64,000 nucleotides of DNA from Parcubacteria group bacterium M6-OD1-4 (GTDB taxonomy: Bacteria; Patescibacteriota; Patescibacteriia; Patescibacteriales; UBA12465): contig LSNS01000004.1 of the NCBI GenBank assembly GCA_003056205.1, positions 55,870 through 119,869 of the forward strand. The letters run 5' to 3'. The position numbers were made by a program, and so were the translations under genes. The notes beneath the pieces are model-generated. The model was not told where the DNA came from. It searched no databases and saw only the letters and a program-made list of their open reading frames with translations. This document shows, one piece after another, positions 1-64,000 of this stretch; the stretch's first letter is position 1; each line of letters begins with the position of its first letter.

Positions 1-59
1 TAATTTTTGTAATAATTTCTTACATTCTTACTTTATCATATTAAATATTTTTGTCAAAG

Positions 60-146
60 CAAAATCAATTATATTAGAATAGACTACTAGTAGTCTATTT
101 TAAAGTAATGCTTCCTCGCATACTAGGACAGCTTCTAGACTTTTTT
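60..146 (-). repeat. Cassette-boundary repeat, copy A (partial). 27-mer-like cctcgcatactaggacagcttctagac at 114-140, perfect 16-bp palindrome agactactagtagtct at 81-96. No recognisable tRNA-like core.
   Basis: Aligns with copies B-D of the 27-mer family (gctcgcatacNgggacagcttccgaac). Hairpin sits at the same relative position. Lies at the 3' end of the minus-strand methyltransferase gene. Confidence 0.5.
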
Positions 147-166
147 GTGTGAAAATGACAAGATCT

Positions 167-895
167 TTAAGCTAAGTTACCATTCTTTCTAAATATAAAT
201 AGATGAGACATAGTCGTATCAATAAAATCAAGGTATTTTGGTGCTAATTTAATAAGGACTGAGATTGGTTTAATGCTTAACTTTTTTTCCAAAACTAAAC
301 CTTGAAGTTGAGCCGCTTTTATATAATTTTCATTTGGTCTTAATATATCATATATGATACCTAAGGGTCGAACTGTTTTAACTATCACTTCCCCATTACC
401 AATATCAACCACATCTAATTTATAATCAAATCTAGGCTGTTCAGCATAGGACTTTTCAGCAACAATTAAATAAAATAATCCATTGGGCTTTAAAAAATTT
501 ACAATTTTTTTAAAAGCTTTAGCTAAATCTGGTATATGCTCAAAAACCATGACTGAGACCGCCACATCAAAAGATTTTTTAATATCTGCCTTTGCTAAAG
601 TGTCTTCATATATCTCAATGTCCGGATAAAAATATTTTGAAATCTGAACATTCTTAATTGACGGCTCTATTCCATTAATTTCAACTGCGCCTAATTGTTT
701 TAATAAAGGAAAAAGCTGACCCATGCCACTGCCAATATCAATCACGCTTTTACCTTTAACTACCAAATTGGTCTTTAAATATTCTTGGAATAACTGACGG
801 GTCGGAGATCTTGGCAGACCCTCTTTTTTCCAATCCATCGTTTCAGCGTCATATTGATAAGGATTGGTTGCATACTTAAAATATTCGTTTGTCAT
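167..895 (-). CDS. Class I SAM-dependent methyltransferase
   Basis: 242 aa. Glycine-rich SAM-binding motif VIDIGSGMGQL followed by an acidic residue and then NGIEPS. Rossmann-fold methyltransferase pattern. Confidence 0.7.
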   Translation of the reverse strand: MTNEYFKYATNPYQYDAETMDWKKEGLPRSPTRQLFQEYLKTNLVVKGKSVIDIGSGMGQLFPLLKQLGAVEINGIEPSIKNVQISKYFYPDIEIYEDTLAKADIKKSFDVAVSVMVFEHIPDLAKAFKKIVNFLKPNGLFYLIVAEKSYAEQPRFDYKLDVVDIGNGEVIVKTVRPLGIIYDILRPNENYIKAAQLQGLVLEKKLSIKPISVLIKLAPKYLDFIDTTMSHLFIFRKNGNLA

Positions 896-1006
896 ATTTG
901 TTTAAATTTTAAAATTCTCTAATGTTTAGGGATTAAAAAACGTGCTATAAATTATATTTTTGGCAACTGTTCGGGAGACAAATTATATTAGAACTAAGAT
1001 ACAATC

Positions 1007-1912
1007 TTAATTAATCTTATTAATAGGTTTCTCTAAAAGATAAGAGCTTATATTATCTAAAACTTTTTGGCTTAATCTTAAAACAGATTCTTTTGTTCTG
1101 CCAGCGATAAAATTAGAAAAAATAACTCTTTCCAAATCACAAACTTTCTTGTAAAAGTTTCCCCCCTGAGAAATGTCCATAATTACAAAATTATTTGGCC
1201 TTTTTATCCATTCTATAAAATCATTTTCTTTAAAAGCCATGCCTAAAGTAGTATTAACAAGTATTTTTTCATTCATTAAATCAAAATCATCTTTATCAAA
1301 AATTTTAACATTTTTGGGAGTTTGTAAAATTATAATATCGCTTTTTCTTAAAAGATCTTTCTTATCAACGAAAGTTAATCCTTTATTTTCCCACTCTGTT
1401 TTTCTCGTCTTACTATTATAGAGAACTTTCATTTTAAAGCTCAAAGCTATATTTGCTAATAATTTCCCAATAGCACCCAAGCCAATTATACCCATGGTTT
1501 TTCCACTAAGTTCAGCTGGATAATCTTTCCATTGATATTTACCAAAGCCCCTTACTAAATTAATAAGCTGAAAAAATATATATTCTACAACACCCTCGTC
1601 TCCATAATCAACAATATTAGATACAATAATTTTATTCTTCCTGCACTCTTCCAAATCTATACCGTTAGAGTTTGTTCCACAAAGACAAATAAATCTCAAA
1701 TTTTTACAATTTGAAAGTAATTCTTTGGTTAGAGATGCTCGCCAACTCAACAAAACACAATCTGCGTTAATTAATCTTTCTTTTGTTTCATTATCATCTC
1801 TCGGATTAGAATTAAAAATCTTAATTGAATTTTCAGAATAATCTTTAAGTTTATTCACTGAACTATCAGAAATATTAACATTATCTAAAATTACAATTTG
1901 TTTAAATTTCAT
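1007..1912 (-). CDS. D-isomer-specific 2-hydroxyacid dehydrogenase family protein (NAD-binding)
   Basis: 301 aa. Dinucleotide-binding GIIGLGAIGKLLA motif and overall layout of the PGDH/GDH-like family. Confidence 0.65.
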   Translation of the reverse strand: MKFKQIVILDNVNISDSSVNKLKDYSENSIKIFNSNPRDDNETKERLINADCVLLSWRASLTKELLSNCKNLRFICLCGTNSNGIDLEECRKNKIIVSNIVDYGDEGVVEYIFFQLINLVRGFGKYQWKDYPAELSGKTMGIIGLGAIGKLLANIALSFKMKVLYNSKTRKTEWENKGLTFVDKKDLLRKSDIIILQTPKNVKIFDKDDFDLMNEKILVNTTLGMAFKENDFIEWIKRPNNFVIMDISQGGNFYKKVCDLERVIFSNFIAGRTKESVLRLSQKVLDNISSYLLEKPINKIN

Positions 1913-1946
1913 ATTATCGTAGTATTATTTAATAATCTACACAAAA

Positions 1947-1959
1947 ATTATATCATATC
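1947..1959 (-). promoter_or_regulatory. Extended -10 promoter of cassette B (gatatgatataat on minus strand)
   Basis: TGnTATAAT-type element about 35 nt upstream of the ATG at 1912. Same motif recurs at 3949-3961 and 5527-5539. Confidence 0.5.
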
Positions 1960-1974
1960 TGAAATAATTGGATA

Positions 1975-2130
1975 CTAAACAGGGATTTGAACCGAGAAAA
2001 ATCAGTAAGAATTGGGCTTTTATTGGAATGATAAAAATGTCCGGATCATTCTTGCCTAACAAAAATAGGCCTTTAGGTCTACTTTTATACTTTTTCTTGG
2101 ACATAGGAACAGCTTCCAAACTTTTTTGTG
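1975..2130 (-). repeat. Cassette-boundary repeat, copy B. tRNA-Gln T-arm-like core aaacagggatttgaaccgag at 1978-1997, hairpin 2067-2082, 27-mer-like 2098-2121.
   Basis: 15/15 identity of cagggatttgaacc to the antisense of the tRNA-Gln gene at 8624-8638. Same order of elements as copies C and D. Confidence 0.65.
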
Positions 2131-2155
2131 TATAAATATTAAAATCAAAATCACT

Positions 2156-3038
2156 TCATTTAAAACCCAACCTATTTCTTACGTCTTTAATTGTGTACTG
2201 AAAAGCTCCCCTATTCTCTAGTGACATAGACGCTACCATGGCAGCAAATTTACCCCGTTTCTCAGAATCTTTATATAATTCTAGAGCTCTAATAAACGCT
2301 GACAAATATGTATCTCCAGCCCCTGTTGGATCTACTATTTTATTAGGTTTATATGCTGGTATTTCGTAATATTTTTTATCAACGAACAAATAAGAACCCT
2401 TTGACCCATCTGTTATAATCATATTATCAACACCATTGTTAATAAAAAAATTACCTATCTTTTTCACATTATTATTTATACCAGAAACAAACTTAGCTTC
2501 ATTTAAATCTAAAAAAAAGATATTTTAAATAAGGCAATAATTTAATTAACTTTTCAGGAGATCTTTGAGTAAATTTTCCATTATCAGGGTAAGTAAACAC
2601 TCCAAAATTTCCTAAAATTAAATTTTTATGTTTTAAATTTTTAAAAACATTCTCTGGAATATTATCATTAAACAAAGGAGAAAAAATTATATAATCAAAT
2701 TTATCTAAATTTTTTAATAATTTATTATCTAAAAACATTACGTTTGGAGAATATTTAATTTCTATAGAAACACATAAATCAGGATTATTACTATGATAAA
2801 ATCTTGAAAACTCTAAAGTTTTTTCTACGGGAACGTGAACAAAACTAATATCTTTAAAATTATTCTTTACCCACTCTTCATCATGTTCACTAAATGTTAT
2901 AAAAGGAACTATTTCTTTAATTCCTAGATTTCTAAATGTATGCGCTATATAATAAGGAATCCCACCGATTTGTAACTTTAAATCGTTATCTATTTTAATA
3001 TAATCTTTACAAATTGGGCCTAAAACTGCAACTCTCAT
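2156..3038 (-). pseudogene. PfkB/ribokinase-family carbohydrate kinase, split by a +1 frameshift inside an A8 homopolymer (2511-2518).
   Basis: N-terminal ORF 2499..3038 has ribokinase-like VAVLGPI..GG. C-terminal ORF 2156..2467 carries the PfkB signature DPTGAGDTY. Removing one A joins them into a continuous ...YLKYLFFLDLNEAKF... protein. Confidence 0.6.
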
Positions 3039-3039
3039 A

Positions 3040-3927
3040 TTAATTTAAACTAATTCTTCTACTTTCCCCTTTTGCTTTAGCTTCTATTTCATCATTGTTA
3101 ATTTTAAACTCAATACTCTCACAATTATTTACACTATAATCTTTAAAATTCTTTCCTAAAAAATATAGCAATGAATTTTCATGACTAAAAGCTAAAACCT
3201 TTATATTTTTACTATAATCTGATTCATTTATCTTTTTTTGTCCAAATTTCATTAATCTAATTATATTTTTAAATTCCCTATTATACATTTCTTCAGCTGT
3301 TCTTATATCAGGAAATATTTTTGCTATTTCATTAGAATGCTTATAATAATTTTTACCCCAAGTACCTTGGTTGTCTAATTCAATTATTTTCCTTGCCTTT
3401 TTCCAATTATCTAACACATTCTGAGAGACATTTTTCTTGTTTTTTACCACTTCATTAAGATAATCTTTTTGGGGATGAAAAATAAACTCCAAAAGCATAT
3501 TCTTTAAATCTAAAGACAAACTATCTATTTTTCTTATTTCACCATCTCCTATTTTCTCAATCAAATCATCCCTGATATTATTGGGCTTAATAATTTCAAA
3601 ACCTCTCTCTTTAGCAACATTTTTATAAATTTTAGCTGTTTCAGCCGCTCTTACTAAATCACTAGAAACTATAAATAGAGAATCTCTCTCTGGATCTAAA
3701 TCATTAAAAAAATTTTCAGCTTCACTATGAGCCATTTCTTTTCCTTCTGGTGTCAAATCTGATAAAAAATCTTGTTTTTTTGGATCATGAAAATCTTCTG
3801 GATTGTTAGATGCTACAATATCTTCATTCATTCTATATTTAGACTTTCCATGCCTAGTAATAAAAAACCTATCATCTTTCTTCTCTTTTTTTCCTAATGC
3901 CCCTACCTTTTCAAAATCATTTTTCAT
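3040..3927 (-). CDS. Histidine phosphatase superfamily protein (PGAM-like)
   Basis: 295 aa. N-terminal RHG motif (FFITRHGKS) and a distal SH motif (LAFSHENS), typical of branch-1 histidine phosphatases. Confidence 0.5.
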   Translation of the reverse strand: MKNDFEKVGALGKKEKKDDRFFITRHGKSKYRMNEDIVASNNPEDFHDPKKQDFLSDLTPEGKEMAHSEAENFFNDLDPERDSLFIVSSDLVRAAETAKIYKNVAKERGFEIIKPNNIRDDLIEKIGDGEIRKIDSLSLDLKNMLLEFIFHPQKDYLNEVVKNKKNVSQNVLDNWKKARKIIELDNQGTWGKNYYKHSNEIAKIFPDIRTAEEMYNREFKNIIRLMKFGQKKINESDYSKNIKVLAFSHENSLLYFLGKNFKDYSVNNCESIEFKINNDEIEAKAKGESRRISLN

Positions 3928-3948
3928 ATATCTTTACCTTATTTATTA

Positions 3949-3961
3949 ATTATATCACATC
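3949..3961 (-). promoter_or_regulatory. Extended -10 promoter of cassette C (gatgtgatataat on minus strand)
   Basis: TGaTATAAT about 30 nt upstream of the ATG at 3927, immediately after repeat core C. Confidence 0.5.
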
Positions 3962-3977
3962 TAAATATATAAAATAA

Positions 3978-4090
3978 CCCAATAAGGACTCAAACCGAGA
4001 AATACGAAAAAAAATAAAACAAAACGAGCTTTTAAACTCGCTTTATAATAGTTTGCTCGCATACTGGGACAGCTTCCGAACTTTTTTAAT
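3978..4090 (-). repeat. Cassette-boundary repeat, copy C (short form). Core-like aataaggactcaaaccgag 3981-3999, hairpin cgagcttttaaactcg 4025-4040, 27-mer gctcgcatactgggacagcttccgaac 4055-4081.
   Basis: Element order matches copies B and D. On the minus strand the hairpin is followed by a U-run, giving a terminator for the upstream Fic gene. Confidence 0.65.
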
Positions 4091-4199
4091 CAAATATTAG
4101 AAGTTTTGTTTACTTTTTTATTTTGCTCAAATTAATTAGCTGTATCCGTACTAAAAATTAAAATAATTTTTTGTCCGAGGTAAATTCTATTTGGTTAAT

Positions 4200-5246
4200 T
4201 TATTTAAAATAATTATTGACCGCATCTTCAAATTGTTCAATAAAGATCTGCTTAAAATAAGAAATATTATTTAGTTCATAAAACAATATCATGGCTTTTA
4301 TATATTCTTCGGTATCAACTATTCGATAAGAAAGCGGAATTGAGTTATGCGCCAATAAAATAGCATTAGAAATCATTCGTGAGGTTCTTTTGTTGCCGTC
4401 TTCAAATACTTGAATATAGGCGATAAGAATGGAAACTAAAAAAGCCTTTTCAAAAAATGATTCTTTTTTATTGATTAAATCCACCATTTCTCGAGCCACT
4501 TTTTCAATTTGTTGGCTAATAGCCAAAGGCTTATACTTAGTGCCGACGATGGCGACAGTGCCGTTTCTCACATTCTTGGAGATTCCAAGTTTTTTGGTTA
4601 AAACAGAATGGATATACTCAATATCAGAATAGTTTAACTTGCTGAATCTTTCTTTATTCTGAATAGCCTCATTAAAAGCATCTTTATGGTTAAGGATCAT
4701 CTGAGTTTCTTTTTCAGTGTTCCCCTTTCCAACAACATTATTTTTAATCAAAGCCTCTGTGCCTAAAAGTGAATAGGTGTTTCCCTCTATCGCTGATGAC
4801 TTCCAAGAAAATTCGATCATTATCCTTTCAAATTCTTTATTGATAAGAGTTTGACTGTCATATCTGGAAAAGTTTTTGATAAACTCTCTTTGTAACTTCT
4901 CTAATTTTTCCTTTTCTTCTACCGTAAAAGTATCATTACTTAAAAGTTTAAATATTCCAAAATTAAAGCTTTCTTTCGCTTCTCTTTTTAGATACGGTAT
5001 TTTAAAATATTTTTTAACATCAATTTTTTTTAAAACGTTAGAGATCTCCGATAAAGAATATACCGTATTTTTACCAACGCCTTTTTTAGAGATTAATAAC
5101 TGTTTTTCCAACTCCTTTAAATCTCTTTGCAGGGTTTTTCTATCTATTCCTACGCTTAAAAGGAATAAAATATCAGATACCGATATTTCCGCCTCTTGTT
5201 TCATAAAAGAAATTATTTTATTTTGTCTTACCTGTTTTTTATTCAT
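4200..5246 (-). CDS. HTH-Fic/DOC family protein with a degenerate Fic motif
   Basis: 348 aa. N-terminal winged-HTH-like segment. Fic-like core ...QVFEDGNKRTSR... instead of canonical HPFx[DE]GNGRxxR: the His and the second Gly are replaced. Confidence 0.5.
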   Translation of the reverse strand: MNKKQVRQNKIISFMKQEAEISVSDILFLLSVGIDRKTLQRDLKELEKQLLISKKGVGKNTVYSLSEISNVLKKIDVKKYFKIPYLKREAKESFNFGIFKLLSNDTFTVEEKEKLEKLQREFIKNFSRYDSQTLINKEFERIMIEFSWKSSAIEGNTYSLLGTEALIKNNVVGKGNTEKETQMILNHKDAFNEAIQNKERFSKLNYSDIEYIHSVLTKKLGISKNVRNGTVAIVGTKYKPLAISQQIEKVAREMVDLINKKESFFEKAFLVSILIAYIQVFEDGNKRTSRMISNAILLAHNSIPLSYRIVDTEEYIKAMILFYELNNISYFKQIFIEQFEDAVNNYFK

Positions 5247-5265
5247 ATAAAGACTATAACATTTA

Positions 5266-5370
5266 TCGCGACATTTTTAAAGCCTATTTGCGACAATTTT
5301 TCTATAATTCTTATAAAAACCTTATAAATAAAGGGTTTCATTGCGACATTTTTAAAGCCCATTTGCGACT
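5266..5370. promoter_or_regulatory. Two direct ~30-nt operator-like repeats (tYgcgacatttttaaagccYatttgcgacW) at 5266-5295 and 5341-5370, upstream of the HTH-Fic gene
   Basis: Near-identical copies, each containing an internal gcgaca...gcgaca half-site pair. They sit 20-125 nt upstream of the ATG at 5246, and copy 1 overlaps a TGtTATAGT -10-like element. Confidence 0.5.
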
Positions 5371-5526
5371 TAAATATTAGAACCGCCGGCACCCTAGCTT
5401 CATTTTATTACAATTTCCCGCTAAAAGCTTTCTTGACGCTTATCACAATAATCATTCCACGACCCAAGATTTTTTGAAAATATACTTTGCCTGCATCACT
5501 CACAAGCCTAAAGCTCTCACACATTT

Positions 5527-5539
5527 ATTATACCACATC
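5527..5539 (-). promoter_or_regulatory. Extended -10 promoter of cassette D (gatgtggtataat on minus strand)
   Basis: Same conserved motif as in cassettes B and C, about 25 nt after repeat core D. Confidence 0.45.
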
Positions 5540-5547
5540 CTAAGCTC

Positions 5548-5720
5548 AAAAACAGGGACAGGGACTTGAACTAAGATAGGTCAATGAATATGGGGCTTTT
5601 ATAAAAACAACTAGTTTATACTAAAAATCTCTGGACTACTTTTCCCTCACAAAAATGGGCCTGAAAGCCCACTTTCATATCTTAGCTCGCATACAGGGAC
5701 GACTTCCGAACTTTTTGTTT
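5548..5720 (-). repeat. Cassette-boundary repeat, copy D (long form). Core aacagggacagggacttgaac 5550-5570, terminator hairpin tgggcctgaaagccca 5656-5671, 27-mer gctcgcatacagggacgacttccgaac 5685-5711.
   Basis: Reverse complement gttcaagtccctgtccc matches the tRNA-Gln 3' part gttcaaatccctgtccc with one mismatch. Shares the internal gggcttttata segment with copy B. Confidence 0.7.
5649..5672 (-). terminator. Rho-independent terminator of the heparinase-like gene (tgggc-tttcag-gccca plus U-run on the minus strand)
   Basis: 5-bp GC stem followed by tttttgtg on the minus strand, about 130 nt downstream of the stop at 5803. Confidence 0.55.
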
Positions 5721-5802
5721 AAAAAGATTAGGAAATGTTGAAGTTTATCTATAAAGAAAGCCATACTCCTTTTTTGACTTTTTTTGATTGGTGCAGAAAT
5801 AT

Positions 5803-7626
5803 TTAATTTCGTTTTTCAATCCGCATATTAACTTTTACAGAAACCTTTGATTTATTTGTCTTGGGAATGTTAAAAGTAATTCTTTTTAGAATACGAGGCT
5901 TTTTATTGAATAGAATTTCTTTTTTTAACTCCTCTACAAGAAAATCGCTGGCAATATCGGGTTGTTTAATGGTCAAAATTAAATTATACTTTTTTCCATA
6001 TATTATCACCTCCTTGTTTTTTGCAGTTACTTTTAGCCACGTGATAAAAACCTCTTCAATATTAGAAGATTTCTTTAAAAATATATACTCATCATTAAAA
6101 ATTATAGAATTTTTTATTTTTGCATTTTGTTTTAGCAATATTATTTTTCTATTTAAGCTTATCAATGATTTCACGCTATAAGCATCGACTAATTCAACAG
6201 TTACTCTTTTTTTGTATTTAGAAATACTTGTAGAAATAAGTTTAGCAAAATATTTTTTTCCTTTTGACTGTAATTTGTTATTTACTCTAGGAACACTATG
6301 TCCGTAGGAATTAGCGAAAATACTATTATATCTTTTGGCACTAAAATAATCTTTGTCATATAGGCCCGCACCAGGGTCAGTGACAAAATTCTCTCCATCA
6401 ATGTTTATTATATAGCTACCCAGATCATTGTGATTATGATTTTCATTATTATGCCCAGCTTTAATGATCAATATAGCTGGAGTCTTTCGAGATTCATTAA
6501 CAAGACGAACGATTCCAAGGTCAGGTAAAACTGAATCTTTGTAAATATTGTTTTGATTTACCTGTTTTTTATTCCACCATAAAACATACCTAAGAATGTT
6601 AGAAATTCCAAGCCAATCAGGTTTAGATGACTCCGAAATAAAATTTGATAATGATTTTTCCCCAGTGGCTTGTAACAACTTTTGCATAATTCCTGGATTA
6701 AACACTACACTACTCTCACTAGTATCTGAAAAGCTAGCAAATGTTTCCGAGCTGAGCTGCATCTTTGAGGGAAGTGTGGCAATTTGTTTTACACGTTTAG
6801 TTTTTAGTAGATCAATTTTACCGCCAGTGGAAGATTTTAGCATTTCAGAAAAAATTACAAACATGCTTAATCCATAATTCCAATAGTGAACGCCTTCACT
6901 GGTTCCACCGTCTTCATAAAAAGCTTTGTTAATATAAACTTCTAGACTATCAAGGGCTTTTTTTATCGCTCGTGCTTTACGAGCAATATTTTTCTCAAGC
7001 AACAAAAAAGCTATGGCTACATCGCTATTACACACCGCGTTCCAATTATTATGATTTTTATACCACTTATGTTTTGATGTTTGGTTTAAATATGGATCAA
7101 ATATTTTTTCTTCAATAGACTCACGTACAATTAGACTAACTTTTTCGTCAATTTTGTCCCCCATAATAAAAAATACTTCAGCAAGTATTCTTGCTGTATT
7201 TGAAGAATAAAGGTCAATCATTCTTCCTTTATGGCATGGCACCACCCAAGTCTCTTCTTTACAGATCGCCAAAAGATATTTTTCAATAATATCTTTATAG
7301 CTTGAACGCCCTAATATATATAAAAAAACAGCGCTTGAAAGATATTCCCTGCGTTCGTTGTAAGGTTTTTCATATGCATCTCTTTCGCCTGTTTTAAAGA
7401 AAGAATTGTACAATATATGGTTGAGCTTTGGAATATTCTTTATTTTCGGGCTAACTTTTTTGATTAAATTTAATACTATTTTTGTTTGTTCTTTTTTTAA
7501 TATTTTTGAAGGATTTTGAAGTGCACTTTTTAATTCAGGGAAAGGATGATTTCCGGAAATCAAAAAACTTACAATTTGTTTATGACTGTAATTAAAAACC
7601 TTATTATTTCTGCCATTATACTTCAT
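5803..7626 (-). CDS. Heparinase II/III-like polysaccharide lyase family protein
   Basis: 607 aa. C-terminal region GHNNENHNHNDLGSYIINIDGENFVTDPGAGLYDKDYF resembles the heparinase II/III-like domain (His-rich segment followed by a beta-sandwich). Confidence 0.5.
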   Translation of the reverse strand: MKYNGRNNKVFNYSHKQIVSFLISGNHPFPELKSALQNPSKILKKEQTKIVLNLIKKVSPKIKNIPKLNHILYNSFFKTGERDAYEKPYNERREYLSSAVFLYILGRSSYKDIIEKYLLAICKEETWVVPCHKGRMIDLYSSNTARILAEVFFIMGDKIDEKVSLIVRESIEEKIFDPYLNQTSKHKWYKNHNNWNAVCNSDVAIAFLLLEKNIARKARAIKKALDSLEVYINKAFYEDGGTSEGVHYWNYGLSMFVIFSEMLKSSTGGKIDLLKTKRVKQIATLPSKMQLSSETFASFSDTSESSVVFNPGIMQKLLQATGEKSLSNFISESSKPDWLGISNILRYVLWWNKKQVNQNNIYKDSVLPDLGIVRLVNESRKTPAILIIKAGHNNENHNHNDLGSYIINIDGENFVTDPGAGLYDKDYFSAKRYNSIFANSYGHSVPRVNNKLQSKGKKYFAKLISTSISKYKKRVTVELVDAYSVKSLISLNRKIILLKQNAKIKNSIIFNDEYIFLKKSSNIEEVFITWLKVTAKNKEVIIYGKKYNLILTIKQPDIASDFLVEELKKEILFNKKPRILKRITFNIPKTNKSKVSVKVNMRIEKRN

Positions 7627-7699
7627 TTATAAAAAATTAAGCTCAATCTATTTCTTAATTTTAGCATAATTTAAACCAAAGTTCGAGTCCCGCTTGCAC

Positions 7700-7775
7700 T
7701 AGCAACAGGGACAAGAAATTGATTTGCTGAGATTAGGTAAATTATATAAGAAAAGAAAATCACTTCCGAACTCCT
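7700..7775 (-). repeat. Degenerate cassette-boundary repeat, copy E. Core-like caacagggacaag 7702-7715 and partial 27-mer cacttccgaactcc 7761-7774. Adjacent plus-strand tRNA-3'-like fragment gttcgagtcccgcttgcacta 7681-7701.
   Basis: Partial matches to the copy B-D consensus at the expected position between two minus-strand genes. Confidence 0.4.
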
Positions 7776-7914
7776 AAAACATGGCGAATATTACGAAAAA
7801 ACAGGTGCTTTCGCACCTGCTCATCCCGTTCTGCTCGAAGTCGTGGACGATGTTAGAACCAGAATTATGTTATGTAAATAAAAAACCCACCGAAATAGGT
7901 TTTCTATTAGTGGG

Positions 7915-8559
7915 TCATGTTCTTGTAAATGTATCAAATTCCAAATACAGAATAGCACTAGCAGCGCCATAGCCGTTTTTGGAATATCGCCCTTCATGTT
8001 TTAATAAGCCAAGCACTTGTTCAACATATACAAAAGATAAACAAAGACCAGCATAATATCTTAGAATATCTTGCATTCCTAGAAAGAATAAAAAACGCAC
8101 TCTCTCTGGAAGTTTTCTAAACTTATAAATACATGATATTGGTGATAATGGCTTATTCTCCGGAAAAGCTAATGAATTGCTATACTTAGCTTTGTATAAA
8201 AACTCTGGAATAAGTCGTTCACATATCTCAATATATTCTGCTATGTTTTCGGAGCTATAACCAGATACATCTAATTTTAGCCTAAAACGCTCCAACACAT
8301 ATAAAAAAAGTATATACATCTGACCGCTGGCATTATAATCACCTGAGTAAATAATATCGTTAGAAATACATGATAATTTTAATTGCTCCATTTCTCTGAT
8401 GTACCTATTATTTTTTAAGATAAATACAGGTGTCATCTGCGGTAAGCTACCAAAAGCATTATAATAATCAAGAAAAGCAACTATGTTTATTATTTTACTC
8501 TCCTCATTATAAAAATAATTATAATTTTTTTCCATGGCTCTTATTTTAAAGTTCAACAA
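7915..8559 (-). CDS. Hypothetical protein (first gene downstream of tRNA-Gln)
   Basis: 214-aa ORF with no recognisable motifs. Not an integrase, despite its position next to the tRNA. Confidence 0.35.
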   Translation of the reverse strand: MLNFKIRAMEKNYNYFYNEESKIINIVAFLDYYNAFGSLPQMTPVFILKNNRYIREMEQLKLSCISNDIIYSGDYNASGQMYILFLYVLERFRLKLDVSGYSSENIAEYIEICERLIPEFLYKAKYSNSLAFPENKPLSPISCIYKFRKLPERVRFLFFLGMQDILRYYAGLCLSFVYVEQVLGLLKHEGRYSKNGYGAASAILYLEFDTFTRT

Positions 8560-8617
8560 AATATTTATTTAAATATAAAAAAAGCATATCATACGATATA
8601 CTTTTTGTCAAGACTTG

Positions 8618-8688
8618 CTCGGGGACAGGGATTTGAACCCCGATTAACTGGACCAGAACCAGTCGTCCTACCATTAGACGATCCCCGA
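8618..8688 (-). tRNA. tRNA-Gln (anticodon CTG)
   Basis: Reverse complement tcggggatcgtctaatggtaggacgactggttctggtccagttaatcggggttcaaatccctgtccccgag folds as a cloverleaf. 7-bp acceptor tcgggga/tccccga, anticodon stem actgg/ccagt, loop ttCTGgt. Confidence 0.85.
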
Positions 8689-8710
8689 ATATTTTTTATT
8701 ATATTTTTTA

Positions 8711-10231
8711 TTAATCTTTCTTTTCGTTTTTTTCTGATCGGGGTTTCATCAGCGGAAAAAGAGTAGTTTCTCGCAATGGTTTATCTACTAAAAAGGCGAA
8801 TAAACGTTCTCCAAAACCAAAACCACAAGTCGGAGGCATACCATATTCCAACATCTCGACAAATTCCCAATCAGGCATCATCGCTTCTTGATCACCTTGA
8901 TCAATTAATTTTTGTTGGAGTTCAAAACGTGCTTGTTGATCTTGGGGATCATTTAACTCTGAAAAACCATTCGCTAATTCACTACCAGCAATAATTACTT
9001 GAAAACGTTCTGTTAATTCTGGATTATCAACTTTAGCTTTAGATAAAGGTGAAACTAACTTAGGATGATTGATTAGAAATACTGGACCAGCAATATTCCG
9101 ACGACAATATTTCCAAAGAGTATCTGTTAAACGTTCCCGATTGGTCCCCTCGTACTTGACCTGTAATTTTTGTAGAGTGCTCATCATTTCTTGTTCGGAA
9201 GATTTCAAAACATCGATTCCGGTCTGTCGCAAAACCTCACTCTGATAATCTAATCGTGGCCATTCACCAGCTAAATCATAATGGAAATTTTTAGTGGTGA
9301 ATTTTGTTGTTTCAAAAACTTTTAAAGCTATTTCTTGAAATAAATCTTGAGTTAATTTCATGCCGTCCTCATAGTTAGCATAGGCCCAATAAAACTCCAT
9401 ATTGGTAAATTCTTGAAGATGATCAGGACTAGAGCCCTCGTTACGATATACTCGTCCAATTTCAAAAGTTTTTTCAAAACCAGCAGCCATTAATCTTTTC
9501 TGCCAAAGTTCCCCCACTGAAATGCGCATAAAAACATCTAAATCAAAATCATCATGATGAGTTTTAAAGGGATTAGCTTCTGCTCCACCAGTAGTCGTTT
9601 CAATTGTGGGAGTCTCGACCTCAAAAAATCCTTTTTCTTTCATGAAGTTACGAGTTACTTCCCAAAATTTAGCTTTTTTATAAAAAATTTCTCGAAGCTC
9701 GGGATTAAGTAAAAGATCTAAATAACGTTTTCGTAAGCGGTCATCTTCATCCTTTAAACCATACCAAGAATCAGGAATGGGACGTAGTGATTTCGTCAGT
9801 AATTGCCAATCTTTGACCATGACGCTTTTTTCCCCTTGATGAGTAAGAAAAACCTGTCCCTGAATAGCAATAAAATCACCAAGATCAATCAATTTAAGAA
9901 AATTATGATAAGAATCGGAGCCTAACTCTTTTTTAGAAAAAGCTAATTGAATTTTAGCTGAGGCATCTTCTAAATCGGCAAAAGTTAAATTACCATGCTC
10001 TCTTCGGCCTCGTAAACGTCCCACAATATGAAAAACTTTTTCTGATTTATTAAAATCATCAAAATCATCTAGAATGGTTTTAATTTTTTGATCACGTTTA
10101 ACTTGGGCGGGATAGGGATTAATACCCAGTTTGAGTAACTCTGCTAATTTTTTCAGACGATCTTGATGTTCACCACTGGCGGAGTGCTGAAGTTCTTGAT
10201 CTGCTGATTTTATTGAAGAAGTGCTAGACAT
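8711..10231 (-). CDS. lysS: Lysine--tRNA ligase (class II)
   Basis: 506 aa. Class II motifs including ELANGFSELNDPQDQ and the FGxGxxR motif-3 region, with an OB-fold anticodon-binding N-terminus. Confidence 0.9.
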   Translation of the reverse strand: MSSTSSIKSADQELQHSASGEHQDRLKKLAELLKLGINPYPAQVKRDQKIKTILDDFDDFNKSEKVFHIVGRLRGRREHGNLTFADLEDASAKIQLAFSKKELGSDSYHNFLKLIDLGDFIAIQGQVFLTHQGEKSVMVKDWQLLTKSLRPIPDSWYGLKDEDDRLRKRYLDLLLNPELREIFYKKAKFWEVTRNFMKEKGFFEVETPTIETTTGGAEANPFKTHHDDFDLDVFMRISVGELWQKRLMAAGFEKTFEIGRVYRNEGSSPDHLQEFTNMEFYWAYANYEDGMKLTQDLFQEIALKVFETTKFTTKNFHYDLAGEWPRLDYQSEVLRQTGIDVLKSSEQEMMSTLQKLQVKYEGTNRERLTDTLWKYCRRNIAGPVFLINHPKLVSPLSKAKVDNPELTERFQVIIAGSELANGFSELNDPQDQQARFELQQKLIDQGDQEAMMPDWEFVEMLEYGMPPTCGFGFGERLFAFLVDKPLRETTLFPLMKPRSEKNEKKD

Positions 10232-10249
10232 ATAGTTTAAATATGAATT

Positions 10250-10708
10250 TTAACTTACTTTAATAATTTTATATTTTACCCGGCCGTTAGGCGTTTCTAC
10301 TTCAACCTCTTCTCCGGAATGTCTATTTAAAAAAGCAACTCCGAGGGGTGATTCGTTGGAAATTTTTCCCTGAAGTGGATCGGCTTCATTAAAACTGACG
10401 ATAACATACTCTTTTTTACCGCCAGCTGAACGAACCAGCACTTTAGAACCCATGGCTACTTTTCCGTGAGAAGTTGTATTCTGAACAACAGTTACATTCT
10501 TTAAAGTATTCGATAACTCTGAAACTCGCCCCTCATTTAAGGCTTGAGCATCCTTTGCTTCGCTATACTCAGCATTTTCACTAAGATCACCATGCTCTTT
10601 AGCGCGCTCAATTCGCTCCGCAATTTCCTTTCGTCGTACCGTTGATAATAAGTTAAGCTCAGTCTTTAGTTTATCGTAGCCCTCCTGAGAAATAATTTGT
10701 TCGTTCAT
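10250..10708 (-). CDS. greA: Transcription elongation factor GreA
   Basis: 152 aa. Gre-factor fingerprint: N-terminal coiled-coil with GDLSENAEY, C-terminal FKBP-like domain. Confidence 0.85.
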   Translation of the reverse strand: MNEQIISQEGYDKLKTELNLLSTVRRKEIAERIERAKEHGDLSENAEYSEAKDAQALNEGRVSELSNTLKNVTVVQNTTSHGKVAMGSKVLVRSAGGKKEYVIVSFNEADPLQGKISNESPLGVAFLNRHSGEEVEVETPNGRVKYKIIKVS

Positions 10709-10741
10709 AATTTTATTCTTAAATGTTGAATATTAACAGAT

Positions 10742-12238
10742 TTAATATACTCTATTTGGCCAAATTAGACAAGAGCTAATAACCAAAAAACCAATTCCTA
10801 AAGGATGATTAAGGTAGGGGGTAAAAGTATGGGTCAAGGCTAAAAATATAATTCCCGTAGGCAAAGCATAAAATAAATAATTTGTAGTTTTCTTTGCTAA
10901 ACCTAAGCTATCAATAACTAATTTTAACAAAAACCATAAATAAGCCAATAAACCCAAGAAACCAATTTTTAGCCAAATACTTAAATAACCCCATTCAAAA
11001 GCATAAGTAGTATAACGACCAGTCGGATTCTTCTGTAAAACTCGAGGATCATGAGAAAAATAAGTAATAGTTGAACCGAAACCCTGACCCAATAGGGGTT
11101 GTTGTTTAATAGCCCTTGTTAAAATGGGAAGTAAGGCCCAACGAGAAGCAATCGCTGCTCCACTATTACTGGTCGTTCGCTTTAAGATACTTTGATCAAA
11201 ATTAGCAGATTTAGTTTGCCAATAGGGCCAAGCACTGATTAAATAAATAAAACTTAAACTTAAAATACTAACAGTCAAAAGCCAAATTCCAATTTTCACT
11301 ATTTTTTTCCAACCCCAACGAAAGCAAATTAAAATTAAACTGAAAACTAAAGCTCCTACAAAACCAAACCAAAAGCTACGAGAAAAACTTAACAATAGAG
11401 TACTTAAGAATAAAGCGGCTAATCCCAAACTTAATAAATTTCTAGTTTGAAAGAATTGTTTAAATTTAAAATGCCAAGCTTGAAACCAAAGAACAAAAAA
11501 GAAAGCAATGGCCGAAAAACTTTGGCTTTGAATAAAAATTCTTGGCCAACCCGTTAAGGTCGGAGTAATTTCTCCGCTAATCGTTCGTCGTAACCAAAAA
11601 TAAATATCTGGTCGTAAAGCTAAATGGTGAGTAAAAACAAATAATAAAAATAAAGTCTCTAAACTGAGAAATAAGGTACCACTTAAAAAAACAAAACGTA
11701 AACGTCGTAAGACTGCGGATTGGTGTTGCCCATAAACGATAATAGCGGGAAAGATTAAGAGAAAATAAAACCAGGCATTAACATCGGAGAAGATAATAAA
11801 GGGATTGTGCTGACGCCAAAAACCATTAACTACGCCAATTAAAATAAAAATAAATAATATCCCAATAATTTTCCAACCAGAAAACTTCCGTAAACTTTGT
11901 AAATAAGTAGACGGAGCTTTTTGAAATATTAATTGTTTAAGTAATTGTCCGGTAAAAACTAACATCAGAATTGACCAAAGAGCAATCCGAATCGCTAGTT
12001 GATAATTACCAATATTAAGATAGAAGAGATGACCTAAAGAACCAATTAATAATTCAGCCAAGACAATTAATAGACCATACTCTAATTTATACAGACTTAA
12101 TCCTAAAGTTATTAAGACGAGAATTAAAAAACTAAGTTGATTAACAATTGGAAAAAAAACACCATTAAAAGATAAGATTTCTATTATTAAAAAAATTAAT
12201 AAAGCGCCAATTAATGATAATTTTGGGTGAGTATTCAT
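10742..12238 (-). CDS. O-antigen ligase/polymerase-like polytopic membrane protein (Wzy/WaaL family)
   Basis: 498 aa with more than 10 predicted TM segments and a large periplasmic loop. Sits next to glycosyltransferases. Confidence 0.45.
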   Translation of the reverse strand: MNTHPKLSLIGALLIFLIIEILSFNGVFFPIVNQLSFLILVLITLGLSLYKLEYGLLIVLAELLIGSLGHLFYLNIGNYQLAIRIALWSILMLVFTGQLLKQLIFQKAPSTYLQSLRKFSGWKIIGILFIFILIGVVNGFWRQHNPFIIFSDVNAWFYFLLIFPAIIVYGQHQSAVLRRLRFVFLSGTLFLSLETLFLLFVFTHHLALRPDIYFWLRRTISGEITPTLTGWPRIFIQSQSFSAIAFFFVLWFQAWHFKFKQFFQTRNLLSLGLAALFLSTLLLSFSRSFWFGFVGALVFSLILICFRWGWKKIVKIGIWLLTVSILSLSFIYLISAWPYWQTKSANFDQSILKRTTSNSGAAIASRWALLPILTRAIKQQPLLGQGFGSTITYFSHDPRVLQKNPTGRYTTYAFEWGYLSIWLKIGFLGLLAYLWFLLKLVIDSLGLAKKTTNYLFYALPTGIIFLALTHTFTPYLNHPLGIGFLVISSCLIWPNRVY

Positions 12239-12290
12239 AATTTAATCTATTTAAAATAAACTAAAAACTAAATTTAAAAAATAATACTTT

Positions 12291-12818
12291 CTAAGAGCTA
12301 ACAATAACTTGATCGCCAATTTTTAAACTATGTTGTTTACTATAATTAGCGTTAACTTCTAAAACTTGATCAGCGGGACCACCACTCTTATAAATTTTTA
12401 ATGGTCCCTGGCTGGCTGGTGCTAAATTAGCAGCAATATTAACAATCCGTTTCTGATTAATAAAAATGATATCTAGGGGGAAATGCATGCGACGCATAAC
12501 AAATTCCCTTTCTTGATGATTATTAAAATTAAATAACATCCCACAATTAGGACACAAAGTAGCCCGATCGCTTAAACCTTGATATTGCTCTTGAGGAGTA
12601 CTTGCCACTTGAGCAACTATCAATTGATGATTAATACTCACTTTAACTGTCGGAAGCTGTTCTTGATTAATAATAATTGATGAACGCTGACTAATTTGAG
12701 ATCCAGGTACAAATTTAGGAATAATCAAAGCCAGTAAACCAACAAAAATTAAAAAAATACTTATTTTAATCAAATAATCAATAAAAGAATCCTGAGAAGA
12801 TATTTTAGGAAAGCCCAT
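12291..12818 (-). CDS. DUF192 (COG1430) family protein
   Basis: 175 aa. N-terminal TM anchor, and CPNCGMLFNF...HFPLDIIFIN matches the DUF192 core. Confidence 0.5.
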   Translation of the reverse strand: MGFPKISSQDSFIDYLIKISIFLIFVGLLALIIPKFVPGSQISQRSSIIINQEQLPTVKVSINHQLIVAQVASTPQEQYQGLSDRATLCPNCGMLFNFNNHQEREFVMRRMHFPLDIIFINQKRIVNIAANLAPASQGPLKIYKSGGPADQVLEVNANYSKQHSLKIGDQVIVSS

Positions 12819-13506
12819 GTTTTTCTTTAATTATTTTTAAAGCTAAATTATACTTTTTAACTACTGGCAAAAAAGGACATAATTTATAAATTATTGATGG
12901 TAACCAAGAACTAATTGTTCCACCAGGACTAATTTTAAAGAGAACTTGATTAAGCCAAAAACCACTCTTACCCTGCTCCAGCATCGTTAACCATAAATCC
13001 CAATCTTGAAATTTTTTTATTTTTTCATCCCAAGCATCCACCGGAAAATCTGCCCGACGAATTAAGGCCATGGTATGAATACCGGGAGCAGTTCGTAATC
13101 GATCGGGATTAAATTCGCCAACTTTAAAAAGTTTTCGCCCCCAATAGAAAGAAGGATAAACATAACTAGCCTCAGGATGTTCAATTAAGGTTTTCAACAT
13201 CATTTCTAAGGCTTCCCTTTTTAAAATGGCATCCGCATCACAAAAAAATAAATAATCACCATGTGCCCGTTGATAACCATGATTACGAGCTGCCGGAGCT
13301 CCGCGATGTTCTTGATTAAGAAATAAATACTGATGATCAGTTTTCAATTTTTGATAATAATTAGCAAATATTTTTTCCACTTGATCCCGAGAACCATCGT
13401 TAACAATAATTACTTCATAATCAGTCAGCGTTTGGTAGGCAATACTTTCTAAAGTTTTAATTAATTTGGAAGCCTGATTATAAACAGGAATAATAATAGA
13501 AATCAT
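12805..13506 (-). CDS. Glycosyltransferase family 2
   Basis: 233 aa. N-terminal ISIIIPVYNQ....DYEVIIVNDGS (GT-A fold, DxD-type). Confidence 0.7.
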   Translation of the reverse strand: MISIIIPVYNQASKLIKTLESIAYQTLTDYEVIIVNDGSRDQVEKIFANYYQKLKTDHQYLFLNQEHRGAPAARNHGYQRAHGDYLFFCDADAILKREALEMMLKTLIEHPEASYVYPSFYWGRKLFKVGEFNPDRLRTAPGIHTMALIRRADFPVDAWDEKIKKFQDWDLWLTMLEQGKSGFWLNQVLFKISPGGTISSWLPSIIYKLCPFLPVVKKYNLALKIIKEKHGLS

Positions 13507-13511
13507 AAATA

Positions 13512-14597
13512 TTATTGCTTAATTAAAGATACTAACTTAAAAATTTGTTTTGACCAATTAAATTTCTGGACCGCCCGTAAACGACCTTGTGCTCCTAATT
13601 TCTGCCGTAAATCGCCATCCAGGATTAATCTACCAAGAGCTTTTTTAAGATCTTCTATATTTTCTGAATCAACTAATAAACCATTATAATTATCTTGAAC
13701 AGCATCAGCGACACCGCCAGAGCGACCAGCAATTACCGGAGTACTGGTCAAATTAGCTTCTAAATAAACAATCCCAAAACCTTCATAATCGCCAGCAATT
13801 TTTCGAGCAGGCATAATAAAGATATCACTTTTCTCTAACCAGAGCCATTTATCTTTTTCGCTAATTGCCCCTAAAAAAATAATTTGCGAGGAAAGCGTAG
13901 TCGGCGCTAAATTTTTTAAATACTCTTCATCAGGACCTTGCCCAGCAATAACATAAACTACTTGCTGAAGCATCTCGGTTGGTAACTCACCCAGAGCCTG
14001 GAGCACTTGATCAAATCCTTTTCGTCTGACAAGACGTCCTAAACTAAATAGAATTGTTTTATTATCTAAATTATAACGAGTATTTAAATTTTGTAAATCT
14101 GACGTACTTGCTAGTGCCTGGTTAGGATTAATACCAGGATTAATTAGAATTATTTTTTTCTGAATTCGCGGATAAAAATCAGCAACTTGTTTCGCCACAT
14201 AACTATTAGCACAAATAATCTTTTGTGCTCGTTTCAAAATAAAACGAGTTAATAATTTTTTTCGTTTAGTTTTTAAAGCTAGAGACCAGTCTAGACCATG
14301 TAAAAAAACAGCATATTTAAGAGGTTTAAATAAGGATAAAAGAGCGGTTACCGTTCCGAGAGGTAAAATTTGACCAACCAGAACATAATCAATCTGATCC
14401 CGTTGGACTTGCCTTTTTAGAACTCCTAAAGCTCGCCACCAAGATAAAAACCCCAGATTAGATTGTAATTCTTGCTGATTATTATTGAGAACAACTATTT
14501 TTTCTTCACGGGGCCAATATTTAACTAAATTACCATAATAATTAGCCACCCCCCCTTGAAAAGGTGGAAATTCTAAAGTAAAAAGCAAAGTTTTCAT
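13512..14597 (-). CDS. Glycosyltransferase family 1/4 (GT-B)
   Basis: 361 aa. C-terminal EGFGIVYLEA...GGVADAV motif typical of GT4. Confidence 0.7.
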   Translation of the reverse strand: MKTLLFTLEFPPFQGGVANYYGNLVKYWPREEKIVVLNNNQQELQSNLGFLSWWRALGVLKRQVQRDQIDYVLVGQILPLGTVTALLSLFKPLKYAVFLHGLDWSLALKTKRKKLLTRFILKRAQKIICANSYVAKQVADFYPRIQKKIILINPGINPNQALASTSDLQNLNTRYNLDNKTILFSLGRLVRRKGFDQVLQALGELPTEMLQQVVYVIAGQGPDEEYLKNLAPTTLSSQIIFLGAISEKDKWLWLEKSDIFIMPARKIAGDYEGFGIVYLEANLTSTPVIAGRSGGVADAVQDNYNGLLVDSENIEDLKKALGRLILDGDLRQKLGAQGRLRAVQKFNWSKQIFKLVSLIKQ

Positions 14598-14724
14598 AAA
14601 TTTCTATTAACTCTAATTAGTCTTGATTAAATTTAGAACTTATGCTACCATCATATTACCATAAAATAAAAATAAATATAATAAAGATTTTATTAAATAT
14701 CAATAAAATCTTTTTTACCTTATT

Positions 14725-15060
14725 ATGAAAACCAATACGCATCCTAAATATTATCCAAATTGTAAAGTAACTTGTGTCTGTGGCAATACTTTTTTAACTG
14801 GCTCTACCGAACCAGAGATTAAAGTTGAACTTTGTTCAGCCTGTCATCCTTTTTATACTGGTAAACAGAAACTGGTTGATAGTGCACGACGAGTTGAAAA
14901 ATTTACCTCAAAATTAAAAGCTCGCGAAACTTTATCAAAAGATAAAAAAGGCAAAAAAGTTAAACGTGCTGCCCGCGCAAAGGTTCGGGCCAAGAAGGAA
15001 GTAGTCGTCAAGACCACTGATTTGAAAAAGATTGCTCAGGTAAAATTAAGCAAAAAATAA
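14725..15060 (+). CDS. rpmE: 50S ribosomal protein L31 with a Lys-rich C-terminal extension
   Basis: Core sequence HPKYY..CxC....[13 protein letters not shown]; about 45 extra basic residues at the C-terminus. Confidence 0.85.
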
Positions 15061-15179
15061 GACTATTTAAACAACGAAGCTTAATTATTGATTGCTTTTA
15101 TGCTAAAATAATTAGAGACTAGTTGTTTTTTAGTATCTCAAAAGTTTTCAATCTTTAAAACTTTAAATTCAAAATTTCT

Positions 15180-16259
15180 ATGTATGAAGAAATTAAAACT
15201 AAATTTGCTAAATTAGAGAAAGAATTAATGGACCCAGCAATTGCTCAAGATCAAAAGAAAATCATTAAAATTTCTCAAGAACATGCTAATTTGAGAAAAA
15301 TTATTGCTGACATTTTAAAATTGGAAAAAGTACAAGAAGATATTCAACAAAATAACGAAATTATTTCTCAAGACAATGAAGCCGAACTACAAAGTCTAGC
15401 TCAAGAAGAACTAGGTATTTTAAAACATAAAGCCCAAGAATTAACCGAAAGAATAGAAGCCGAATTACACCCCGCAAGTCCAAATGATAAAAAAAATGCG
15501 ATTATTGAAATTCGGGCTGGAACAGGTGGTGATGAAGCGGCTTTATTCGCCGGTGATTTATTTCGGATGTATTCACGTTATTGTGAACGCCATCATTGGA
15601 AACTGAGCTTAATCAACTCTAGTATTATGGGTTTAGGAGGCTTTAAAGAAATTATCTTTAAAGTAAGCGGTCTTGGTGCTTATGGTCTTCTAAAATTTGA
15701 AGCTGGCACCCATCGAGTACAACGGGTTCCCGAAACTGAAAAACAAGGACGAGTTCACACCTCGACAGCAACTGTTGTTGTCTTACCAGAGGCAGAAGAA
15801 ATTGATATTGAAATTAAACCTAGCGATCTCCGCATTGATACTTTTTGTTCTAGTGGACCAGGTGGGCAAAGCGTTAATACCACTTACTCGGCCATCAGAA
15901 TTCTCCATTTACCAACCGGACTAATTGTCAGTTGCCAGGACCAAAAATCACAACATCAGAATAAAGAACAAGCTTTACAGGTCCTACGTTCACGCCTCCT
16001 AGCGAAGCACGAAGAAGAACAACGGCAGGCTAACTCTCAGACTAGAGAGTCCCAAGTTGGTGCGGGAAATCGAGTAGATAAGATTAGAACTTATAATTTT
16101 TCTCAAGACCGAGTTACCGATCATCGTCTTAATATTTCTTGGCATAATATTGCCAAAATAATGGACGGAGAAATTGATGAACTAATTTTAGCTTTAAAAA
16201 ATGCTGATCAAAATAAAACTAATAAACAAACTCGGGTTTCAGCTCAAAAAGAAGACTAG
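15180..16259 (+). CDS. prfA: Peptide chain release factor 1
   Basis: 359 aa. GGQ motif ([10 protein letters not shown]) and an RF1-type P-x-T tripeptide region (RVPETE). Confidence 0.9.
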
Positions 16260-16279
16260 GAATTAATGAAAAAACAAAC

Positions 16280-17218
16280 ATGAGCATCTCGCCACAACAA
16301 TCATCACCATCAATTCTTAATATTCAGCAGGTTTTTAAAAATTCCTCTCAGACTCCACTAGAAACCCAAATTCTTTTATCTTTTTTGTTAAAAAAACCTC
16401 CCGAATTTATTCTGGCACATCCAGAAACTAAAATTTCTTCATTAATTTATAAAAAATTTAAAGTTTTAGAAAAAAAACGTCAAAAAAATTATCCCCTAGC
16501 CTATTTAATTGGACAAAAGTCATTTTATAAATTAGATTTTAAAATCAGTTCGGCAGTTCTCTGTCCTCGTCCGGAAACAGAATTGTTAGTTACTGAAGTC
16601 TTAAAAGAGATTAGCCAAAATAAGAACAAACAAAAAAAACCAAAAAAAATCATTATTATTGACATCGGCACTGGTTCGGGGGCAATTATTATTAGTTTAG
16701 CCCAAGAAATAAAACAGTTTTGGCCAGCGATTTTTAGAAACACTAAATTCATTGCTAGTGATATTTCCCAATCTGCTCTCAAAATTGCTAAAGAAAATAG
16801 TAAAATCCAAGGTTTTCAAACTAAAATAAAATTCTATCACAGCAATCTTTTAGCAACAATTAAGCTCCAGCCTTCAGAACTATTAAACTCTCAATTGATT
16901 ATTACCGCTAATTTACCCTATCTCACCCCACCACAAATTAAAAAGGCTCCGACAATTAGTCGTGAACCCTTAATCGCCCTGGATGGCGGTTCAGATGGTT
17001 TGAAATATTATCGTCAACTATTCTTAGAATTAGCTAGTGTTTCTAATTTAGTTCAAAAAAAGAAAAGCTTGCAAAGTTTTTCAATTTTTTGTGAAATTAA
17101 TCCTGAACAAAAAAAGAAAATAGAGTTATTGATGAAAAAACGTTTTCATAATTTCCAATTAAAATTTTGTCAAGATTTAAGAAATAAAACTCGTTTAGCA
17201 ATTTTAAAAATAGATTAA
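16280..17218 (+). CDS. prmC: Release-factor glutamine N5-methyltransferase PrmC/HemK
   Basis: 312 aa. SAM motif IIDIGTGSGAI and an NLPY (NPPY-like) substrate motif. Immediately downstream of prfA, as in the canonical operon. Confidence 0.75.
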   Translation: MSISPQQSSPSILNIQQVFKNSSQTPLETQILLSFLLKKPPEFILAHPETKISSLIYKKFKVLEKKRQKNYPLAYLIGQKSFYKLDFKISSAVLCPRPETELLVTEVLKEISQNKNKQKKPKKIIIIDIGTGSGAIIISLAQEIKQFWPAIFRNTKFIASDISQSALKIAKENSKIQGFQTKIKFYHSNLLATIKLQPSELLNSQLIITANLPYLTPPQIKKAPTISREPLIALDGGSDGLKYYRQLFLELASVSNLVQKKKSLQSFSIFCEINPEQKKKIELLMKKRFHNFQLKFCQDLRNKTRLAILKID

Positions 17219-17375
17219 TAATTCTCTGACTAATTGCTGGTTGCTAATTAATAATAAATACTAAACCACCTTGATTAAGTTAAGAGAATAAATAATAAAT
17301 TCAAGATTCAAAAAAGACAAGTATATTAACTTGTCTTTTTATTTCAAATAAAATTGATTTATTCTAGCTATTTTT

Positions 17376-18059
17376 TTACTCTTTCCGGCCACTGTTAGAA
17401 TTTTCCTTTTTTTCTTCTCCCTTCCCTTCAGAGTTTTCTTTGCTACTCTCGGAATTCTTTTCTGATTCTCCGCCTTCGCTTTCACTGGTTGCTTCCGCTT
17501 CTTCAGTCTCTTCTAGCTCTATAGCCTTCGGTTCACGAACAGCAGCAATCACGTCATTCGTCTCTCGGACTAAAGTTAAACCATTAGGTAGTTGTAGATC
17601 ATTAACACGAATAGCATTATTAAAAGTCTCTAAGACAGAAATATCAATATCAAGATGATCAACTAAATCACTAGGTAAACATTCTACTTCTAAAACATTT
17701 AATTCTTTAACTAAAGTTCCGCCAAGTTCTTTCACAGCTTTAGACTCGCCAATGAAAGCGAGAGGGATTTCCGCTGTAGTCTTTTCTTTCATATTAACTT
17801 GATAAAAATCAACATGAATAAAAGAACCTTTAATGATATCTTTTTGGGTGTCCTTAACTAAAACTTTTACCGCCCCTGAACCATAATCTAAATCAATTAG
17901 ATTTGATTCCCCAGCTTCCTTAAATGTTTTATCAAAATCATTTTTTTTAATCTTTAAAATTTGATTTTTAATTTCTTTCCCATACAAAACTCCGGGAATA
18001 AAATCAGAAGACAATTTTTCACGAGTTTCACGAGTTTGGGCTTTTAATTTGATGGTCAT
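17376..18059 (-). CDS. rplY: 50S ribosomal protein L25/Ctc with an acidic/Ser-rich C-terminal tail
   Basis: MTIKLKAQTRE...FIPGVLYG N-terminus typical of L25. Start chosen at the internal Met (18059) because the upstream 15 codons overlap rodA. Confidence 0.75.
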   Translation of the reverse strand: MTIKLKAQTRETREKLSSDFIPGVLYGKEIKNQILKIKKNDFDKTFKEAGESNLIDLDYGSGAVKVLVKDTQKDIIKGSFIHVDFYQVNMKEKTTAEIPLAFIGESKAVKELGGTLVKELNVLEVECLPSDLVDHLDIDISVLETFNNAIRVNDLQLPNGLTLVRETNDVIAAVREPKAIELEETEEAEATSESEGGESEKNSESSKENSEGKGEEKKENSNSGRKE

Positions 18060-18063
18060 AAAT

Positions 18064-19170
18064 TTAATAACTAATTTTCGATTTAATAATAATATTTTCA
18101 ACAATCCCTACTAAAATCAGTAAAGATACTAAAGAACTACCACCATAGCTAACGAATGGTAAAGGCAAACCAACGATAGGCATGATTCCTAAGTTCATCC
18201 CTATATTAATAAACATTTGCACAAAAATCAAGCCCGCTGCTCCAATAACAAAATAAATTCCAAAATCATTCTTGATTTTCGGTAATATTCGCCAACATCG
18301 CCAAAAAAATATAAAATAAAAAGCCAAGACCAGCAAGACCCCCACAAAACCTAATTCCTCGGCAATCACTGAAAAAATAAAATCTGTGTGTGCTTCGGGT
18401 AAGAATTTTAATTGCGACTGGGAGCCTAAACCAAGCCCTTTACCCGCTAAGCCCCCCGAACCAATAGCAATCATCGCTTGAGAAATATTATAACCAGATT
18501 TTTGACTATTAATTCCTGGATTAATAAAATTAATAATACGGTCCTTCTGATAATTTTTAAACATTAGAAACCAAGAGGCCACAAAAAAGATACTAACTAC
18601 TAAAAAAATACTAATAAAATATTTTTTATTAAAACCAGCCGCCAAAACCATTACTAGCCAAATCATTCCTAAAATAATTGCCGATCCTAAATCAGGTTGT
18701 AATAAAACTAAAAAGATTAAAAAAGAAACACTAATAGCAGAAATTATAAAATGACGTGTAGTTTTCACTTTAGTTGCTAAATTAGCAAAAAAACTTGCTA
18801 AAAAGAGAATTAAAATGATTTTTACTAATTCCACAGGTTGAAGACTAAAGCCTTGAAAAACCAACCAACCCTGATGACCCCGAATATTATTTCCTAAGAT
18901 GAGAACAATTACCAATAAAATTATGGCGAATAGATAGAGATAACGGTTAAAGCCCTTTAAAGAATAAATATTGATAAAAGAAAAAACAAAGAGAATCAAA
19001 AAACCAGCAATGGCAAAGACTAATTGTTTTTTAAAATTCAATAAATAGGGACCACCTTGACCGAGAGAGATGCTGTAAATTTCAATTAAACCAAAGCTCA
19101 CCAATAATAAAACAGCGACAAGCATAATCCAATCAAAATTTTTAAGATAAAGTTTAAGATGATTAAGCAT
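18064..19170 (-). CDS. SEDS-family peptidoglycan glycosyltransferase (FtsW/RodA)
   Basis: 368 aa, about 10 TM segments. SEDS motifs GSGGLAGKGLG and PEAHTDFIFS. Confidence 0.85.
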   Translation of the reverse strand: MLNHLKLYLKNFDWIMLVAVLLLVSFGLIEIYSISLGQGGPYLLNFKKQLVFAIAGFLILFVFSFINIYSLKGFNRYLYLFAIILLVIVLILGNNIRGHQGWLVFQGFSLQPVELVKIILILFLASFFANLATKVKTTRHFIISAISVSFLIFLVLLQPDLGSAIILGMIWLVMVLAAGFNKKYFISIFLVVSIFFVASWFLMFKNYQKDRIINFINPGINSQKSGYNISQAMIAIGSGGLAGKGLGLGSQSQLKFLPEAHTDFIFSVIAEELGFVGVLLVLAFYFIFFWRCWRILPKIKNDFGIYFVIGAAGLIFVQMFINIGMNLGIMPIVGLPLPFVSYGGSSLVSLLILVGIVENIIIKSKISY

Positions 19171-19180
19171 AAGAATTACT

Positions 19181-20143
19181 CTAGTTAGAGATTATCCCTC
19201 GATACGGTAAATAAATACCATCGGATAATAAATTAAGATCTGGTTCAATCTCTGTCCGATCAACTCCTGATAAATTACCAGTCCAAACTATTTCTATTTT
19301 TCTCTCTTCTCCACTAAAGAAATTTTCTAGAAAATATTGATTAACCCCTACTAACTTATTGCCACTAAAAAATAGAATATTCAATGGCACTTGATAATAA
19401 CCATAAGGGCTTTGATTTTGAATAGAAAAATTTAAACTATTTAAAGCAATTTTTTGTGATAAACTATTATTTTGAGCTGGAGTAAATTTTATATTTTTTA
19501 TGGAAAAATTAAGATGATTATTAAGATAATAAGTCCAATTCGGAATCTGATGAAGATCAATCCGTCGCCAAGAGATACTCTTAATCTTGAATTTTAAATC
19601 TTGAGAGTTAGAATTCATAACTTGACTTAAATCAAAAATATATTTTTTCTGATTCGGCAAAATAAAAGCTTTTTTACAAACTAACACTTTATTAGTTTGA
19701 CTAAAACAATATTCAAAATTAGCACTAAACTTGGCATTAGGATTAAATATTCTCACAACTAAATCACTCTTGCCAGAATAATAATTATTAAAAATATTTA
19801 GTGGAGAAACCTGAAGACTGCTAACTATTTTTCGAGGAGATTGGGGGACAGTATCATTTATTAACTGCGAGCCAACATTAGCAGATTTAAAATAAATAAC
19901 ATAATTATAAGCTGAATAAATGAAGAGTCCAGCAGAAATAATAATCAAAATAATAATAAATATTCCCCGAATTTTTTTTCGATTATTAGCTAACCAGAGG
20001 CCAAAGTTTAAATCTCTTAAACTGAGGTTATTGGTTTGGTCATATTCTTTTAAATCTGGAACTCGATGAATATCCTCTCCCTGATTATTTTCATTCTCAT
20101 GCTGAGTATTTTCCTTTTGAGAAGCATTTTCCTCTTTAAGCAT
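19181..20143 (-). CDS. Hypothetical membrane-anchored protein
   Basis: 320 aa. Acidic N-terminus, one TM, and an Asn/Ser-rich extracytoplasmic domain. No motif recognised. Confidence 0.35.
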   Translation of the reverse strand: MLKEENASQKENTQHENENNQGEDIHRVPDLKEYDQTNNLSLRDLNFGLWLANNRKKIRGIFIIILIIISAGLFIYSAYNYVIYFKSANVGSQLINDTVPQSPRKIVSSLQVSPLNIFNNYYSGKSDLVVRIFNPNAKFSANFEYCFSQTNKVLVCKKAFILPNQKKYIFDLSQVMNSNSQDLKFKIKSISWRRIDLHQIPNWTYYLNNHLNFSIKNIKFTPAQNNSLSQKIALNSLNFSIQNQSPYGYYQVPLNILFFSGNKLVGVNQYFLENFFSGEERKIEIVWTGNLSGVDRTEIEPDLNLLSDGIYLPYRGIISN

Positions 20144-20208
20144 ATTTATGATATAATATTTTAATACTATTATAGTATCATATTATTATAAATTTATAAA
20201 TATTTTAT

Positions 20209-21168
20209 ATGCATAAATTAAAAATTAAAGTTCCCTTGAGCGTTCCCAAGAATAAAAGAAATGAATTTCAATTGAATTATGAAATGCTGACAAATTACAG
20301 TGGACGTTTATTTTTAATTGCTGGCGATCAAAAAGTAGAACATTTGAATGCTGATTTTGTAGGTCCTAAAATTAGCCCTGAAGATCAAAGTCCAGAACAT
20401 TTATTTAAAATTGCCGCTGCTTCTCAAGGAGGAGTGCTGGCAACGCATCTTGGTTTAATTGCTCAATATGGCTCAGATTATCCAGATACCCCCTATTTAG
20501 TAAAGTTAAATGGTAAAACTAATATCGGACGAAATGAACTGAAAGATTCTAGCCATTTATGGTGGACCGTGGAAGATGTAATTAAATTCAAAAAAGAAAG
20601 TAATTTGAAAATTGTCGGTATTGGCTATACTCTTTATCTGGGTGGTCAATATGAAGCGGAAATGCTTGCCACGGTTGCTCAAGCTCTATATCAAGCCCAC
20701 CAAGCTGGTCTAACCACCCTTCTTTGGGTTTATCCACGAGGTCCAAAAATTAATGAAGAAAATATTCACACCATTGCTGGTGGAGCTGGAATAGCTTCCG
20801 CTCTCGGTAGCGACTTTGTCAAGATTAAATATCCCTATGCTGCCAAAAATAAACTAGCTACTGCTCAGAAATTTCGTGAAGCAACAAAAGCCGCAGGACG
20901 AACAAAGGTGGTTTGTGTCGGTGGACAACAACGACCAGTAAAACTTCTCTTAGATGATTTAGCCCGACAAATTAAGATTTCCAAAACTAATGGTCTAGCA
21001 ATGGGTCGTAATCTCCACCAACGTTCTTTAACAGAAGCAACACGTCTCACCGCTGCTCTAGGATCAATTATTTTTCATGATCAAAGTGCTGCTGAAGCCT
21101 ATAAGATTTATAATCGTAAAAATAAATTGTCTGTTCAATCTCGAGGAAGATTTTTAGGTTTATTTTAA
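20209..21168 (+). CDS. Class I fructose-bisphosphate aldolase, archaeal DhnA/FbaB type
   Basis: 319 aa TIM-barrel aldolase pattern with a Schiff-base Lys region DFVKIKYP. DhnA-family layout. Confidence 0.6.
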   Translation: MHKLKIKVPLSVPKNKRNEFQLNYEMLTNYSGRLFLIAGDQKVEHLNADFVGPKISPEDQSPEHLFKIAAASQGGVLATHLGLIAQYGSDYPDTPYLVKLNGKTNIGRNELKDSSHLWWTVEDVIKFKKESNLKIVGIGYTLYLGGQYEAEMLATVAQALYQAHQAGLTTLLWVYPRGPKINEENIHTIAGGAGIASALGSDFVKIKYPYAAKNKLATAQKFREATKAAGRTKVVCVGGQQRPVKLLLDDLARQIKISKTNGLAMGRNLHQRSLTEATRLTAALGSIIFHDQSAAEAYKIYNRKNKLSVQSRGRFLGLF

Positions 21169-21305
21169 TTCAATCTTCAACAGAGAATTAGATAAAATAT
21201 TATATTTAAGAAAAAATAAGCTAACAATTTGTTAGCTTATTTTAGATTTGAATTGACTAGGAATTAAATTATTTCTTAAAATAAGAACAATAATACAATA
21301 CAGAA

Positions 21306-22913
21306 TTAATTTTTATTAATGTTTATTTTTATACGATCTACTAAACTAGGAGCCCGCTTAATAAATGTTGGGGAAAATTTTAACTGATAGCTATCAACTT
21401 CGGGTTGATTTGATAAATAGGTTTTAATCTGAGATTTGCTTAAATTAATTAAAGATTTCGGACTAATTAAATCAGAATTGTTTTTTAAAATCATCGTCCC
21501 TGTAAAACTGGCCTTAATCGTCGCACTTTCTGACGCCGGATCATAACTAATTAGACTATAAACAATATGAGCGGGATTGAAATTAACTAGTTCTTTATCA
21601 GCAGGAATAGCTAAATTTAATTTAGCAATAGCGAGTTTGGCGACAGCACTTCGAGAGAAATTAACCGCCACAATTTGTCCTTGGGCCTGAGCAGTAAATT
21701 GATCTTGACGATCACCAGCCTTAGCATTAATGGTCACTACTGGAGGATTATTGACAATATACAACCATTTCGTTGCTGAGGAAGACTGTTCACTTTGCAC
21801 TTTAGCTTTCGCCTGAACTTTCGCTTTCATAATTAACAAACGATTAATATCTTGAGCAGCATAAGCTAAATCACTAGCATTTACATACTTTCGTATTTCT
21901 TGAGTGTAGGTAAAAGGTGCTAAACTTCGAGCATAAATTTTGTCTTGAAGACCAGCCCATAAACCAGGAATAATAAACCGGGTAACACCAATAGCCATGC
22001 TGGGGCTAGGGTGTTTAGTATAAATATTAACGGCCACACGACCACCAGCTGGAACATTAACCGATCTCACAATTCGGAAGAGTTTATTATCTGGACTAAG
22101 CAATCTGGTCGTGGCTACTAATGGTTGATTACTAGTATAATTATTAATAATTTCTACTCGACCAATAATTTTATTTCCTAAAAAAGTTTCACCATTAGCA
22201 GGATAAGTTTTGGAAACTTGAACATTAATTTTCTTAATACTGCCCTTAATTATTTCCCGAGGATCATTCTGAGCCTTTAAATTATTAGTATTAAAAATTG
22301 CCGTACTGGAAGGATGGGGACTATTAGCTTGAGCACTCGTGCTTGCTGGCGTAGCCACAACTTTAAGGAGTAAACTATCGTTAATTTTCTCACCCTTTAA
22401 ATTTAAGGTCACAGTCAATTTAGAAAAAGAAAAATAAATAACCACGGCCGCCACAATACCAATTAAAACAATAAATTTTAAAACTAAACGACGATACAAA
22501 ACAACACTACGACCAGTTTTTTGGGGAGACTGATTATTCTTTCTAGTAAGCGGATCTTCAGTTTTTATTTCTTGAGCTAAATTCTCAAAAAATTTCTTTT
22601 GGCTATCAATTTCTTTCGCATTTTCAGAGGAGTGAGAAACCTTTTTCTTAGTAATTTCATGTTCCACAAATTTTTTTGGAGGCATTTTTGAATGAGAAGT
22701 ATTTTTCTTTTTTCGAAAATCACTATTTTTCACCAATAATTGATCATTTTCAGCCAACCAAGATAAATCAGAATCACTAGGCTCATCTTCAATGACATCC
22801 ACTAAAACTGACTTCGCTTGTCGACGAGGATGAATAGTTTTTGGTGGAGTTTTTTTCTTAGATTTTGTTTTGCGAACGGGAGTTTTAGACACCGTAGTTT
22901 TGCTTCGAGTCAT
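21306..22913 (-). CDS. Hypothetical protein: basic N-terminus, single TM, large extracytoplasmic domain
   Basis: 535-aa ORF. Lys/Arg-rich first 40 aa, then an acidic stretch, a TM at about residue 150-170, and a beta-rich C-terminal region. Confidence 0.35.
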   Translation of the reverse strand: MTRSKTTVSKTPVRKTKSKKKTPPKTIHPRRQAKSVLVDVIEDEPSDSDLSWLAENDQLLVKNSDFRKKKNTSHSKMPPKKFVEHEITKKKVSHSSENAKEIDSQKKFFENLAQEIKTEDPLTRKNNQSPQKTGRSVVLYRRLVLKFIVLIGIVAAVVIYFSFSKLTVTLNLKGEKINDSLLLKVVATPASTSAQANSPHPSSTAIFNTNNLKAQNDPREIIKGSIKKINVQVSKTYPANGETFLGNKIIGRVEIINNYTSNQPLVATTRLLSPDNKLFRIVRSVNVPAGGRVAVNIYTKHPSPSMAIGVTRFIIPGLWAGLQDKIYARSLAPFTYTQEIRKYVNASDLAYAAQDINRLLIMKAKVQAKAKVQSEQSSSATKWLYIVNNPPVVTINAKAGDRQDQFTAQAQGQIVAVNFSRSAVAKLAIAKLNLAIPADKELVNFNPAHIVYSLISYDPASESATIKASFTGTMILKNNSDLISPKSLINLSKSQIKTYLSNQPEVDSYQLKFSPTFIKRAPSLVDRIKININKN

Positions 22914-23077
22914 AAAAATAAAAAAAACTGAGAAATTTTTTTAATAAGTGAAATAAATTTAACACTCTTTTTAAATTAAAAGTGTAAATATAAAATAAAT
23001 TTATTATTAATTTTATTATAACAGAATTTTAGATTTACAACAATTATCAAAAACTAATTCCAGAAAATAAAGCTACT

Positions 23078-26000
23078 TTAAGGAAATCTTAATAAATCTT
23101 TAAATTTAGCTATTAATTCTTTTTTTAATTCTGGACTGTTCGCTACTAAAAAGGGAGTCTTGATTATTTTAGCCCGACCCTCGTCAAGTACTTTAAAATG
23201 GACAGCATCTTGACCGGGAAACAAAGAGAATATTTTTTTTAAACGCCGAGAATCATCAGTACTAAAAGTCTCTGCAAGAATTAATCGTAAAATATTTTTT
23301 GATTCTATGGAAGAATTATTCTCGCTCTGAAAAGCTTTTGGAACTTTATCAGTTGTTGGTTTCTTAACTGTGGCAATTGTGGTCGAGTTGGCAAGCGTTG
23401 AAGATGCCTTTTTATTCTTTATAAAAGGTTTCTGAAAATTTGATTTTTGAAAAGAATTAGAAGAAGAATTATTATATTTCTGGTAATGATTGCTAGTTTT
23501 TCGAGTATGGGCCAAGAGTTTCTTAAAGTCCGCAATAGATTTTTCTGGTTCAGCAGAATCTAAAGCAGAAACCCGATTTACTAAAACTTTTATATCTTGA
23601 TCTTTTTCCGATATTTTACCCTCAACAATCACTGCCTGCCCCCCCACCCATAAATCTGGAGTTTCTTTTAAGAGGCGCGGGAAAATTAATAACTCCACCG
23701 TATTACTAGCATCTTCTAATTTAACAAACAACATGGATTCTCCTTTACGGGTAATTATTTTTTTGATAGTGGAAACAATTCCAGCGATAACTATTCTTTC
23801 TTCTCCTTGATGATTTTTTAAAGTGATAAGTGGAAGAGCAAAATCAGCCAAATAGGGACGAAAAGCATTATAAGGATGCTCACTAATATATAAACCCAAA
23901 AGTTCTTTTTCCCAAGTTAATTTTTCATTTTGGGTTGCAGGATTTCCAGAATTTAGCTGAGGATGATTTAAGGCTTCTAGCGGTGAATCAATAAATAGAC
24001 TATCTTGTTTACTATTTTTAGATTTACTGAGCTCCTTATTAAAACTTAATAATTTTTCAATATTAACTAACAATTGACCACGTTCAGCAAAATTATCCAT
24101 AGCTCCACTCTTGATTAAACTTTCTAAAGATTTTTTATTTAAATCCCTATCAGTAATTCTTTCTAATAAATCAAAAATATCTTGATAAGGCCCAGAATTT
24201 TTCCGAATCTTAATAATCTCTTCCACGATATGCTGACCAACATTTTTAATGGCCTGCAAACCAAAACGAATAGTTTTGCTGATTTTATTTTTATGAGAAG
24301 CTCTATTTTCTTTAGTGCCATCAGTAACCACGGTAAAAGTAGCAAAAGATTCATTGATATCGGGGGGCATAATTTCAATACCCATCCGACGACATTCTTC
24401 AATTTCAATAGCGACCCGATCACTATCTCCCTGGTCAGCGGTTAAGAGCGCCGCCATAAATTCTACTGGATAATGCGCTTTCAAGTAGGCAGTTTGATAA
24501 GCAATCATGGCGTAACAAGCAGCGTGACTGCGATTAAATCCATAACCCGCAAACGGTTCGATAAAAGAAAAAATCTTTTCAGCTAATTCTTTATAAATAC
24601 TATTTTGGACACAACCATCAATAAATTTTTCTTTTTGTTCGGCTAACAGCGAGACAATTTTCTTCCCCATCGCTTTTCGTAAAACATCAGCCTGCCCCAT
24701 AGTAAAGCCCGCAAGATCACGAGCAATTTGCATCACCTGTTCTTGATAAATAGCCACGCCATAAGTTTTCTTCAAAATTGGCTCTAATTTAGGATGTAAA
24801 TAAACAACTTTCTTAATCTGATGTTTACCATTAATATAATCAGGAATCCATTCCATGGGCCCAGGGCGATATAAAGCAACCATGGCAATAATATCTTCAA
24901 ACTCTGTTGGTTTCAAATCACGTAAATAATGTTTCATCCCCGAAGATTCAAATTGAAAAACACCAGTCGTTTCTCCATTTTTAAACAAATTAAAAGTGAC
25001 TTGGTCATCTAGAGGAATATCATCAATATCTAATTCTTTCCCTTGAGTATTATTAAGAATCTTCAAAGTAGATTCAATAATTGTTAAGTTTTTAAGACCT
25101 AAAAAATCCATTTTTAACAGACCTAAATCTTCAATGGGGTGCAAAGAATATTGTGAAATAATACTACGATCACTAGAAGAAGCATACTGAATTGGCACAT
25201 TATCAGTTAGGGGATCTTTAGTAATCAACACCCCACAAGCATGCGTTGAAGCATGACGAGCTACTCCTTCTAAACGTTGAGCATAATCAAGAATGCGTTT
25301 AGCAGCTGGCTCTTGATGATACATTTCTTTTAACTCGGGAACAGTTTTTAAAGCTTCACCCAATTTCATAAACATTGGAATACTTTTCGCAATCTTATCA
25401 CAATATTCATAAGGTTCATCCAAAACTCGACCAACATCACGCACCGCCGCCCGTGCCGCCATCGTTCCGAAAGTAATAATTTGTGAAACATGGTCATGAC
25501 CATATTTTTCTCCAACATAATTTAAAACTTCAGACCGACGAACATCCGCAAAATCAACATCAATATCAGGCATAGAGATTCGCTCTGGATTTAAGAATCT
25601 TTCAAATAACAAATCATATTTTAAAGGATCAAGATTAGTAATTCCAGTTAAGAAACAAACTATTGAACCTGCCGCAGAGCCCCGACCAGGGCCAACGACT
25701 ATTTTATTTTTCTTAGCCCAGGAAATAAAATCAGCGACGATTAAAAAGTAAGAAGGCCAACCCATCTTAGTAATTACTCCTAATTCATAGTCTAAACGCT
25801 CTTGAACTCGTTGTAAATATTCTGGGCTAGCTCCTGGAAAACGTTTTTGAATTCCCTGTTCGCACCACCAACGCAAATAAGAATCTTCATTGTAAGAATC
25901 AGGAACAGCAAAATATGGTAATTGAGTATTACCCAATTCAATTTCGACATTACATTTTTCCGCAATTTTTAAGGTATTAGCTACAGCCTCAGGAACTTCA

Positions 26001-26767
26001 CTAAAAGCAGCAATCATTTCACTATTCGGACGTAAAGAATAATCACCGTGACCTAACATTTTTAAGCGATCAGTGTCGGTAATTTTCTTTTTGTTTTGTA
26101 AACAAAGAAGAATATCTTGAGCCTCCGCATCTTCTTTGTGTAAATAATGAGAATCATTAGTAGCAACTAGCGGAATATTTAATTTTTTTGAAAATTTAAT
26201 TAATTGCTGATTAACAGCAGCTTGTTCTTCTAATTCGGGGTGATCCTGAATTTCTAAATAAAAATTATCCTGACCAAAAAGAGTATTATATTCTTTAATT
26301 CTTTTTTCCGCTTGAACCAAATTCCCTGAAATAATTAAATGCGGAATTTCACCTCCCAAACAAGCCGTGGAGGCAATTAATCCTTCATGATATTTCTCCA
26401 ACAAAGACCAATCAATCCGGGGCTTATAATAAAAACCTTCCAAGTGAGCCAGAGATATTAATTTAATTAAGTGATGATAACCGAGAGTATTTTTAGCCCA
26501 CAATATTAAATGGTGACCCCGATCTTCACGAGTATTCTTATCAAGACGGGAATGAGGCGCTAAATAGGTCTCTACACCAATAATCGGCTTAATTCCTGCT
26601 TTTTTGGCTTTTTGATAGAATTCAATAACACCATACATTGTGCCATGATCAGTTAAAGCAATGGCTGGTGAACCCTGTTCTTGGGCATAATTAACCATTT
26701 CATCGATCTTGTTTAAACCGTCTAAAAGAGAATAATGACTATGATTATGAAGATGGACAAAAGACAT
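23078..26767 (-). CDS. dnaE: DNA polymerase III alpha subunit
   Basis: 1229 aa. N-terminal PHP domain (HLHNHSHYSLLDG) followed by polymerase core, fingers and OB regions. Confidence 0.95.
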   Translation of the reverse strand: MSFVHLHNHSHYSLLDGLNKIDEMVNYAQEQGSPAIALTDHGTMYGVIEFYQKAKKAGIKPIIGVETYLAPHSRLDKNTREDRGHHLILWAKNTLGYHHLIKLISLAHLEGFYYKPRIDWSLLEKYHEGLIASTACLGGEIPHLIISGNLVQAEKRIKEYNTLFGQDNFYLEIQDHPELEEQAAVNQQLIKFSKKLNIPLVATNDSHYLHKEDAEAQDILLCLQNKKKITDTDRLKMLGHGDYSLRPNSEMIAAFSEVPEAVANTLKIAEKCNVEIELGNTQLPYFAVPDSYNEDSYLRWWCEQGIQKRFPGASPEYLQRVQERLDYELGVITKMGWPSYFLIVADFISWAKKNKIVVGPGRGSAAGSIVCFLTGITNLDPLKYDLLFERFLNPERISMPDIDVDFADVRRSEVLNYVGEKYGHDHVSQIITFGTMAARAAVRDVGRVLDEPYEYCDKIAKSIPMFMKLGEALKTVPELKEMYHQEPAAKRILDYAQRLEGVARHASTHACGVLITKDPLTDNVPIQYASSSDRSIISQYSLHPIEDLGLLKMDFLGLKNLTIIESTLKILNNTQGKELDIDDIPLDDQVTFNLFKNGETTGVFQFESSGMKHYLRDLKPTEFEDIIAMVALYRPGPMEWIPDYINGKHQIKKVVYLHPKLEPILKKTYGVAIYQEQVMQIARDLAGFTMGQADVLRKAMGKKIVSLLAEQKEKFIDGCVQNSIYKELAEKIFSFIEPFAGYGFNRSHAACYAMIAYQTAYLKAHYPVEFMAALLTADQGDSDRVAIEIEECRRMGIEIMPPDINESFATFTVVTDGTKENRASHKNKISKTIRFGLQAIKNVGQHIVEEIIKIRKNSGPYQDIFDLLERITDRDLNKKSLESLIKSGAMDNFAERGQLLVNIEKLLSFNKELSKSKNSKQDSLFIDSPLEALNHPQLNSGNPATQNEKLTWEKELLGLYISEHPYNAFRPYLADFALPLITLKNHQGEERIVIAGIVSTIKKIITRKGESMLFVKLEDASNTVELLIFPRLLKETPDLWVGGQAVIVEGKISEKDQDIKVLVNRVSALDSAEPEKSIADFKKLLAHTRKTSNHYQKYNNSSSNSFQKSNFQKPFIKNKKASSTLANSTTIATVKKPTTDKVPKAFQSENNSSIESKNILRLILAETFSTDDSRRLKKIFSLFPGQDAVHFKVLDEGRAKIIKTPFLVANSPELKKELIAKFKDLLRFP

Positions 26768-26952
26768 AATAAATAAGTTCTAAATTTTATTTAAACTACT
26801 AATATTCTAATATAAGCTTGCGAGTTTAGCAACTAGCAGGTAAAAACAAAAAGCAAAACAGAAAATATTAAGCTCTTGCTTATTCTCGTTTTTTATGTTA
26901 TCTTAATTTTAAATAGATACTCAAAAATATAAAAATTTTTAAATAACATTGT

Positions 26953-27933
26953 ATGTTAAGTTTCAATAATGGAGTTAATGAGCGCATTGATCAGGATCAA
27001 AAAAATAAACGTCAGCTTCAAGATGTGGAGACTATTTTTAATAATCCCGGAGGGGAAAGAATCCAAGAAACTGATTTTAAAGATATTTATCCTCCTCGAG
27101 AAATTGAATCTGATTTAAAAATGGTGGAACGTCTTCAAGATAAATTTGCTAGTCAATTAGAACAATTTAGTGGCGAAGAGCTAAAAAAAATACATGAAGG
27201 AGAACAACGTTCAGAAATTCTAGAAATTATCATTGCCACCGACGGCGAAAAATATCATTGGACTGGAGAAAAAACACGTTTAAGCCGAGCAGCGAGATTT
27301 GATGATATTGCTAATGGTATCGATATTATTCTAGAATTTGAACTAGAAAGTTTCGAAAAAGCTTCTTCGGAAATTGACCGTATTGCTTTAGGAATTGACA
27401 CTTCTCGCAATAGCGATATCTATGCTTTGCAAAGGAAAATAGCTAGAAATATTGAAAAATTAACCGGTCAAAATGGTAAAAAACTTCCCCAAGCAAAATA
27501 TTTTCAATCAGCAATTGATAAAAATATTAAGGGAGAATTAAACACTATTATTCCAATTGTTATTGGTTTAGACTTTAATCATGTTAATGGGCTAATACAT
27601 CTTTGTGCTGCTTCACGAAGTCTCGCTGACCCCAAACATAATCAGGAACTACAAGAAATGGGTATTGATCCTCATCGAAAACAGGAGGAATTAAAAGAAC
27701 AATTGTTAAAACATCCCGCCCAAGTAGTTTTTTATCGACAAATAATTACTCAACTTAATTATTATTTAAAAGTACTAGATAAGCAAGAAGGAGAACAAAC
27801 TGAGAATATTAAAGTGGAGATAAACTCAATTCTGAAGAGAGTTAGAAAAATTAAGGAAACAAAAAAGAATATTCCCATTGCTAATTATGATCAGGACGCA
27901 GTTTTAAAGACAATTGAAGAAATTTGTTCTTAA
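26953..27933 (+). CDS. Hypothetical protein
   Basis: 326-aa ORF, acidic and helical. No motif recognised. Plus-strand gene between dnaE and parB. Confidence 0.35.
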   Translation: MLSFNNGVNERIDQDQKNKRQLQDVETIFNNPGGERIQETDFKDIYPPREIESDLKMVERLQDKFASQLEQFSGEELKKIHEGEQRSEILEIIIATDGEKYHWTGEKTRLSRAARFDDIANGIDIILEFELESFEKASSEIDRIALGIDTSRNSDIYALQRKIARNIEKLTGQNGKKLPQAKYFQSAIDKNIKGELNTIIPIVIGLDFNHVNGLIHLCAASRSLADPKHNQELQEMGIDPHRKQEELKEQLLKHPAQVVFYRQIITQLNYYLKVLDKQEGEQTENIKVEINSILKRVRKIKETKKNIPIANYDQDAVLKTIEEICS

Positions 27934-28038
27934 TTTTTATATTCTAGTGATCTCAAGAAGGTTATCAAAGTTAATAAAATAAATAAAAAATTAAAAAGAA
28001 CAATTCCTTGAACTGTTCTTTTTTATAAATTTGAAAAA

Positions 28039-28941
28039 CTAAAGTTTCTGGTTATCTTCTAATTGTTGAATTTTCTTAATTATTTCTTGGAGTTGTTCTC
28101 CATTATAAAAATCAATAATAATTTTTCCACCAGATCCCCGTCGTCGCAACTCAACTTTAGTATCTAAAATACTACTTAAGCGTTTTTCTTCAGTACGATC
28201 AAAATAAGTTTTAACCTGAGCCGCCTTTGTCCCTCCTAGACGCTTAATTTCTTGATTAGTCTGAGCCACACTTAAATTCTGCCGAATAATCTTTTTAAAA
28301 ATATTTAATTGTTTAGCTGGGTTATCTATTCCTAATAAGTATTTCGCATGAGCAGCAGTAATTTTTTCAGTAATTAAAGCTTCCTGAATTTCTGTTGGCA
28401 AACTTAACAGACGTAAGCTATTAGCAATACTTGACCGCGCTTTGCCTAAACGCTGGGCCGCTTCTTCTTGAGTAATATTAAATTCATCAATTAAGCGTTG
28501 GTAGGCCCGAGCATTTTCTAAAGGATTCAGATCTTCACGTTGAAGATTTTCAATCAATGCTAACTCTAATTTTTTTTGTTGTTTTTCTTGACGAACTAAA
28601 ACTGGAACTTTTTTCAAACCTAAGAGCTTAGCACTGCGTAAGCGTCGTTCGCCAGCAATTAACTCAAAACCATCTTTTTTCTTAGTAACAATCAAGGGTT
28701 GAATAATTCCGTGCTCACGAATAGAATCAGCCAAATCCTTTAAAGAAGCTTCTGAAAAAGTTGTTCGGGGTTGTAAAGGATTAATACTAATTCGTTCGGG
28801 ACTAATTCGCAGCACCCGATCACGATCATCGACAACTAATAATTCTCCAGTAGTTGTTGCTCCCGAAAAAGAACTTTGACCTAAACTAACTGTTTTTTTT
28901 GGAATCAAGGAACTAAGACCTCGCCCTAAACTTTTAGACAT
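28039..28941 (-). CDS. parB: Chromosome partitioning protein ParB/Spo0J
   Basis: 300 aa. ParB box (IAGERRLRSAKLLGL) and an HTH region. Confidence 0.85.
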   Translation of the reverse strand: MSKSLGRGLSSLIPKKTVSLGQSSFSGATTTGELLVVDDRDRVLRISPERISINPLQPRTTFSEASLKDLADSIREHGIIQPLIVTKKKDGFELIAGERRLRSAKLLGLKKVPVLVRQEKQQKKLELALIENLQREDLNPLENARAYQRLIDEFNITQEEAAQRLGKARSSIANSLRLLSLPTEIQEALITEKITAAHAKYLLGIDNPAKQLNIFKKIIRQNLSVAQTNQEIKRLGGTKAAQVKTYFDRTEEKRLSSILDTKVELRRRGSGGKIIIDFYNGEQLQEIIKKIQQLEDNQKL

Positions 28942-28945
28942 ATAA

Positions 28946-29710
28946 TTATTTTTCTAAACTTATAATTTCTCTAGCTAAACCCTGATAAGCTCTTCCCCCT
29001 TTAGATTTTGGATCATAATGTAAAATAGAGCGACCATAACTTGGAGCTTCCGCTAAACGAACACTACGCGGAATGACCGATCTAAAAATACGATTAGGAA
29101 AGTATTGATATAATTCATTCATTACTGAACTAGATAAACGATTGCGTTTATCAAACATAGTAATAATTGCTCCCATAATACCTAAGCTTGGTTTTAAATT
29201 ATTTTGTACTAAACTAATAGTTTCCAATAGCTGACTTAAACCTTCTAAAGCATAATATTCACTCTGGATAGGAATTAAAACTTCATCAGCGGCGACCAAG
29301 CTATTGATAGTTAAAAGTCCTAAAGAAGGTGGACCATCAATAATAATATAATCAAAATCATCTTTTAAATCTCCTAAAATCTGGGCTAAACGAAACTCCC
29401 GATTATCCATGGCGACCATTTCCACACCCGCCCCGGCTAAAGAAATTGTCGCCGGAGCAATTTTTAAACCAGTCTGAATAGTTCTTTTTAGAACTTTTGA
29501 TAATTCTTGCTCACCGATTAAAGCTTCATAAACACCAACTTTTAAAGCTTTTTGATCAACACCCAGACCTGAAGTAGCGTTAGCTTGGGGATCAATATCA
29601 ACTAATAGAACTTGCTTACCTAACTGAGCTAAATAAGCACTAAGATTAACCGCTGTAGTAGTTTTACCAACCCCACCTTTTTGGTTCACAATCGCTAAGA
29701 TTTTACTCAT
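28946..29710 (-). CDS. parA: Chromosome partitioning ATPase ParA/Soj
   Basis: 254 aa. Deviant Walker A motif KGGVGKTT. Confidence 0.9.
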   Translation of the reverse strand: MSKILAIVNQKGGVGKTTTAVNLSAYLAQLGKQVLLVDIDPQANATSGLGVDQKALKVGVYEALIGEQELSKVLKRTIQTGLKIAPATISLAGAGVEMVAMDNREFRLAQILGDLKDDFDYIIIDGPPSLGLLTINSLVAADEVLIPIQSEYYALEGLSQLLETISLVQNNLKPSLGIMGAIITMFDKRNRLSSSVMNELYQYFPNRIFRSVIPRSVRLAEAPSYGRSILHYDPKSKGGRAYQGLAREIISLEK

Positions 29711-29881
29711 ATTTTTGATTTTTTGTTTCCGAACTTATGGCTTAAGCATTTTAAACTTATTTTTTATCAACTAAAAAACAATGCTAAAACCATCTATCTC
29801 CTACTATAAATAGTATAAACCAAAAACACCTTTTTGACAATTAAGACTTTATTTATTATACTAAAATCACTTATTCCAAAA

Positions 29882-29964
29882 GCCGCGATGGCGGAACTGG
29901 TAGACGCGCACGACTCAAAATCGTGTTGGGGTAACCTAGTGAGGGTTCGATTCCCTCTCGCGGC
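29882..29964 (+). tRNA. tRNA-Leu (anticodon CAA), type II with a long variable arm
   Basis: gccgcga acceptor, gcggaactggtaga D-arm, anticodon stem cacga/tcgtg with loop ctCAAaa, T-arm gagggttcgattccctc, and 3' tcgcggc-a. Confidence 0.85.
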
Positions 29965-30057
29965 ACAATAATAAAAGTCGGCATTTGCCGACTTTTTAAA
30001 TAGTATTTAAATAAATTTTATTAGATTTTTTTGTTAAGTAGTTTAAAAAAAATTCAT

Positions 30058-30588
30058 TTATTTTTTCTGAGGATAAATTCGGTATTCCAGAAAATGTAGT
30101 TGTTTCCCGCTCATATTTATTTCATCGTATTCTCGTGCTACTTGAGCACCAAAAAACTCTGGGATTCTTCTACTAGCTTGATTATGAATATCTACTGGAT
30201 AAAAAAGATAATCATAATTTAGATTATGATCTGCCCATTTTTTAAGAGCAATGATGGCTTCTTTTCCATATCCATGACCATGAGCGGATTTCTTAATCCA
30301 GATTCCTAATTCTGGTGTTTTCCGATCTAGGTGATGAATACCGCCACAACCTAAAAAATCCTTGCTTTTTCTATGAAGTATAACAATTTGGAAATTACAA
30401 CCCTCCTCATTTTCTTTAATGGAGGTGGAAATAAATTTCTCCGTTTCTTTAATTTCCCGCGCTGGTCGAGGATACATATAAATAGCAATTTCTGGTGTTA
30501 ATTCTTTGAAAATATCATCTTTATATTTAAAAGTAATACCTTCTAAGTAAAGATTTTTTGTTTTGATGGTAATTTTTGATGTATTCAT
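30058..30588 (-). CDS. GNAT family N-acetyltransferase
   Basis: 176 aa. Acetyl-CoA-binding-like segment LGIWIKKSAHGHGYGKEAI. Confidence 0.55.
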   Translation of the reverse strand: MNTSKITIKTKNLYLEGITFKYKDDIFKELTPEIAIYMYPRPAREIKETEKFISTSIKENEEGCNFQIVILHRKSKDFLGCGGIHHLDRKTPELGIWIKKSAHGHGYGKEAIIALKKWADHNLNYDYLFYPVDIHNQASRRIPEFFGAQVAREYDEINMSGKQLHFLEYRIYPQKK

Positions 30589-30664
30589 GGAAAAAATAAA
30601 TTATGAGTAAAAAAAGAGATACGACGACAAATAGAACTGCATACATATTAATAGACGCTATTGC

Positions 30665-30972
30665 CAAACCATTAAAATTTCTTTCGGATGCAGATTAAAA
30701 ACCTTTTTCAATGTCGAATACTTTTGAGGATTTTCAATTCCCCATTTTGCTACATATACAGGAGAAATGACTTTAACCGTAAGTTTAGTCTCCTCAAGTA
30801 CCTCGCACTTAAGCCCAAACTCAGGCTGATCATCCTAATCAAGTCTTCCGCCAGGCAACATCCATAGTTCCTTGGTAAATTCTTTGTTTAAAGGTAGTTT
30901 TAAAATCAAAAATTCTTCTCGTGAATTCATGAGAACTCCATATTCTCCGACATTACATTTTAATCTTTTCAT
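30665..30972 (-). pseudogene. NUDIX hydrolase remnant with an in-frame stop and a degenerate Nudix box
   Basis: Minus-strand translation MKRLKCNVGEYGVLMNSREEF...LPGGRLD*DDQPEFGLKCEVLEETKL... The Nudix box is recognisable but mutated. An intact paralog lies at 42281..42712. Confidence 0.4.
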
Positions 30973-31140
30973 ATGTGTTAGTTTTTAATTTATTTCCAAT
31001 AACATCAAAATTTAATGAAGTTTTTCTAGAACGAAGAGAAAGAAAGATTTTGGTGAAAGAAAAAGTGTAACCTTTGAAAATTATTAACACACTTTTTATT
31101 GAATCTCATACATTCTATTATATAATGTAAAAAATATTTT

Positions 31141-31830
31141 TTAGGCTGTTTTATCGTCAATAAATAGTTTCGGAAAATCTGTGCCAATAGCATCCACGCC
31201 CATTGAAATTAATTTGTTGCCTAATTCTTTATTATTAACTCGATAAGCATAAACGGATTTTCTTAAACTATGGGCTTTGTTAATGAATTCTCGAGTAACA
31301 AGCTCGGAAAATGGGGCGAGAAAATCCAAAGGGACAGTGTTAGCCAAATCCCATATTTTTAGCATTACTTTATCTACACGAAAAAGAAGACCAACTTTTA
31401 AATCTGGGTTAATCTTTTTAATTTCTTTAAGTAGATAATCTTTAAATGAAGTAATGACGACTTGATTTTGAATATCATTTTTTAAAATAAGTTCATTCAC
31501 GGGCTCAGGTGTTTCATCTGCTTTTAATTCTATTTGTAAATCAATTTTATTTTTACAAACATCAATAACCTCCTGAAGCGTAGAGATTTTTTCACCTTGC
31601 TCACAATCTAATTTTTTCAGTTCAAGCAAAGTCATCTCATTGACAAAGCCCTTGCCACCGGTTAACTTGGAAACCTCCTCATCATGAAAAACAACCACTC
31701 GTCTGTCTTTGGTTAATCTAACATCTAGTTCAGCACGATCACAACCAATGGCAATTGCCATTCTAAATGAAGAGAGTGTATTTCCTGGTGCATAACCTGC
31801 TGCGCCTTTGTGTCCTACAATTTTTGTCAT
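31141..31830 (-). CDS. Glycerophosphodiester phosphodiesterase
   Basis: 229 aa. N-terminal HKGAAGYAPGNTLSSF and ELDVRLTKD...VVFHD motifs of the GDPD family. Confidence 0.8.
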   Translation of the reverse strand: MTKIVGHKGAAGYAPGNTLSSFRMAIAIGCDRAELDVRLTKDRRVVVFHDEEVSKLTGGKGFVNEMTLLELKKLDCEQGEKISTLQEVIDVCKNKIDLQIELKADETPEPVNELILKNDIQNQVVITSFKDYLLKEIKKINPDLKVGLLFRVDKVMLKIWDLANTVPLDFLAPFSELVTREFINKAHSLRKSVYAYRVNNKELGNKLISMGVDAIGTDFPKLFIDDKTA

Positions 31831-31966
31831 AAAAAATTCAAAAAATATTTTTTATTCCACTTAACCTTTAAGTATCATGCGATGTTTTTCTTTCTCTTCA
31901 CTATTATATTACAAATAAGAGAGAAAAAGAAATTTGGGAGATAAAATTTGATTAATAAGTAATTTT

Positions 31967-32635
31967 TTATTCATTAGAAATTTTTTCAGCCATTTTCATA
32001 ATAAAATCTTCAATAAACTCTTTGTCTATTTTTTCACCTACTTTGGATTCCTTTATTTCTTTAAAAAAATTTTCAATTCCTCTATCTTTCAATGCTTGAA
32101 ATTCCAACTTATCTTGTTCCTCCTGGTTGTCTGTTTTAGGAACCGAGTTTATTGCCCTATTAATATCTATTGATGTATGCAGAAAGTTATATAAATTCTC
32201 AAACGAAGAAAATTCTTTTAGTTTCCCTTGCTGTTTATATTTCTGAAATTTTGTTTCCATTTCTCCCAAAACTTCAGGAAAATATTTTTTCACTCGCTCA
32301 AGTCCTCTCTGATAAGCATCTTTTTCTTTAACCTCTATATATCGACTCCATTCCTTGTCTTGATCTATTTTGTTGATTTTTGTATTAAATTCTTCTTGTC
32401 GCAAATGTCCGAGTTCATGTAAAACCACTCCAAATGAAAGAAAAATATCTCCTTTGGGATATCGTATTTCAAAATCATTTGTCCCTTTGATTATACGTCC
32501 AGTGCCTTGCATTTCAACAGGCCATCCTAAAGACTTTTTTCCTTCGCTAAGAGAATCTGGTAATTCAGAGAGTGAAAAGATATTCCCCTTTTTCAAAGAA
32601 TATTTAGGCTGAAAGAATTTTTCTTCATTATTCAT
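31967..32635 (-). CDS. Putative HExxH zinc metallopeptidase (ImmA/IrrE-like or WLM-like)
   Basis: 222 aa. Single HELGHLRQEE motif (HExxH followed by a downstream Glu). Confidence 0.4.
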   Translation of the reverse strand: MNNEEKFFQPKYSLKKGNIFSLSELPDSLSEGKKSLGWPVEMQGTGRIIKGTNDFEIRYPKGDIFLSFGVVLHELGHLRQEEFNTKINKIDQDKEWSRYIEVKEKDAYQRGLERVKKYFPEVLGEMETKFQKYKQQGKLKEFSSFENLYNFLHTSIDINRAINSVPKTDNQEEQDKLEFQALKDRGIENFFKEIKESKVGEKIDKEFIEDFIMKMAEKISNE

Positions 32636-32725
32636 AAAATTAGTTATTGAGTAAATTTCTGAACCACATATGTTATGTTAGGTGATGTAGCAAAAGCCGA
32701 CTCCTTAATTTAAAATTTTGGCAAT

Positions 32726-33124
32726 CTATTTGTTTTCAATGCGATCTATTAATTTTTCAAGATCGTTTTTGTCACCAATCTTACCGCTCATGTGCGTAAG
32801 TAATGTATTTAAGCCAAATAAGCCTTCGCCATTAAGTCGTTCTTGTGCATCAGTAGCAAAATGCTGAATTTCATACTCAATCTTCTGTCTAAATTGAGGA
32901 TCAACATTTTCAAGAGCACTTTCTAATTGACCCGGAAGGGCGACAAGAAGTTGAGCTCTTTCTTGCAGTTTTTGTTTATATTCTCCCGTATCTTTTTTTG
33001 CGAGAGCCATGCCAGCCCCATGATCTAAAGAGCGAAACTTCTCCACCGTTTCTTTTAAAATTTGAACGACGGGTCGTAGGACATCTTTGTCCTCCTGTGG
33101 ATAATTTTGTTCTGGTGATTCCAT
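32726..33124 (-). CDS. Hypothetical helical protein
   Basis: 132-aa ORF. No motif recognised. Confidence 0.3.
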   Translation of the reverse strand: MESPEQNYPQEDKDVLRPVVQILKETVEKFRSLDHGAGMALAKKDTGEYKQKLQERAQLLVALPGQLESALENVDPQFRQKIEYEIQHFATDAQERLNGEGLFGLNTLLTHMSGKIGDKNDLEKLIDRIENK

Positions 33125-33226
33125 ATAATTATAATTTAGTTAATAATAAGTTGCCAAGATTCTTTAAAAATGTAAAGATGTTTTTGCTATTCCACATAAC
33201 AAAGTATATGATGTTGTTTGCGGACA

Positions 33227-33565
33227 TTACCCTTCTTTCGTCCTATTTAACACTCCATTTACTTTTTTGTACTCTCGGTTTTTATTTTTTTCAACTTTTT
33301 TCAAAATTTCATCCTCTAGGTTGATATTCAAAATTGCGGACAATCCCATTAAATATATTGCGACATCTGCTAGTTCTTCACCCAAATCTGGTAGTTTCTT
33401 TCTATATGCATGAAAAGCTTCGGAAAGTTCTTCGTGTATTAGACTAAATTCCAAACCGACATCAGTAGTATTAAAACCCTTAGCAATTTTATTCTTGAAT
33501 ATTTCTTTTTGTAATTTTTGTAAATCGATCATAGTCGAAAAAAAATTATTAGATAAATATAGCAA
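33227..33565 (-). CDS. MazG-like nucleotide pyrophosphohydrolase domain protein
   Basis: 112 aa. EExxE/ExxD metal-binding helices (IHEELSEAF...GEELADVAIYL). Confidence 0.55.
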   Translation of the reverse strand: MLYLSNNFFSTMIDLQKLQKEIFKNKIAKGFNTTDVGLEFSLIHEELSEAFHAYRKKLPDLGEELADVAIYLMGLSAILNINLEDEILKKVEKNKNREYKKVNGVLNRTKEG

Positions 33566-33614
33566 ACCATTTCATATAACGTGCGCGGATAATCCGAAGT
33601 TGCGAACGGTTGTT

Positions 33615-33817
33615 TTATTTTTTCGCACCTCGATATATCAAATAAGCACCGCCGAACAATGCGATTAATGTCCAAGTATTGTAGCCTACTAATTCAGTAG
33701 TACTCCAATCAGCAATGTATTTAAAATTTCCGCCACCTAAGGTGCCAATTATTAATAATGCCCCGAGTACAAAAAAATAGTTTTCTTGGCGGTGCTGGGC
33801 TTTTTTTGTTCATCCAT
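33615..33817 (-). pseudogene. DUF378-like small membrane protein, frameshifted at a T7 (plus-strand A7) homopolymer
   Basis: ATG frame reads MDEQKKPSTAKKTIF and then stops. The +1 frame continues FVLGALLIIGTLGGGNFKYIADWSTTELVGYNTWTLIALFGGAYLIYRGAKK, which resembles DUF378. Confidence 0.35.
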
Positions 33818-34226
33818 ATGTTTTTTATAGATTAGTGAGCAATTTGGGTGGAGGCTTTCGGAAGAGCCGTAACCGGATACTCGTTGTTAGCTGATGTATA
33901 TGTTTTTCTTTGATTTGCGAATGCAAATCACTCTTAAAAAGAATTTAATTTTGTTTTTTCTTTTTGGATTTTTGAAAGAGGGAAATTAAAGGGGTGAATT
34001 TCTAAAATCCAAAACTCATTATTATTTTTTATCATCTACTATTATATTTTGGTAGTATATTCTTTGATTATCAATAAATACTTTATTTTTTGTCCAGTCG
34101 GATTTACTATGTTCTGAAGAAGAAGTTTTTACTGATGGTAAATTATTGGCAGCGCTATTTTGACTATAAAAATTTGATAAGTGGTTACTATTAATAGTTG
34201 TCATATAAAATTTAAGAATAGTTTAA

Positions 34227-35222
34227 TTAAATTTGGTGTTGCCATCCCTCGAATGTTCTATTGTCCTGTATAGGTATTTGTTGGTTAACCGGTTGCTGTG
34301 GTAATTTTGTTAGAGTTCCTTCGCTAATATATATGTCTGAACCACCGTCAATAGAATCAAGTATCCCTCTGTGAAATGAATAATTAATTGTTTGATTAGT
34401 ACTTAAAAGTGTAGCGGGTTGATATGGTATTCTTAATTCTAATTCATTTTCAATATCATCATAAATAGCTTTGATTATATTATATAATTGTTGATTGGGT
34501 TTTTCCATATTTAAACCTAATCCTTCTTTTACTTCTTTTCTGTTTATTGTGTAGTCATGACTACCAGAATCTGAGCATAAAAATTTTATTATTTCCTTCA
34601 CATTTTTTCCATCAATATTTTGGTTCTTTAAAAGTTTATCTGCGAGCATTTGAATTTGTGCTTTTGATCTATAAACTTCTCCAAGTGATAGAGGGTGAAT
34701 TTTTTCGCTTAATTTTAAATAAACTTCTTTCAAGTCGCTGCTCTTTTTAATTTTAAAATCATTTTTTGCCATCTCAAGATAACCATTAACATGCTCGACG
34801 CTCACTGGTACTTTTATTTGTTGATTATTAATTACCACGACTGGATTAAGAAGTCCGTTTGTACTTGGATCAATTGGCCCCAGTGTTGCTTGTTTTGTCA
34901 TTATTATTTTATTTGCACCTAAACAAATTAAAGTTCCAGCACTATGACAATTAAACGGAACTATAATTTCAAGCTCTTTACAGAAATTTCTTAGCAAATT
35001 AATAAAACTCCACGCTGCTAAAGTGCTTCCACCTCTTGTATAGATAAAAAGAGTTATTTTTTCTACATCACCTATTGCGTCAAGGTGATTTGTGAGTGGT
35101 GAAATAATATCTGGTGCTATTCGAGTTTCAAGACCACCCCTGTCACTAGTACAAAATACTATTAATTTTGAATTACGCAACGATTCTATTTGTCGGTAAT
35201 TACTCATTCTATCTTCTCTCAT
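34227..35222 (-). CDS. ClpP/crotonase-fold serine peptidase (S49/SDH-like)
   Basis: 331 aa. N-terminal ClpP-like segment ...LFIYTRGGSTLAAWSFINLL...CHSAGTLICLGAN... plus an extra C-terminal domain of about 150 aa. Confidence 0.5.
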   Translation of the reverse strand: MREDRMSNYRQIESLRNSKLIVFCTSDRGGLETRIAPDIISPLTNHLDAIGDVEKITLFIYTRGGSTLAAWSFINLLRNFCKELEIIVPFNCHSAGTLICLGANKIIMTKQATLGPIDPSTNGLLNPVVVINNQQIKVPVSVEHVNGYLEMAKNDFKIKKSSDLKEVYLKLSEKIHPLSLGEVYRSKAQIQMLADKLLKNQNIDGKNVKEIIKFLCSDSGSHDYTINRKEVKEGLGLNMEKPNQQLYNIIKAIYDDIENELELRIPYQPATLLSTNQTINYSFHRGILDSIDGGSDIYISEGTLTKLPQQPVNQQIPIQDNRTFEGWQHQI

Positions 35223-35430
35223 ATTTTTAATTTATAAATTAGTTTTTGTAATGATAGTGGAAAAATTCGTTATTTCCCCTCATTAAATAAATAAAAAACA
35301 AAATTAAATTCTTTTTAAAAGTAAGGGCGAAACCTTAAAAGAAAAACATATATTTCAGCTAACGTTTAGGAATATCTGAAGTTCGCCGAAGTGAAACGAA
35401 GGCGAATTTGGATAACGTTTTAGTATATGA

Positions 35431-35454
35431 GAAGTTTCGCCGACTTCCTTTTTT
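35431..35454 (+). terminator. Plus-strand intrinsic-terminator-like hairpin (gaagt-ttcgccg-acttc plus T6)
   Basis: 5-bp stem, 7-nt loop, then cttttttaatt. It is unusual because no annotated plus-strand gene lies upstream. Confidence 0.35.
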
Positions 35455-35580
35455 AATTATATCATAAAAGGAGGCGAAATTTGGGTGAAAGAAATTTGCA
35501 CTCCTTACTAAAATTTAAAATGCAAATTTCTAGAACCTCATATACTTTGTTATCGGATGTAATTTAGCCACGCCGTGAAT

Positions 35581-36168
35581 TTACTTCTGACGTCTTTCAT
35601 GTCTAATTTTTTCAAAAACCTCTCCTTCCCCTAATGGATCAAGAGCAGTGTGGTGTAGCATTGCCTTTTCCTCATGTTTGGTTTTTTCTGAAATATGATA
35701 TTGTACTGGTTCAAGTAGCAGTGGCACAAGAGTATCAAGTTTATATTTTGCCAGATAAGCATGGGCAATAATTTCAATACGACGCAAATGATTTGGTTCG
35801 CTAATTAAAACTAAACGCAACTGCTCAGTATTTTTAAGATTTTTGAAAAAATTTTGTTGTTTCAATAAAGAAAAAGAAAATTTTATATTCTCTACAGTCT
35901 CTACCGACTTAGTTTCGGATAAAATGTCGTTTCTAGGTACACCTTTCGCTATTAAATAATCCTTCATTAAATTAGCAATTGAAATTTGTTGTCCTTTTTG
36001 AAATATGCCACCAGTACAAATAATTTTATTAATAAAACTTTGTCTGTATAAAATAAGTGCTTTATCAGCTCTAGCCCGTGTATCCCAAGCTATAACATCC
36101 TTGTTCTTTTGTTTTCGAACTCCGCACGAAAAACAGATTCCAATTGATATAAAATTTTCTTTTTCCAT
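35581..36168 (-). CDS. DUF218/YdcF-family protein
   Basis: 195 aa. ...KIICTGGIFQKG... and ...SETKSVETVENIKFS... match the DUF218 core motifs. Confidence 0.5.
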   Translation of the reverse strand: MEKENFISIGICFSCGVRKQKNKDVIAWDTRARADKALILYRQSFINKIICTGGIFQKGQQISIANLMKDYLIAKGVPRNDILSETKSVETVENIKFSFSLLKQQNFFKNLKNTEQLRLVLISEPNHLRRIEIIAHAYLAKYKLDTLVPLLLEPVQYHISEKTKHEEKAMLHHTALDPLGEGEVFEKIRHERRQK

Positions 36169-36447
36169 ATGTTTTTAGATTAGTGGCTAAATTATTTCCG
36201 ATAACGCGCGCGGATAATCCAAGGTTTCTTGAAACAAATCCCGAAGGGTTTGTGGAAAGAAATTTTTGGATATCCGTTGTTATACGAAGTTCCGCGGAGC
36301 GGAATGAAGTATAACGGCGGAGGTATGCGCGCGCGTTATTCAAAATGGAGTGAAGCGGAATTTTGAATAACTAGTTATTATCCAAACTCTATGCCTATAT
36401 TGTAACAATATCTTGTATGTCATGCAAACTTTTGATACAATATTGAT

Positions 36448-37260
36448 ATGGATAAAATTTTAGAAAAAACTGATCGCTTGTTGCGACTTCGCAATTATAG
36501 TCCAAAAACTCGCAAAGCATATTTGCTTTACATTAAAAATTATATCACATTTTCCAAAACACTTGGTATAAAAAACAAGCAAAAAGCGATTGAAAATTTT
36601 TTGCTTGATAAACACAGACGAAAGCAATCTCCACAGACGATTAACTTGGCACTCAACTCTGTAAAATTCTTATATACAGAAGTATTAGGGGATTCGCAGA
36701 AAATTGACTTAAAATTTGCAAAAAGAAGTAAGAAGTTGCCAATAGTATTATCACGAGCAGAAATTAACAAAATCATTGAGACAACCGATAACTCAAAGTA
36801 TAAGCTCATGATTTCGCTTGGTTATGCTTGTGGTATGAGAGTTAGCGAAGTGGTAAAACTTAAGGTATCAGATTTAGATATTGATGAGCTTGTTGTACAT
36901 ATTAAGGGAGCAAAAGGAAAGAAAGATAGAATTAGCGTGTTACCAGAAAAATTGCAAAACGATTTACGAAATGCTATTGCGGGTAAAAATGTAAACGATT
37001 TTATCTTTACTTCCAATCGTGGTGGCAGTCTCACGACAACATCACTCCAAAAAATGTTTCGGAAAAGTTTGGCAAAAGCAAACGTGAGCAAACCTGCAAC
37101 TTTTCACTCTTTGCGACACTCCTTTGCCACTCACTTATTAGAAAACGGAACAGATGTACGCTATGTGCAGGAATTACTTGGGCACGCCAACATCCGTACC
37201 ACGCAAATATACACTCAAGTTACAAATCCAAAATTAAAGAATATTAAAAGTCCATTGTAA
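36448..37260 (+). CDS. Tyrosine site-specific recombinase/integrase (XerC/D-like)
   Basis: 270 aa. N-terminal SAM-like core-binding domain. Catalytic motifs include R in GMRVSE, HSLRHSFATHLL (HxxR) and GHANIRTTQIYTQV (nucleophile Tyr). Confidence 0.85.
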   Translation: MDKILEKTDRLLRLRNYSPKTRKAYLLYIKNYITFSKTLGIKNKQKAIENFLLDKHRRKQSPQTINLALNSVKFLYTEVLGDSQKIDLKFAKRSKKLPIVLSRAEINKIIETTDNSKYKLMISLGYACGMRVSEVVKLKVSDLDIDELVVHIKGAKGKKDRISVLPEKLQNDLRNAIAGKNVNDFIFTSNRGGSLTTTSLQKMFRKSLAKANVSKPATFHSLRHSFATHLLENGTDVRYVQELLGHANIRTTQIYTQVTNPKLKNIKSPL

Positions 37261-37274
37261 TTGTTATAGCAAAC

Positions 37275-37358
37275 CCACAAAAATCAAAATTGCCTTTGCG
37301 TTTTTATCCTTTTTCCAATTTTTTTCGAAAAAGGAAAAGGCAGATTTTGTTTTTGTGG
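37275..37358. repeat. Long imperfect inverted repeat (ccacaaaaatcaaaattgcctttgc ... gaaaaggcagattttgtttttgtgg), immediately 3' of the integrase gene
   Basis: Arms are about 25 nt each with a 9/9 match at the ends, and the loop is about 35 nt. Could be a terminator or a recombination/arm site. Confidence 0.45.
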
Positions 37359-37454
37359 CTCGCCGTAGTGAAGCGGAGGCGGGTAACGCGAATAATATTG
37401 TTCACGCCTTGAGGCGAAAAAAAACCTGCTAAAGGCGGACGAATTCTATTCTAG

Positions 37455-37538
37455 TGCCCGGAAGAGGACTTGAACCTCCAAGGAATTTCTTCCACAGCGT
37501 TCTGAACACTGCGTGTTTACCAATTTCACCATCCGGGC
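37455..37538 (-). tRNA. tRNA-Leu (anticodon CAG), type II
   Basis: Reverse complement gcccggatggtgaaattggtaaacacgcagtgttcagaacgctgtggaagaaattccttggaggttcaagtcctcttccgggca. Acceptor gcccgga/tccgggc, anticodon loop ttCAGaa, long variable arm. Confidence 0.85.
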
Positions 37539-37559
37539 TTAATAAGCTATAATACTATT

Positions 37560-38198
37560 ATGTTAGATTTAAAAATAGAAAGCAAATATTTTCAACTTGG
37601 CTACCAAGCTATCGGTGGTGTCGATGAAGCTGGTCGTGGTCCTTTGGCGGGACCAGTGGTAGCGGCCTGTGTAGTTATCGGACCAGATTTTAAAATTGAT
37701 TCTAAAGATTTAGAAGCGGTAACTGACTCTAAAAAACTAAGTGCTAAAAAAAGAGAACAACTTTTCGGCTTAATCAAAAAAAAGGTTCTCGCTGTGGAAA
37801 TTGGTTTAGCTGATAATTTAACAATTGATAAAATAAATATTCTACAAGCTAGTTTCCTAGCCATGCGTCGAGCAATCCGTAAATTAAAAGTAAAACCAGA
37901 TTATTTATTAATAGACGGGGGCTTTAAAATACCTAAGATAAGCAGACCACAAAGTGCTATCATCCATGGTGATGCCCAAGTTTGGACTATCGCTGCCGCT
38001 TCTATTATTGCGAAAGTAAGCCGGGACTGGCTCATGACAGAAATTGATAAACAATATCCTCAATATGAATTTGCTCGCCATAAAGGTTATGGAACTAAAT
38101 TACATATTGATAAACTCCAAGAATACGGCCCCTGTCCTATCCACCGTTTTAGCTTTCGGCCAATTAAAAAAGAGAGTAAAATTAAAACCCCCAAATAA
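37560..38198 (+). CDS. rnhB: Ribonuclease HII
   Basis: 212 aa. DEAGRGPLAGPVV active-site motif. Confidence 0.9.
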   Translation: MLDLKIESKYFQLGYQAIGGVDEAGRGPLAGPVVAACVVIGPDFKIDSKDLEAVTDSKKLSAKKREQLFGLIKKKVLAVEIGLADNLTIDKINILQASFLAMRRAIRKLKVKPDYLLIDGGFKIPKISRPQSAIIHGDAQVWTIAAASIIAKVSRDWLMTEIDKQYPQYEFARHKGYGTKLHIDKLQEYGPCPIHRFSFRPIKKESKIKTPK

Positions 38199-38235
38199 AC
38201 GGGGGTTTTAAAATAGATGAATCATAGAAATTAAA

Positions 38236-39525
38236 TTAAAATTTCTCTTTCTGCTCTTGGCCGGTCTTCATATTCTTAATCTTGTATATTCCCTGCTGAG
38301 CTTCTTCCTCGCCAAAAATAACAACTTTAATCGCCTTCTTTTTATTAGCAAATTCTAAAGCCTTGCTAATTTTTTGTTTCTCTAATCCCAGCAAAATATT
38401 CTTTCCTTGAGAACGAAGTTTTTTCGCTAAACGATCGGTTTCTAATATTAAGGAATCACTTAACAATGGTAAATAATATTTTTCTTCTTGATTATCTTCT
38501 ACTTGACCTAACAGTTTCCAGGCCTCTAAAAACAACTTCATGGTTTCATCGCCGGGAGCAAAGCCAACCGCTGGAAAATTATCGACACCAAAAATATTAG
38601 CTAAACCATTATAACGTCCGCCACCAAATAGAGCCCGCTTGTTGTCAGGATGTCGATCAAAAACTTCAAAAACCAAACCATCATAATAATCAAAACCTCG
38701 AATAACCGTAGGATTAAATTCTAAATAATCTCCGTAGCCCAAATCTTTTAAACTTTGCAAGGCCTGACTAATTTCTAGAAAACCAGAATTATCTTTCAGC
38801 GCTGGCAATTCTTTGACTAATTTTTCTAAGCTATCACTGGTCATGAATTTTTTAATAATAATCACAGCTTGTCCATTAAGACCAGCGTCTTGAAGACGAC
38901 CAGTAATCTCCGCTGGTTTTAATTTTTGCCATTTATCTAAAGTACGGACAATTAGAAGTTTTTTATCAATCGCTAATTGGCTCGCTCCGCTTAAATCCAG
39001 AACAGCATCAATTAACTTTCGACTACTAATCATCAGTACAAAAGAATCTGCTGGCGAATTAAATTCCAACATGAGATCTAAGGCTAACTGGAGAATTTCA
39101 AGATCGGCTCGTAGAGAAGCACTGCCAAAAATATCACAATTTAATTGCCAAAATTCTCGATTACGTCCTCGTTGCGGTTTTTCATTCCGCATAAAATTAG
39201 CAATTGAAAAATATTTCAAAGGTTTAGGGTGCGAGTTATATATTTTAGTGACCAAACGAGTTACCGAAGGCGTCATTTCAGGACGAATTGATAATTCTCT
39301 TCCCCCTAAATCTGTAAAAGTGACTAATTCTTTACCGCCAATATCTTCTCCAGACTTAGCGCGGTAAATTTCTGAGTTTTCCACTAGTGGAGTTAAATAT
39401 TCTTCAAAACCATAACGCAAACAAACCCGACGCCAAGTATTAAAAATATATTGACGAATTAAAAACTCCTCTGGCAACCAGTCGGAAGTTCCTTTCGGTT
39501 CTTGATTAGACAAGATTTTTGACAT
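38236..39525 (-). CDS. hisS: Histidine--tRNA ligase
   Basis: 429 aa. N-terminal PKGTSDWLPEE (HisRS motif) and class II core. Confidence 0.8.
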   Translation of the reverse strand: MSKILSNQEPKGTSDWLPEEFLIRQYIFNTWRRVCLRYGFEEYLTPLVENSEIYRAKSGEDIGGKELVTFTDLGGRELSIRPEMTPSVTRLVTKIYNSHPKPLKYFSIANFMRNEKPQRGRNREFWQLNCDIFGSASLRADLEILQLALDLMLEFNSPADSFVLMISSRKLIDAVLDLSGASQLAIDKKLLIVRTLDKWQKLKPAEITGRLQDAGLNGQAVIIIKKFMTSDSLEKLVKELPALKDNSGFLEISQALQSLKDLGYGDYLEFNPTVIRGFDYYDGLVFEVFDRHPDNKRALFGGGRYNGLANIFGVDNFPAVGFAPGDETMKLFLEAWKLLGQVEDNQEEKYYLPLLSDSLILETDRLAKKLRSQGKNILLGLEKQKISKALEFANKKKAIKVVIFGEEEAQQGIYKIKNMKTGQEQKEKF

Positions 39526-39865
39526 AATATTTCTAAACTTAATAAATTTTGATAAATTTTCAATATTCTTTTGGAATAACCAATGATGACGTTATAATTT
39601 TACTATTTTCAAGGACTTTTAGCAAATTAGAGATAATAAAATTAAAAAGAACTACTAATAACATATTTATAGGATATTATCCGATAAAAAATAGCTAGAA
39701 GCAATTTAAAGAAAAATAACAATGCTTATAACAAGAAGAGAATAAAAAAAATAAATACTAAGAAATTAATCAAAAAAGCATCTCTAGAAATTTTAGAAAT
39801 GCTTAATTGTTCCATTCTTAACTCCCGCCCATGATGATCTCAGTAATAACTATCATCACTTAACA

Positions 39866-40456
39866 TTATCGAGAATGAGTTTTTAGTTTAATTTGACAAC
39901 TCCCAGGATCCTGTATTTTTTTCGCAACTAAAAAAATAGAAATTAAGAGAAGAATAATACTCAGCAAACCAAACTCTTGTCCTTGAAGAGGCAGGACGCC
40001 AATAAAACCAGCGGTCGCTCCAATCCCAAATAAAGATGAGAGTATTACCGAACCACAGGAAGCACAGCCCACACTAACCAAGCCACTAATAACTCCCAAA
40101 ACACTTAAACCCGCCGAGCGTTGGAGTTTAATTCTTTTTTTCAGATAATAGACTAAGAAAGCAATATTAATACCAAAAAGTAGGGCGACAATAATAGTTA
40201 GAGTTCTAGAGAGAGTAGTAAAATTAGTTTCCAAAGCCCCTAAAGAGCTCAGCAATAATAAAAACTTTTGCTGACTAGTATAGAGTTTAGAAATAATAGT
40301 TTGCGTTACAAATGACCAATTCGGTAACCAAATAGCAAATAATAAAACTGTCCCCGAAACAACTACAGCAGTCACTTGGTACCAAAAACGACTAAAAACC
40401 TCTTGAAATGATTTTAGCAGAAGTGTGAGAGAATTAAATTTTCTTTCTTTAGTCAT
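39866..40456 (-). CDS. Polytopic membrane protein with intramembrane CxxC (GCASCG) plus a C-terminal Cys. Putative redox partner of the adjacent DsbA-like protein.
   Basis: 196 aa, 4-5 TM. Conserved with the paralog at 46869..47420 (LFG..A..VYYL, GCAxCG, LPLxGQEFG, DPxxC). Forms a 2-gene module with a thioredoxin-fold protein. Confidence 0.45.
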   Translation of the reverse strand: MTKERKFNSLTLLLKSFQEVFSRFWYQVTAVVVSGTVLLFAIWLPNWSFVTQTIISKLYTSQQKFLLLLSSLGALETNFTTLSRTLTIIVALLFGINIAFLVYYLKKRIKLQRSAGLSVLGVISGLVSVGCASCGSVILSSLFGIGATAGFIGVLPLQGQEFGLLSIILLLISIFLVAKKIQDPGSCQIKLKTHSR

Positions 40457-40462
40457 GAAATT

Positions 40463-41215
40463 TTATTTTTTAGATTTTACTGACCTTAACTCAGCATCAA
40501 TCATCTGAGTAAAGACGCTAGTTGGTTGAGCCCCATAGATACTTTGAGTGCCAATAACAAATCCCGGAGTACCATTGATATTGAATTTTGCGCCCTCAGT
40601 CTTGTCAGCATTTTCTTCTTGAATGTATTGAGCGCGATTCTTGGTCATTAATTGGGAAACTTTATTAGCATCAATTCCTGGGATAGATCCGGCTAATTTA
40701 AGGATATCAGCACGATTACCCCAACCCCTGTTTTCACCGTCCTGAGCACCATACATGGCCTGGTGCCATTGAAAATATTTAGTAGGATAAAGCTGCCAAA
40801 TCGCTTTCTCGGCAATACCAGCAGTTACGGAATCTGGACCTAAAAATTGAAAATCCTTAAAAATAATCTTCAATTTCCCTTCTTTAACATAACGATCTAC
40901 TAAAACTGGCAAGGTATTGGTTTCAAATCGCTTACAAAATGGACATTGAAAATCAAACCAATAGGCCAAGACAACGGGAGTATTAACTTTACCAATAAAG
41001 GGTTCACCTTTAATCTGGACATTTTTAATATTAATTGCTGAAACCGTCGGTCGCCGAGTTGGCACAGTTTGAGCGGGAATGTTATCGCCTGGACTAGTGA
41101 CCGAAGATGGCTTTGAATTATTCCGATTAGAATAAATCATTGCCCCCGCAATCAGAACTCCCACAGCGAGAATAGAAAGCGGGATAAGATAAGGATTGTG
41201 TTCTTGATGAGACAT
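40463..41215 (-). CDS. DsbA-like thiol:disulfide oxidoreductase (membrane-anchored thioredoxin fold)
   Basis: 250 aa. N-terminal TM and FDFQCPFCKRF CxxC active site. Confidence 0.7.
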   Translation of the reverse strand: MSHQEHNPYLIPLSILAVGVLIAGAMIYSNRNNSKPSSVTSPGDNIPAQTVPTRRPTVSAINIKNVQIKGEPFIGKVNTPVVLAYWFDFQCPFCKRFETNTLPVLVDRYVKEGKLKIIFKDFQFLGPDSVTAGIAEKAIWQLYPTKYFQWHQAMYGAQDGENRGWGNRADILKLAGSIPGIDANKVSQLMTKNRAQYIQEENADKTEGAKFNINGTPGFVIGTQSIYGAQPTSVFTQMIDAELRSVKSKK

Positions 41216-41304
41216 ATAATTATTTAATTAGTAAGAAAAATCTATTTTGATTACAAAAAAACACTTTTTTAACAACAAAAAAGTATTTAAAAAACTCTTT
41301 AAAT

Positions 41305-41751
41305 TTATTCGATTTTGACGATGCTTAAAATTTGAGAAGTTCGGGCTGCTAATAAATTGTCCGAAGAAAATAAGGGCCCTTGGCGTTGCTTATTTAAACT
41401 AAAATTGTTTGGCAAAATACCAAAAGCTAAATACAAAATAGATTTCTGTTGCCCCCGATTACCAGCTTCCCCGATATTAACCATTGATGACTCATTTTGG
41501 TTGATTATTGTTTTTCTTTTGGATTGACAATGTTGCTGAGAATACTGAACATCTTGATGTAATATTTGACTTTTCGAAACAAGTTTTTGTCCTGAAGGAG
41601 TTGCAGCCTGAACTACGGTAGGATGGCAAGAAAAAATACTTAAAGTCAAAAAAGCGAAGAGACTAAAGAGAAAAAGAGATTTTTTAGTTTTTGAAAATAG
41701 ATATTTGACTTTCATATTGCTCATTATAATATAATTTTCTTCCCAAGACAA
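41305..41751 (-). CDS. Hypothetical secreted protein
   Basis: 148-aa ORF with a signal-peptide-like N-terminus. Confidence 0.3.
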   Translation of the reverse strand: MSWEENYIIMSNMKVKYLFSKTKKSLFLFSLFAFLTLSIFSCHPTVVQAATPSGQKLVSKSQILHQDVQYSQQHCQSKRKTIINQNESSMVNIGEAGNRGQQKSILYLAFGILPNNFSLNKQRQGPLFSSDNLLAARTSQILSIVKIE

Positions 41752-42280
41752 GATGAAAATAAAAAAAAGTTTTTAGAGGAATAAGAATAATTCTCTCCTT
41801 TCCATAGACGATAGTAATCAATATCTACCATGTTGTAGATCTGGTCTTTTCAGATAATTTCTGGGTAAGTTTAATATGATTTTTTTTAATTAAATAAAGA
41901 CCATCAGAGGCAACTGTTAATTTACTAGCATCAATAAATAAATATTGTTTGTCCTTTGAATCTCCACTGAGATAAATATTAATCTCAGGTGATAAAGCAA
42001 TACAAACATAGTCTTGAGAACCAGTATACTTTTTTACTGTTTGAATATTAGAAGTAAAGTAAACAATATCTCCTTTTACAACATCAATTTCTTCAACTCC
42101 AGTGGGTATTCTAAAATAATTAAATATTTCTTTTGGACCATAATATAATATTTTTTTATCAGCTAGCGTTTCTGGTGTCGGAGCTCCACAATATTTTATA
42201 TGTTAAAAAATAAAAAGAAAAACTTTGCTGAAATGAGAAGTATAGAAAACGTAAATTTTCTTTAAGTTAAAATTAACTTG

Positions 42281-42712
42281 TTAAAATTTATAAAATAACT
42301 TTAGACAAGCATCCAAATCTTGAATAATGGGCAGATTTAAAGCATCTTTTGGAGACAGCCATTTAAAATCTTTATGTTCTTTGCGTCGCATAACCACTTT
42401 ATTTTTTTGAGCCAATTCTGTGTGGTAAATATGATAAACAAAATCATAATCCGGATATTTTACAAATACTTTTCCAAAATAGGAAAGCTGAGAAGAAGTT
42501 AATTTAAATCCAGTTTCTTCCCAAATTTCTCTTATCATGGTTTCCAGAATTTCTTCTCCAGCATCAACTTTACCAGCGGGTACTCCCCAGGTATTGCCTT
42601 GAGGTTTATAGTCCTGTCTATGAAGTAATAGAATTTTCCCATCATATTCCATAAAACAACTCACTACATTAAATTTTGGATTAAAATCTTGTGGTCTTTC
42701 TTTGTAAATCAT
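42281..42712 (-). CDS. NUDIX hydrolase
   Basis: 143 aa. Intact Nudix box GKVDAGEEILETMIREIWEETGF. Confidence 0.8.
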   Translation of the reverse strand: MIYKERPQDFNPKFNVVSCFMEYDGKILLLHRQDYKPQGNTWGVPAGKVDAGEEILETMIREIWEETGFKLTSSQLSYFGKVFVKYPDYDFVYHIYHTELAQKNKVVMRRKEHKDFKWLSPKDALNLPIIQDLDACLKLFYKF

Positions 42713-42928
42713 ATTTTATAAAAATAATTGGAATAGAAAAAATTATTTTAAGATTGAATTTTAATTCTAGATAACGTTAGGGACACGCGAAATTTTTTAT
42801 AGCATAATGAAAAAAAAGTTGAAAATGCGAATCGAGCAATTTTTTTCTATTCCCTGTTATATAAAGAGAAGAGTAACACAGTAAAATGAAGACCCAACAT
42901 CTACGAAGATTTAATTTATATCTCTTCG

Positions 42929-43411
42929 CTACAAATTACGATTTATAATCTGTTTTACAAAAGTATTAGTTTCAATTTTAGCAGAACTACCCGATAAAGT
43001 ATACAAGATTTCACAATTAAAGCCTAAATCAAAGCCTTCAAATGCTGAAGCAAGAATACAAGCATCCAAATCTAATCCACAGAAAAATAATTTTGAAATT
43101 TTGTTTTGGCTTAAAAAGGCAACGAATTCTTTTGATTTAAATATTGAATAAGTATGTTTTTCAAAAATATGATTTTTTAAAGCGATGTTAGAAAGTTCAG
43201 AAACAATATCAACTTCAGGAGCAATCTGGCATTTACGCCAATTCAGTTTTTTAATAAAATTTGAGTTTTCTGTGTTTATGAATTTTGAGAATATAATAAA
43301 ATTATATTTTTGTAACTCAATATGTTCTTTAATTTTTTGAGGAAGAGATTTGGTTTTATCTGTAATAAAACAATTTTGTAAATCTAATATAATAAGGGCC
43401 GTTCTATCCAT
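42929..43411 (-). CDS. Isochorismatase/cysteine hydrolase family protein
   Basis: 160 aa. N-terminal ALIILDLQNCF and a catalytic Cys region GLDLDACI. Confidence 0.55.
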   Translation of the reverse strand: MDRTALIILDLQNCFITDKTKSLPQKIKEHIELQKYNFIIFSKFINTENSNFIKKLNWRKCQIAPEVDIVSELSNIALKNHIFEKHTYSIFKSKEFVAFLSQNKISKLFFCGLDLDACILASAFEGFDLGFNCEILYTLSGSSAKIETNTFVKQIINRNL

Positions 43412-43591
43412 AATATTAATTAATTTAGATTGATATATAAACCATTTATTTTAAGACGGGTAAAAGCAATATCATATCAGGAAAATCTTATCTAGGTTGT
43501 TTTGACTAAACCACAAAACTTCATACTGGAACCAACAACGATTTTTTTATTCATAATTAAATTTATCATTGTTACGTGGTGTAGTAAAAAT

Positions 43592-44257
43592 TTAAAAATC
43601 TGATATCTCCTGCCAATATTTATAAAATAGCTTATTTAGTTTGCTTATTCTAAGCCCAATACTTTGTTTGTCTATCTCGGGGAAATTACCAAAATAATAA
43701 TTCCATATCTCCTTTTTCGTTGGCTTATTTAACAAAAACTTAACGTGATCCCAATGAAAATTTTGTAAAAATATTAAAATCTTTGGCGTTTCTTTTTTTT
43801 GGTAATTGTCTAATATCCATTGAATGTTTTTAGCCATAATTTTCTCGCGCAAATATATCTTAACCCACCAAAGCCAATTTTTCTCAGCGCAGGGGTACAT
43901 ATGGCTCCACACTTCCAACCATTCTCTGGTTAACTCATTTGGAGCATCCACAGTATAGACGAAAATCTGATGATTTTTTTCCCAAAGATTGACAATATTT
44001 TTCCACATTATTGTGTCTGCTTTAACCCAGGGATGAATCTTAAGAACTTCTTTAGAGAATTCCTTAAGTCGTCCTCTAACTAGTTTTTTCGGTTTTTTCA
44101 AAGCAGAATAATTGTTAAATTGTGAATCAGGTGTTTTATTGTTGTTTGGATATTCAAGAATAATAATGTCTGGTTTATATTTAATAACAGCATTAGCCTG
44201 GCGTAAATCCAGCTCGTTAGATTCTTTGCAATCAAATTGGAAATAAATTGGTTTCAT
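43592..44257 (-). CDS. Hypothetical Trp-rich protein
   Basis: 221-aa ORF with no recognised motif. Shares a conserved upstream element with hisS. Confidence 0.35.
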   Translation of the reverse strand: MKPIYFQFDCKESNELDLRQANAVIKYKPDIIILEYPNNNKTPDSQFNNYSALKKPKKLVRGRLKEFSKEVLKIHPWVKADTIMWKNIVNLWEKNHQIFVYTVDAPNELTREWLEVWSHMYPCAEKNWLWWVKIYLREKIMAKNIQWILDNYQKKETPKILIFLQNFHWDHVKFLLNKPTKKEIWNYYFGNFPEIDKQSIGLRISKLNKLFYKYWQEISDF

Positions 44258-44864
44258 AAAGAAATCTTTAAATTTTTACCATTGCCCGTATTTCTTCAGG
44301 ATATGCAATGTTTCGTTGGCTTTTTTAAAATAGTCAATCTTTGTTCTATAATTTTACTATTTTCAAAGACCTTTAGCAAATTTATAATCAATTCGGAATA
44401 TTAAACAACAAATCATTATTTATCTAATAATTCAGTAGAGCCTCTCAATAAAGGGGCAATAATAAAAAAGAGGATTCGTTACAAATCCCCTGAAGCTTTA
44501 TTTCGATAATATAGATATAATTTGAAACGCAATCGTTCCAATAATGATGCTGAGAAAAAAAATCCCCAACAAGCATAAATATCTATTAAACATTTTATTA
44601 ACGAACTTTGACATCATTACACCCTCCTTTTTTATTGTTAATATACAACTAAATTCGCTTATATAATACTTATTTAATTAATCTCTGTCAAATTTAATAA
44701 AATAAATTTGAATTCTTCTTCAGCTTAAATTCCACTAGTAACAAAAAGTACCGCATTGTACTTCGCCCTGGTAAAAACGCTTCATTTTTTCTTTAAGAAA
44801 ACTTTAAATTTTATTAAGGAGTAATAATTTATAATAAGTTTATTAATAAATTAAATATCAATTT

Positions 44865-45566
44865 ATGAAAATTCTTATCATTGACGATGATCAAAACATT
44901 GTCCAATTTCTAAAAAATGGCTTAGAGTCCAATATGTATAGTGTGGAAAGTGCAGCCGATGGAGAACGTGGAGCTTTTCTCGGCCGAACTGGTAATTTTG
45001 ATTTAATTATCTTGGACTATAATCTACCAAAAATGAATGGAGCGGAGGTTCTTACTGAAATTCGTCAGGAACAAAAACATATTCCCGTTATTATGCTCAC
45101 TATTAAATCAGAATTAGAACATAAAATAGAGATCTTCTCCAATGGTGTTGACGATTATTTAACCAAGCCATTTTTATTCAAAGAATTACTTCTAAGAATT
45201 AAAGCGATCCTAAAACGTCCAGCCAAAGTACAAAATAGTTTCTTTAAAATTAATAATTTCACGCTGGATACTAATAGTAAAATCATTCGTCGGGGCGGAC
45301 ACGAAATCTACCTCACGCGAAAAGAATTTACTCTCTTGGAATACTTAGTACTTCATCGTGGTCAAATAATTTCTCGTAATCAAATTTTAGAACATGTCTG
45401 GGATTATAATGCTGACCCTTTTTCAAATTCCATTGAAACTCATATTGCTAGTTTAAGGCGTAAATTGAATATTAATAAAAACCGTAACCTCATTCATACT
45501 TTTACCGGCCGTGGATATAAATTCGCCTTAACTAAATTAGGAGCTTATTATCAAAATAATAATTAA
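44865..45566 (+). CDS. OmpR/PhoB-family response regulator (receiver plus winged-helix), no adjacent histidine kinase
   Basis: 233 aa. Receiver Asp in IILDYNLP, and a C-terminal trans_reg_C-like LTRKEFTLLEYLVLHRGQIISRNQI. Confidence 0.85.
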   Translation: MKILIIDDDQNIVQFLKNGLESNMYSVESAADGERGAFLGRTGNFDLIILDYNLPKMNGAEVLTEIRQEQKHIPVIMLTIKSELEHKIEIFSNGVDDYLTKPFLFKELLLRIKAILKRPAKVQNSFFKINNFTLDTNSKIIRRGGHEIYLTRKEFTLLEYLVLHRGQIISRNQILEHVWDYNADPFSNSIETHIASLRRKLNINKNRNLIHTFTGRGYKFALTKLGAYYQNNN

Positions 45567-45643
45567 TTCTATATTTAAAAAAATCCTAATCATAAAACAA
45601 TTAGGAAATTAATATCCAATCTTAAAACCTTTACCTTATTCAA

Positions 45644-46864
45644 CTATAAAAAATGCTTTCCTTTAATTTTCTTGGGTAAATATTCCTGCTGAGAATCATC
45701 TTCTAGCGGAGAATATTTATAATCTCGACCATAATTTAATTCTTTCATTAAGGAAGTAGGAGCATTGCGTAAATGAAGAGGAACTGGCAAATTTCCTGAG
45801 CTCTCCACTTCTTGCTGGGCCTGTTGATAGGCGGAATAAGCGGTAATATCTTTCGCAGATTTGGCTAAATAAATAACACAGTGTGCTAAATTAACTCGAC
45901 ATTCTGGTGAACCAATATTATGACAAGCTTCATAAGTAGCCGTCGCTAACATTAAAGCACTATTATTAGCCAGACCAATATCTTCCGAAGCAAAACGAAT
46001 TAAACGTCGAGCAATATATAAAGGGTCTTCACCCGCTTCTAGCATCCGCGCTAAATAATAAATAGCCGCATCAGTATTACTACCACGTAAAGATTTATGT
46101 AAAGCGGAGATTAAATTATAATGTTCATCACCGTTTTTATCATAAAGAAGATGGGGCTGATTAATAACTTTTTTAATCAAAGAAGAACTGAGATTCTTAT
46201 TATTTTTATCCTTAAGTTTTTTGGTCGGAGCTTGAAGATCTTCCACTAATAATTCAGCAGCACTTTCCAAAATATTCAAAGCTTGCCGAGCATCACCATT
46301 GGCGAATTTAACAATTAGTTTTTGAGCATCATGATCCAATTTAAATTCCAATTTTTTTACTGCCCTCATGATAATTGTCTCCAAATCCAGTTCAGTGAGA
46401 GATTCTAAAACGACAATTTTTACTCGCGATAATAAAGCACTATTAACTGAAAAACTAGGATTTTCTGTAGTAGCACCAATAAGAGTAATTGTCCCATTTT
46501 CAATTTGAGGCAACAGAGCGTCCTGTTGGGCTTTATTCCAACGATGGATTTCGTCAATGAATAGAATTGTTTTTCGACCCAGACGCTGATCCTCTTGGGC
46601 TCGTTCCAGAGTAATTTTCAAATCTTTCAGTCCATTAGAAGTTGCCGAAAACCTAACAAACTCGGCTTTAGTTTCCTGAGCAATAATTAAGGCTAAGGTG
46701 GTTTTTCCGCTTCCTGGCGGTCCCCAAAAAATAAGCGATGGAACTTGATCGTTTTTTATTGCTCGATATAACCAAGTCTGAGCACCAATAATTTTACCTT
46801 GACCAACAAATTCTGACAAAACTTTTGGACGAAAATGAGTGGCCAAAGGAATGTCTTGTAGCAT
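45644..46864 (-). CDS. rarA: Replication-associated recombination protein A (AAA+ ATPase RarA/MgsA)
   Basis: 406 aa. Walker A GPPGSGKTT, Walker B ILFIDEIHR, and a RarA C-terminal domain. Confidence 0.85.
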   Translation of the reverse strand: MLQDIPLATHFRPKVLSEFVGQGKIIGAQTWLYRAIKNDQVPSLIFWGPPGSGKTTLALIIAQETKAEFVRFSATSNGLKDLKITLERAQEDQRLGRKTILFIDEIHRWNKAQQDALLPQIENGTITLIGATTENPSFSVNSALLSRVKIVVLESLTELDLETIIMRAVKKLEFKLDHDAQKLIVKFANGDARQALNILESAAELLVEDLQAPTKKLKDKNNKNLSSSLIKKVINQPHLLYDKNGDEHYNLISALHKSLRGSNTDAAIYYLARMLEAGEDPLYIARRLIRFASEDIGLANNSALMLATATYEACHNIGSPECRVNLAHCVIYLAKSAKDITAYSAYQQAQQEVESSGNLPVPLHLRNAPTSLMKELNYGRDYKYSPLEDDSQQEYLPKKIKGKHFL

Positions 46865-46868
46865 AAAA

Positions 46869-47420
46869 TTATTTTCTTTTTAAACGACAAACGGTCGGGT
46901 CTTCAATTTGTTTCACTGTTAGGTAAATAGAGAGCACGAGAAGGATGACGCCAATTATTCCAAATTCTTGTCCCTTGAGAGGTAAAAAAGCAAGAATACT
47001 GGAAGCCCCGACAAGTGAAAGAAGGGTGGTAATTAATAAGGGACCGCAAGCCGCACAACCTAAACTAAATAAACTAGCAATAATTCCAATGAGACCAAGA
47101 GTAATCCCGTGATTTTTTATTTCTCGAAAACGGCGATCTAAATAATAAACAGTAATAGCAACGCTTAATCCAAACAGAATAGAAATCAGGATGACATAAA
47201 TTTCTGCTTCTAGAGTAAAATTGGTACTAATTGATCCTAAGAAACTCAAAGGAATAGAAATTTTCGAAATTAAAGGAATATGAGGCGATTTAATGACATT
47301 AAAAATTACAGATAAATTTTGCCACCAAACCGCTATTGAAAAAACAACAACAGTCACTATCAACCACAAAGCGGAATATTTGAATTTCCGAAAAATTCCG
47401 GTAAAAGTTTTTAATTTCAT
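46869..47420 (-). CDS. Paralogous polytopic membrane CxxC (GCAACG) protein, partner of the adjacent DsbA-like gene
   Basis: 183 aa. Same conserved blocks as 39866..40456. Confidence 0.45.
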   Translation of the reverse strand: MKLKTFTGIFRKFKYSALWLIVTVVVFSIAVWWQNLSVIFNVIKSPHIPLISKISIPLSFLGSISTNFTLEAEIYVILISILFGLSVAITVYYLDRRFREIKNHGITLGLIGIIASLFSLGCAACGPLLITTLLSLVGASSILAFLPLKGQEFGIIGVILLVLSIYLTVKQIEDPTVCRLKRK

Positions 47421-47422
47421 TC

Positions 47423-48169
47423 TTATTTTTTCAATTGTAAATCAATTAGTTGTTTAATAGCTGAATAAGGTTGAGCGCCAATTACTAATTGTCGACCAAT
47501 GATTAAAGACGGAGTGCCATTAATTCCAAAAGCGGACCCTTCGGCTTTATCAGCTGCTATCTCTTGACGATATTGACTACTTTTAGTTGCTAAAAGTTGC
47601 TCGACTTTATTAATATTAATTCCCGGGATAGTCTTAGTTAAAGCTAAAATGTCAGCTTGACTGCCCCAACCAGAATTTTCTCTATCTTGCTTGTTATACA
47701 TCGCCTGATGCCAAAGATAGAATTTGCTAGGAGCAGCTTCCCAAACAGCTTTAGATACTAAAGCCGCCGCTTGCGAATCTGGTCCTAAAAAAGCGAAGTC
47801 TTTAAACACTACCTTAACTTCTCCACTTTTCACATAGTTACTAACGATAGAAGACATGGTATTTTCCTCAAAACGTTTACAAAAAGGACACTGATAGTCA
47901 AACCAAAAAGCAACAGTAACTGGTGCCTGAGGATTTCCAATGAAAGGTTCACCAGTAATTTTAACTTTAGCAATATTAACTGCCAAGGACTTGGGCTGGG
48001 CCGGAGTAGAATTAGGTGCAGCTTTGGTAGCAACCAAACTAGGATAATTTTCAGTTGTTTGTTGAGGACGATGACGACGACTAGCAAAATAGACAGTGGC
48101 AATAATAATTACTGCTGTCAATAAAATAGCAATAACCTGGAAAGAAGTGCTATTATTTTTATTCTCCAT
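47423..48169 (-). CDS. DsbA-like thiol:disulfide oxidoreductase (second copy)
   Basis: 248 aa. N-terminal TM and FDYQCPFCKRF. About 50% identical to 40463..41215. Confidence 0.7.
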   Translation of the reverse strand: MENKNNSTSFQVIAILLTAVIIIATVYFASRRHRPQQTTENYPSLVATKAAPNSTPAQPKSLAVNIAKVKITGEPFIGNPQAPVTVAFWFDYQCPFCKRFEENTMSSIVSNYVKSGEVKVVFKDFAFLGPDSQAAALVSKAVWEAAPSKFYLWHQAMYNKQDRENSGWGSQADILALTKTIPGININKVEQLLATKSSQYRQEIAADKAEGSAFGINGTPSLIIGRQLVIGAQPYSAIKQLIDLQLKK

Positions 48170-48203
48170 ATAGTTTTGTTTTAAAAAAAATTAATTAATA
48201 ACT

Positions 48204-50903
48204 CTACTTAGCTATAGTAACACTAAGTCGAGCAAACGCCAAGAAAATAAAACTAAAAGCAATAATCATAATAATTGGAGCAATTATTGATAAATAATTT
48301 CTGTGACGAGGTCGGAAGTACTTCAATAACAAAGAATTACTAACAACCGAGACTGAACTGAGGGCCATGGCTAAACCGGCTAATTCTGGATTTAAGACTA
48401 AACCAAAAGAAATAAAAATTCGCGCGGCAATCGGGATACCAATCGCATTATAGAATAGGGCAAAAAACATATTTTGTTTCACTTTCGCAATAGTTTCTTT
48501 GGAAAGTTCAATGGCGGTAATAACATCATTGAGATTACTCTTGATAATCACCATCCCACCAGCTTCCATAGCAACATCAGTTCCATTTCCCATCGCAATA
48601 CCTAAATTGGCTTGAGCTAAAGCGGGAGCATCATTAATTCCATCACCGACCATCGCCACTCTTTGACCATTAGCTTGAATTTTCTTAATCGCCTTCGCTT
48701 TTTCTTCTGGCAAAACATTAGCGAAAACTTGAGTAATATTGACTTGTTTAGCGACCGCTTGTGCGGTTCGTTCATTATCACCAGTAATCATATAAACTAG
48801 CAAACCCATTTTTTGTAAATGAGCAATAGTTTCACGAGAGCTTTTTTTAATGATATCGGCCACCGCCACCGCTCCAATCAATTCTTGAGAGGAAGCTAAA
48901 AGCATCACTGTTTTACCCTGTTCTTCGAGCTTGGTAATTTGCTGAGTAACCTTCTCAACCTCCGAACTCAAAGTACTCATTAATCGCCGATTACCAAAAG
49001 AATATTGTCGACCATTAATTTCACCAATAACGCCCTGCCCGGGGATGGCTTTAAAATTATTAACTGCTTCCAAAGTTAATTTTTTCTTTTGGCTATGATT
49101 ATAAATAGCCTCAGCTAAAGGATGTTCGGAGAGTTTTTCTAAACTACCAACCAGACTCAGAATTTCATCTTCATTTTTTGAGCCAAAAGAAATAATCTCA
49201 GTTACGTCTGGCTTCCCTTCGGTAAGAGTGCCAGTTTTATCAAAAACAATTGCTTGAATTTTGCAAGCTTCCTCTAGCGGTCCACCACCTTTAATTAAAA
49301 TACCTTTTTCCGCCCCTCGTCCAGTTCCAACCATAATTGCTGTCGGTGTTGCTAGACCTAAAGCACAAGGACAAGCAATAACAATCACGGCGGTGAAGGC
49401 CATTAAAGCAAAAGTTAAACTAGCTCCTAATAAAAAATACCATACTAGAAAAGTGACAATGGCCGAGCCAATCACAACGGGAACAAAGACGGCGGCAATC
49501 TTGTCGGCAAAACCCTGAATGGGCGCTTTAGAACCCTGGGCTTCCTCCACTAAACGAATAATCTGCGCTAGAGTAGTTTCGGAACCGACTCGGGTTGCTT
49601 GAAATTCAAAACTACCAGTTTTATTAATAGCCGCTCCAATAACTTTATCGCCAACCTTTTTCTCTACTGGAATACTTTCGCCAGTGATCATTGATTCATT
49701 AACAGTTGAATTTCCCTTGGTAATTCGCCCATCAACAGGAATTTTTTCTCCGGGACGAACGACCACAATATCGCCCTCCACAACTTCTTCCACCGGAATA
49801 TCCTGAGTCTGCCCCTGACGAATAACGCGAGCAGTCTTCGCCTGCAAACCCATTAATTTTTTAATAGAATCTGAAGTTTTGCCCTTAGCACTAGTTTCTA
49901 ACCATTTACCCAGAATAACAAAGGTAATTAAAAAGGCGGCCGTCTCAAAATATAATTCTGGAATTTTAGCCCCATTTAGACCAATTAAAGAATGAGTCTG
50001 AACAACATAGATTATATAGTAGGCTAAACTATAAAAGTAAGCCGTAGAAGTACCAATCGCTACCAGGCTATCCATATTAAAGGTCTTCATTCGTAAACCA
50101 GCCCACATTCCTTTATAAAAGTTAGCTCCAATAATGAATTGTACGGGAGTAACTAAAATTAAAGAAATAATGCCGAAATAAGGAGGTAAGATACTCGCTC
50201 CAGGCAACCATTTAAAGAAATCCAGAAGCATGAAATAGAATAATGGCAAACTCAAAATCAAACTAAAAATGAATTTCTGCCAATAGTCTTTAATTTCTGC
50301 TGCCCGTTTATTAGTTTCAAATTCGGGATCTTTACTGTCAGGAATTTCAGCTTCATAACCAGCAGTTTTAATAGCTTGTATTAAATCAGGAATTTTAACT
50401 TCAGATTTATCAAAGAGAATAGAAGCTTTTTCGGATGAAAAATTAACGTTACCTTCTTTAACACCAGGTAATTTTTTCAGAGAACGTTCAATAATATTGG
50501 CACAAGAAGCACAATGCATGCCACTCAACGAAAGCATAACACGTTGATTTTGCTGACCTTGCTGAGAACTTAATTTTGATTTCGGAGATGAATCAGTGAC
50601 CGCGGGGTTTTCTTGATCTTTTGAACTATCCAACACTGCTAATTGACGACGATCTAAAGTTTGAGCAGTAGCTTCTGCCCCCTCAACTCTAATATTCTCA
50701 ATCGTATAGCCCGCCTGTTCCACGGCTGAAAAGATATTACTTTTAATTGACTTGTTAAATTTGCTAATAACAAATTCCACTTGATTACTTCGATCGATGA
50801 TTTGAAGATCTTGAAGACCTGCTATTGAAGTTAACTTTTGATGAAGCCCTTCGTCAAAAGACGAGCCTAACCGGCCCTTAATTTTTAAATATATCTTAGG
50901 CAT
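48204..50903 (-). CDS. copA: Copper-translocating P1B-type ATPase
   Basis: 899 aa. HMA domain [14 protein letters not shown] motif, DKTGTLT and GDGINDAP. Carries an extra N-terminal HMA-like domain lacking CxxC. Confidence 0.9.
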
Positions 50904-50927
50904 ATTTTTATTAAATTTGGTGATGAA

Positions 50928-51134
50928 TTAATTAGACTCAGCTTGATAATCAGTATCCTCTAGAGCCTTATTAATTTCTTCTAAATTGACTTCACGGCTG
51001 GCCTCAATATTAGCCACGCCACTTTTAAGGTCAACTTGAACAGCAGAGACGCCCTCAATTTTACTAATTTCCTGCTCGCTAGTTCGCACGCAACCCTCAC
51101 AAGAGAGCCCGTTTAATTTAAACTTTATATTCAT
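50928..51134 (-). CDS. copZ: Copper chaperone CopZ (HMA domain)
   Basis: 68 aa. GLSCEGC metal-binding motif. Confidence 0.8.
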   Translation of the reverse strand: MNIKFKLNGLSCEGCVRTSEQEISKIEGVSAVQVDLKSGVANIEASREVNLEEINKALEDTDYQAESN

Positions 51135-51311
51135 ATGAAATTAAATTAAAAATTAATTAAATTATTATTAAATGCAGTCTTAATATAACACCAAACATCT
51201 CACTATTCAATAGCGAACAGAATATTAACAATGGGGATTAGCTATTTATTAGTCTTGAAAATTAAATCTCTTCCCTACTAAATAATAATGAGATATAAAT
51301 ATATCTAAAAA

Positions 51312-52076
51312 TTAATTTGAAGGAGTGGGATGGAAATGAGAAGAAAATTGTGTTTGTCGGAAAAATCCCCGCCCCGAATGAACAGTTTTAATAGTTATAG
51401 CCTGAAATTTATTAAATCGACCATTAATTGAACTCTGACCAATTAGAAAAACAGATTGACCAACTTTCAAGATTGAGGAAGAAGTATTAGATGCGGGAAG
51501 AATAATTTGCCAGGTTTGTCCCCGAGGATCAATAATATTAAAGCTCTGATCAATGTTTTTAGAAGAAATCACACCCACTAAGCGACCTTCGTCAGGATCA
51601 AACCAAAAAACTAACTGACGATTAATTACCGTACTATAAAAAGGCACTTGTCCACTAACCCGATCATCAATTCTAGAGCCCAAACCAATAGAAAAAAAAG
51701 TAATACCGAGAATAATACTAACCAAGATGGAGGCCCCAATAATCTGCCACGGAGGATAACGATAAGCTTTCGAAGTGTGCTGTAAGTTATAAGATAAAAT
51801 AAAAAGAAATATTCCTAAAAAAATAAACCAAAAATAAGGGAGAGTGAGAAGTAGAAAATGGCTTAAACTCTGATGCATCTCCAAGTGTAATTCCCAGCCA
51901 CTGTATTCTACAAAATAAATCATGACGGAAATAGCCGCCGCTCCAATTAACAAAGAAATTAAACCACTACCCCAAACAACATATTTTTTTAATAAAAAAT
52001 GCCAACGAGGATAAGGACTAATCTTTTTATCTTTAATTTTTTCTACTAATCTTTTATCAAAATCATTAAATTCCAT
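51312..52076 (-). CDS. Membrane protein, putative anti-sigma factor of the upstream ECF sigma
   Basis: 254 aa. Cytoplasmic N-terminus, then TM segments. Immediately downstream of the ECF sigma gene with a 4-nt gap. Assignment is by position only. Confidence 0.3.
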   Translation of the reverse strand: MEFNDFDKRLVEKIKDKKISPYPRWHFLLKKYVVWGSGLISLLIGAAAISVMIYFVEYSGWELHLEMHQSLSHFLLLTLPYFWFIFLGIFLFILSYNLQHTSKAYRYPPWQIIGASILVSIILGITFFSIGLGSRIDDRVSGQVPFYSTVINRQLVFWFDPDEGRLVGVISSKNIDQSFNIIDPRGQTWQIILPASNTSSSILKVGQSVFLIGQSSINGRFNKFQAITIKTVHSGRGFFRQTQFSSHFHPTPSN

Positions 52077-52080
52077 ATAT

Positions 52081-52665
52081 TTATAAAATAATTTTTGTTT
52101 TGGTGAGTTCTGTGCGAAACTCTCGTTTAGCTCTATTAATTAAGGAGGCAACGGTACCCAGCGGTCTTTTAATAATATCAGAGATTTCTCGATAATTTTT
52201 TTCTTCCAAAAACTTAAGAATGAGAACTTCACGATATTTTTTAGGTAAACTATTTAAAATTTTAAAAATATTAGTTCTCAAAATTTTGAGATCAACAGAC
52301 CCAATAATATCAATATCAGTAGCTAAATTACGGGTTAAATTCTCATCCAAATTCACTTGATAGCCTTCAGGACGAGCCTGTAATTTACGATGTTGACTAA
52401 TCACTTCATTATGAACAATACGGTAGATCCAGGAAGAAAATTTTAAATCATTTTTAAAGGCATTAAGATTTAAATAAACCTTAATAAAAACATCCTGAAG
52501 AATATCTTCAGCATCTTCTAAACTAATATTAGTTAAACGACGAATATAGATCAATAAACGATTCTGATAGCGATTAACTAAATACAAAAAATTGTCTTGA
52601 TTTTTCAAGCTTAGTTTAACTAATTCCTCATCACGAGCATGGTCTAAATCTTTAGTAATAGGCAT
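52081..52665 (-). CDS. RNA polymerase sigma-70 factor, ECF subfamily
   Basis: 194 aa. Region 2 (DILQDVFIKVY...FSSWIYRIVHN) and region 4 (YREVLILKFLEEKNYREISDII...GTV). Confidence 0.8.
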   Translation of the reverse strand: MPITKDLDHARDEELVKLSLKNQDNFLYLVNRYQNRLLIYIRRLTNISLEDAEDILQDVFIKVYLNLNAFKNDLKFSSWIYRIVHNEVISQHRKLQARPEGYQVNLDENLTRNLATDIDIIGSVDLKILRTNIFKILNSLPKKYREVLILKFLEEKNYREISDIIKRPLGTVASLINRAKREFRTELTKTKIIL

Positions 52666-52736
52666 ATCATCATTATATCATGTTAATAATCAAGAAGAAT
52701 AATTAATTCATCACAGAAGAACTTCTTAATAGAAAA

Positions 52737-53084
52737 TTAACCAATATTTACTTGGGGGATCTTATTCCTAATCTGAAATTTTAATTGTTGAGAGATGGCA
52801 ATCGCTCGATCATAGTTACCAGAGCGAGCAGCCTGACGGGCCTCTAAGAAAGTATTAAAATCATTTTGACTGAGTTTAGCATAGGTCTGATTATGTTGGA
52901 GAACGATAGCTTTCCAAGAATGATAATCACGATTTTCAAAGGCCACCAGAATTTTTTCTTCTTTACTAGGAGTTTCTTGATCAATTTTATTCCGAGAATT
53001 AAGACGATAATTTGTATAAAGACCAGCGGAGAGAATAACAGTTAAAATAGCAATACTGATTGCGGCCTGTTTATATTTTTGCAT
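52737..53084 (-). CDS. Small hypothetical membrane-anchored protein
   Basis: 115-aa ORF with an N-terminal TM. Confidence 0.3.
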   Translation of the reverse strand: MQKYKQAAISIAILTVILSAGLYTNYRLNSRNKIDQETPSKEEKILVAFENRDYHSWKAIVLQHNQTYAKLSQNDFNTFLEARQAARSGNYDRAIAISQQLKFQIRNKIPQVNIG

Positions 53085-53204
53085 ATTATTAGGCTGTTAA
53101 TTTATATTTGTGAGCTCTCACCTAATAATACGTCGCCATATTTAATTTTCTTCCATTTTTCTATTCACCAAGAATATTAGATTGTCAGTTGAAAAATCTT
53201 TAAA

Positions 53205-54014
53205 TCATTTTCGCCAAGGCCATAAAATTAAAAATGATAAAGAGAAGTGTAAGAGAGAAATTAATAAAACATAAATATAAATGGGAAGCAATTTAATTAA
53301 AAAATGAGTAAAATTGAGAAAATAAATTGTCAAATCTCCATGAACCAGCAAAGCTAAAGTATTTAGTAGTAGAAGAATAATAATAATTGTTAAGCCACCC
53401 CGTCCAGCACCACGCAAGTCTTCTCGGCTAGGGGCAAGATGGGAGGCAATGGCAAAAGAAATATAAAGAAAAATCCAAAAACCAAAATGATGTAAATTAG
53501 CACTGGAGAATAATAAACTCAAAGATTTTCCAAGACCGGAAATTAATAAAGGAATAGAAATCTGCTGAAATGATAATTGATTAAATATTTCTTGACCCTG
53601 CGGAACTAAAATGACAAGTAATAAGGCTAAAAGTAAAGGCCCAAAAATTAAAGGGGCTAAACCAATAAAAAAATTACCAATATTTTGATAAAGATTTCGA
53701 GATCGGTAAGTATGATTAACATGCCCTAATTCTCCAGTCTGAGGATTTGGAGAGAATAAAGCAATATCTGTAATTCGATGTTTAAATAATAAAGCAAAAA
53801 AAGCATGTCCGTATTCATGAACTGGTGTCCCAAGCCACGCCGTCCATAATATTCCCCGCCAACCAACTGAACGGCTATAATTTTTTAAAGTGACCCGTTG
53901 AATCTCTGCTAAGATAAACCCCAATAAGAAAAAAATTCCTAAGATAGAAACAATCTGGATAAAGGTAATTTGAATAACTTGAACAAGAAAATTAAGCATA
54001 GATAAATTTCTCAA
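53205..54014 (-). CDS. Polytopic membrane HExxH zinc metalloprotease (S2P/M50-like?)
   Basis: 269 aa. VHEYGHAF motif within or adjacent to a TM helix, and at least 6 TM segments. Confidence 0.4.
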   Translation of the reverse strand: MRNLSMLNFLVQVIQITFIQIVSILGIFFLLGFILAEIQRVTLKNYSRSVGWRGILWTAWLGTPVHEYGHAFFALLFKHRITDIALFSPNPQTGELGHVNHTYRSRNLYQNIGNFFIGLAPLIFGPLLLALLLVILVPQGQEIFNQLSFQQISIPLLISGLGKSLSLLFSSANLHHFGFWIFLYISFAIASHLAPSREDLRGAGRGGLTIIIILLLLNTLALLVHGDLTIYFLNFTHFLIKLLPIYIYVLLISLLHFSLSFLILWPWRK

Positions 54015-54082
54015 TAAAATTTAATAAAATAAAAACAAATAGACAGTTAATTAATTTACTTTATTAATAATAAATAATTATC

Positions 54083-54661
54083 TTAATTAATAATTTTTAT
54101 TATTTCCTGAGCCCAATATTGTAAATCATCATTAAGAGGGCTTTGTTTCCAATTAGCTTGTAGGGCAATAATTACCTTTAAATAGTGATTCAGTGTTAGT
54201 TCTTTGCTAGCATAAAAACGAGCAAATACCAGGTCACCATATCTTTGATAATCATCAATAATCTCACTAACGTTAGAAATAATATCTCCAGATTTAAGAA
54301 GTAAGGATTCGTGAGAAAAACTGCTAATATCTCGCAAAGCTTCAGTTTTTCTTTTTTTCCAAGATAATTTTTTATCTTTTTCAGTAACACTCCAGACCAA
54401 ATCAGCCACCTTATCTCCAAAACGCTCAGTAATCATCTTTAAATTAACTTTCTTCTCTGGTAAACTATCTTCTATTGTGTCATGCAAGATACCAGCGATA
54501 ACAACTTCTTCAGAGGCATGCGCCTGAGAAAGAATAATACCAACAGTTAGAGGGTGAGTAATGTAAGCAATATCTTTACCTTTTCTTTTTTGCTTTTGAT
54601 AAAGCTCATGAGTTTTAATAGCAAATTTAATAGCCTGTTTAATTTTAACTGTGTAAACCAT
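54083..54661 (-). CDS. HD-domain phosphohydrolase
   Basis: 192 aa. H...HD motif (ITHPLTV...GILHDTIED). Confidence 0.7.
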   Translation of the reverse strand: MVYTVKIKQAIKFAIKTHELYQKQKRKGKDIAYITHPLTVGIILSQAHASEEVVIAGILHDTIEDSLPEKKVNLKMITERFGDKVADLVWSVTEKDKKLSWKKRKTEALRDISSFSHESLLLKSGDIISNVSEIIDDYQRYGDLVFARFYASKELTLNHYLKVIIALQANWKQSPLNDDLQYWAQEIIKIIN

Positions 54662-54740
54662 AATGCTTAAATTAACCTTGGAATTAATTTTTATTACTTA
54701 GTAATTTGGTAAAAAGGCGATAATTTTATAATTTAAATAC

Positions 54741-55337
54741 TTAGTTTAACAAATTCTGAGAAGCAAAATCCCAATTAAGGAGTTTAGCAATGACTACTTC
54801 TAGAAATTCGGCCCGACGATTTTGATAATCTAGATAATAAGCATGCTCCCAAAGATCAATTGTTAATACCGGACGAAGATGATGAGCGAGCGGGGTGTCG
54901 GCATTGGCGGTTTTCATAATTTCCAGAGTTTTATTATTTTTAACTAACCACACCCAACCACTACCAAATTGACTTAAAGCTGTAGTTTTCAAGTCGTTAA
55001 CAAAATTATCAAAACTTCCGAAAGAATTATTCAATAAAGATAATAATTCCTCAGAAATCTTCATTTCTTTATTGCTCGGATGAAGACTATTCCAAAAAAA
55101 TTGATGATTAAAAATCTGAGAAGCATTGTTAAAAATGGCAACTTGCTTAAGATTGTCTTTGGTCTTCATCATAATACTCTCTAGGCTCTCCTCTTCTAAC
55201 TCAGTGCCAATAATGAGTTTATTTAATTTATTGACATAAGCTTGGTGATGTTGTCCATAGTGATATTCCATGGTTTTTGCTGAGATATAAGGCTCTAAAG
55301 CTGTTTTCTCAAACGGTAGTGGTAAAATAGTAAACAT
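54741..55337 (-). CDS. sod: Fe/Mn superoxide dismutase
   Basis: 198 aa. EYHYGQHHQAYV and DLWEHAYYLDYQNRR metal-binding motifs. Confidence 0.9.
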   Translation of the reverse strand: MFTILPLPFEKTALEPYISAKTMEYHYGQHHQAYVNKLNKLIIGTELEEESLESIMMKTKDNLKQVAIFNNASQIFNHQFFWNSLHPSNKEMKISEELLSLLNNSFGSFDNFVNDLKTTALSQFGSGWVWLVKNNKTLEIMKTANADTPLAHHLRPVLTIDLWEHAYYLDYQNRRAEFLEVVIAKLLNWDFASQNLLN

Positions 55338-55359
55338 ATACTTTAATTAAATTTATTAA

Positions 55360-55773
55360 TTAGTTTTTTGTTTTCGATTTCTCTGCTAAATATTTTTTTA
55401 ATAACTTAATATCCCTAAAATCTTTTTTCCGGCCTAAAGCTTGTTTGAACTCAATTGTTTTTTGAATATTGAGAAAAGAGAAATTATGAATAATATCCGC
55501 CGTGATAATGGCCACGCTAATTGTAACAGGATAAGCTTCCCAATCTAATTGACTAATTATTTCTACTCCAGGGGAATTGAGGAATAATCGATGATATTTA
55601 GTTTTCTGCTGATATTTGCCAGAAGTAATTAACTTTTTCAACAATTTCGCACTAACAGCTATATCTAAATCATGAGCTTCTCTAATTCCTCGAGCCGCCA
55701 AGGGTCCGCTACCAACGACAACATACTCCCCAAGGGGAAAACTTAACTCTTCAAGTTTTTTAAAAATATTCAT
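55360..55773 (-). CDS. Minimal nucleotidyltransferase-domain protein (KNTase/MNT-like)
   Basis: 137 aa. GSGPLAARG...DLDIAV (GS...DxD NTase motif). No HEPN partner visible. Confidence 0.5.
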   Translation of the reverse strand: MNIFKKLEELSFPLGEYVVVGSGPLAARGIREAHDLDIAVSAKLLKKLITSGKYQQKTKYHRLFLNSPGVEIISQLDWEAYPVTISVAIITADIIHNFSFLNIQKTIEFKQALGRKKDFRDIKLLKKYLAEKSKTKN

Positions 55774-55846
55774 CTACTAGAAGTATAACGGAAAATGAGA
55801 ATTTTAAAAAGAAAAAAGACTAAATCTGATTTAGTCTTTTATAAGG

Positions 55847-55917
55847 CACGGGATGAGGGAATCGAACCCCCGCTAGAAGTTTTGGAGACTCCTGTACTGC
55901 CACTATACGAATCCCGC
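55847..55917 (-). tRNA. tRNA-Trp (anticodon CCA)
   Basis: Reverse complement gcgggattcgtatagtggcagtacaggagtctccaaaacttctagcgggggttcgattccctcatcccgt-g. Anticodon stem ggagt/acttc with loop ctCCAaa. Confidence 0.8.
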
Positions 55918-55987
55918 AAAAATTTCGGCGGCAATTAAAAATTAAAGCAGTCGAAATTTAAGTTTTCTTTTTTAATTATTTCTTTCA

Positions 55988-56129
55988 TTATTCTTCCCCA
56001 ACCATTCCTTCTTTCTTGATTTGCATTTCCTGACCACAGCAAATCAAGGTTCCACCTCCGTCTTTCTCAAATTTAACTTCATTCCCACAAACGGAACAAA
56101 AATAAATTTTTCCTAAACGATTACTCATA
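55988..56129 (-). CDS. Desulforedoxin-like small Cys4 protein (absent from the ORF track)
   Basis: Manual minus-strand translation MSNRLGKIYFCSVCGNEVKFEKDGGGTLICCGQEMQIKKEGMVGEE. The CxxCGN...GGGTLxCCGxxM pattern is the desulforedoxin fold. Confidence 0.55.
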
Positions 56130-56159
56130 TATTTAGATCCTTAATTAATAAGTCTTTTT

Positions 56160-56699
56160 TTAATAAGTCTCAATCCAAATCTCAAAATAAGATTGGGGAT
56201 GACTACAAGCTGGGCAAACCTTTGGTGGTTCAGTTCCTTCGTAAATATAACCACAATTTAAACATTTCCATTTTTTAACTTCTGCTCTTTTAAAGACCTG
56301 ACCACCTTGAACATTGTCTAATAATTTCTGATAACGTAACTGGTGTCCTTTCTCTGCTTGACCGACCTCAGTAAACAATCGAGCAAGCTCTTCGTGCCCT
56401 TCCTCAAGAGCTTCTTTCGCCATTCGGGGATACATTTCACTATTTTCATAAAGTTCACCTTTAATCGCTGCCGTTAAATTAGCTTCTAAATCACCAATTA
56501 AATCTAAATGTTTCGCCCAAATTTTAGCATGTTCTTTTTCATTTAAAGCGGTTTCCTTAAAAATATTAGAAATTTGCTCATAGCCTGCCTTCTTAGCAAC
56601 AGAAGCAAAATAATCATATTTATTGCGAGCCATTGATTCGCCGGCAAAAGCATCTTCCAAATTCTTTTTTGTTTTTGGTCCTAACATATTATTATTCAT
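56160..56699 (-). CDS. rbr: Rubrerythrin
   Basis: 179 aa. Ferritin-like diiron motifs (ExxH) plus a C-terminal rubredoxin-like CxxC...CxxC (KCLNCG...CPAC). Confidence 0.85.
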   Translation of the reverse strand: MNNNMLGPKTKKNLEDAFAGESMARNKYDYFASVAKKAGYEQISNIFKETALNEKEHAKIWAKHLDLIGDLEANLTAAIKGELYENSEMYPRMAKEALEEGHEELARLFTEVGQAEKGHQLRYQKLLDNVQGGQVFKRAEVKKWKCLNCGYIYEGTEPPKVCPACSHPQSYFEIWIETY

Positions 56700-56732
56700 T
56701 AATTATTTAAATTCTAAATTTTGTTTTTGAAA

Positions 56733-57809
56733 TTATTTACTTAAAGATCGATGTAAATCATCTTTAAATTCCATTTTATAGATATGCAAAACAGTCACCG
56801 TTAAAGCCACCACTAAAGGACCTAAAATTACCCCCCAAAAACCAAAAACACCAATACCTCCTAAAATAGAGAGAAGAACAAAAATTGGATTGATTTCGGC
56901 TTCATCTTTAATCATATAGGCTCGGACGATATTATCAACTGTACTAATAATTAACATCCCCCATAAGAGAATAAAAATGCCTTGCCAAATATCACCAATT
57001 AACAGATAAAAAACAGCCATTGGTAGATAAAATATCGTTGAACCTAGTGGTAAAAAAGAAAATAAAGTGACTAAAATACCTGCTAAGAGTGGCGGAAAAC
57101 CAACAATTCCAAAACCAATTGCTCCCACTATTCCCTGAGCTGCTGCTGAAGCAAAATTAGATAAGAAAGTAGAACGACTCACCACCTGAAACTTATGGAA
57201 TAATTCATCATTATATTTCTGAGGCCAAGGAGTTAAAGCCATTAGTTGTTTTAACATCTTCTTGCCATCCACAAAGAAGAAATACATCGTGACAATGATA
57301 ATTAATAGAGAAATAACAAAATCAGTTGTGCTCTTTAATAATATACTTGCTCCCGACAGTAACCAATTGCTAGATTGTTTCAAAATGCTTAAAACGGTAT
57401 TTTGGAAAGTACTATTATCTAAGTTATAAGTATTGAGATGTAAATAACGTAAAACACCACGATTCAGAAAATCAATCTTCAATAAATCATTAACCGTATG
57501 GCTATTAAAAAAATTAACCGTAATATTATAAGCGCTAATAGATTGCCCACCAGCGTAAGCAATAAATTTGATTGTTGGCAAAATTATTAGCACCAATAAT
57601 AATAAACACATCAAAACTGCTGCGAGCTGACGACGTCCACGTAAAAATTTTGTAAAACGAACATAAGGAGTATAAAACACTGAAACCATAATTGCGGCGA
57701 CAAAAATCTCCGTTAAAAACGGCTTAAAAATTAAGTAACAAGCAACCAGTACAACAGCAACAAGAACTAAAATAAATGGTTTAGTTAAACTTTTAGACAT
57801 AGCTTTCAA
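56733..57809 (-). CDS. AI-2E family transporter (UPF0118/PerM-like permease)
   Basis: 358 aa, 8 TM segments. C-terminal GxxxG-rich region typical of the family. Confidence 0.65.
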   Translation of the reverse strand: MKAMSKSLTKPFILVLVAVVLVACYLIFKPFLTEIFVAAIMVSVFYTPYVRFTKFLRGRRQLAAVLMCLLLLVLIILPTIKFIAYAGGQSISAYNITVNFFNSHTVNDLLKIDFLNRGVLRYLHLNTYNLDNSTFQNTVLSILKQSSNWLLSGASILLKSTTDFVISLLIIIVTMYFFFVDGKKMLKQLMALTPWPQKYNDELFHKFQVVSRSTFLSNFASAAAQGIVGAIGFGIVGFPPLLAGILVTLFSFLPLGSTIFYLPMAVFYLLIGDIWQGIFILLWGMLIISTVDNIVRAYMIKDEAEINPIFVLLSILGGIGVFGFWGVILGPLVVALTVTVLHIYKMEFKDDLHRSLSK

Positions 57810-57845
57810 ATGTAACTTCGAAATACGAACAAACTAATACTAAAT

Positions 57846-57986
57846 TTACTTGGTTTCCTTATGTAAAGTATTCTTTTTACACTGCTTACAATATTTAGAT
57901 AATTCTAAACGGTTTTTCAGAATTTTCTTATTTTTACGAGAATGGTGCGTAACTGTTTTACAAATCGTACACTCCATTTTAATCAT
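57846..57986 (-). CDS. rpmG: 50S ribosomal protein L33 (absent from the ORF track)
   Basis: Manual minus-strand translation [46 protein letters not shown]. Zn-ribbon CxxC...CxxC and the RLEL.KYC..C...LHKE(T)K signature. Confidence 0.7.
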
Positions 57987-58103
57987 ATTGTCTTGAGACA
58001 TAACAACTTGATCTTAATTAATTAATTCTTCTTGTAATTTAACAATATCTAAAAGACTGGTAAAAGTCAACTAAACTGGTAAGTTCCAAATTCTTAATTT
58101 AGC

Positions 58104-59069
58104 TTATTTCTGACAAGCTGGGCAATAAGAAGTTCCTCGTCCAGCAACCCTAGTTTTCAATAATAAAGTTCCACAATTATGACAAGCTTGTCCCGCTCGA
58201 CCATAGACTTTTAGAAGTCGAGAGAAATTTCCCTGTTTCCCCCGGGAATCAACATAAGAGTTGAAAGTAGTTCCCCGATATTTGATAGCTTGCTTAATCA
58301 AGCGATTAATTACTTGATAGAGCTTCCGTGATTCAGTAATAGTTAAAGAAGTGGCAGATCGTGTCGGCTTAATTCTCGCTCGCCACAGAGATTCATCAAC
58401 ATAAATATTTCCTAAACCAGCAACTATTCTTTGATTGAGAAGTAAAGCTTTAATTTTCATTGTTCTCCCCCGAAGTAAGTTTCTAAAAACTATTAACGAA
58501 AACTCAGAAGTCAAAGGTTCGGGGCCATAATTATTATTTAAAATATATTCTAACTCAGCCTTATTTACTAATTTTAAATAACCAAATTTGCGAAGATCAT
58601 TAAAAAATAATTGACCAGCATTCAAGAAATTAATTTGGGCTCGAGTATAATGATTAGGTAATTGACCGCCAATATTGGCGACTAAAGAATTTTCAGCAGA
58701 TTTTTTATTAACTAAGGGGTTTAAGCTATGTCCGCCAGCCAGTTTAATCTTTTTATCAAGATAAACTAATTGTCCAGTCAAGCGCAAATGAATCAGTAAA
58801 TAGTTGAAAGCATTACTATTAATCTTTAACTTTGAAGTTTTAGACAAACGAGATCTTCGTGGTAATTTATCCACAGATAAATAAAAAATCAACAACTTGC
58901 CCCGTCGTTGAATCTTTTTAATTTTTCTCCCCACTAAATTTTTGCTAAACAAAAAAACACTCGGATAAACTGATTTGGTCGAGAAAACTTTTACGGACTG
59001 AACATTTTTATTCAGTAAAAACTGATTTAAATCTTGGCAAATAGTTTCTACCTCCGGCAATTCCGGCAT
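58104..59069 (-). CDS. mutM: Formamidopyrimidine-DNA glycosylase (Fpg/Nei family)
   Basis: 321 aa. N-terminal MPELPEVE and a C-terminal zinc finger CHNCG...CPAC. Confidence 0.8.
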   Translation of the reverse strand: MPELPEVETICQDLNQFLLNKNVQSVKVFSTKSVYPSVFLFSKNLVGRKIKKIQRRGKLLIFYLSVDKLPRRSRLSKTSKLKINSNAFNYLLIHLRLTGQLVYLDKKIKLAGGHSLNPLVNKKSAENSLVANIGGQLPNHYTRAQINFLNAGQLFFNDLRKFGYLKLVNKAELEYILNNNYGPEPLTSEFSLIVFRNLLRGRTMKIKALLLNQRIVAGLGNIYVDESLWRARIKPTRSATSLTITESRKLYQVINRLIKQAIKYRGTTFNSYVDSRGKQGNFSRLLKVYGRAGQACHNCGTLLLKTRVAGRGTSYCPACQK

Positions 59070-59178
59070 ATTTAAATAAACATTAAAGCCACGATAACAA
59101 TCGTTAAAATAATGGCTTCAATAACAAAGATTTTAAACAAGCCAAGTCCAATTTTATTAGGATTGATTAAAGGCATAT

Positions 59179-59265
59179 TGGTGGGCCGAGTTGGATTCGA
59201 ACCAACGAAGGCATAAAGCCAGCAGTTTTACAGACTGCTCCAGTTGACCGCTTTGGTATCGACCC
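59179..59265 (-). tRNA. tRNA-Tyr (anticodon GTA), type II, with encoded CCA
   Basis: Reverse complement gggtcgataccaaagcggtcaactggagcagtctgtaaaactgctggctttatgccttcgttggttcgaatccaactcggcccacca. Anticodon loop ctGTAaa. Confidence 0.8.
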
Positions 59266-59388
59266 CGAATATTAAAAAATAATAATTAAAATTAAATTAT
59301 TATTTGCTTCCCTATCATAAAAAAAAACTCAATGATTGTCAAATCATTTCCGAATATTAAAAATATTTATCCTAAAAAATTATTAAAA

Positions 59389-59838
59389 TTAATGAGCAAT
59401 AGTGCCTAAGATAAATCTAGTCAAAGCGTAAGACATAAAGATTACTATCAAACCAATCGCCGACCAAAGAATAATGTCTCGCCCCTTCTTAACCTTGTCT
59501 TGATTACCAGAAGAAGTCATCCAAATTAAACCACCATAAATAAACATTAATAAAGCAAGAGAACCAACAACTCCCATGACTGCAGTAATGACTTTACCAA
59601 TTAAAATATTGAAACTACTAGTATTAGTTCCCAGCGGATTGACGAGAACTGTGGGATTGGTTTGATTAGCTAAATTGACAACCCAACGACAACCAGTGGT
59701 CTTCTTGCAGGTGACCTTTGTAGTAATTGTCGAACAGTTTGAATTATTAGTTCCAGTGCAAGAACCAGAAGCATTAGAAAACGATGGCCAAAGTAAAAAA
59801 GTGCTGATTAAGATTAATAAAAATAATTTTTTAAACAT
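59389..59838 (-). CDS. Small secreted Cys-rich protein with a C-terminal double-hydrophobic segment (VirB2/TrbC-pilin-like architecture)
   Basis: 149 aa. Signal peptide, 5-Cys region, then AVMGVVGSLALLMFIYGGLIW...ILWSAIGLIVIFMSYAL. Assignment is by architecture only. Confidence 0.3.
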   Translation of the reverse strand: MFKKLFLLILISTFLLWPSFSNASGSCTGTNNSNCSTITTKVTCKKTTGCRWVVNLANQTNPTVLVNPLGTNTSSFNILIGKVITAVMGVVGSLALLMFIYGGLIWMTSSGNQDKVKKGRDIILWSAIGLIVIFMSYALTRFILGTIAH

Positions 59839-59927
59839 ATATAGTTTTTACTTTTATAAACTCTACTACTATTAAAACACATTTTTGAAAATAAAAAAAG
59901 AGGGGAAGTAAAAGTTCCCCCTCAATG

Positions 59928-60611
59928 TCACGAAATCTTAATAGAGATAAAAACGGGTTTCTTGGTGGCCCGTAATTTAAAATCTCCATTAGGAAGGTGA
60001 GTGTTTCTCCCCTCTCTAACAAAAATAGGAGCTACCCCTTTTTGTATAAAAAAGAAAGAACCATCTGCCGCAAATTCCGCGGATTTTAGGTTGTTAATCG
60101 GGATGTTTAACCAACCTGTTTCCTCATTTGGTTTTAAGTCAAATCGAGGATTATCTCCGGGGTAGTAATAATGGACTATCTTCTCCATTGTTATTTTTGA
60201 TGGAGTCGGAGTAGATAATATTGTAGACCTCTTAACCTCCGTCTTTTGAATCTTATTAATATCACTACGCACAAAATAGTGCGTGGAAATATTATAAGAG
60301 AAAAACAAGAAAATAAAGATAACGATAGTCAAGCCAAACTCAGACGGACTATTTTGGGCCGAATCATAAGCCCATAGAAACAGGAGAGTCAATACCAAGG
60401 CAACAGCTTGTTGCACCCAATATTGCATATTATTTAAGCTACTGCTAATCGCATAATAAACGATAAAAGCAATGATAAATAATATTACTACTCTAATAAA
60501 ACCTTGAAGATATACATTTTTAAAATCTATATTACGAGGTTTTTTAGAATCAAAAGAAGTATTTTTCGGATCTGTACCAAAGATTGTTGGTACTTCATCA
60601 ATTTTACCCAT
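59928..60611 (-). CDS. Hypothetical membrane protein
   Basis: 227-aa ORF. Two or three TM segments in the first half and a soluble C-terminal half. Confidence 0.35.
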   Translation of the reverse strand: MGKIDEVPTIFGTDPKNTSFDSKKPRNIDFKNVYLQGFIRVVILFIIAFIVYYAISSSLNNMQYWVQQAVALVLTLLFLWAYDSAQNSPSEFGLTIVIFIFLFFSYNISTHYFVRSDINKIQKTEVKRSTILSTPTPSKITMEKIVHYYYPGDNPRFDLKPNEETGWLNIPINNLKSAEFAADGSFFFIQKGVAPIFVREGRNTHLPNGDFKLRATKKPVFISIKIS

Positions 60612-60625
60612 TTTTTATTCCTTTC

Positions 60626-61810
60626 TTAATCATTAGTTTTAAATCCAGCACCAAATTCCGCACCAGCACCCACATTGCTATTACTGCCAACAATAACAGT
60701 TTTATCAGTACTCTTGGCTTTAGCAACTGCTGTCCACTGCATATCAGCAATCATTAAAGGAACAATTCCTTGCACAGGAACGCCCTTACTTATTAGAGAA
60801 CCAACTTTACTAGAAAGACCTTGACCTTGAAGTTCAAAAAACTTCTCCTCAGCCTCACCCTCTTTAATCCGAGCTTCTTTAGAAGCTTCAGCTTCAATAA
60901 TCTTGATTTTTTTATCAATCTCAGCTTTTTTAGCTTCAATTTCTCTAACCTCAAGATCCTTTTGAGCTTTTAACTTCCGGGCTCTTTGTTCTTTAATGTC
61001 TACCGGCAAATTAACGTCAGCAACGGTTAAAGAAATAGGTTCCATCCCCCATCTTGCCAAAAGGGTGTAAAACTCACTTTTAGTAATATCAAGATCAGAA
61101 TCACCCATAGAATTCTCATCGATCTTAACATTCTTAATAATTGAATTAAGTGAAAATTTTCCCTTCAGCTTAATAGCCTCATCGGTGGTATACTGCCCAA
61201 GAAAAGAGCGTAAAACCCCTTCCGTTTTTTCTCTTATAAAAGTGAGAATGTTAGCAGGATAATAAGTAGCTTTCTCGGAATCAATTATTTTAAAATATAA
61301 AAAAGCTGTTACTGAAGCAGAAGAATCCATAAATTCAATATCTCCCAAATAGTGCTCCTCTTTTCCATTTTCTAAATACAATTCTAATATTTGGTCTCCC
61401 ATCGGCACTTTTCCTCTAATCTGGAAAAAATCAAACCAAAGCAATATAAAATGTAATTTAGACGTTAAGGGGTAACCAATATATTCTCCCAAATATTCTA
61501 CAATAAGTTCGGTCATATGCGGAACTTGAGTCCAACTTGCTTTTATAATTACAAAAGAAACTACAATCATTGTAATCAGAAAAACCAAGAGAAAAGAAAG
61601 AATCTCGTGTAAGGGTAACGGAATATCCATTATTTTGAATAAGGGGAAGGGAATATTCATTATTTTGAATAATCCTAAAACCATCATGGAAAATACCATG
61701 GAAGCAAGAACTGTTATCACCGAGACATAGATCCAAAAATTTTGAATTTTTTTCCGATAAATCTGGATTTTCAGTTCTTTTTTTTCGTCATTTTCTTCAA
61801 TTGCATTCAT
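60626..61810 (-). CDS. SPFH/band-7 (stomatin/flotillin-like) domain protein
   Basis: 394 aa. N-terminal hairpin TM, then a band-7 core followed by an E/K/A-rich coiled-coil (EAEKKAEIDKKIKIIEAEASKEARIKEGEAEEK). Confidence 0.6.
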   Translation of the reverse strand: MNAIEENDEKKELKIQIYRKKIQNFWIYVSVITVLASMVFSMMVLGLFKIMNIPFPLFKIMDIPLPLHEILSFLLVFLITMIVVSFVIIKASWTQVPHMTELIVEYLGEYIGYPLTSKLHFILLWFDFFQIRGKVPMGDQILELYLENGKEEHYLGDIEFMDSSASVTAFLYFKIIDSEKATYYPANILTFIREKTEGVLRSFLGQYTTDEAIKLKGKFSLNSIIKNVKIDENSMGDSDLDITKSEFYTLLARWGMEPISLTVADVNLPVDIKEQRARKLKAQKDLEVREIEAKKAEIDKKIKIIEAEASKEARIKEGEAEEKFFELQGQGLSSKVGSLISKGVPVQGIVPLMIADMQWTAVAKAKSTDKTVIVGSNSNVGAGAEFGAGFKTND

Positions 61811-62157
61811 TTTAAAGGCCCTCCTTGGCCTATTTTTTTGTTTGTTTATTATTTTTTTTTATTATTCAATTTTTAATGAACTTTTTTGCCAAAGCATCCA
61901 AAACTCATTTGTCAAAATACTATATCACTTTTATATAATATTGTCAACCACAGCCAAATATATATTCTTTTATAGCATGAAAAATTATGTAATATTAAAT
62001 AATTCTTATACTAAAATATATAAATAATTTTAGAATATTGTAAGCTATTATTTATTTTAAGTTATCGTTTTAAATTATTTTCTATTAATTTATAAAAAAA
62101 GACTGCTAATTAATAAAAAATTAATATAACAGTCTAAATAAATCTCAGAAGTCGACT

Positions 62158-62874
62158 TTAGTGGCTAGCCAACCAATCATTAATAGAAGTTCTTTTTTTT
62201 TCTATTTTTTTCACGAATGTTTTTAAACTAGGACTTTCAGCAAGACTTTGGGTCGCATCAACAACTTTTTTGGCGACATTTTTAATATTTTGCGAAGTAC
62301 TACTGAATCCTCCAGAGGCTTGTAAAAAAGCAAAGATTTGTTCTTCGGTCATAGCGGACATTAAAAATATAGTCTGTCCTCCCCGAACATTCATATTAAT
62401 AGTATCTGAAGATTTTAATTTTCTCTTAGAGTCCTCAAGACTATCTAAAAAAACCGCCTCTTCATTACTACCAATAATTTTGATTATAAAATTACGTGCT
62501 TCGGGGTGAGCATTAATAACTCTAACAATTTTTTGAATTTGTTCAATCGTTACTCCTAATTTCAAGAAAGCATAATTACAAGCAGATTGAAATAAGGCGT
62601 TATAATCAATATTAGATTTATTCGCCGAAAAATTGAAAGGGCTACCAGTTTGAACGGTGTTTTTTGTTAGACCAACAGCACTTAAAATACTGGCGATAGT
62701 TAAAGATCCTTTGCTAACCTTTTCCCATAATAATTCTCTTTGAGACTTTTCTTCTTTCATGATAAATTTCCTTTCTTTTTTTTGTGTATTTTTATTTTGT
62801 TTATACTCAATTTTTAATGAACTTATTGATTTGAACTTTGAAGGTTGATTTAGATTAAATACTACATCAACCAT
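62158..62874 (-). CDS. Hypothetical protein
   Basis: 238-aa ORF. No motif recognised. Confidence 0.3.
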   Translation of the reverse strand: MVDVVFNLNQPSKFKSISSLKIEYKQNKNTQKKERKFIMKEEKSQRELLWEKVSKGSLTIASILSAVGLTKNTVQTGSPFNFSANKSNIDYNALFQSACNYAFLKLGVTIEQIQKIVRVINAHPEARNFIIKIIGSNEEAVFLDSLEDSKRKLKSSDTINMNVRGGQTIFLMSAMTEEQIFAFLQASGGFSSTSQNIKNVAKKVVDATQSLAESPSLKTFVKKIEKKRTSINDWLASH

Positions 62875-63035
62875 CTATTGTACTAAAAAAATTTAATTAT
62901 TGCTTTGATTATATCATTTTTATTATCTACTATCAATATCGGAAGTGTTGTAATTCTTAAAATAATAAACAGTTAAATTTATTTTAGATTTTATTTAACT
63001 TTACTCTTGCCATTGAATAGCTTAGACATAGTTAC

Positions 63036-63404
63036 TTATATTTTATATTTTTCTAAAGCATGTTGAATAGCCCAGAGACCTAAAAGCGCACATTTATAAC
63101 GTCGCTCACTTATTTTAATTCCCAAGCTCTTTTCTAAATTCTTAAATTCATAAGTTAAAACTTCAGCCTTGGTCTTACCGACTAGTTCCTCGCTTAAAAT
63201 AGAAATTGCAGCTTGAGAAATTGCACAACCTTCACCAACAAATTTAATTTCTTTAATCTTTAAACCAGTCATCTTTAAACTAACCGCAATATCATCGCCG
63301 CAGGTATCATTCACTTCATGATAGTGAGCATCAGCATGAGCAATTACCCCTTGATGATGCGGATGTTTATAGTGATCTAAAATATTTTGGGCATATAAAT
63401 CCAT
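63036..63404 (-). CDS. sufU: SufU/IscU-like Fe-S cluster assembly scaffold
   Basis: Start chosen at the internal Met (MDLYAQNILDHYKHPHH...). Conserved Cys in NDTCGDD and GEGCAISQA. Confidence 0.65.
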   Translation of the reverse strand: MDLYAQNILDHYKHPHHQGVIAHADAHYHEVNDTCGDDIAVSLKMTGLKIKEIKFVGEGCAISQAAISILSEELVGKTKAEVLTYEFKNLEKSLGIKISERRYKCALLGLWAIQHALEKYKI

Positions 63405-63411
63405 AGAGTTT

Positions 63412-64000
63412 TTAAGAATTATCTTTATTATTCCAAAGTCGATATAATTTTTTAAGTTTCCTGATAAAAATATCAATTTCAGCTTTTGTATTATAAAAAC
63501 TTAAACTAGCTCGTAAAGTAGCTGACAAAGAAAAAAACTGGTGAAGGGGTTGGGTGCAATGATTCCCTGCTCGTAAGATAATAGCCTCTTGACCTAATAA
63601 ATCCGCAGCATCATGGGGGTGAATGCCCGTAATTAATAAAGAAAAGACAGGTAATTTTTGGGATAATAAACGGGGTCGTCCTAAAACTTTCACAAATTTT
63701 AAAGTGGCCAGACGCTCTAAAAAGTAGCTTGTCAGTTTTTGTTCTTGCGCTTGAATCGTTTGCCAACCTAGTTTATTAACATACTGAATAGCCGCTGCCA
63801 AACCAATGGCTTCTGCAATCGGCGGTGTTCCAGCTTCAAATTTATGAGGTAGTTTATTAACGGTAAAATGATCTTGATAAACGGCACCAATCATTTCCCC
63901 TCCTCCGAGAAACGGGGGCATTTTTTGCAATAATTCCTGACGACCATACAGAACACCAATTCCTGTTGGTCCCCAGATCTTATGACCAGAAAAAACTAAA
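63412..64000 (-). CDS. sufS: Cysteine desulfurase SufS/NifS family, class V aminotransferase fold (5' partial, continues beyond the window end)
   Basis: Reading frame is open to the window edge (...FSGHKIWGPTGIGVLYGRQELLQKMPPFLGGGEMI...). C-terminal catalytic-Cys region RAGNHCTQPL. Confidence 0.8.
   Translation of the reverse strand, partial: LVFSGHKIWGPTGIGVLYGRQELLQKMPPFLGGGEMIGAVYQDHFTVNKLPHKFEAGTPPIAEAIGLAAAIQYVNKLGWQTIQAQEQKLTSYFLERLATLKFVKVLGRPRLLSQKLPVFSLLITGIHPHDAADLLGQEAIILRAGNHCTQPLHQFFSLSATLRASLSFYNTKAEIDIFIRKLKKLYRLWNNKDNS

Follow-up and report, generated by a model that had tools for sequence, protein, structure and literature searches.

The region downstream of tRNA-Gln(CTG) in an ultra-small CPR/Patescibacteria bacterium (positions 1-8700 of the window, that is, of the whole 64-kb stretch of DNA analyzed) consists of five ordered units that alternate with single genes or gene pairs, forming a row of one- or two-gene cassettes. 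On balance, we favor reading this region as an integron-like, recombinase-free cassette array, anchored at the tRNA-Gln 3' end and recombined in trans. Near-exact copies of the 27-mer that marks its units, GTTCGGAAGCTGTCCnnGTATGCGAGC, were detected at about 60 loci in several CPR lineages, and homology breakpoints fell 0-5 nt from the GAGC of this motif in six independent between-genome comparisons.

Organization of the array

The minus strand carries every gene from 1 to 12 kb. The initial annotation had described units made of ordered blocks. When the five intergenic units were aligned in the direction of the genes, a check that it had proposed, this order was borne out: an A-run with the 27-mer is followed by a hairpin and T-run, a spacer, a T-arm core, about 25 nt and TGnTATAAT. 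The features are, from the tRNA outward:

8617-8688, minus strand: tRNA-Gln(CTG), the array anchor (ARAGORN; Rfam 59.3 bits), 3' end ..TCCCTGTCCCCGAGCA
7833-8616, minus strand: cassette 1, with promoter, 214-aa ORF and variant junction site GTTCTAACATCGTCCACGACTTCGAGC
8583-8611, minus strand: cassette 1 promoter TTGACA-17-TATGCT, directly after the tRNA
7915-8559, minus strand: cassette 1 ORF, 214 aa, unannotated, adjoining the tRNA
7833-7859, minus strand: variant junction site GTTCTAACATCGTCCACGACTTCGAGC of unit E, at the end of cassette 1
7627-7832, minus strand: unit E (alignment; repeat family D5; hairpin fold)
7793-7829, minus strand: unit E terminator hairpin, -21.5 kcal/mol, z = -6.5
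7762-7773, minus strand: unit E partial second motif GAGTTCGGAAGT
7704-7722, minus strand: unit E degenerate T-arm core
7681-7704, plus strand: unit E tRNA 3'-like fragment, reverse-oriented
about 7658-7669, minus strand: unit E promoter-like TATGCTAAAAT
5803-7626, minus strand: cassette 2 cargo, heparinase II/III-like protein, 607 aa (Pfam PF07940)
5685-5711, minus strand: 27-mer D GTTCGGAAGTCGTCCCTGTATGCGAGC, intact GTTC..CGAGC junction site (nhmmer 38 bits; 3 mismatches)
5527-5684, minus strand: remainder of unit D (terminator hairpin, spacer, T-arm core, -10 element)
5648-5679, minus strand: unit D terminator hairpin
5555-5571, minus strand: unit D T-arm core GTTCAAGTCCCTGTCCC
5527-5535, minus strand: unit D TGGTATAAT
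4200-5246, minus strand: cassette 3 cargo, HTH-Fic protein, 348 aa (Pfam Fic; PADLOC SoFic and PDC-S04)
4055-4081, minus strand: 27-mer C, canonical GTTCGGAAGCTGTCCCAGTATGCGAGC (exact; nhmmer 45 bits)
3928-4054, minus strand: remainder of unit C (hairpin, diverged core, -10 element)
4015-4050, minus strand: unit C terminator hairpin
3981-4000, minus strand: unit C diverged core
3949-3957, minus strand: unit C TGATATAAT
2156-3927, minus strand: cassette 4 cargo, histidine phosphatase and split PfkB (Pfam)
3040-3927, minus strand: histidine phosphatase of cassette 4 (Pfam)
2499-3038 and 2156-2467, minus strand: PfkB kinase of cassette 4, in two ORFs (Pfam)
1913-2155, minus strand: unit B (degenerate 27-mer, hairpin, core, -10 element)
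2095-2121, minus strand: unit B 27-mer, degenerate, GAGC lost (nhmmer 29 bits)
2059-2088, minus strand: unit B hairpin
1976-1992, minus strand: unit B core GTTCAAATCCCTGT
1947-1955, minus strand: unit B TGATATAAT
167-1912, minus strand: cassette 5 cargo, 2-hydroxyacid dehydrogenase (1007-1912) and class I methyltransferase (167-895) (Pfam)
1-166, minus strand: unit A (degenerate 27-mer, hairpin, promoter)
114-140, minus strand: unit A degenerate 27-mer (nhmmer 33 bits)
68-109, minus strand: unit A hairpin
30-57, minus strand: unit A promoter TTGACA-16-TAAAGT

Pfam agreed with the cargo first proposed; the PfkB kinase is indeed present, but its gene is split into two ORFs. No match to the 214-aa ORF of cassette 1 was found in Pfam, NCBIfam or PADLOC. 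The cassettes are small (0.3-2.1 kb); all have a promoter of their own and are set apart from their neighbours by a terminator. Hairpins of units A, C, D and E fold at -10 to -21.5 kcal/mol (z-scores -3.1 to -6.5), and that of unit B is weak (z = -1.4). A T-arm core is absent from unit A (1-166). The remainder of unit D is about 75% identical to the segment directly 3' of tRNA-Gln in another locus, L112. The array had been expected to continue past position 1: it does so by one further recognizable unit only, a degenerate one (L002 4385-4409) that follows a MazE/ParE-like pair, with no integrase.

The 27-mer site in the window

The site has the form GTTCGGAAGC-TGTCCnn-GTATGCGAGC over about 27 nt. 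Among copies with at most three mismatches in the 64 kb, only C (exact) and D (three mismatches) were found, with 0 expected; A and B are degenerate copies. Counting one beyond the window, the array has three intact and three degenerate co-oriented sites. GTTC..[CG]GAGC is retained solely at the three tRNA-proximal sites (E, D and C), and at the distal sites (B, A and the next one beyond the window) GAGC has been lost; these sites appear to be fixed.

The two outer ends of the 27-mer (GTTCG, CGAGC) are imperfect inverted repeats of one another. By inspection, its dyad symmetry is weak (6/10 positions in a 10-7-10 reading) and no conserved sequence was found to its right, a combination that is atypical of a tyrosine-recombinase core site. 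Its last ~16 nt resemble the tRNA-Gln 3' end, a likeness that taken alone is not significant in this window. As a self-hairpin it is thermodynamically ordinary (z = -1.5 to +1.2), and no stable or covarying structure was found in it.

A generic genome-wide signature had been named as the alternative to a recombination repeat; outside the array, the remaining 55 kb of the window contain no copy of the 27-mer. The extended -10 element did not hold up as a unit-specific block: TGnTATAAT occurs at core-gene promoters across the window, with 11 copies in all and 3 within units. This generality of the promoter, shared by the terminator hairpins, is what would be expected if the whole unit were a generic terminator-plus-promoter signature of an AT-rich genome, repeated by convergence. 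Such a reading is very improbable, given the confinement of the 27-mer to the array within the window, its nhmmer E-values down to 1e-13 in distant genomes, and the 68-76% identity over 150-217 nt between the array units and those of another genome. It is refuted for the 27-mer and the cores, and valid only for the -10 promoter block.

The T-arm cores

The initial annotation had likened all cores to tRNA-Gln, which was upheld for B and D and not for C and E. The core pattern was matched four times against 0.14 expected. Core D (5555-5571) agrees with tRNA-Gln at 16/17 positions, and core B (1976-1992) has three mismatches to the core pattern; both score 15 against tRNA-Gln and at most 11 against the other four tRNAs, and none of 2000 shuffles reached 15. 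Cores C and E are individually non-significant (230/2000 and 88/2000 shuffles, respectively). The cores track the own tRNA-Gln sequence of each genome and are missing the terminal GAGCA. Their proposed role as att core was not borne out, as mappable junctions sit instead at the GAGC end of the 27-mer.

Distribution of the 27-mer in other genomes

Exact-pattern scans, which for genomes covered 185,579 species representatives, yielded 20 true copies in 19 genome loci, plus 50 metagenome loci, with 1-5 copies per locus. That the 27-mer is wider than the local array is new here. As anticipated, the same repeat flanks different genes across the roughly 60 loci: their 473 neighbouring ORFs could be grouped into 333 families, among them restriction-modification, toxin-antitoxin and NUDIX, as well as Peptidase_S51, which recurs. 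Upstream of the array lie greA, lysS and tRNA-Gln. Comparison of this tRNA-Gln/lysS locus with relatives, as had been suggested, revealed greA-lysS-tRNA-Gln in common and wholly different cargo, which supports the claim of a cassette array at a tRNA 3' end.

The 27-mer is placed 3' of a co-directional gene. A terminator-like hairpin with a T-run lies 3' of 38/59 distinct copies, at a median of 10 nt, against 3/59 for shuffled controls and 10/59 for random positions. A same-strand upstream tRNA was found in 13 distinct loci, and it was tRNA-Gln (9) or tRNA-Asn (4) and no other; no further tRNA in the comparison ends in GAGCA. Against this, among the 27 motif copies for which 4.5 kb or more of upstream sequence was examined, 15 lack an upstream tRNA within that sequence. 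In Rfam, only tRNAs reached the gathering threshold, with nothing credible at E up to 5 in positions 1-9000, and no account of the system was found in Rfam or the literature searched.

Position of the junctions

Mappable junctions lie at the GAGC end of the 27-mer, inside the motif or at most 8 nt to its right. A 904-bp cassette, 99.6% identical in two contexts (L044 6089-6998 and L111 1672-2581), has different left neighbours in the two loci; in L044, an extra cassette ended by a different site variant sits right after GAGC. One terminator segment was found after tRNA-Asn ..GGAGCA in L113 and after 27-mer ..GCGAGCA in L013 and L079. The tRNA-Asn and 27-mer left flanks have only GAGCA in common, which is insufficient for RecA-type recombination. 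In L118, a ~330-bp insert beside tRNA-Gln(TTG) is bounded by a direct repeat, CCCCGAGCCA, whose distal copy is the right half of a site variant, v2. This locus shows a classic insertion signature.

Not all rearrangements are of this kind. Terminator and gene segments also re-assort mutually near the promoter, at a second junction that is less sharply defined; a single-site model leaves this re-assortment unexplained. Same-species contigs from several samples were collinear; the sole structural variant among them breaks inside a gene and not at the motif, and no circular or empty-site junctions were seen.

The association with terminators could also mean that the 27-mer acts chiefly at the level of RNA or transcription, in the 3' UTRs of accessory genes, as a tRNA-3'-end mimic beside a terminator with a role in processing, stability or termination. 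Cassette shuffling would in that case follow secondarily from homologous recombination between these patches of 33 conserved bp and the conserved tRNA, for instance once these bacteria have taken up DNA. The motif is always co-transcribed with the upstream gene and precedes the intrinsic-terminator hairpin, a terminator also occupies the equivalent position after the tRNA, no recombinase lies nearby, and breakpoints at canonical copies would hit the motif edges whatever the mechanism. We nevertheless regard this explanation as unlikely. The motif has neither an Rfam match nor a stable or covarying structure; it is rare and clustered, whereas core genes, too, should carry a general expression signal; and joined flanks share just GAGCA (tRNA-Asn versus 27-mer) or differ in site variant, homology that is insufficient for RecA.

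The direct repeat in L118 also fits another explanation, in which classical elements targeting tRNA-Gln (islands, or tycheposon-like elements) inserted serially and later lost their integrases; the repeats would be attL/attR copies of the tRNA 3' end that have decayed. Cores B and D, as specific copies that follow each genome's tRNA-Gln, fit this scenario, as does site decay that grows with distance from the tRNA. Classical islands have at their distal end a copy of the tRNA 3' segment identical to the resident tRNA; L118 has such a copy, and the cores follow the resident tRNA but without the terminal GAGCA. The explanation is nonetheless quite unlikely. The 27-mer does not follow the resident tRNA and is nearly invariant across CPR lineages, and is therefore conserved rather than decaying. 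Moreover, mapped junctions are not at the T-arm cores, cassettes of 0.3-2.1 kb each carry a promoter, and neither an integrase nor a fragment of one was found in the 13 tRNA-linked loci or in all 60.

Search for a recombinase

An integrase had been thought possible beyond position 1; none was present in the next 6.6 kb. The reported absence of a recombinase from the array was confirmed, and it extends over these 6.6 kb. A Pfam census and phmmer searches with tyrosine recombinase and gamma-delta resolvase queries detected no tyrosine or resolvase-type serine recombinase among the 473 neighbouring ORFs of the 60 loci. The ORFs scanned likewise yielded no HUH enzyme. The only recombinase among the window ORFs scanned is located 28 kb from the array:

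36448-37260, plus strand: XerA/integron-integrase-like tyrosine recombinase, 270 aa (Pfam)

Its best NCBIfam model is the integron integrase (TIGR02249, 223 bits for a cut-off of 265), and XerA scored 209 bits; both are below their cut-offs. The length of 270 aa and the split of the match into two stretches suggest that the protein lacks the insertion specific to IntI. Its conservation is unusually high: homologues across CPR orders share 81-90% amino-acid identity, although nucleotide identity was only ~76% in the one pair compared. A conserved element upstream of the gene carries AGTTCGGA or AGTTTGGA, matching the left arm of the 27-mer. This element is a 9-9-9 palindrome in two lineages, with 13/25 gapless motif matches (shuffle p ~0.01), and is not palindromic in most lineages; its likeness to the motif is weak, at p ~0.01-0.05 once multiple looks are taken into account. 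The recombinase, which lies near tRNA-Leu(CAG), is by inference a possible trans-acting enzyme.

Comparison with known systems

In integrons, intI and attI lie beside the first cassette, and the mostly promoterless cassettes are expressed from Pc. Their attC sites are hairpins of variable sequence with R''/R' boxes, imperfect palindromes that run from RYYYAAC to GTTRRRY, and CALINs are clusters of attC sites without an integron integrase. The array resembles both in its co-oriented one- or two-gene cassettes, in its very diverse cargo including toxin-antitoxin pairs, in a cassette-end site that lies nearly all to the left of the junction, and in arrays without a nearby integrase. It differs from an integron in that no intI is found at the array, which has greA, lysS and tRNA-Gln upstream and the sole tyrosine recombinase found 28 kb off; the platform is a tRNA 3' end rather than an attI beside intI, and the cassettes own extended -10 promoters, with terminators between them. 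Unlike attC, the site is a sequence-conserved 27-mer with no R'' partner and a non-significant self-hairpin; by inspection, GTTCGGA fits GTTRRRY at 5/7 positions. The array has at least two co-oriented cassette sites and no integrase nearby, as CALINs do, but the sites are not attC, so CALIN is an analogy and not a membership.

IMEX elements and pdif modules have no integrase and are moved by the host's Xer recombinase at sites resembling dif. Here too, modules without their own recombinase lie between direct copies of a conserved ~28-bp site, and a conserved host Xer-type enzyme is a plausible actor. Xer-dif sites of this length have two inverted Xer-binding arms around a 6-8 bp spacer; the 27-mer shows weak symmetry of this kind, at 6/10 positions in the 10-7-10 reading, and matches the palindrome beside the recombinase gene in two lineages at 13/25 positions. 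The site differs in being sporadic rather than one per genome, and linked to tRNA-Gln/tRNA-Asn. Unlike IMEX at dif, the array is not at the replication terminus: over the array and the 6.6 kb beyond, GC skew runs monotonically and the genes keep one orientation, and parAB lies at 28-29.7 kb, 20 kb from the array.

HUH systems comprise IS200/IS605, non-autonomous PATE derivatives and relaxase nic sites. Shared with them are an asymmetric site with its conserved sequence wholly 5' of the junction, an adjoining hairpin, strict co-orientation with replication, and non-autonomous units that would be mobilized in trans. In contrast to HUH systems, no such enzyme was recognized here in the ORFs scanned, the hairpins are sequence-variable, and the cargo is predicted to consist of whole expressed genes.

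Among tRNA-targeting islands that grow by tandem accretion, tycheposons have as their defining features a site-specific integrase (tyrosine or large serine) borne on the element, plus hallmark genes for mobility and replication (Hackl et al., bioRxiv 10.1101/2020.12.28.424599). Like them, the array is an island beside one full-length tRNA in a streamlined genome, with scattered partial tRNA copies, and newer insertions displace older ones outward (bioRxiv 10.1101/2020.12.28.424599); the full-length proximal tRNA is tRNA-Gln, and the partial copies are cores B and D. It departs from them in holding no integrase, mobility or replication hallmark genes, and its units are far smaller and end in a non-tRNA 27-mer. 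The initial annotation had considered a tycheposon-like or integrase-bearing island; because an integrase is absent beyond position 1 and from 60 related loci, the array is neither a tycheposon nor a classical integrase-bearing island.

A proposed model for cassette exchange

Under the integron-like reading, each cassette would have an optional terminator segment containing debris of tRNA origin, followed by a promoter of its own, one or two genes and a 3' site of ~27 nt. Cassettes would be gained, lost and exchanged through breakage and joining at this site, with the tRNA-Gln and tRNA-Asn 3' ends (..GAGCA) as primary landing pads. Variant v2, whose right half would copy the resident tRNA 3' end, may mark tRNA-proximal insertions. 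A site-specific enzyme would be supplied in trans; candidates are the single, unusually conserved XerA/IntI-like tyrosine recombinase, or an unrecognized single-strand (HUH-type) nuclease.

More broadly, we tentatively raise the possibility that CPR own a lineage-wide means of cassette capture, with a conserved 27-nt site mimicking the tRNA-Gln and tRNA-Asn 3' ends, a tRNA 3' end as attI-like platform, and, in trans, the single XerA/IntI-like recombinase, conserved to an exceptional degree, or a novel nuclease. If true, this would be an independently evolved functional analogue of integrons, and it would explain how accessory and defense genes are exchanged in the tiny, mobile-element-poor genomes of CPR.

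The array downstream of tRNA-Gln

The window is AT-rich (GC about 32%), and all genes between 12 kb and position 1 lie on the minus strand. In this stretch, greA, lysS and tRNA-Gln(CTG) are followed by single genes or gene pairs, separated by five intergenic repeat units (A to E, positions 1-8700).

Features of the array region, in gene order
10250-10708, minus strand: greA
8711-10231, minus strand: lysS
8617-8688, minus strand: tRNA-Gln(CTG), after lysS
First after tRNA-Gln, minus strand: unannotated ORF of 214 aa
Second, minus strand: heparinase-like protein
Third, minus strand: HTH-Fic
Fourth, minus strand: histidine phosphatase and PfkB kinase (PfkB in two ORFs)
Fifth, minus strand: 2-hydroxyacid dehydrogenase and methyltransferase
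114-140 and 2095-2121: degenerate copies of the 27-mer

Alignment of the five units confirmed the order of blocks described in the initial annotation: an A-run and a 27-mer, a GC hairpin with a T-run, a spacer, a core resembling the tRNA T-arm, about 25 nt, and TGnTATAAT. The 27-mer, a conserved sequence at the 3' end of the cassettes whose right edge is GAGC, occurs exactly at 4055-4081 and with three mismatches at 5685-5711; no further match was found in the 64 kb, with 0 expected. Strong hairpins (z-scores -3.1 to -6.5) are present in units A, C, D and E. The promoter block had been counted as a specific part of the unit; it is the generic -10 promoter of this genome, present 11 times in the window and three times in units.

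The cores had been described as copies of the tRNA-Gln T-arm and acceptor segment. This holds for cores B and D (score 15 versus at most 11 for the other four tRNAs; 0 of 2,000 shuffles), and the resemblance of C and E, taken singly, is non-significant. Cores match the tRNA-Gln of their own genome (TTCAAAT..GTCCC in the window, TTCGAAT..GTCTCC in L112; L-numbers denote loci from other genomes, metagenomes and public contigs) and lie some 40 nt from the -10 box, at a roughly constant spacing. We read them as tRNA-derived debris travelling in the terminator segments.

Intact GTTC..[CG]GAGC is found in the window only in the tRNA-proximal sites E, D and C, and has been lost in B, A and the next site, a gradient that would fit insertion close to the tRNA and decay at greater distance from it. 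The PfkB kinase gene (2156-3038) is broken into ORFs 2499-3038 and 2156-2467, so the cargo of one distal cassette appears to be decaying.

Several other elements were observed in the window. The HTH-Fic gene is closely preceded by a 33-nt direct repeat, TTYATYGCGACATTTTTAAAGCCYATTTGCGAC, in two copies 75 nt apart (5262-5294 and 5337-5369), which resemble operators for autoregulation. A reverse-oriented fragment resembling a tRNA 3' end, gttcgagtcccgcttgcactagca, lies at 7681-7704 (plus strand). In many units such fragments, which are not derived from tRNA-Gln, separate the terminator from the following promoter; they are also present in L013, L044, L079 and L113 (TGGAGG..GGATTCGAAC). The region 42000-45000 has a GC content of 28% and carries NUDIX, isochorismatase and unannotated ORFs; given this composition and content, it may be a second flexible region, and no cassette motif was detected there. 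A tRNA-Tyr called by ARAGORN at 59179-59265 is absent from the Rfam tRNA-model matches at the gathering threshold.

Distribution and setting of the 27-mer

One genome per species was scanned with an exact pattern of 17 specified bases; the 68 matches obtained are about as many as chance would give. Twenty of these (19 loci) share a 5' extension, ..AAAAAAGTTCG, that the pattern did not request, and all 20 are on low-GC contigs. Their labels are Magasanik-, Falkow-, Komeili- and Parcubacteria and Saccharimonadales, and nine are non-CPR. A stricter pattern matched 50 metagenome loci. About 60 distinct copies gave the consensus AAAAAAGTTCGGAAGCTGTCCnnGTATGCGAGC(A/C), in which the dinucleotide nn is the only freely varying part, with 11 different dinucleotides seen. 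The motif is preceded by a co-directional ORF. A terminator-like hairpin with a T-run follows it in 38 of 59 distinct copies, starting at a median of 10 nt past GAGC, compared with 3 of 59 shuffled and 10 of 59 random-position controls. Several loci (L019, L044, L079, L112) carry two or three co-oriented copies.

The nine contigs with non-CPR labels (L011, L013, L023, L029, L031, L045, L054, L055, L064) have a GC content of 30-43% and are assigned to Gammaproteobacteria, Endomicrobiaceae, Flavobacteriaceae and Udaeobacter. At both its 5' and its 3' end the tRNA-Gln of L013 is identical to the CPR copies, and L013 and L064, which bear different phylum labels, share 92% nucleotide identity over 1.1 kb. 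These labels reflect either mis-binning, which is suspected, or spread across phyla.

Other identities for the motif were considered and rejected. Rfam searches at the gathering threshold and at E-values up to 5 returned tRNAs only, leaving no known RNA family. By inspection, the variable dinucleotide is unlike a wobble position, which speaks against coding sequence, and z-scores near zero speak against a stable hairpin. A chromosomal dif site was dismissed since skew and gene orientation are unchanged at the array, parAB lies 20 kb off and the motif is sporadic among CPR genomes. A phage origin was ruled out by the lack of any motif match in a viral contig collection.

Link to the 3' ends of tRNA-Gln and tRNA-Asn

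Wherever the available sequence includes a same-strand tRNA upstream of the motif, it is tRNA-Gln (nine distinct loci, anticodon CTG or TTG) or tRNA-Asn (four loci), and never another. Of the tRNAs compared, no other ends in ..GAGCA. No tRNA lies upstream of 15 of the 27 motif copies that have at least 4.5 kb of upstream sequence, which implies that the arrays are long or not exclusively tRNA-linked. The greA-lysS-tRNA-Gln synteny is also found in Saccharimonadales (L071/L124) and L112, and partially (lysS-tRNA-Gln) in L042. Relatives carry different cargo at this locus: the downstream genes of L071/L124, L112 and L042 are unrelated. In L112, the segment directly after tRNA-Gln is homologous to segments that follow the 27-mer in L112 itself and in the window (68-76% over 150-217 nt).

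The outer pentamers of the site, GTTCG and CGAGC, form an imperfect inverted repeat, and in a 10-7-10 reading, GTTCGGAAGC|TGTCCnn|GTATGCGAGC, 6 of 10 positions are symmetric by inspection. In a gapless alignment of the final 16 nt, TCCCTGTATGCGAGCA, with the 3' end of tRNA-Gln, TCCCTGTCYCCGAGCA, one L112 copy matches at 14 of 16 positions; in the window alone, the resemblance of the 27-mer to the tRNA 3' end is non-significant. The right half of a second variant of the site, v2 (GGTTCGAACTTCGTCCRYGACCCCGAGY; L015, L118, L111 and window unit E), is close to the 3' end of the resident tRNA. In L118, CCCCGAGCCA forms a direct repeat around an insert of about 330 bp adjoining tRNA-Gln(TTG), a hallmark of insertion into the 3' end of a tRNA gene.

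Homology between loci breaks at the motif

Breakpoints were mapped by all-against-all comparison of the loci. In six independent comparisons, internal homology breakpoints fall 0-5 nt from the GAGC end of the motif (L013, L064 and L093 versus one another; L015/L092 versus L112; the L042 group versus L082; L044 versus L111, at both ends; L111 versus L123). The clearest case is a 904-bp cassette, composed of terminator segment, promoter, 196-aa ORF and 27-mer, that is 99.6% identical between L044 and L111. The genes to the left of the cassette are unrelated and end in different site variants. To its right, L044 carries an extra cassette ending in a third variant, GGTTCGGACTTTACTCGGTAAAGGGAGC, beyond which the sequence continues as it does after the motif in L111 (85% identity).

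One terminator segment, GAATTTTTAYGAAAAAATATCGCTAAC.., is found both after tRNA-Asn (..GGAGCA) in L113 and after the 27-mer (..GCGAGCA) in L013 and L079. The left flanks joined in this way, and at the tRNA-Gln of L112 described above, share GAGCA only, a pattern that favours a site-specific or microhomology-directed process over RecA-type exchange. These alignments identify the motif as a recombination junction. Since the canonical copies do not differ from each other, the crossover can be placed only within the motif or up to 8 nt to its right. The T-arm cores had been proposed as the junction; no mapped junction coincides with them, and the junction is the 27-mer. Terminator and gene segments also re-assort near the promoter, which a single-site model does not explain.

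Cargo, flanking sequence and the search for an enzyme

The 473 ORFs of 60 motif-bearing loci fall into 333 families, with restriction-modification, toxin-antitoxin, NUDIX, ABC transporters and Peptidase_S51 as recurrent types. Peptidase_S51 homologues were seen in or next to motif arrays of five genomes (L002 4639-5244, L019 2785-3393, L076, L110, L112), and in L019 a 27-mer lies about 40 nt downstream of the gene. No tyrosine recombinase or resolvase was found in the arrays, either by Pfam on 140 of 395 representative proteins or by phmmer on all 473 ORFs with a tyrosine recombinase and gamma-delta resolvase as queries.

Public contigs with identical proteins (same strain) extended the locus 6.6 kb past position 1. 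This stretch holds, in order, a MazE/ParE-like toxin-antitoxin pair, one more degenerate unit, Peptidase_S51, glycosylase-like, F420-ligase-like, gamma-PGA hydrolase, HAD hydrolase, cupin and CMAS-like methyltransferase genes. The initial annotation had suggested that an integrase could reside upstream of position 1; the extension encodes no recombinase, and the array does not qualify as a tycheposon. At 99-100% identity, contigs of several samples run collinear to the window. Within-species presence or absence of cassettes was not seen in the public contigs, all of which are collinear except one variant. This contig, LSNU01000001.1 (L125 11371-11450; window about 3877), departs after codon 17 of the histidine-phosphatase gene and continues into a different terminator and promoter; its breakpoint is inside the gene, with no repeat there. 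Several public contigs also break at 3850-3907. The location of parB and parA at 28039-29710 suggests that the window is close to the origin; GC skew shows no turning point inside it.

The only recombinase found among the scanned ORFs of the window lies outside the array.

Candidate recombinase
36448-37260, plus strand: tyrosine recombinase, 270 aa

Its best NCBIfam models are the integron integrase (223 bits, cut-off 265, match in two stretches) and archaeal XerA (209 bits, cut-off 220). Its homologues number more than 7,400; the top 120 are 81-90% identical in protein sequence across Specht-, Kerfeld-, Vogel- and Moraniibacteria, far above what we would expect of core proteins at such distance across CPR orders. 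Nucleotide identity is about 76% in the one pair compared (Kerfeldbacteria, L133), so the high protein identity points to strong purifying selection, not recent transfer. Gene neighbours differ among genomes (L133, L139, L142, L145, L147, L148), and the contigs of many homologues are about 1 kb long.

The recombinase gene is preceded by a conserved element, about 60 nt long, which on the opposite strand contains AGTTCGGA (L145) or AGTTTGGA (window), matching the left arm of the motif. In Kerfeld- and Vogelbacteria the element includes a palindrome of 27 nt (9-9-9) that, aligned without gaps, matches the motif at 13 of 25 positions (shuffle p about 0.01). This lox-like palindrome is identical in two lineages and non-palindromic in four others, and as a cognate site is therefore only a hint. 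The element would tie the recombinase to the 27-mer as a lead, not as a result. A GC-rich stretch upstream of the gene (36190-36345) contains nested inverted repeats, ATAACGCGCGCG..CGCGCGCGTTAT and GTTATACGAAGTTCCGC-GGA-GCGGAATGAAGTATAAC, with no nucleotide conservation in the one other genome compared (L133).

A single-strand mechanism of HUH type would suit the asymmetry of the site, whose conserved sequence is all 5' of the junction, as well as the adjacent hairpin and the co-orientation with leading-strand genes. Pfam gave no match to HUH or transposase enzymes among the approximately 35 window ORFs scanned.

Relation to known systems and significance

The initial annotation, which proposed a cassette array produced by site-specific insertion at the 3' end of a tRNA, was right in kind. 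The array works like integrons, CALINs or Xer-mobilised modules, but departs from each in defining features. Our literature searches, including full text, found no prior description of this array type, of the motif sequence or of a CPR equivalent among integrons, cassettes, islands or tyrosine recombinases.

CPR bacteria (Patescibacteria) have very small genomes and few recognisable mobile elements, and we know of no genetic tools for them. The array bears on how these bacteria acquire accessory genes. If a conserved cassette-boundary site is indeed shared by several CPR lineages and linked to two particular tRNAs, with no cassette-borne recombinase, it would be an independent example of integron-like cassette organisation and would provide a sequence tag for flexible CPR genes in metagenomes. 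It would also offer a concrete substrate to test biochemically with a single candidate recombinase and, possibly, a natural landing pad for engineering CPR organisms.

Follow-up and report, generated by a model that had tools for sequence, protein, structure and literature searches.

A candidate integron-like gene-capture platform with an IntI-related recombinase in a Patescibacteria contig

Gene content of the segment between two tRNA-Leu genes

The window, the whole stretch of 64,000 nucleotides that was analysed, contained two convergent tRNA-Leu genes flanking a variable segment, as described in the initial annotation. The genes listed there (GNAT, GDPD, an HExxH [HELGH] gene, a hypothetical gene and genes for a MazG-like protein, a ClpP-fold protease, DUF218 and a recombinase) were all present, and the NUDIX gene was confirmed as a pseudogene by its in-frame TAG. 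A frameshifted DUF378 gene could not be substantiated: the candidate region held pieces of a small membrane protein in two frames, and a 53-aa fragment from it had no Pfam match. A Pfam search with the 222-aa HELGH protein (31967-32635) also gave no match. The composition of the segment was not distinctive, with a GC content of 0.316 compared to 0.325 for the window. A second variable region (39526-44864), lying outside the interval of the initial annotation, was absent from relatives in synteny comparisons. The features were as follows.

29882-29966, plus strand: tRNA-Leu(CAA), bordering the variable segment on its far side
30058-30588, minus strand: GNAT acetyltransferase (Pfam)
30658-30972, minus strand: NUDIX pseudogene (in-frame TAG; 27.6 bits against Pfam NUDIX)
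30993-31097, plus strand: decayed attC-like site 3' of GDPD, the most distal recognised (CM, 28.8 bits, E 2.6e-5)
31141-31830, minus strand: GDPD cassette gene (Pfam GDPD, E 3.5e-36)
31967-32635, minus strand: gene for the 222-aa protein with a HELGH motif, flanked by half-sites, left (31855-31941) and right (32650-32687)
32591-32691: weak CM match at the right-half site of the HELGH gene (12 bits)
32689-33208, minus strand: 520-nt segment with the 132-aa hypothetical gene, absent from L168
32726-33124, minus strand: the 132-aa hypothetical gene, inside that segment
33227-33565, minus strand: MazG-like cassette gene (weak Pfam match, 22 bits, below cut-off)
33573-33625, plus strand: left-half site, GC-rich repeat copy 1, CATATAAC-GTGCGCGGATAATCC-GAAGTT… (sequence)
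33581-36205: block with the DUF378-like remnant, protease cassette and DUF218 cassette, present in the window and absent from L168
33749-33900, plus strand: degenerate site (CM, 20.4 bits)
33886-35363, minus strand: protease cassette, 34227-35222 plus a 60-aa ORF (inverted repeats I1 and I4)
34022-34204, minus strand: the 60-aa ORF of the protease cassette (reading frame)
34227-35222, minus strand: SDH/ClpP-fold protease gene, 331 aa (Pfam SDH_protease)
35357-35409, plus strand: left-half site with R'' CAGCTAAC, L'', GAAGTT and hairpin a only (read from the sequence)
35406-35563, plus strand: best-preserved attC-like site (CM R1, 64.5 bits, E 5e-15)
35549-36205, minus strand: DUF218 cassette, bounded by GTTATCGGATGTAATTTAGCCAC and GTGGCTAAATTATTTCCGATAAC (inverted repeat I9; Pfam DUF218)
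35581-36168, minus strand: DUF218 gene (Pfam DUF218)
36195-36293, plus strand: attC-like site, GC-rich repeat copy 2 (CM R1, 29.2 bits, E 2e-5)
36279-36315, plus strand: second ORF-less hairpin mini-cassette, GTTATACGAAGTTCCGC…GCGGAATGAAGTATAAC (sequence; present in L112 too)
36335-36371, plus strand: ORF-less hairpin mini-cassette, GTTATTCAAAAT…ATTTTGAATAAC with a GGAGTGAAGCGGA loop (sequence)
36372-36447, plus strand: attI-like junction and promoter region (about 80 loci align on the junction)
36448-37260, plus strand: tyrosine recombinase, IntI-like without I2, 270 aa (Pfam PF00589 and PF13495)
37275-37358: long hairpin right after the recombinase stop codon (inverted repeat I2)
37454-37538, minus strand: tRNA-Leu(CAG), convergent with tRNA-Leu(CAA)
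42765-42870, plus strand: attC-like site in the second variable region (CM, 37.3 bits, E 1e-7)
42929-43411, minus strand: isochorismatase-family cassette gene in the second variable region (protein 75% identical to the first cassette of L102)

The recombinase gene ended 193 nt from the 3' end of tRNA-Leu(CAG). A motif check found the catalytic residues R131, H220-x-x-R223, H246 and Y255 intact, and the protein was a simple Xer/IntI-type enzyme with no arm-binding domain. Its best NCBIfam match was the integron integrase TIGR02249 (223 bits in two stretches, not reaching the cut-off of 265); matches to the XerA, XerC and XerD models were also strong, yet below their cut-offs. The closest PDB structure was that of the Vibrio IntI, VchIntIA (2A3V; E 2.7e-45), of which residues about 211-241 of the chain were unmatched, indicating the absence of the IntI-specific I2 insertion. 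This insertion has been reported to be necessary for cassette capture and single-strand recombination (PMC7790495, PMC8138268). Identity of the recombinase across CPR orders was very high (81-90%), and no close relatives were found in the viral contigs searched. A housekeeping gene (lepA, trmD, miaB or fmt) began a few nucleotides past the recombinase stop in many lineages, and the recombinase is therefore a stable chromosomal gene. Elements similar to the hairpin after the stop codon were detected in a subset of platforms (L089-L092, L095, L098, L104 and L113).

Structure and placement of the attC-like site

A conserved structured element of about 110 nt, the attC-like site, was located between the small minus-strand genes of the array. 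On the recombinase-sense strand (the cassette 'bottom' strand), the order was an R'' arm (…ATTTCNNNYAAC), G, a TTT bulge and L'' (about 10 nt), followed by GAAGTT-hairpin a-AATTT, GGGTG, hairpin b, GAACC, L', T and an R' arm (GTTRNNCGATGT…), with a predicted fold of a stem carrying a three-way junction. Comparison supported both the conservation of this putative site and its strong covariation. Compensatory changes were present in 15 of the 28 pairs of the consensus structure (20 seeds). Among 87 site matches, in an alignment fitted to the CM and with 20 of the matches being seeds, 91.7% of cells were paired compared to 72.8% in shuffles and 32 to 43% in slid controls, and there were 433 double-change cells compared to 147 in shuffles (0 of 500 shuffles reached 433). 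A G·T pair was conserved in 80 of 81 site sequences, and single-stranded DNA folding favoured the plus strand over the minus strand at 9 of 9 sites. The own ends of cassettes were complementary at 14.2 of 24 positions, compared to 9.6 for across-site neighbours (Mann-Whitney p = 2e-9). The site data fit folded DNA and folded RNA alike.

Five matches to CM R1 at E < 0.01 were found in the window, all on the plus strand. When 82 recombinase-centred loci were scanned (212 kb upstream and 321 kb downstream of the recombinase), all 87 matches lay upstream of the recombinase gene and 86 were on its strand, while control loci centred on rnhB (1.24 Mb in total, about 30 of the loci from Patescibacteria-type genomes) gave none. 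These counts supported an exclusive placement and orientation of the predicted sites relative to the recombinase gene.

The arrays held up to 7 sites. Of 83 inter-site segments from 37 loci, 74 had their longest ORF on the array strand, 3 had it on the opposite strand and 6 contained no ORF, with a median spacing of 622 nt and a median ORF length of 169 aa; 64 cassette proteins matched 53 different Pfam families. A divergent recombinase with a run of minus-strand genes was observed in the window, in Kerfeldbacteria (L081) and in Vogelbacteria (L085), with different genes in each, and the recombinase-plus-array layout recurred in dozens of CPR lineages in differing chromosomal contexts. The proposed architecture was thereby supported by comparison.

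The sites of the window were mostly weak (20 to 37 bits) or half-sites, and good sites were present only at the cassettes nearest the recombinase. The best-preserved site (35406-35563) had the layout R''-L''-hairpin a-AATTTGGGTG-hairpin b-GAACC-L'-R'; as single-stranded DNA it had an MFE of -26.2 kcal/mol (z -5.6) and a predicted three-way junction, and it was about 85% identical to a site attached to an unrelated ORF in L150. Only the right half (33841-33885) of the degenerate site at 33749-33900 was well kept, with about 90% identity to the site at 48-162 of L120. The ends of the protease cassette were terminal inverted repeats of about 78 nt (GTTAGCTGATG…/…CAGCTAAC). The GC-rich repeat family noted in the initial annotation proved real, ATAACGYGCGCGGATAATCC occurring at 33576 and 36201 against an expectation of 0. 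The distal cassettes (GDPD, HExxH-motif gene, NUDIX pseudogene and GNAT), whose sites were decayed or missing, look fixed, and the cassette status of the GNAT gene is uncertain because no site was recognised beside it. In the second variable region, homology between 42.9-43.5 kb and the first cassette of L102 covered the site, ORF and R'' arm and ended at …AAC.

The insertion junction and cassette turnover

Variable cassette DNA stopped at …AAC (36371), where conserved platform DNA started with TAGTTATTATCCAAAC…. Alignment of about 80 upstream regions detected a junction common to all loci, …YAAC|TSGTTTTTAT…, about 75 nt ahead of the recombinase start. Units like the mini-cassette at 36335-36371 adjoined this attI-like position in L112, L119, L101 and L122. 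Two promoter candidates were identified, one on the minus strand (Pc; TTTGCA-18-TACAAT, 36428 to 36399) by consensus match only and the other (Pint; TTGTAT-17-TACAAT, 36413-36441) by eye; in a promoter scan, promoter-like matches were no commoner than in shuffled sequence.

All comparison sequences were metagenome assemblies. Of 80 metagenome contigs, 19 stopped 41 to 238 nt upstream of the recombinase start, compared to 5 that stopped ≤250 nt past its stop, and same-species contigs began at window positions 36272-36378. In a comparison of L120 and L121, 885 nt of attI and recombinase were 100% identical, and the sequences left of TAAC, including the first cassettes, were unrelated. A genome of the same species as the window (L168) had flanks 99.6 to 99.9% identical by blastn but was missing the 2,625-nt block at 33581-36205, a difference for which assembly collapse is possible because a 20- to 23-nt direct repeat flanks it. 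The cut was exactly at …ATAAC|G on both sides, and the MazG cassette, which was 97.2% identical compared to 99.6 to 99.9% for the flanks, was joined straight to 36206. A second difference from L168, the 520-nt segment, had its breakpoints in a 6-nt repeat, TGATGT, 6 to 12 nt inside the R' arms and not at AAC. The alignments of these assemblies supported presence/absence and replacement of putative cassettes exactly at AAC junctions.

Interpretation and alternative explanations

Overall, the segment probably represents the variable part of a sedentary chromosomal platform for gene capture, integron-like and typical of the ultra-small Patescibacteria (CPR). The best reading of the comparative sequence data is a platform, widespread in CPR, with a putative I2-less integrase and three-way-junction attC-like sites; we found no paper describing a platform of this kind or its folded site type. 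Such a platform would consist of the IntI-related recombinase gene and the conserved upstream region of about 75 nt, carrying the attI-like insertion junction and back-to-back promoter-like hexamers, one directed toward the recombinase gene and one toward the array. Reading away from the recombinase, each cassette would normally contain one small opposite-strand ORF and then an attC-like site. In the manner of integron integrases, the recombinase would bind the R and L boxes of the folded single strand. Exchange of a single strand with attI, at or next to AA|C, would lead to insertion, and exchange with another attC-like site to excision or shuffling. The array genes would be transcribed from the putative platform promoter. 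Among the observations that count against this reading, the recombinase lacks I2 and scores below the integron-integrase and Xer cut-offs, the 520-nt strain difference is broken at TGATGT, not AAC, and the window sites are mostly weak or half-sites.

The platform resembles sedentary chromosomal integrons in many respects. As in the Vibrio cholerae superintegron (IntIA/IntI4, VCR attC), the recombinase gene points away from a unidirectional array of small, mostly single-ORF cassettes. Also shared with sedentary chromosomal integrons are a fixed insertion junction with promoter-like elements adjoining the recombinase gene, R''-L''…L'-R' imperfect palindromes with an invariant AAC…GTT, site families common to unrelated ORFs, ORF-less cassettes, cassette genes of the NUDIX, MazG, GNAT, isochorismatase and toxin-antitoxin types, and an enzyme whose nearest solved homologue is VchIntIA. 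The CPR enzyme differs by the missing I2 insertion, and in the CPR sites a conserved three-way junction (GAAGTT/AATTTGGGTG/GAACC) with its conserved G·T pair takes the place of the variable middle, and the R arms are long (12 to 24 nt) and include a conserved ATTTC/GATGT. Patescibacteria are outside the integron-bearing phyla named in PMC9668308. The standard integron detection tool needs an IntI-specific domain and would therefore skip the CPR platform (PMC9668308). The integrons described from archaea (Ghaly et al. 2022, PMC9668308) are likewise cassette arrays in MAGs, from uncultivated lineages with small genomes, and were identified by their array structure and folded sites. There, by contrast, the IntIs carry an IntI-specific domain and the attC sites conform to the canonical model.

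An unlikely alternative, which is mechanistically close to the platform reading, is that the recombinase serves the cell as its Xer-type resolvase of chromosome dimers and the conserved adjoining site is dif-like, as in XerS/difSL. On this view, the cassettes would be small IMEX-like elements that exploit Xer and pile up at that site, and the primary role of the enzyme would be housekeeping. The Xer-like architecture of 270 aa with neither I2 nor an arm-binding domain, the strong matches to the XerA, XerC and XerD models, the 81 to 90% identity across CPR orders, and the stable chromosomal position with a housekeeping gene just past the stop would all suit a resolvase, and a 'Cand' group of Xer-related recombinases has been described as a possible Xer substitute (Smyshlyaev et al., PMC8138268). 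A simple enzyme without extra domains is shared with XerS/difSL, XerH/difH and archaeal XerA, and a recombination site adjoining the recombinase gene is shared with difSL. The CTX phage, which integrates as a folded single strand, is a precedent for such a substrate of Xer enzymes. However, the GC skew remained negative to either side of the locus and the cumulative skew did not turn anywhere in the 64 kb, which places the locus away from a terminus. The parAB genes, which are usually near the origin, are only 7 kb away. The enzyme is below the XerC, XerD and XerA cut-offs and its nearest solved relative is IntI, not Xer. Dimer resolution would also leave one-directional single-ORF cassettes with a common structured site unexplained, and arrays of up to 7 uniformly oriented sites set the CPR loci apart from single-recombinase Xer/IMEX systems. 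The pdif modules of Acinetobacter plasmids are small gene modules similarly bounded by Xer-type recombinase sites, but the pdif sites around a module are of alternating orientation and are 28-bp duplex sites, whereas 86 of 87 CPR sites have one orientation and are structured elements of about 110 nt.

It is extremely improbable that the repeats, whether as RNA elements or as selfish REP/MITE-like ones, just gather in a variable region and have no relation to the recombinase. An RNA could also have conserved G·U-type pairs and a three-way junction, and decaying repeat elements would look similar to the half-sites and ORF-less hairpins; against this, placement and orientation follow the recombinase gene with no copies in controls, the copies mark the exact ends of presence/absence differences, an RNA would be antisense to the cassette genes, and an Rfam search with the site matched no family.

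The initial annotation proposed a decaying integrative element, a reading under which a single island would have entered at tRNA-Leu(CAG) via a phage-type integrase and its distal att site would have eroded. The observations of that annotation were real, but their interpretation needs replacing by the integron-like platform: an accessory, variable, recombinase-tied and partly decayed region, with a pseudogene and degenerate distal sites, was upheld, and a single tRNA-Leu-inserted element was not. The latter is very improbable and largely refuted. The proximity of the recombinase to the tRNA would agree with it, as would the finding that tRNA-Val(CAC), directly after tRNA-Leu(CAG) in relatives, is missing from the whole window, so that the ancestral tRNA-Val/tRNA-Leu(CAG) pair of the relatives is broken at precisely this point; left of tRNA-Leu(CAG), nothing matched within 10 kb of relatives. 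As had been reported, however, the 3' end of tRNA-Leu(CAG) was not repeated anywhere in the window, even with 2 to 3 mismatches. There was no compositional difference and no close relative of the recombinase in the viral contigs searched, and within-species variation was cassette by cassette at internal structured sites. The recurrence of the layout in dozens of CPR lineages and different contexts also argues against insertion of one island. The recombinase did group with the Xer/IntI clade rather than arm-binding integrases, a result named beforehand as speaking against an island; conservation of gene order, named likewise, was not found, the order differing within the species. The kernel of the tRNA association survives: a convergent tRNA gene was present <400 nt from the recombinase stop in 7 of 49 platforms, several arrays ended at a tRNA, and platforms adjoined tRNA genes more often than a rough expectation, with the identity of the neighbouring tRNA varying between lineages.

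Gene content and sites between the two tRNA-Leu genes

ARAGORN placed two convergent tRNA-Leu genes at 29882-29966 (CAA, +) and 37454-37538 (CAG, -). All ORFs of note between them were located on the minus strand, the sole exception being the tyrosine recombinase gene, whose end lay 193 nt from tRNA-Leu(CAG). The gene calls of the initial annotation were mostly confirmed by Pfam and NCBIfam (GNAT, GDPD, DUF218, a 331-aa ClpP-fold protease of the SDH type and the 270-aa tyrosine recombinase), with the MazG-like protein being confirmed by a weak match. The proposed HExxH peptidase proved to be a 222-aa protein that has an HELGH motif but no family match. The NUDIX pseudogene was found to be real, having an in-frame TAG and a score of 27.6 bits against Pfam NUDIX; a supposed frameshifted DUF378 gene was not confirmed by Pfam. 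The GC-rich repeat ATAACGYGCGCGGATAATCC occurred twice versus an expectation of 0, and what had been described as a GC-rich repeat family is the attC-like structured site found between the cassettes. The base-composition profile gave no island signal for the segment.

Features between the tRNA-Leu genes, listed outward from the recombinase gene (36448-37260, +); bit scores are matches to CM R1, the covariance model of the attC-like site
36372-36447, attI-like junction and promoter region
36335-36371 and 36279-36315, two ORF-less hairpin units
36195-36293, +, attC-like site (29.2 bits)
35549-36205, DUF218 cassette
35406-35563, +, complete attC-like site (64.5 bits)
35357-35409, left half-site
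33886-35363, protease cassette
33841-33885, right half-site (within a match at 33749-33900, +, 20.4 bits)
about 33600-33830, DUF378-like remnant
33573-33625, left half-site
33227-33565, MazG cassette gene
33193-33215, reduced site
32689-33208, cassette of hyp132, a 132-aa hypothetical gene
32650-32687 and 31855-31941, half-sites either side of the HExxH-motif gene
31141-31830, GDPD gene
30993-31097, +, decayed site (28.8 bits)
30658-30972, NUDIX pseudogene
30058-30588, GNAT gene

Good sites were present only in the recombinase-proximal part of this array. The earlier impression of decay held for the distal part, which looks fixed and decaying.

The attC-like site and its association with the recombinase

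The site was discovered through a k-mer count over 35 regions upstream of recombinase genes, in which AAATTTGGG stood out (18 upstream regions and 1 downstream region, with its reverse complement in 0 upstream regions) and its extracted context exposed a common element. Read on the recombinase strand, this element has the form YATAAC-G-TTT-(L'')-GAAGTT-(hairpin a)-AATTTGGGTG-(hairpin b)-GAACC-(L')-T-GTTRNNCG. RNAalifold analysis of 20 aligned seeds returned a stem with a three-way junction, with compensatory changes in 15 of 28 pairs, and CM R1 was built from these seeds. A search of the window with filters off gave five matches with E<0.01, all on the + strand, the best being those at 35406-35563 and at 42765-42870 (37.3 bits). 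Among 82 recombinase-centred metagenome loci (0.6 Mb), 87 matches were detected, with up to seven in one locus. Every one of the 87 was upstream of the recombinase, although 212 kb of upstream versus 321 kb of downstream sequence was searched, and 86 were on the recombinase strand. No matches were obtained in 80 rnhB-centred control loci (1.24 Mb), and scanning the region and five arrays against Rfam detected tRNAs only, with no family for the site.

Pairing over the 87 matches was observed in 91.7% of cells versus 72.8% in shuffles, and slid controls gave 32-43%. Double-change cells numbered 433 versus 147 in shuffles, a level reached by 0 of 500 shuffles. The stems were thus supported by covariation; the AAC/GTT was invariant and a G·T pair was conserved in 80 of 81 sequences. 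Predicted folding as single-stranded DNA favored the recombinase-sense strand over its complement in 9/9 sites, by 0.4-4.7 kcal/mol, and model-free folding of these nine returned the same fold as the CM consensus. Like the attC sites of integrons, the present sites are imperfect inverted repeats (R''-L''/L'-R') with AAC…GTT and are predicted to fold single-stranded; they differ from canonical attC, by its description, in having a conserved three-way junction and a TTT bulge.

Other hairpins were noted in these loci. The terminal inverted repeats of the protease cassette (33886-33963 and 35289-35363) are ∼78 nt long and 92-94% complementary, reaching far past the usual R arms. ORF-less 37-nt hairpin units (GTTA…TAAC, with GGAGYGAAGCG-type loops) adjoin attI in several lineages (window 36279-36371 and comparison loci L112, L119, L101 and L122), and many sites have the same type of loop motif in their hairpin a; the window has it again at 37366-37376. 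A long hairpin at 37275-37358, directly 3' of the recombinase stop codon, may act as a terminator or belong to the platform as an additional element; related hairpins (…AAAACCATTTCCTT…AAGGAAATGGTTTT…) were observed in loci L089-L092, L095, L098, L104 and L113.

Cassettes, platform junction and turnover

In Kerfeldbacteria (L081) and Vogelbacteria (L085) loci, the recombinase likewise points away from a series of small genes on the minus strand, whose content differs (a DpnI-like gene, HicA and a partner, MazG and unknowns). Each of these small genes is flanked by an inverted repeat that starts GTTR… and ends …YAAC, as are the DUF218 gene and the protease cassette of the window. Across arrays, 83 segments were counted, each lying between two successive sites or between the final site and the platform (the recombinase with its attI-like region). 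The longest ORF was on the array strand in 74 segments and on the other strand in 3, with 6 having no ORF; the median spacing was 622 nt, the median ORF 169 aa and the median coding fraction 0.82. The 64 cassette proteins were essentially unrelated to one another and matched 53 Pfam families, of which NUDIX (four) and SDR, isochorismatase, methyltransferase and MazG (two each) were the commonest. Site types, including their arms, were common to unrelated ORFs, and the site at 35406-35563 was ∼85% identical to one in L150 up to GTTATCGGATGTAATTT and unrelated past it. The two ends of a cassette were complementary at 14.2 of 24 positions, whereas ends on opposite sides of a site gave 9.6 (p = 2e-9) and random pairs gave 10.0; a circularising unit would be expected to give this pattern.

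Alignment of about 80 loci upstream of the recombinase detected a fixed insertion point: variable DNA ends …YAAC and is followed by conserved TSGTTTTTATNNRAAC…ATTGTAACAATATCTTGTATGTTATGCAAAC…ATG, with the switch at …YAAC|TSGTTTTTAT (between 36371 and 36372 in the window). Within the conserved region, a candidate minus-strand promoter facing the array (TTTGCA-18-TACAAT with TG) matches the consensus and did not score above shuffled background in a scan, and a candidate plus-strand promoter found by eye (TTGTAT-17-TACAAT, ending 6 nt before the ATG) is a consensus match only. A dif-like 11-6-11 palindrome was looked for by eye in the attI region, where the symmetry of the arms was too weak to support one. 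Metagenome contigs ended 41-238 nt upstream of the recombinase start in 19 of 80 cases and within 250 nt after the stop in 5. This bias is compatible with population heterogeneity at the junction, and cassette turnover may help to explain assembly breaks just upstream of the gene.

Two loci from different metagenomes, L120 and L121, are 100% identical over 885 nt of attI and recombinase; their sequences to the left of …TAAC|TAG are unrelated, and the first cassettes encode 220 aa and 132 aa. A same-species genome (L168; GCA_003056195.1) has a recombinase identical to that of the window and flanks 99.6-99.9% identical, and lacks two window segments. The larger of these, a 2,625-nt block at 33581-36205 containing the DUF378-like remnant and the protease and DUF218 cassettes, is bounded exactly by two …ATAAC|G junctions; the L168 junction reads from the MazG-cassette arm …CATAAC into GCGCGCGGATAATCCAAGG…, which is the window from 36206 on. 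In addition, the homology between an isochorismatase-family cassette at 42.9-43.5 kb in the window and the first cassette of the L102 array (75% protein identity) spans the site, ORF and R'' arm and stops at AAC. The block bounded by ATAAC|G, the first-cassette swap and the cassette common to two arrays indicated, by sequence comparison, that cassettes have been gained, lost or exchanged at the sites. The exception was the second segment absent from L168, a 520-nt stretch carrying hyp132, for which simple AAC-to-AAC excision was rejected since the breakpoints fall within the R' arms, at a 6-nt TGATGT repeat (32683-32688 and 33209-33214); a microhomology-mediated or secondary-site event may have been responsible. 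GATGT is a conserved part of many R' arms. The MazG cassette (L168 7387-7776; window 33209-33599) is 97.2% identical between the two genomes against 99.6-99.9% for the flanks, which hints at a possible allelic replacement of the cassette.

The recombinase and competing readings

The recombinase has two domains (PF13495 and PF00589) with the catalytic R, H-x-x-R, H and Y intact. Its top NCBIfam model was integron integrase (TIGR02249; 223 bits in two stretches, cut-off 265), closely followed by archaeal XerA (XerA_Arch; 208.6 bits, cut-off 220), and neither cut-off was reached; scores for XerD (183 versus 329.6 bits) and XerC (180.8 versus 335 bits) were also under the cut-offs of these curated families. 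The closest solved homologue was V. cholerae IntIA (VchIntIA; 2A3V, E 2.7e-45), with XerA, XerD and XerH all being weaker. Residues 10-204 aligned to chain residues 11-210 and residues 195-270 to 242-317, leaving unmatched ∼30 residues of the chain (about 211-241) that form the IntI-specific I2 region. As the alignment skips this region, the enzyme is IntI-like by sequence and Xer-like by architecture. An AlphaFold2 model (30-sequence alignment, mean pLDDT 62.8, catalytic domain <50) was set aside; its input alignment was poor in information because all usable homologues were >81% identical. Homologues were extremely numerous, with 81-90% identity in MAGs labelled Spechtbacterales, Kerfeldbacteria, Vogelbacteria and Moraniibacteriota, and the non-coding upstream region was conserved alongside them in these different CPR orders; no relatives were found in the viral contigs scanned. 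By comparison, RNase HII of the nearest genomes, which were Patescibacteria (CPR) mostly labelled Falkowbacteria, was at most 77% identical to that of the window. Conservation of recombinase and upstream region to this degree points either to a platform that has spread horizontally or to unusually strong constraint.

The segment had been interpreted as a single integrative element at tRNA-Leu(CAG), and this tRNA-targeting island failed its defining tests. The failure of the initial annotation to find a second att copy was borne out: 22-nt and 15-nt probes, with mismatches allowed, matched only tRNA-Leu(CAG) itself, so that no direct repeat of the tRNA 3' end is present at the far boundary. Furthermore, L168 retains both ends and differs by internal cassettes only, and hence the segment is not one presence/absence unit. 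Among rnhB-centred loci of GTDB genomes, in which the ancestral order is tRNA-Val(CAC), tRNA-Leu(CAG), rnhB, hisS and response regulator, no empty site was found. The right side of tRNA-Leu(CAG) is conserved in the window, tRNA-Val is missing, and nothing to the left matched within 10 kb of relatives. Structured repeats unrelated to the recombinase fail as an explanation, given the absolute association of the sites with the recombinase gene. Also rejected were pdif modules, which are expected to alternate in site orientation, but 86/87 sites are on one strand.

The serious rival is an Xer/dif system with IMEX-like passengers, which differs from an integron-like platform mainly in the primary job of the enzyme. 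An architecture lacking I2 and extreme conservation of the recombinase favor Xer/dif, as does the fact that in many lineages the gene is tightly linked to housekeeping genes. The organised one-directional cassettes argue against it, as do scores under the XerC, XerD and XerA cut-offs and a GC skew that is negative in nearly all 1-kb windows, with cumulative skew essentially monotonic over 64 kb and hence no terminus switch. The segment fits an integron-like platform, sharing with integrons a fixed attI insertion point and a one-directional array of short, mostly single-ORF cassettes, whereas integron integrases carry the I2 domain and the present recombinase does not.

Cassette capture is reported to require the I2 domain, which no other protein is said to contain (PMC7790495), and current practice defines and detects integron integrases via this IntI-specific domain (PMC9668308). 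In the view held in integron research, the I2 helix turned an Xer-like enzyme into a cassette-capturing, single-strand recombinase. The literature treats a "Cand" group of Xer-related recombinases in candidate phyla as possibly substituting for Xer (PMC8138268). A full-text literature search found no description of integrons or cassette arrays in CPR/Patescibacteria, which is not proof of absence; because the I2 profile is required (PMC9668308), integron surveys overlook an entire class of cassette platforms. We consider the chances evenly balanced that CPR carry a widespread natural I2-less integron, either a surviving pre-I2 stage or an independent invention, that serves as a principal route for gene flux in their ultra-small genomes. 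In such a system, single-ORF cassettes would be captured by an Xer-like tyrosine recombinase acting on folded single-stranded sites, and the conserved three-way junction would assume the recognition role of I2 and extrahelical bases in classical integrons. If true, this would be an abundant natural integron architecture with an I2-less enzyme and a second solution to structure-specific recombination, and whether cassettes or I2 came first would be directly testable; interest for the origin of integrons would be high if the biochemistry holds. For CPR biology, it would provide a concrete mechanism for strain-level turnover of accessory genes in genomes otherwise seen as streamlined, and the sites and enzyme might be developed into new tools for structure-specific recombination.

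The window has an extra 5.3 kb between hisS and the response regulator gene, which are adjacent in relatives. This second variable region (39526-44864), in which all called genes are on the minus strand, contains a membrane protein, a DsbA-like protein, a 148-aa ORF, an apparent gene remnant (41.8-42.2 kb), NUDIX, an isochorismatase-family gene and a 221-aa ORF, together with one attC-like site (42765-42870), and looks like a recombinase-distal cassette cluster. Three rnhB-centred loci (L010, L012 and L017) have 1.2-2.7 kb inserted between tRNA-Leu(CAG) and tRNA-Val(CAC), where synteny with the window breaks, with neither a recombinase nor an attC-like site inside. A convergent tRNA gene lies within 400 nt of the recombinase stop in 7 of 49 platforms (window 37454-37538, L091/L092, L095, L113, L118 and L144), versus a rough expectation from tRNA density of <1 locus, and the identities of these tRNAs vary (Leu-CAG, Leu-GAG, Arg-CCT, Ser-GGA, Val-TAC and Ala-CGC). 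Several arrays also terminate beside a + strand tRNA gene, as at the far ends of L081, L153 and L159.
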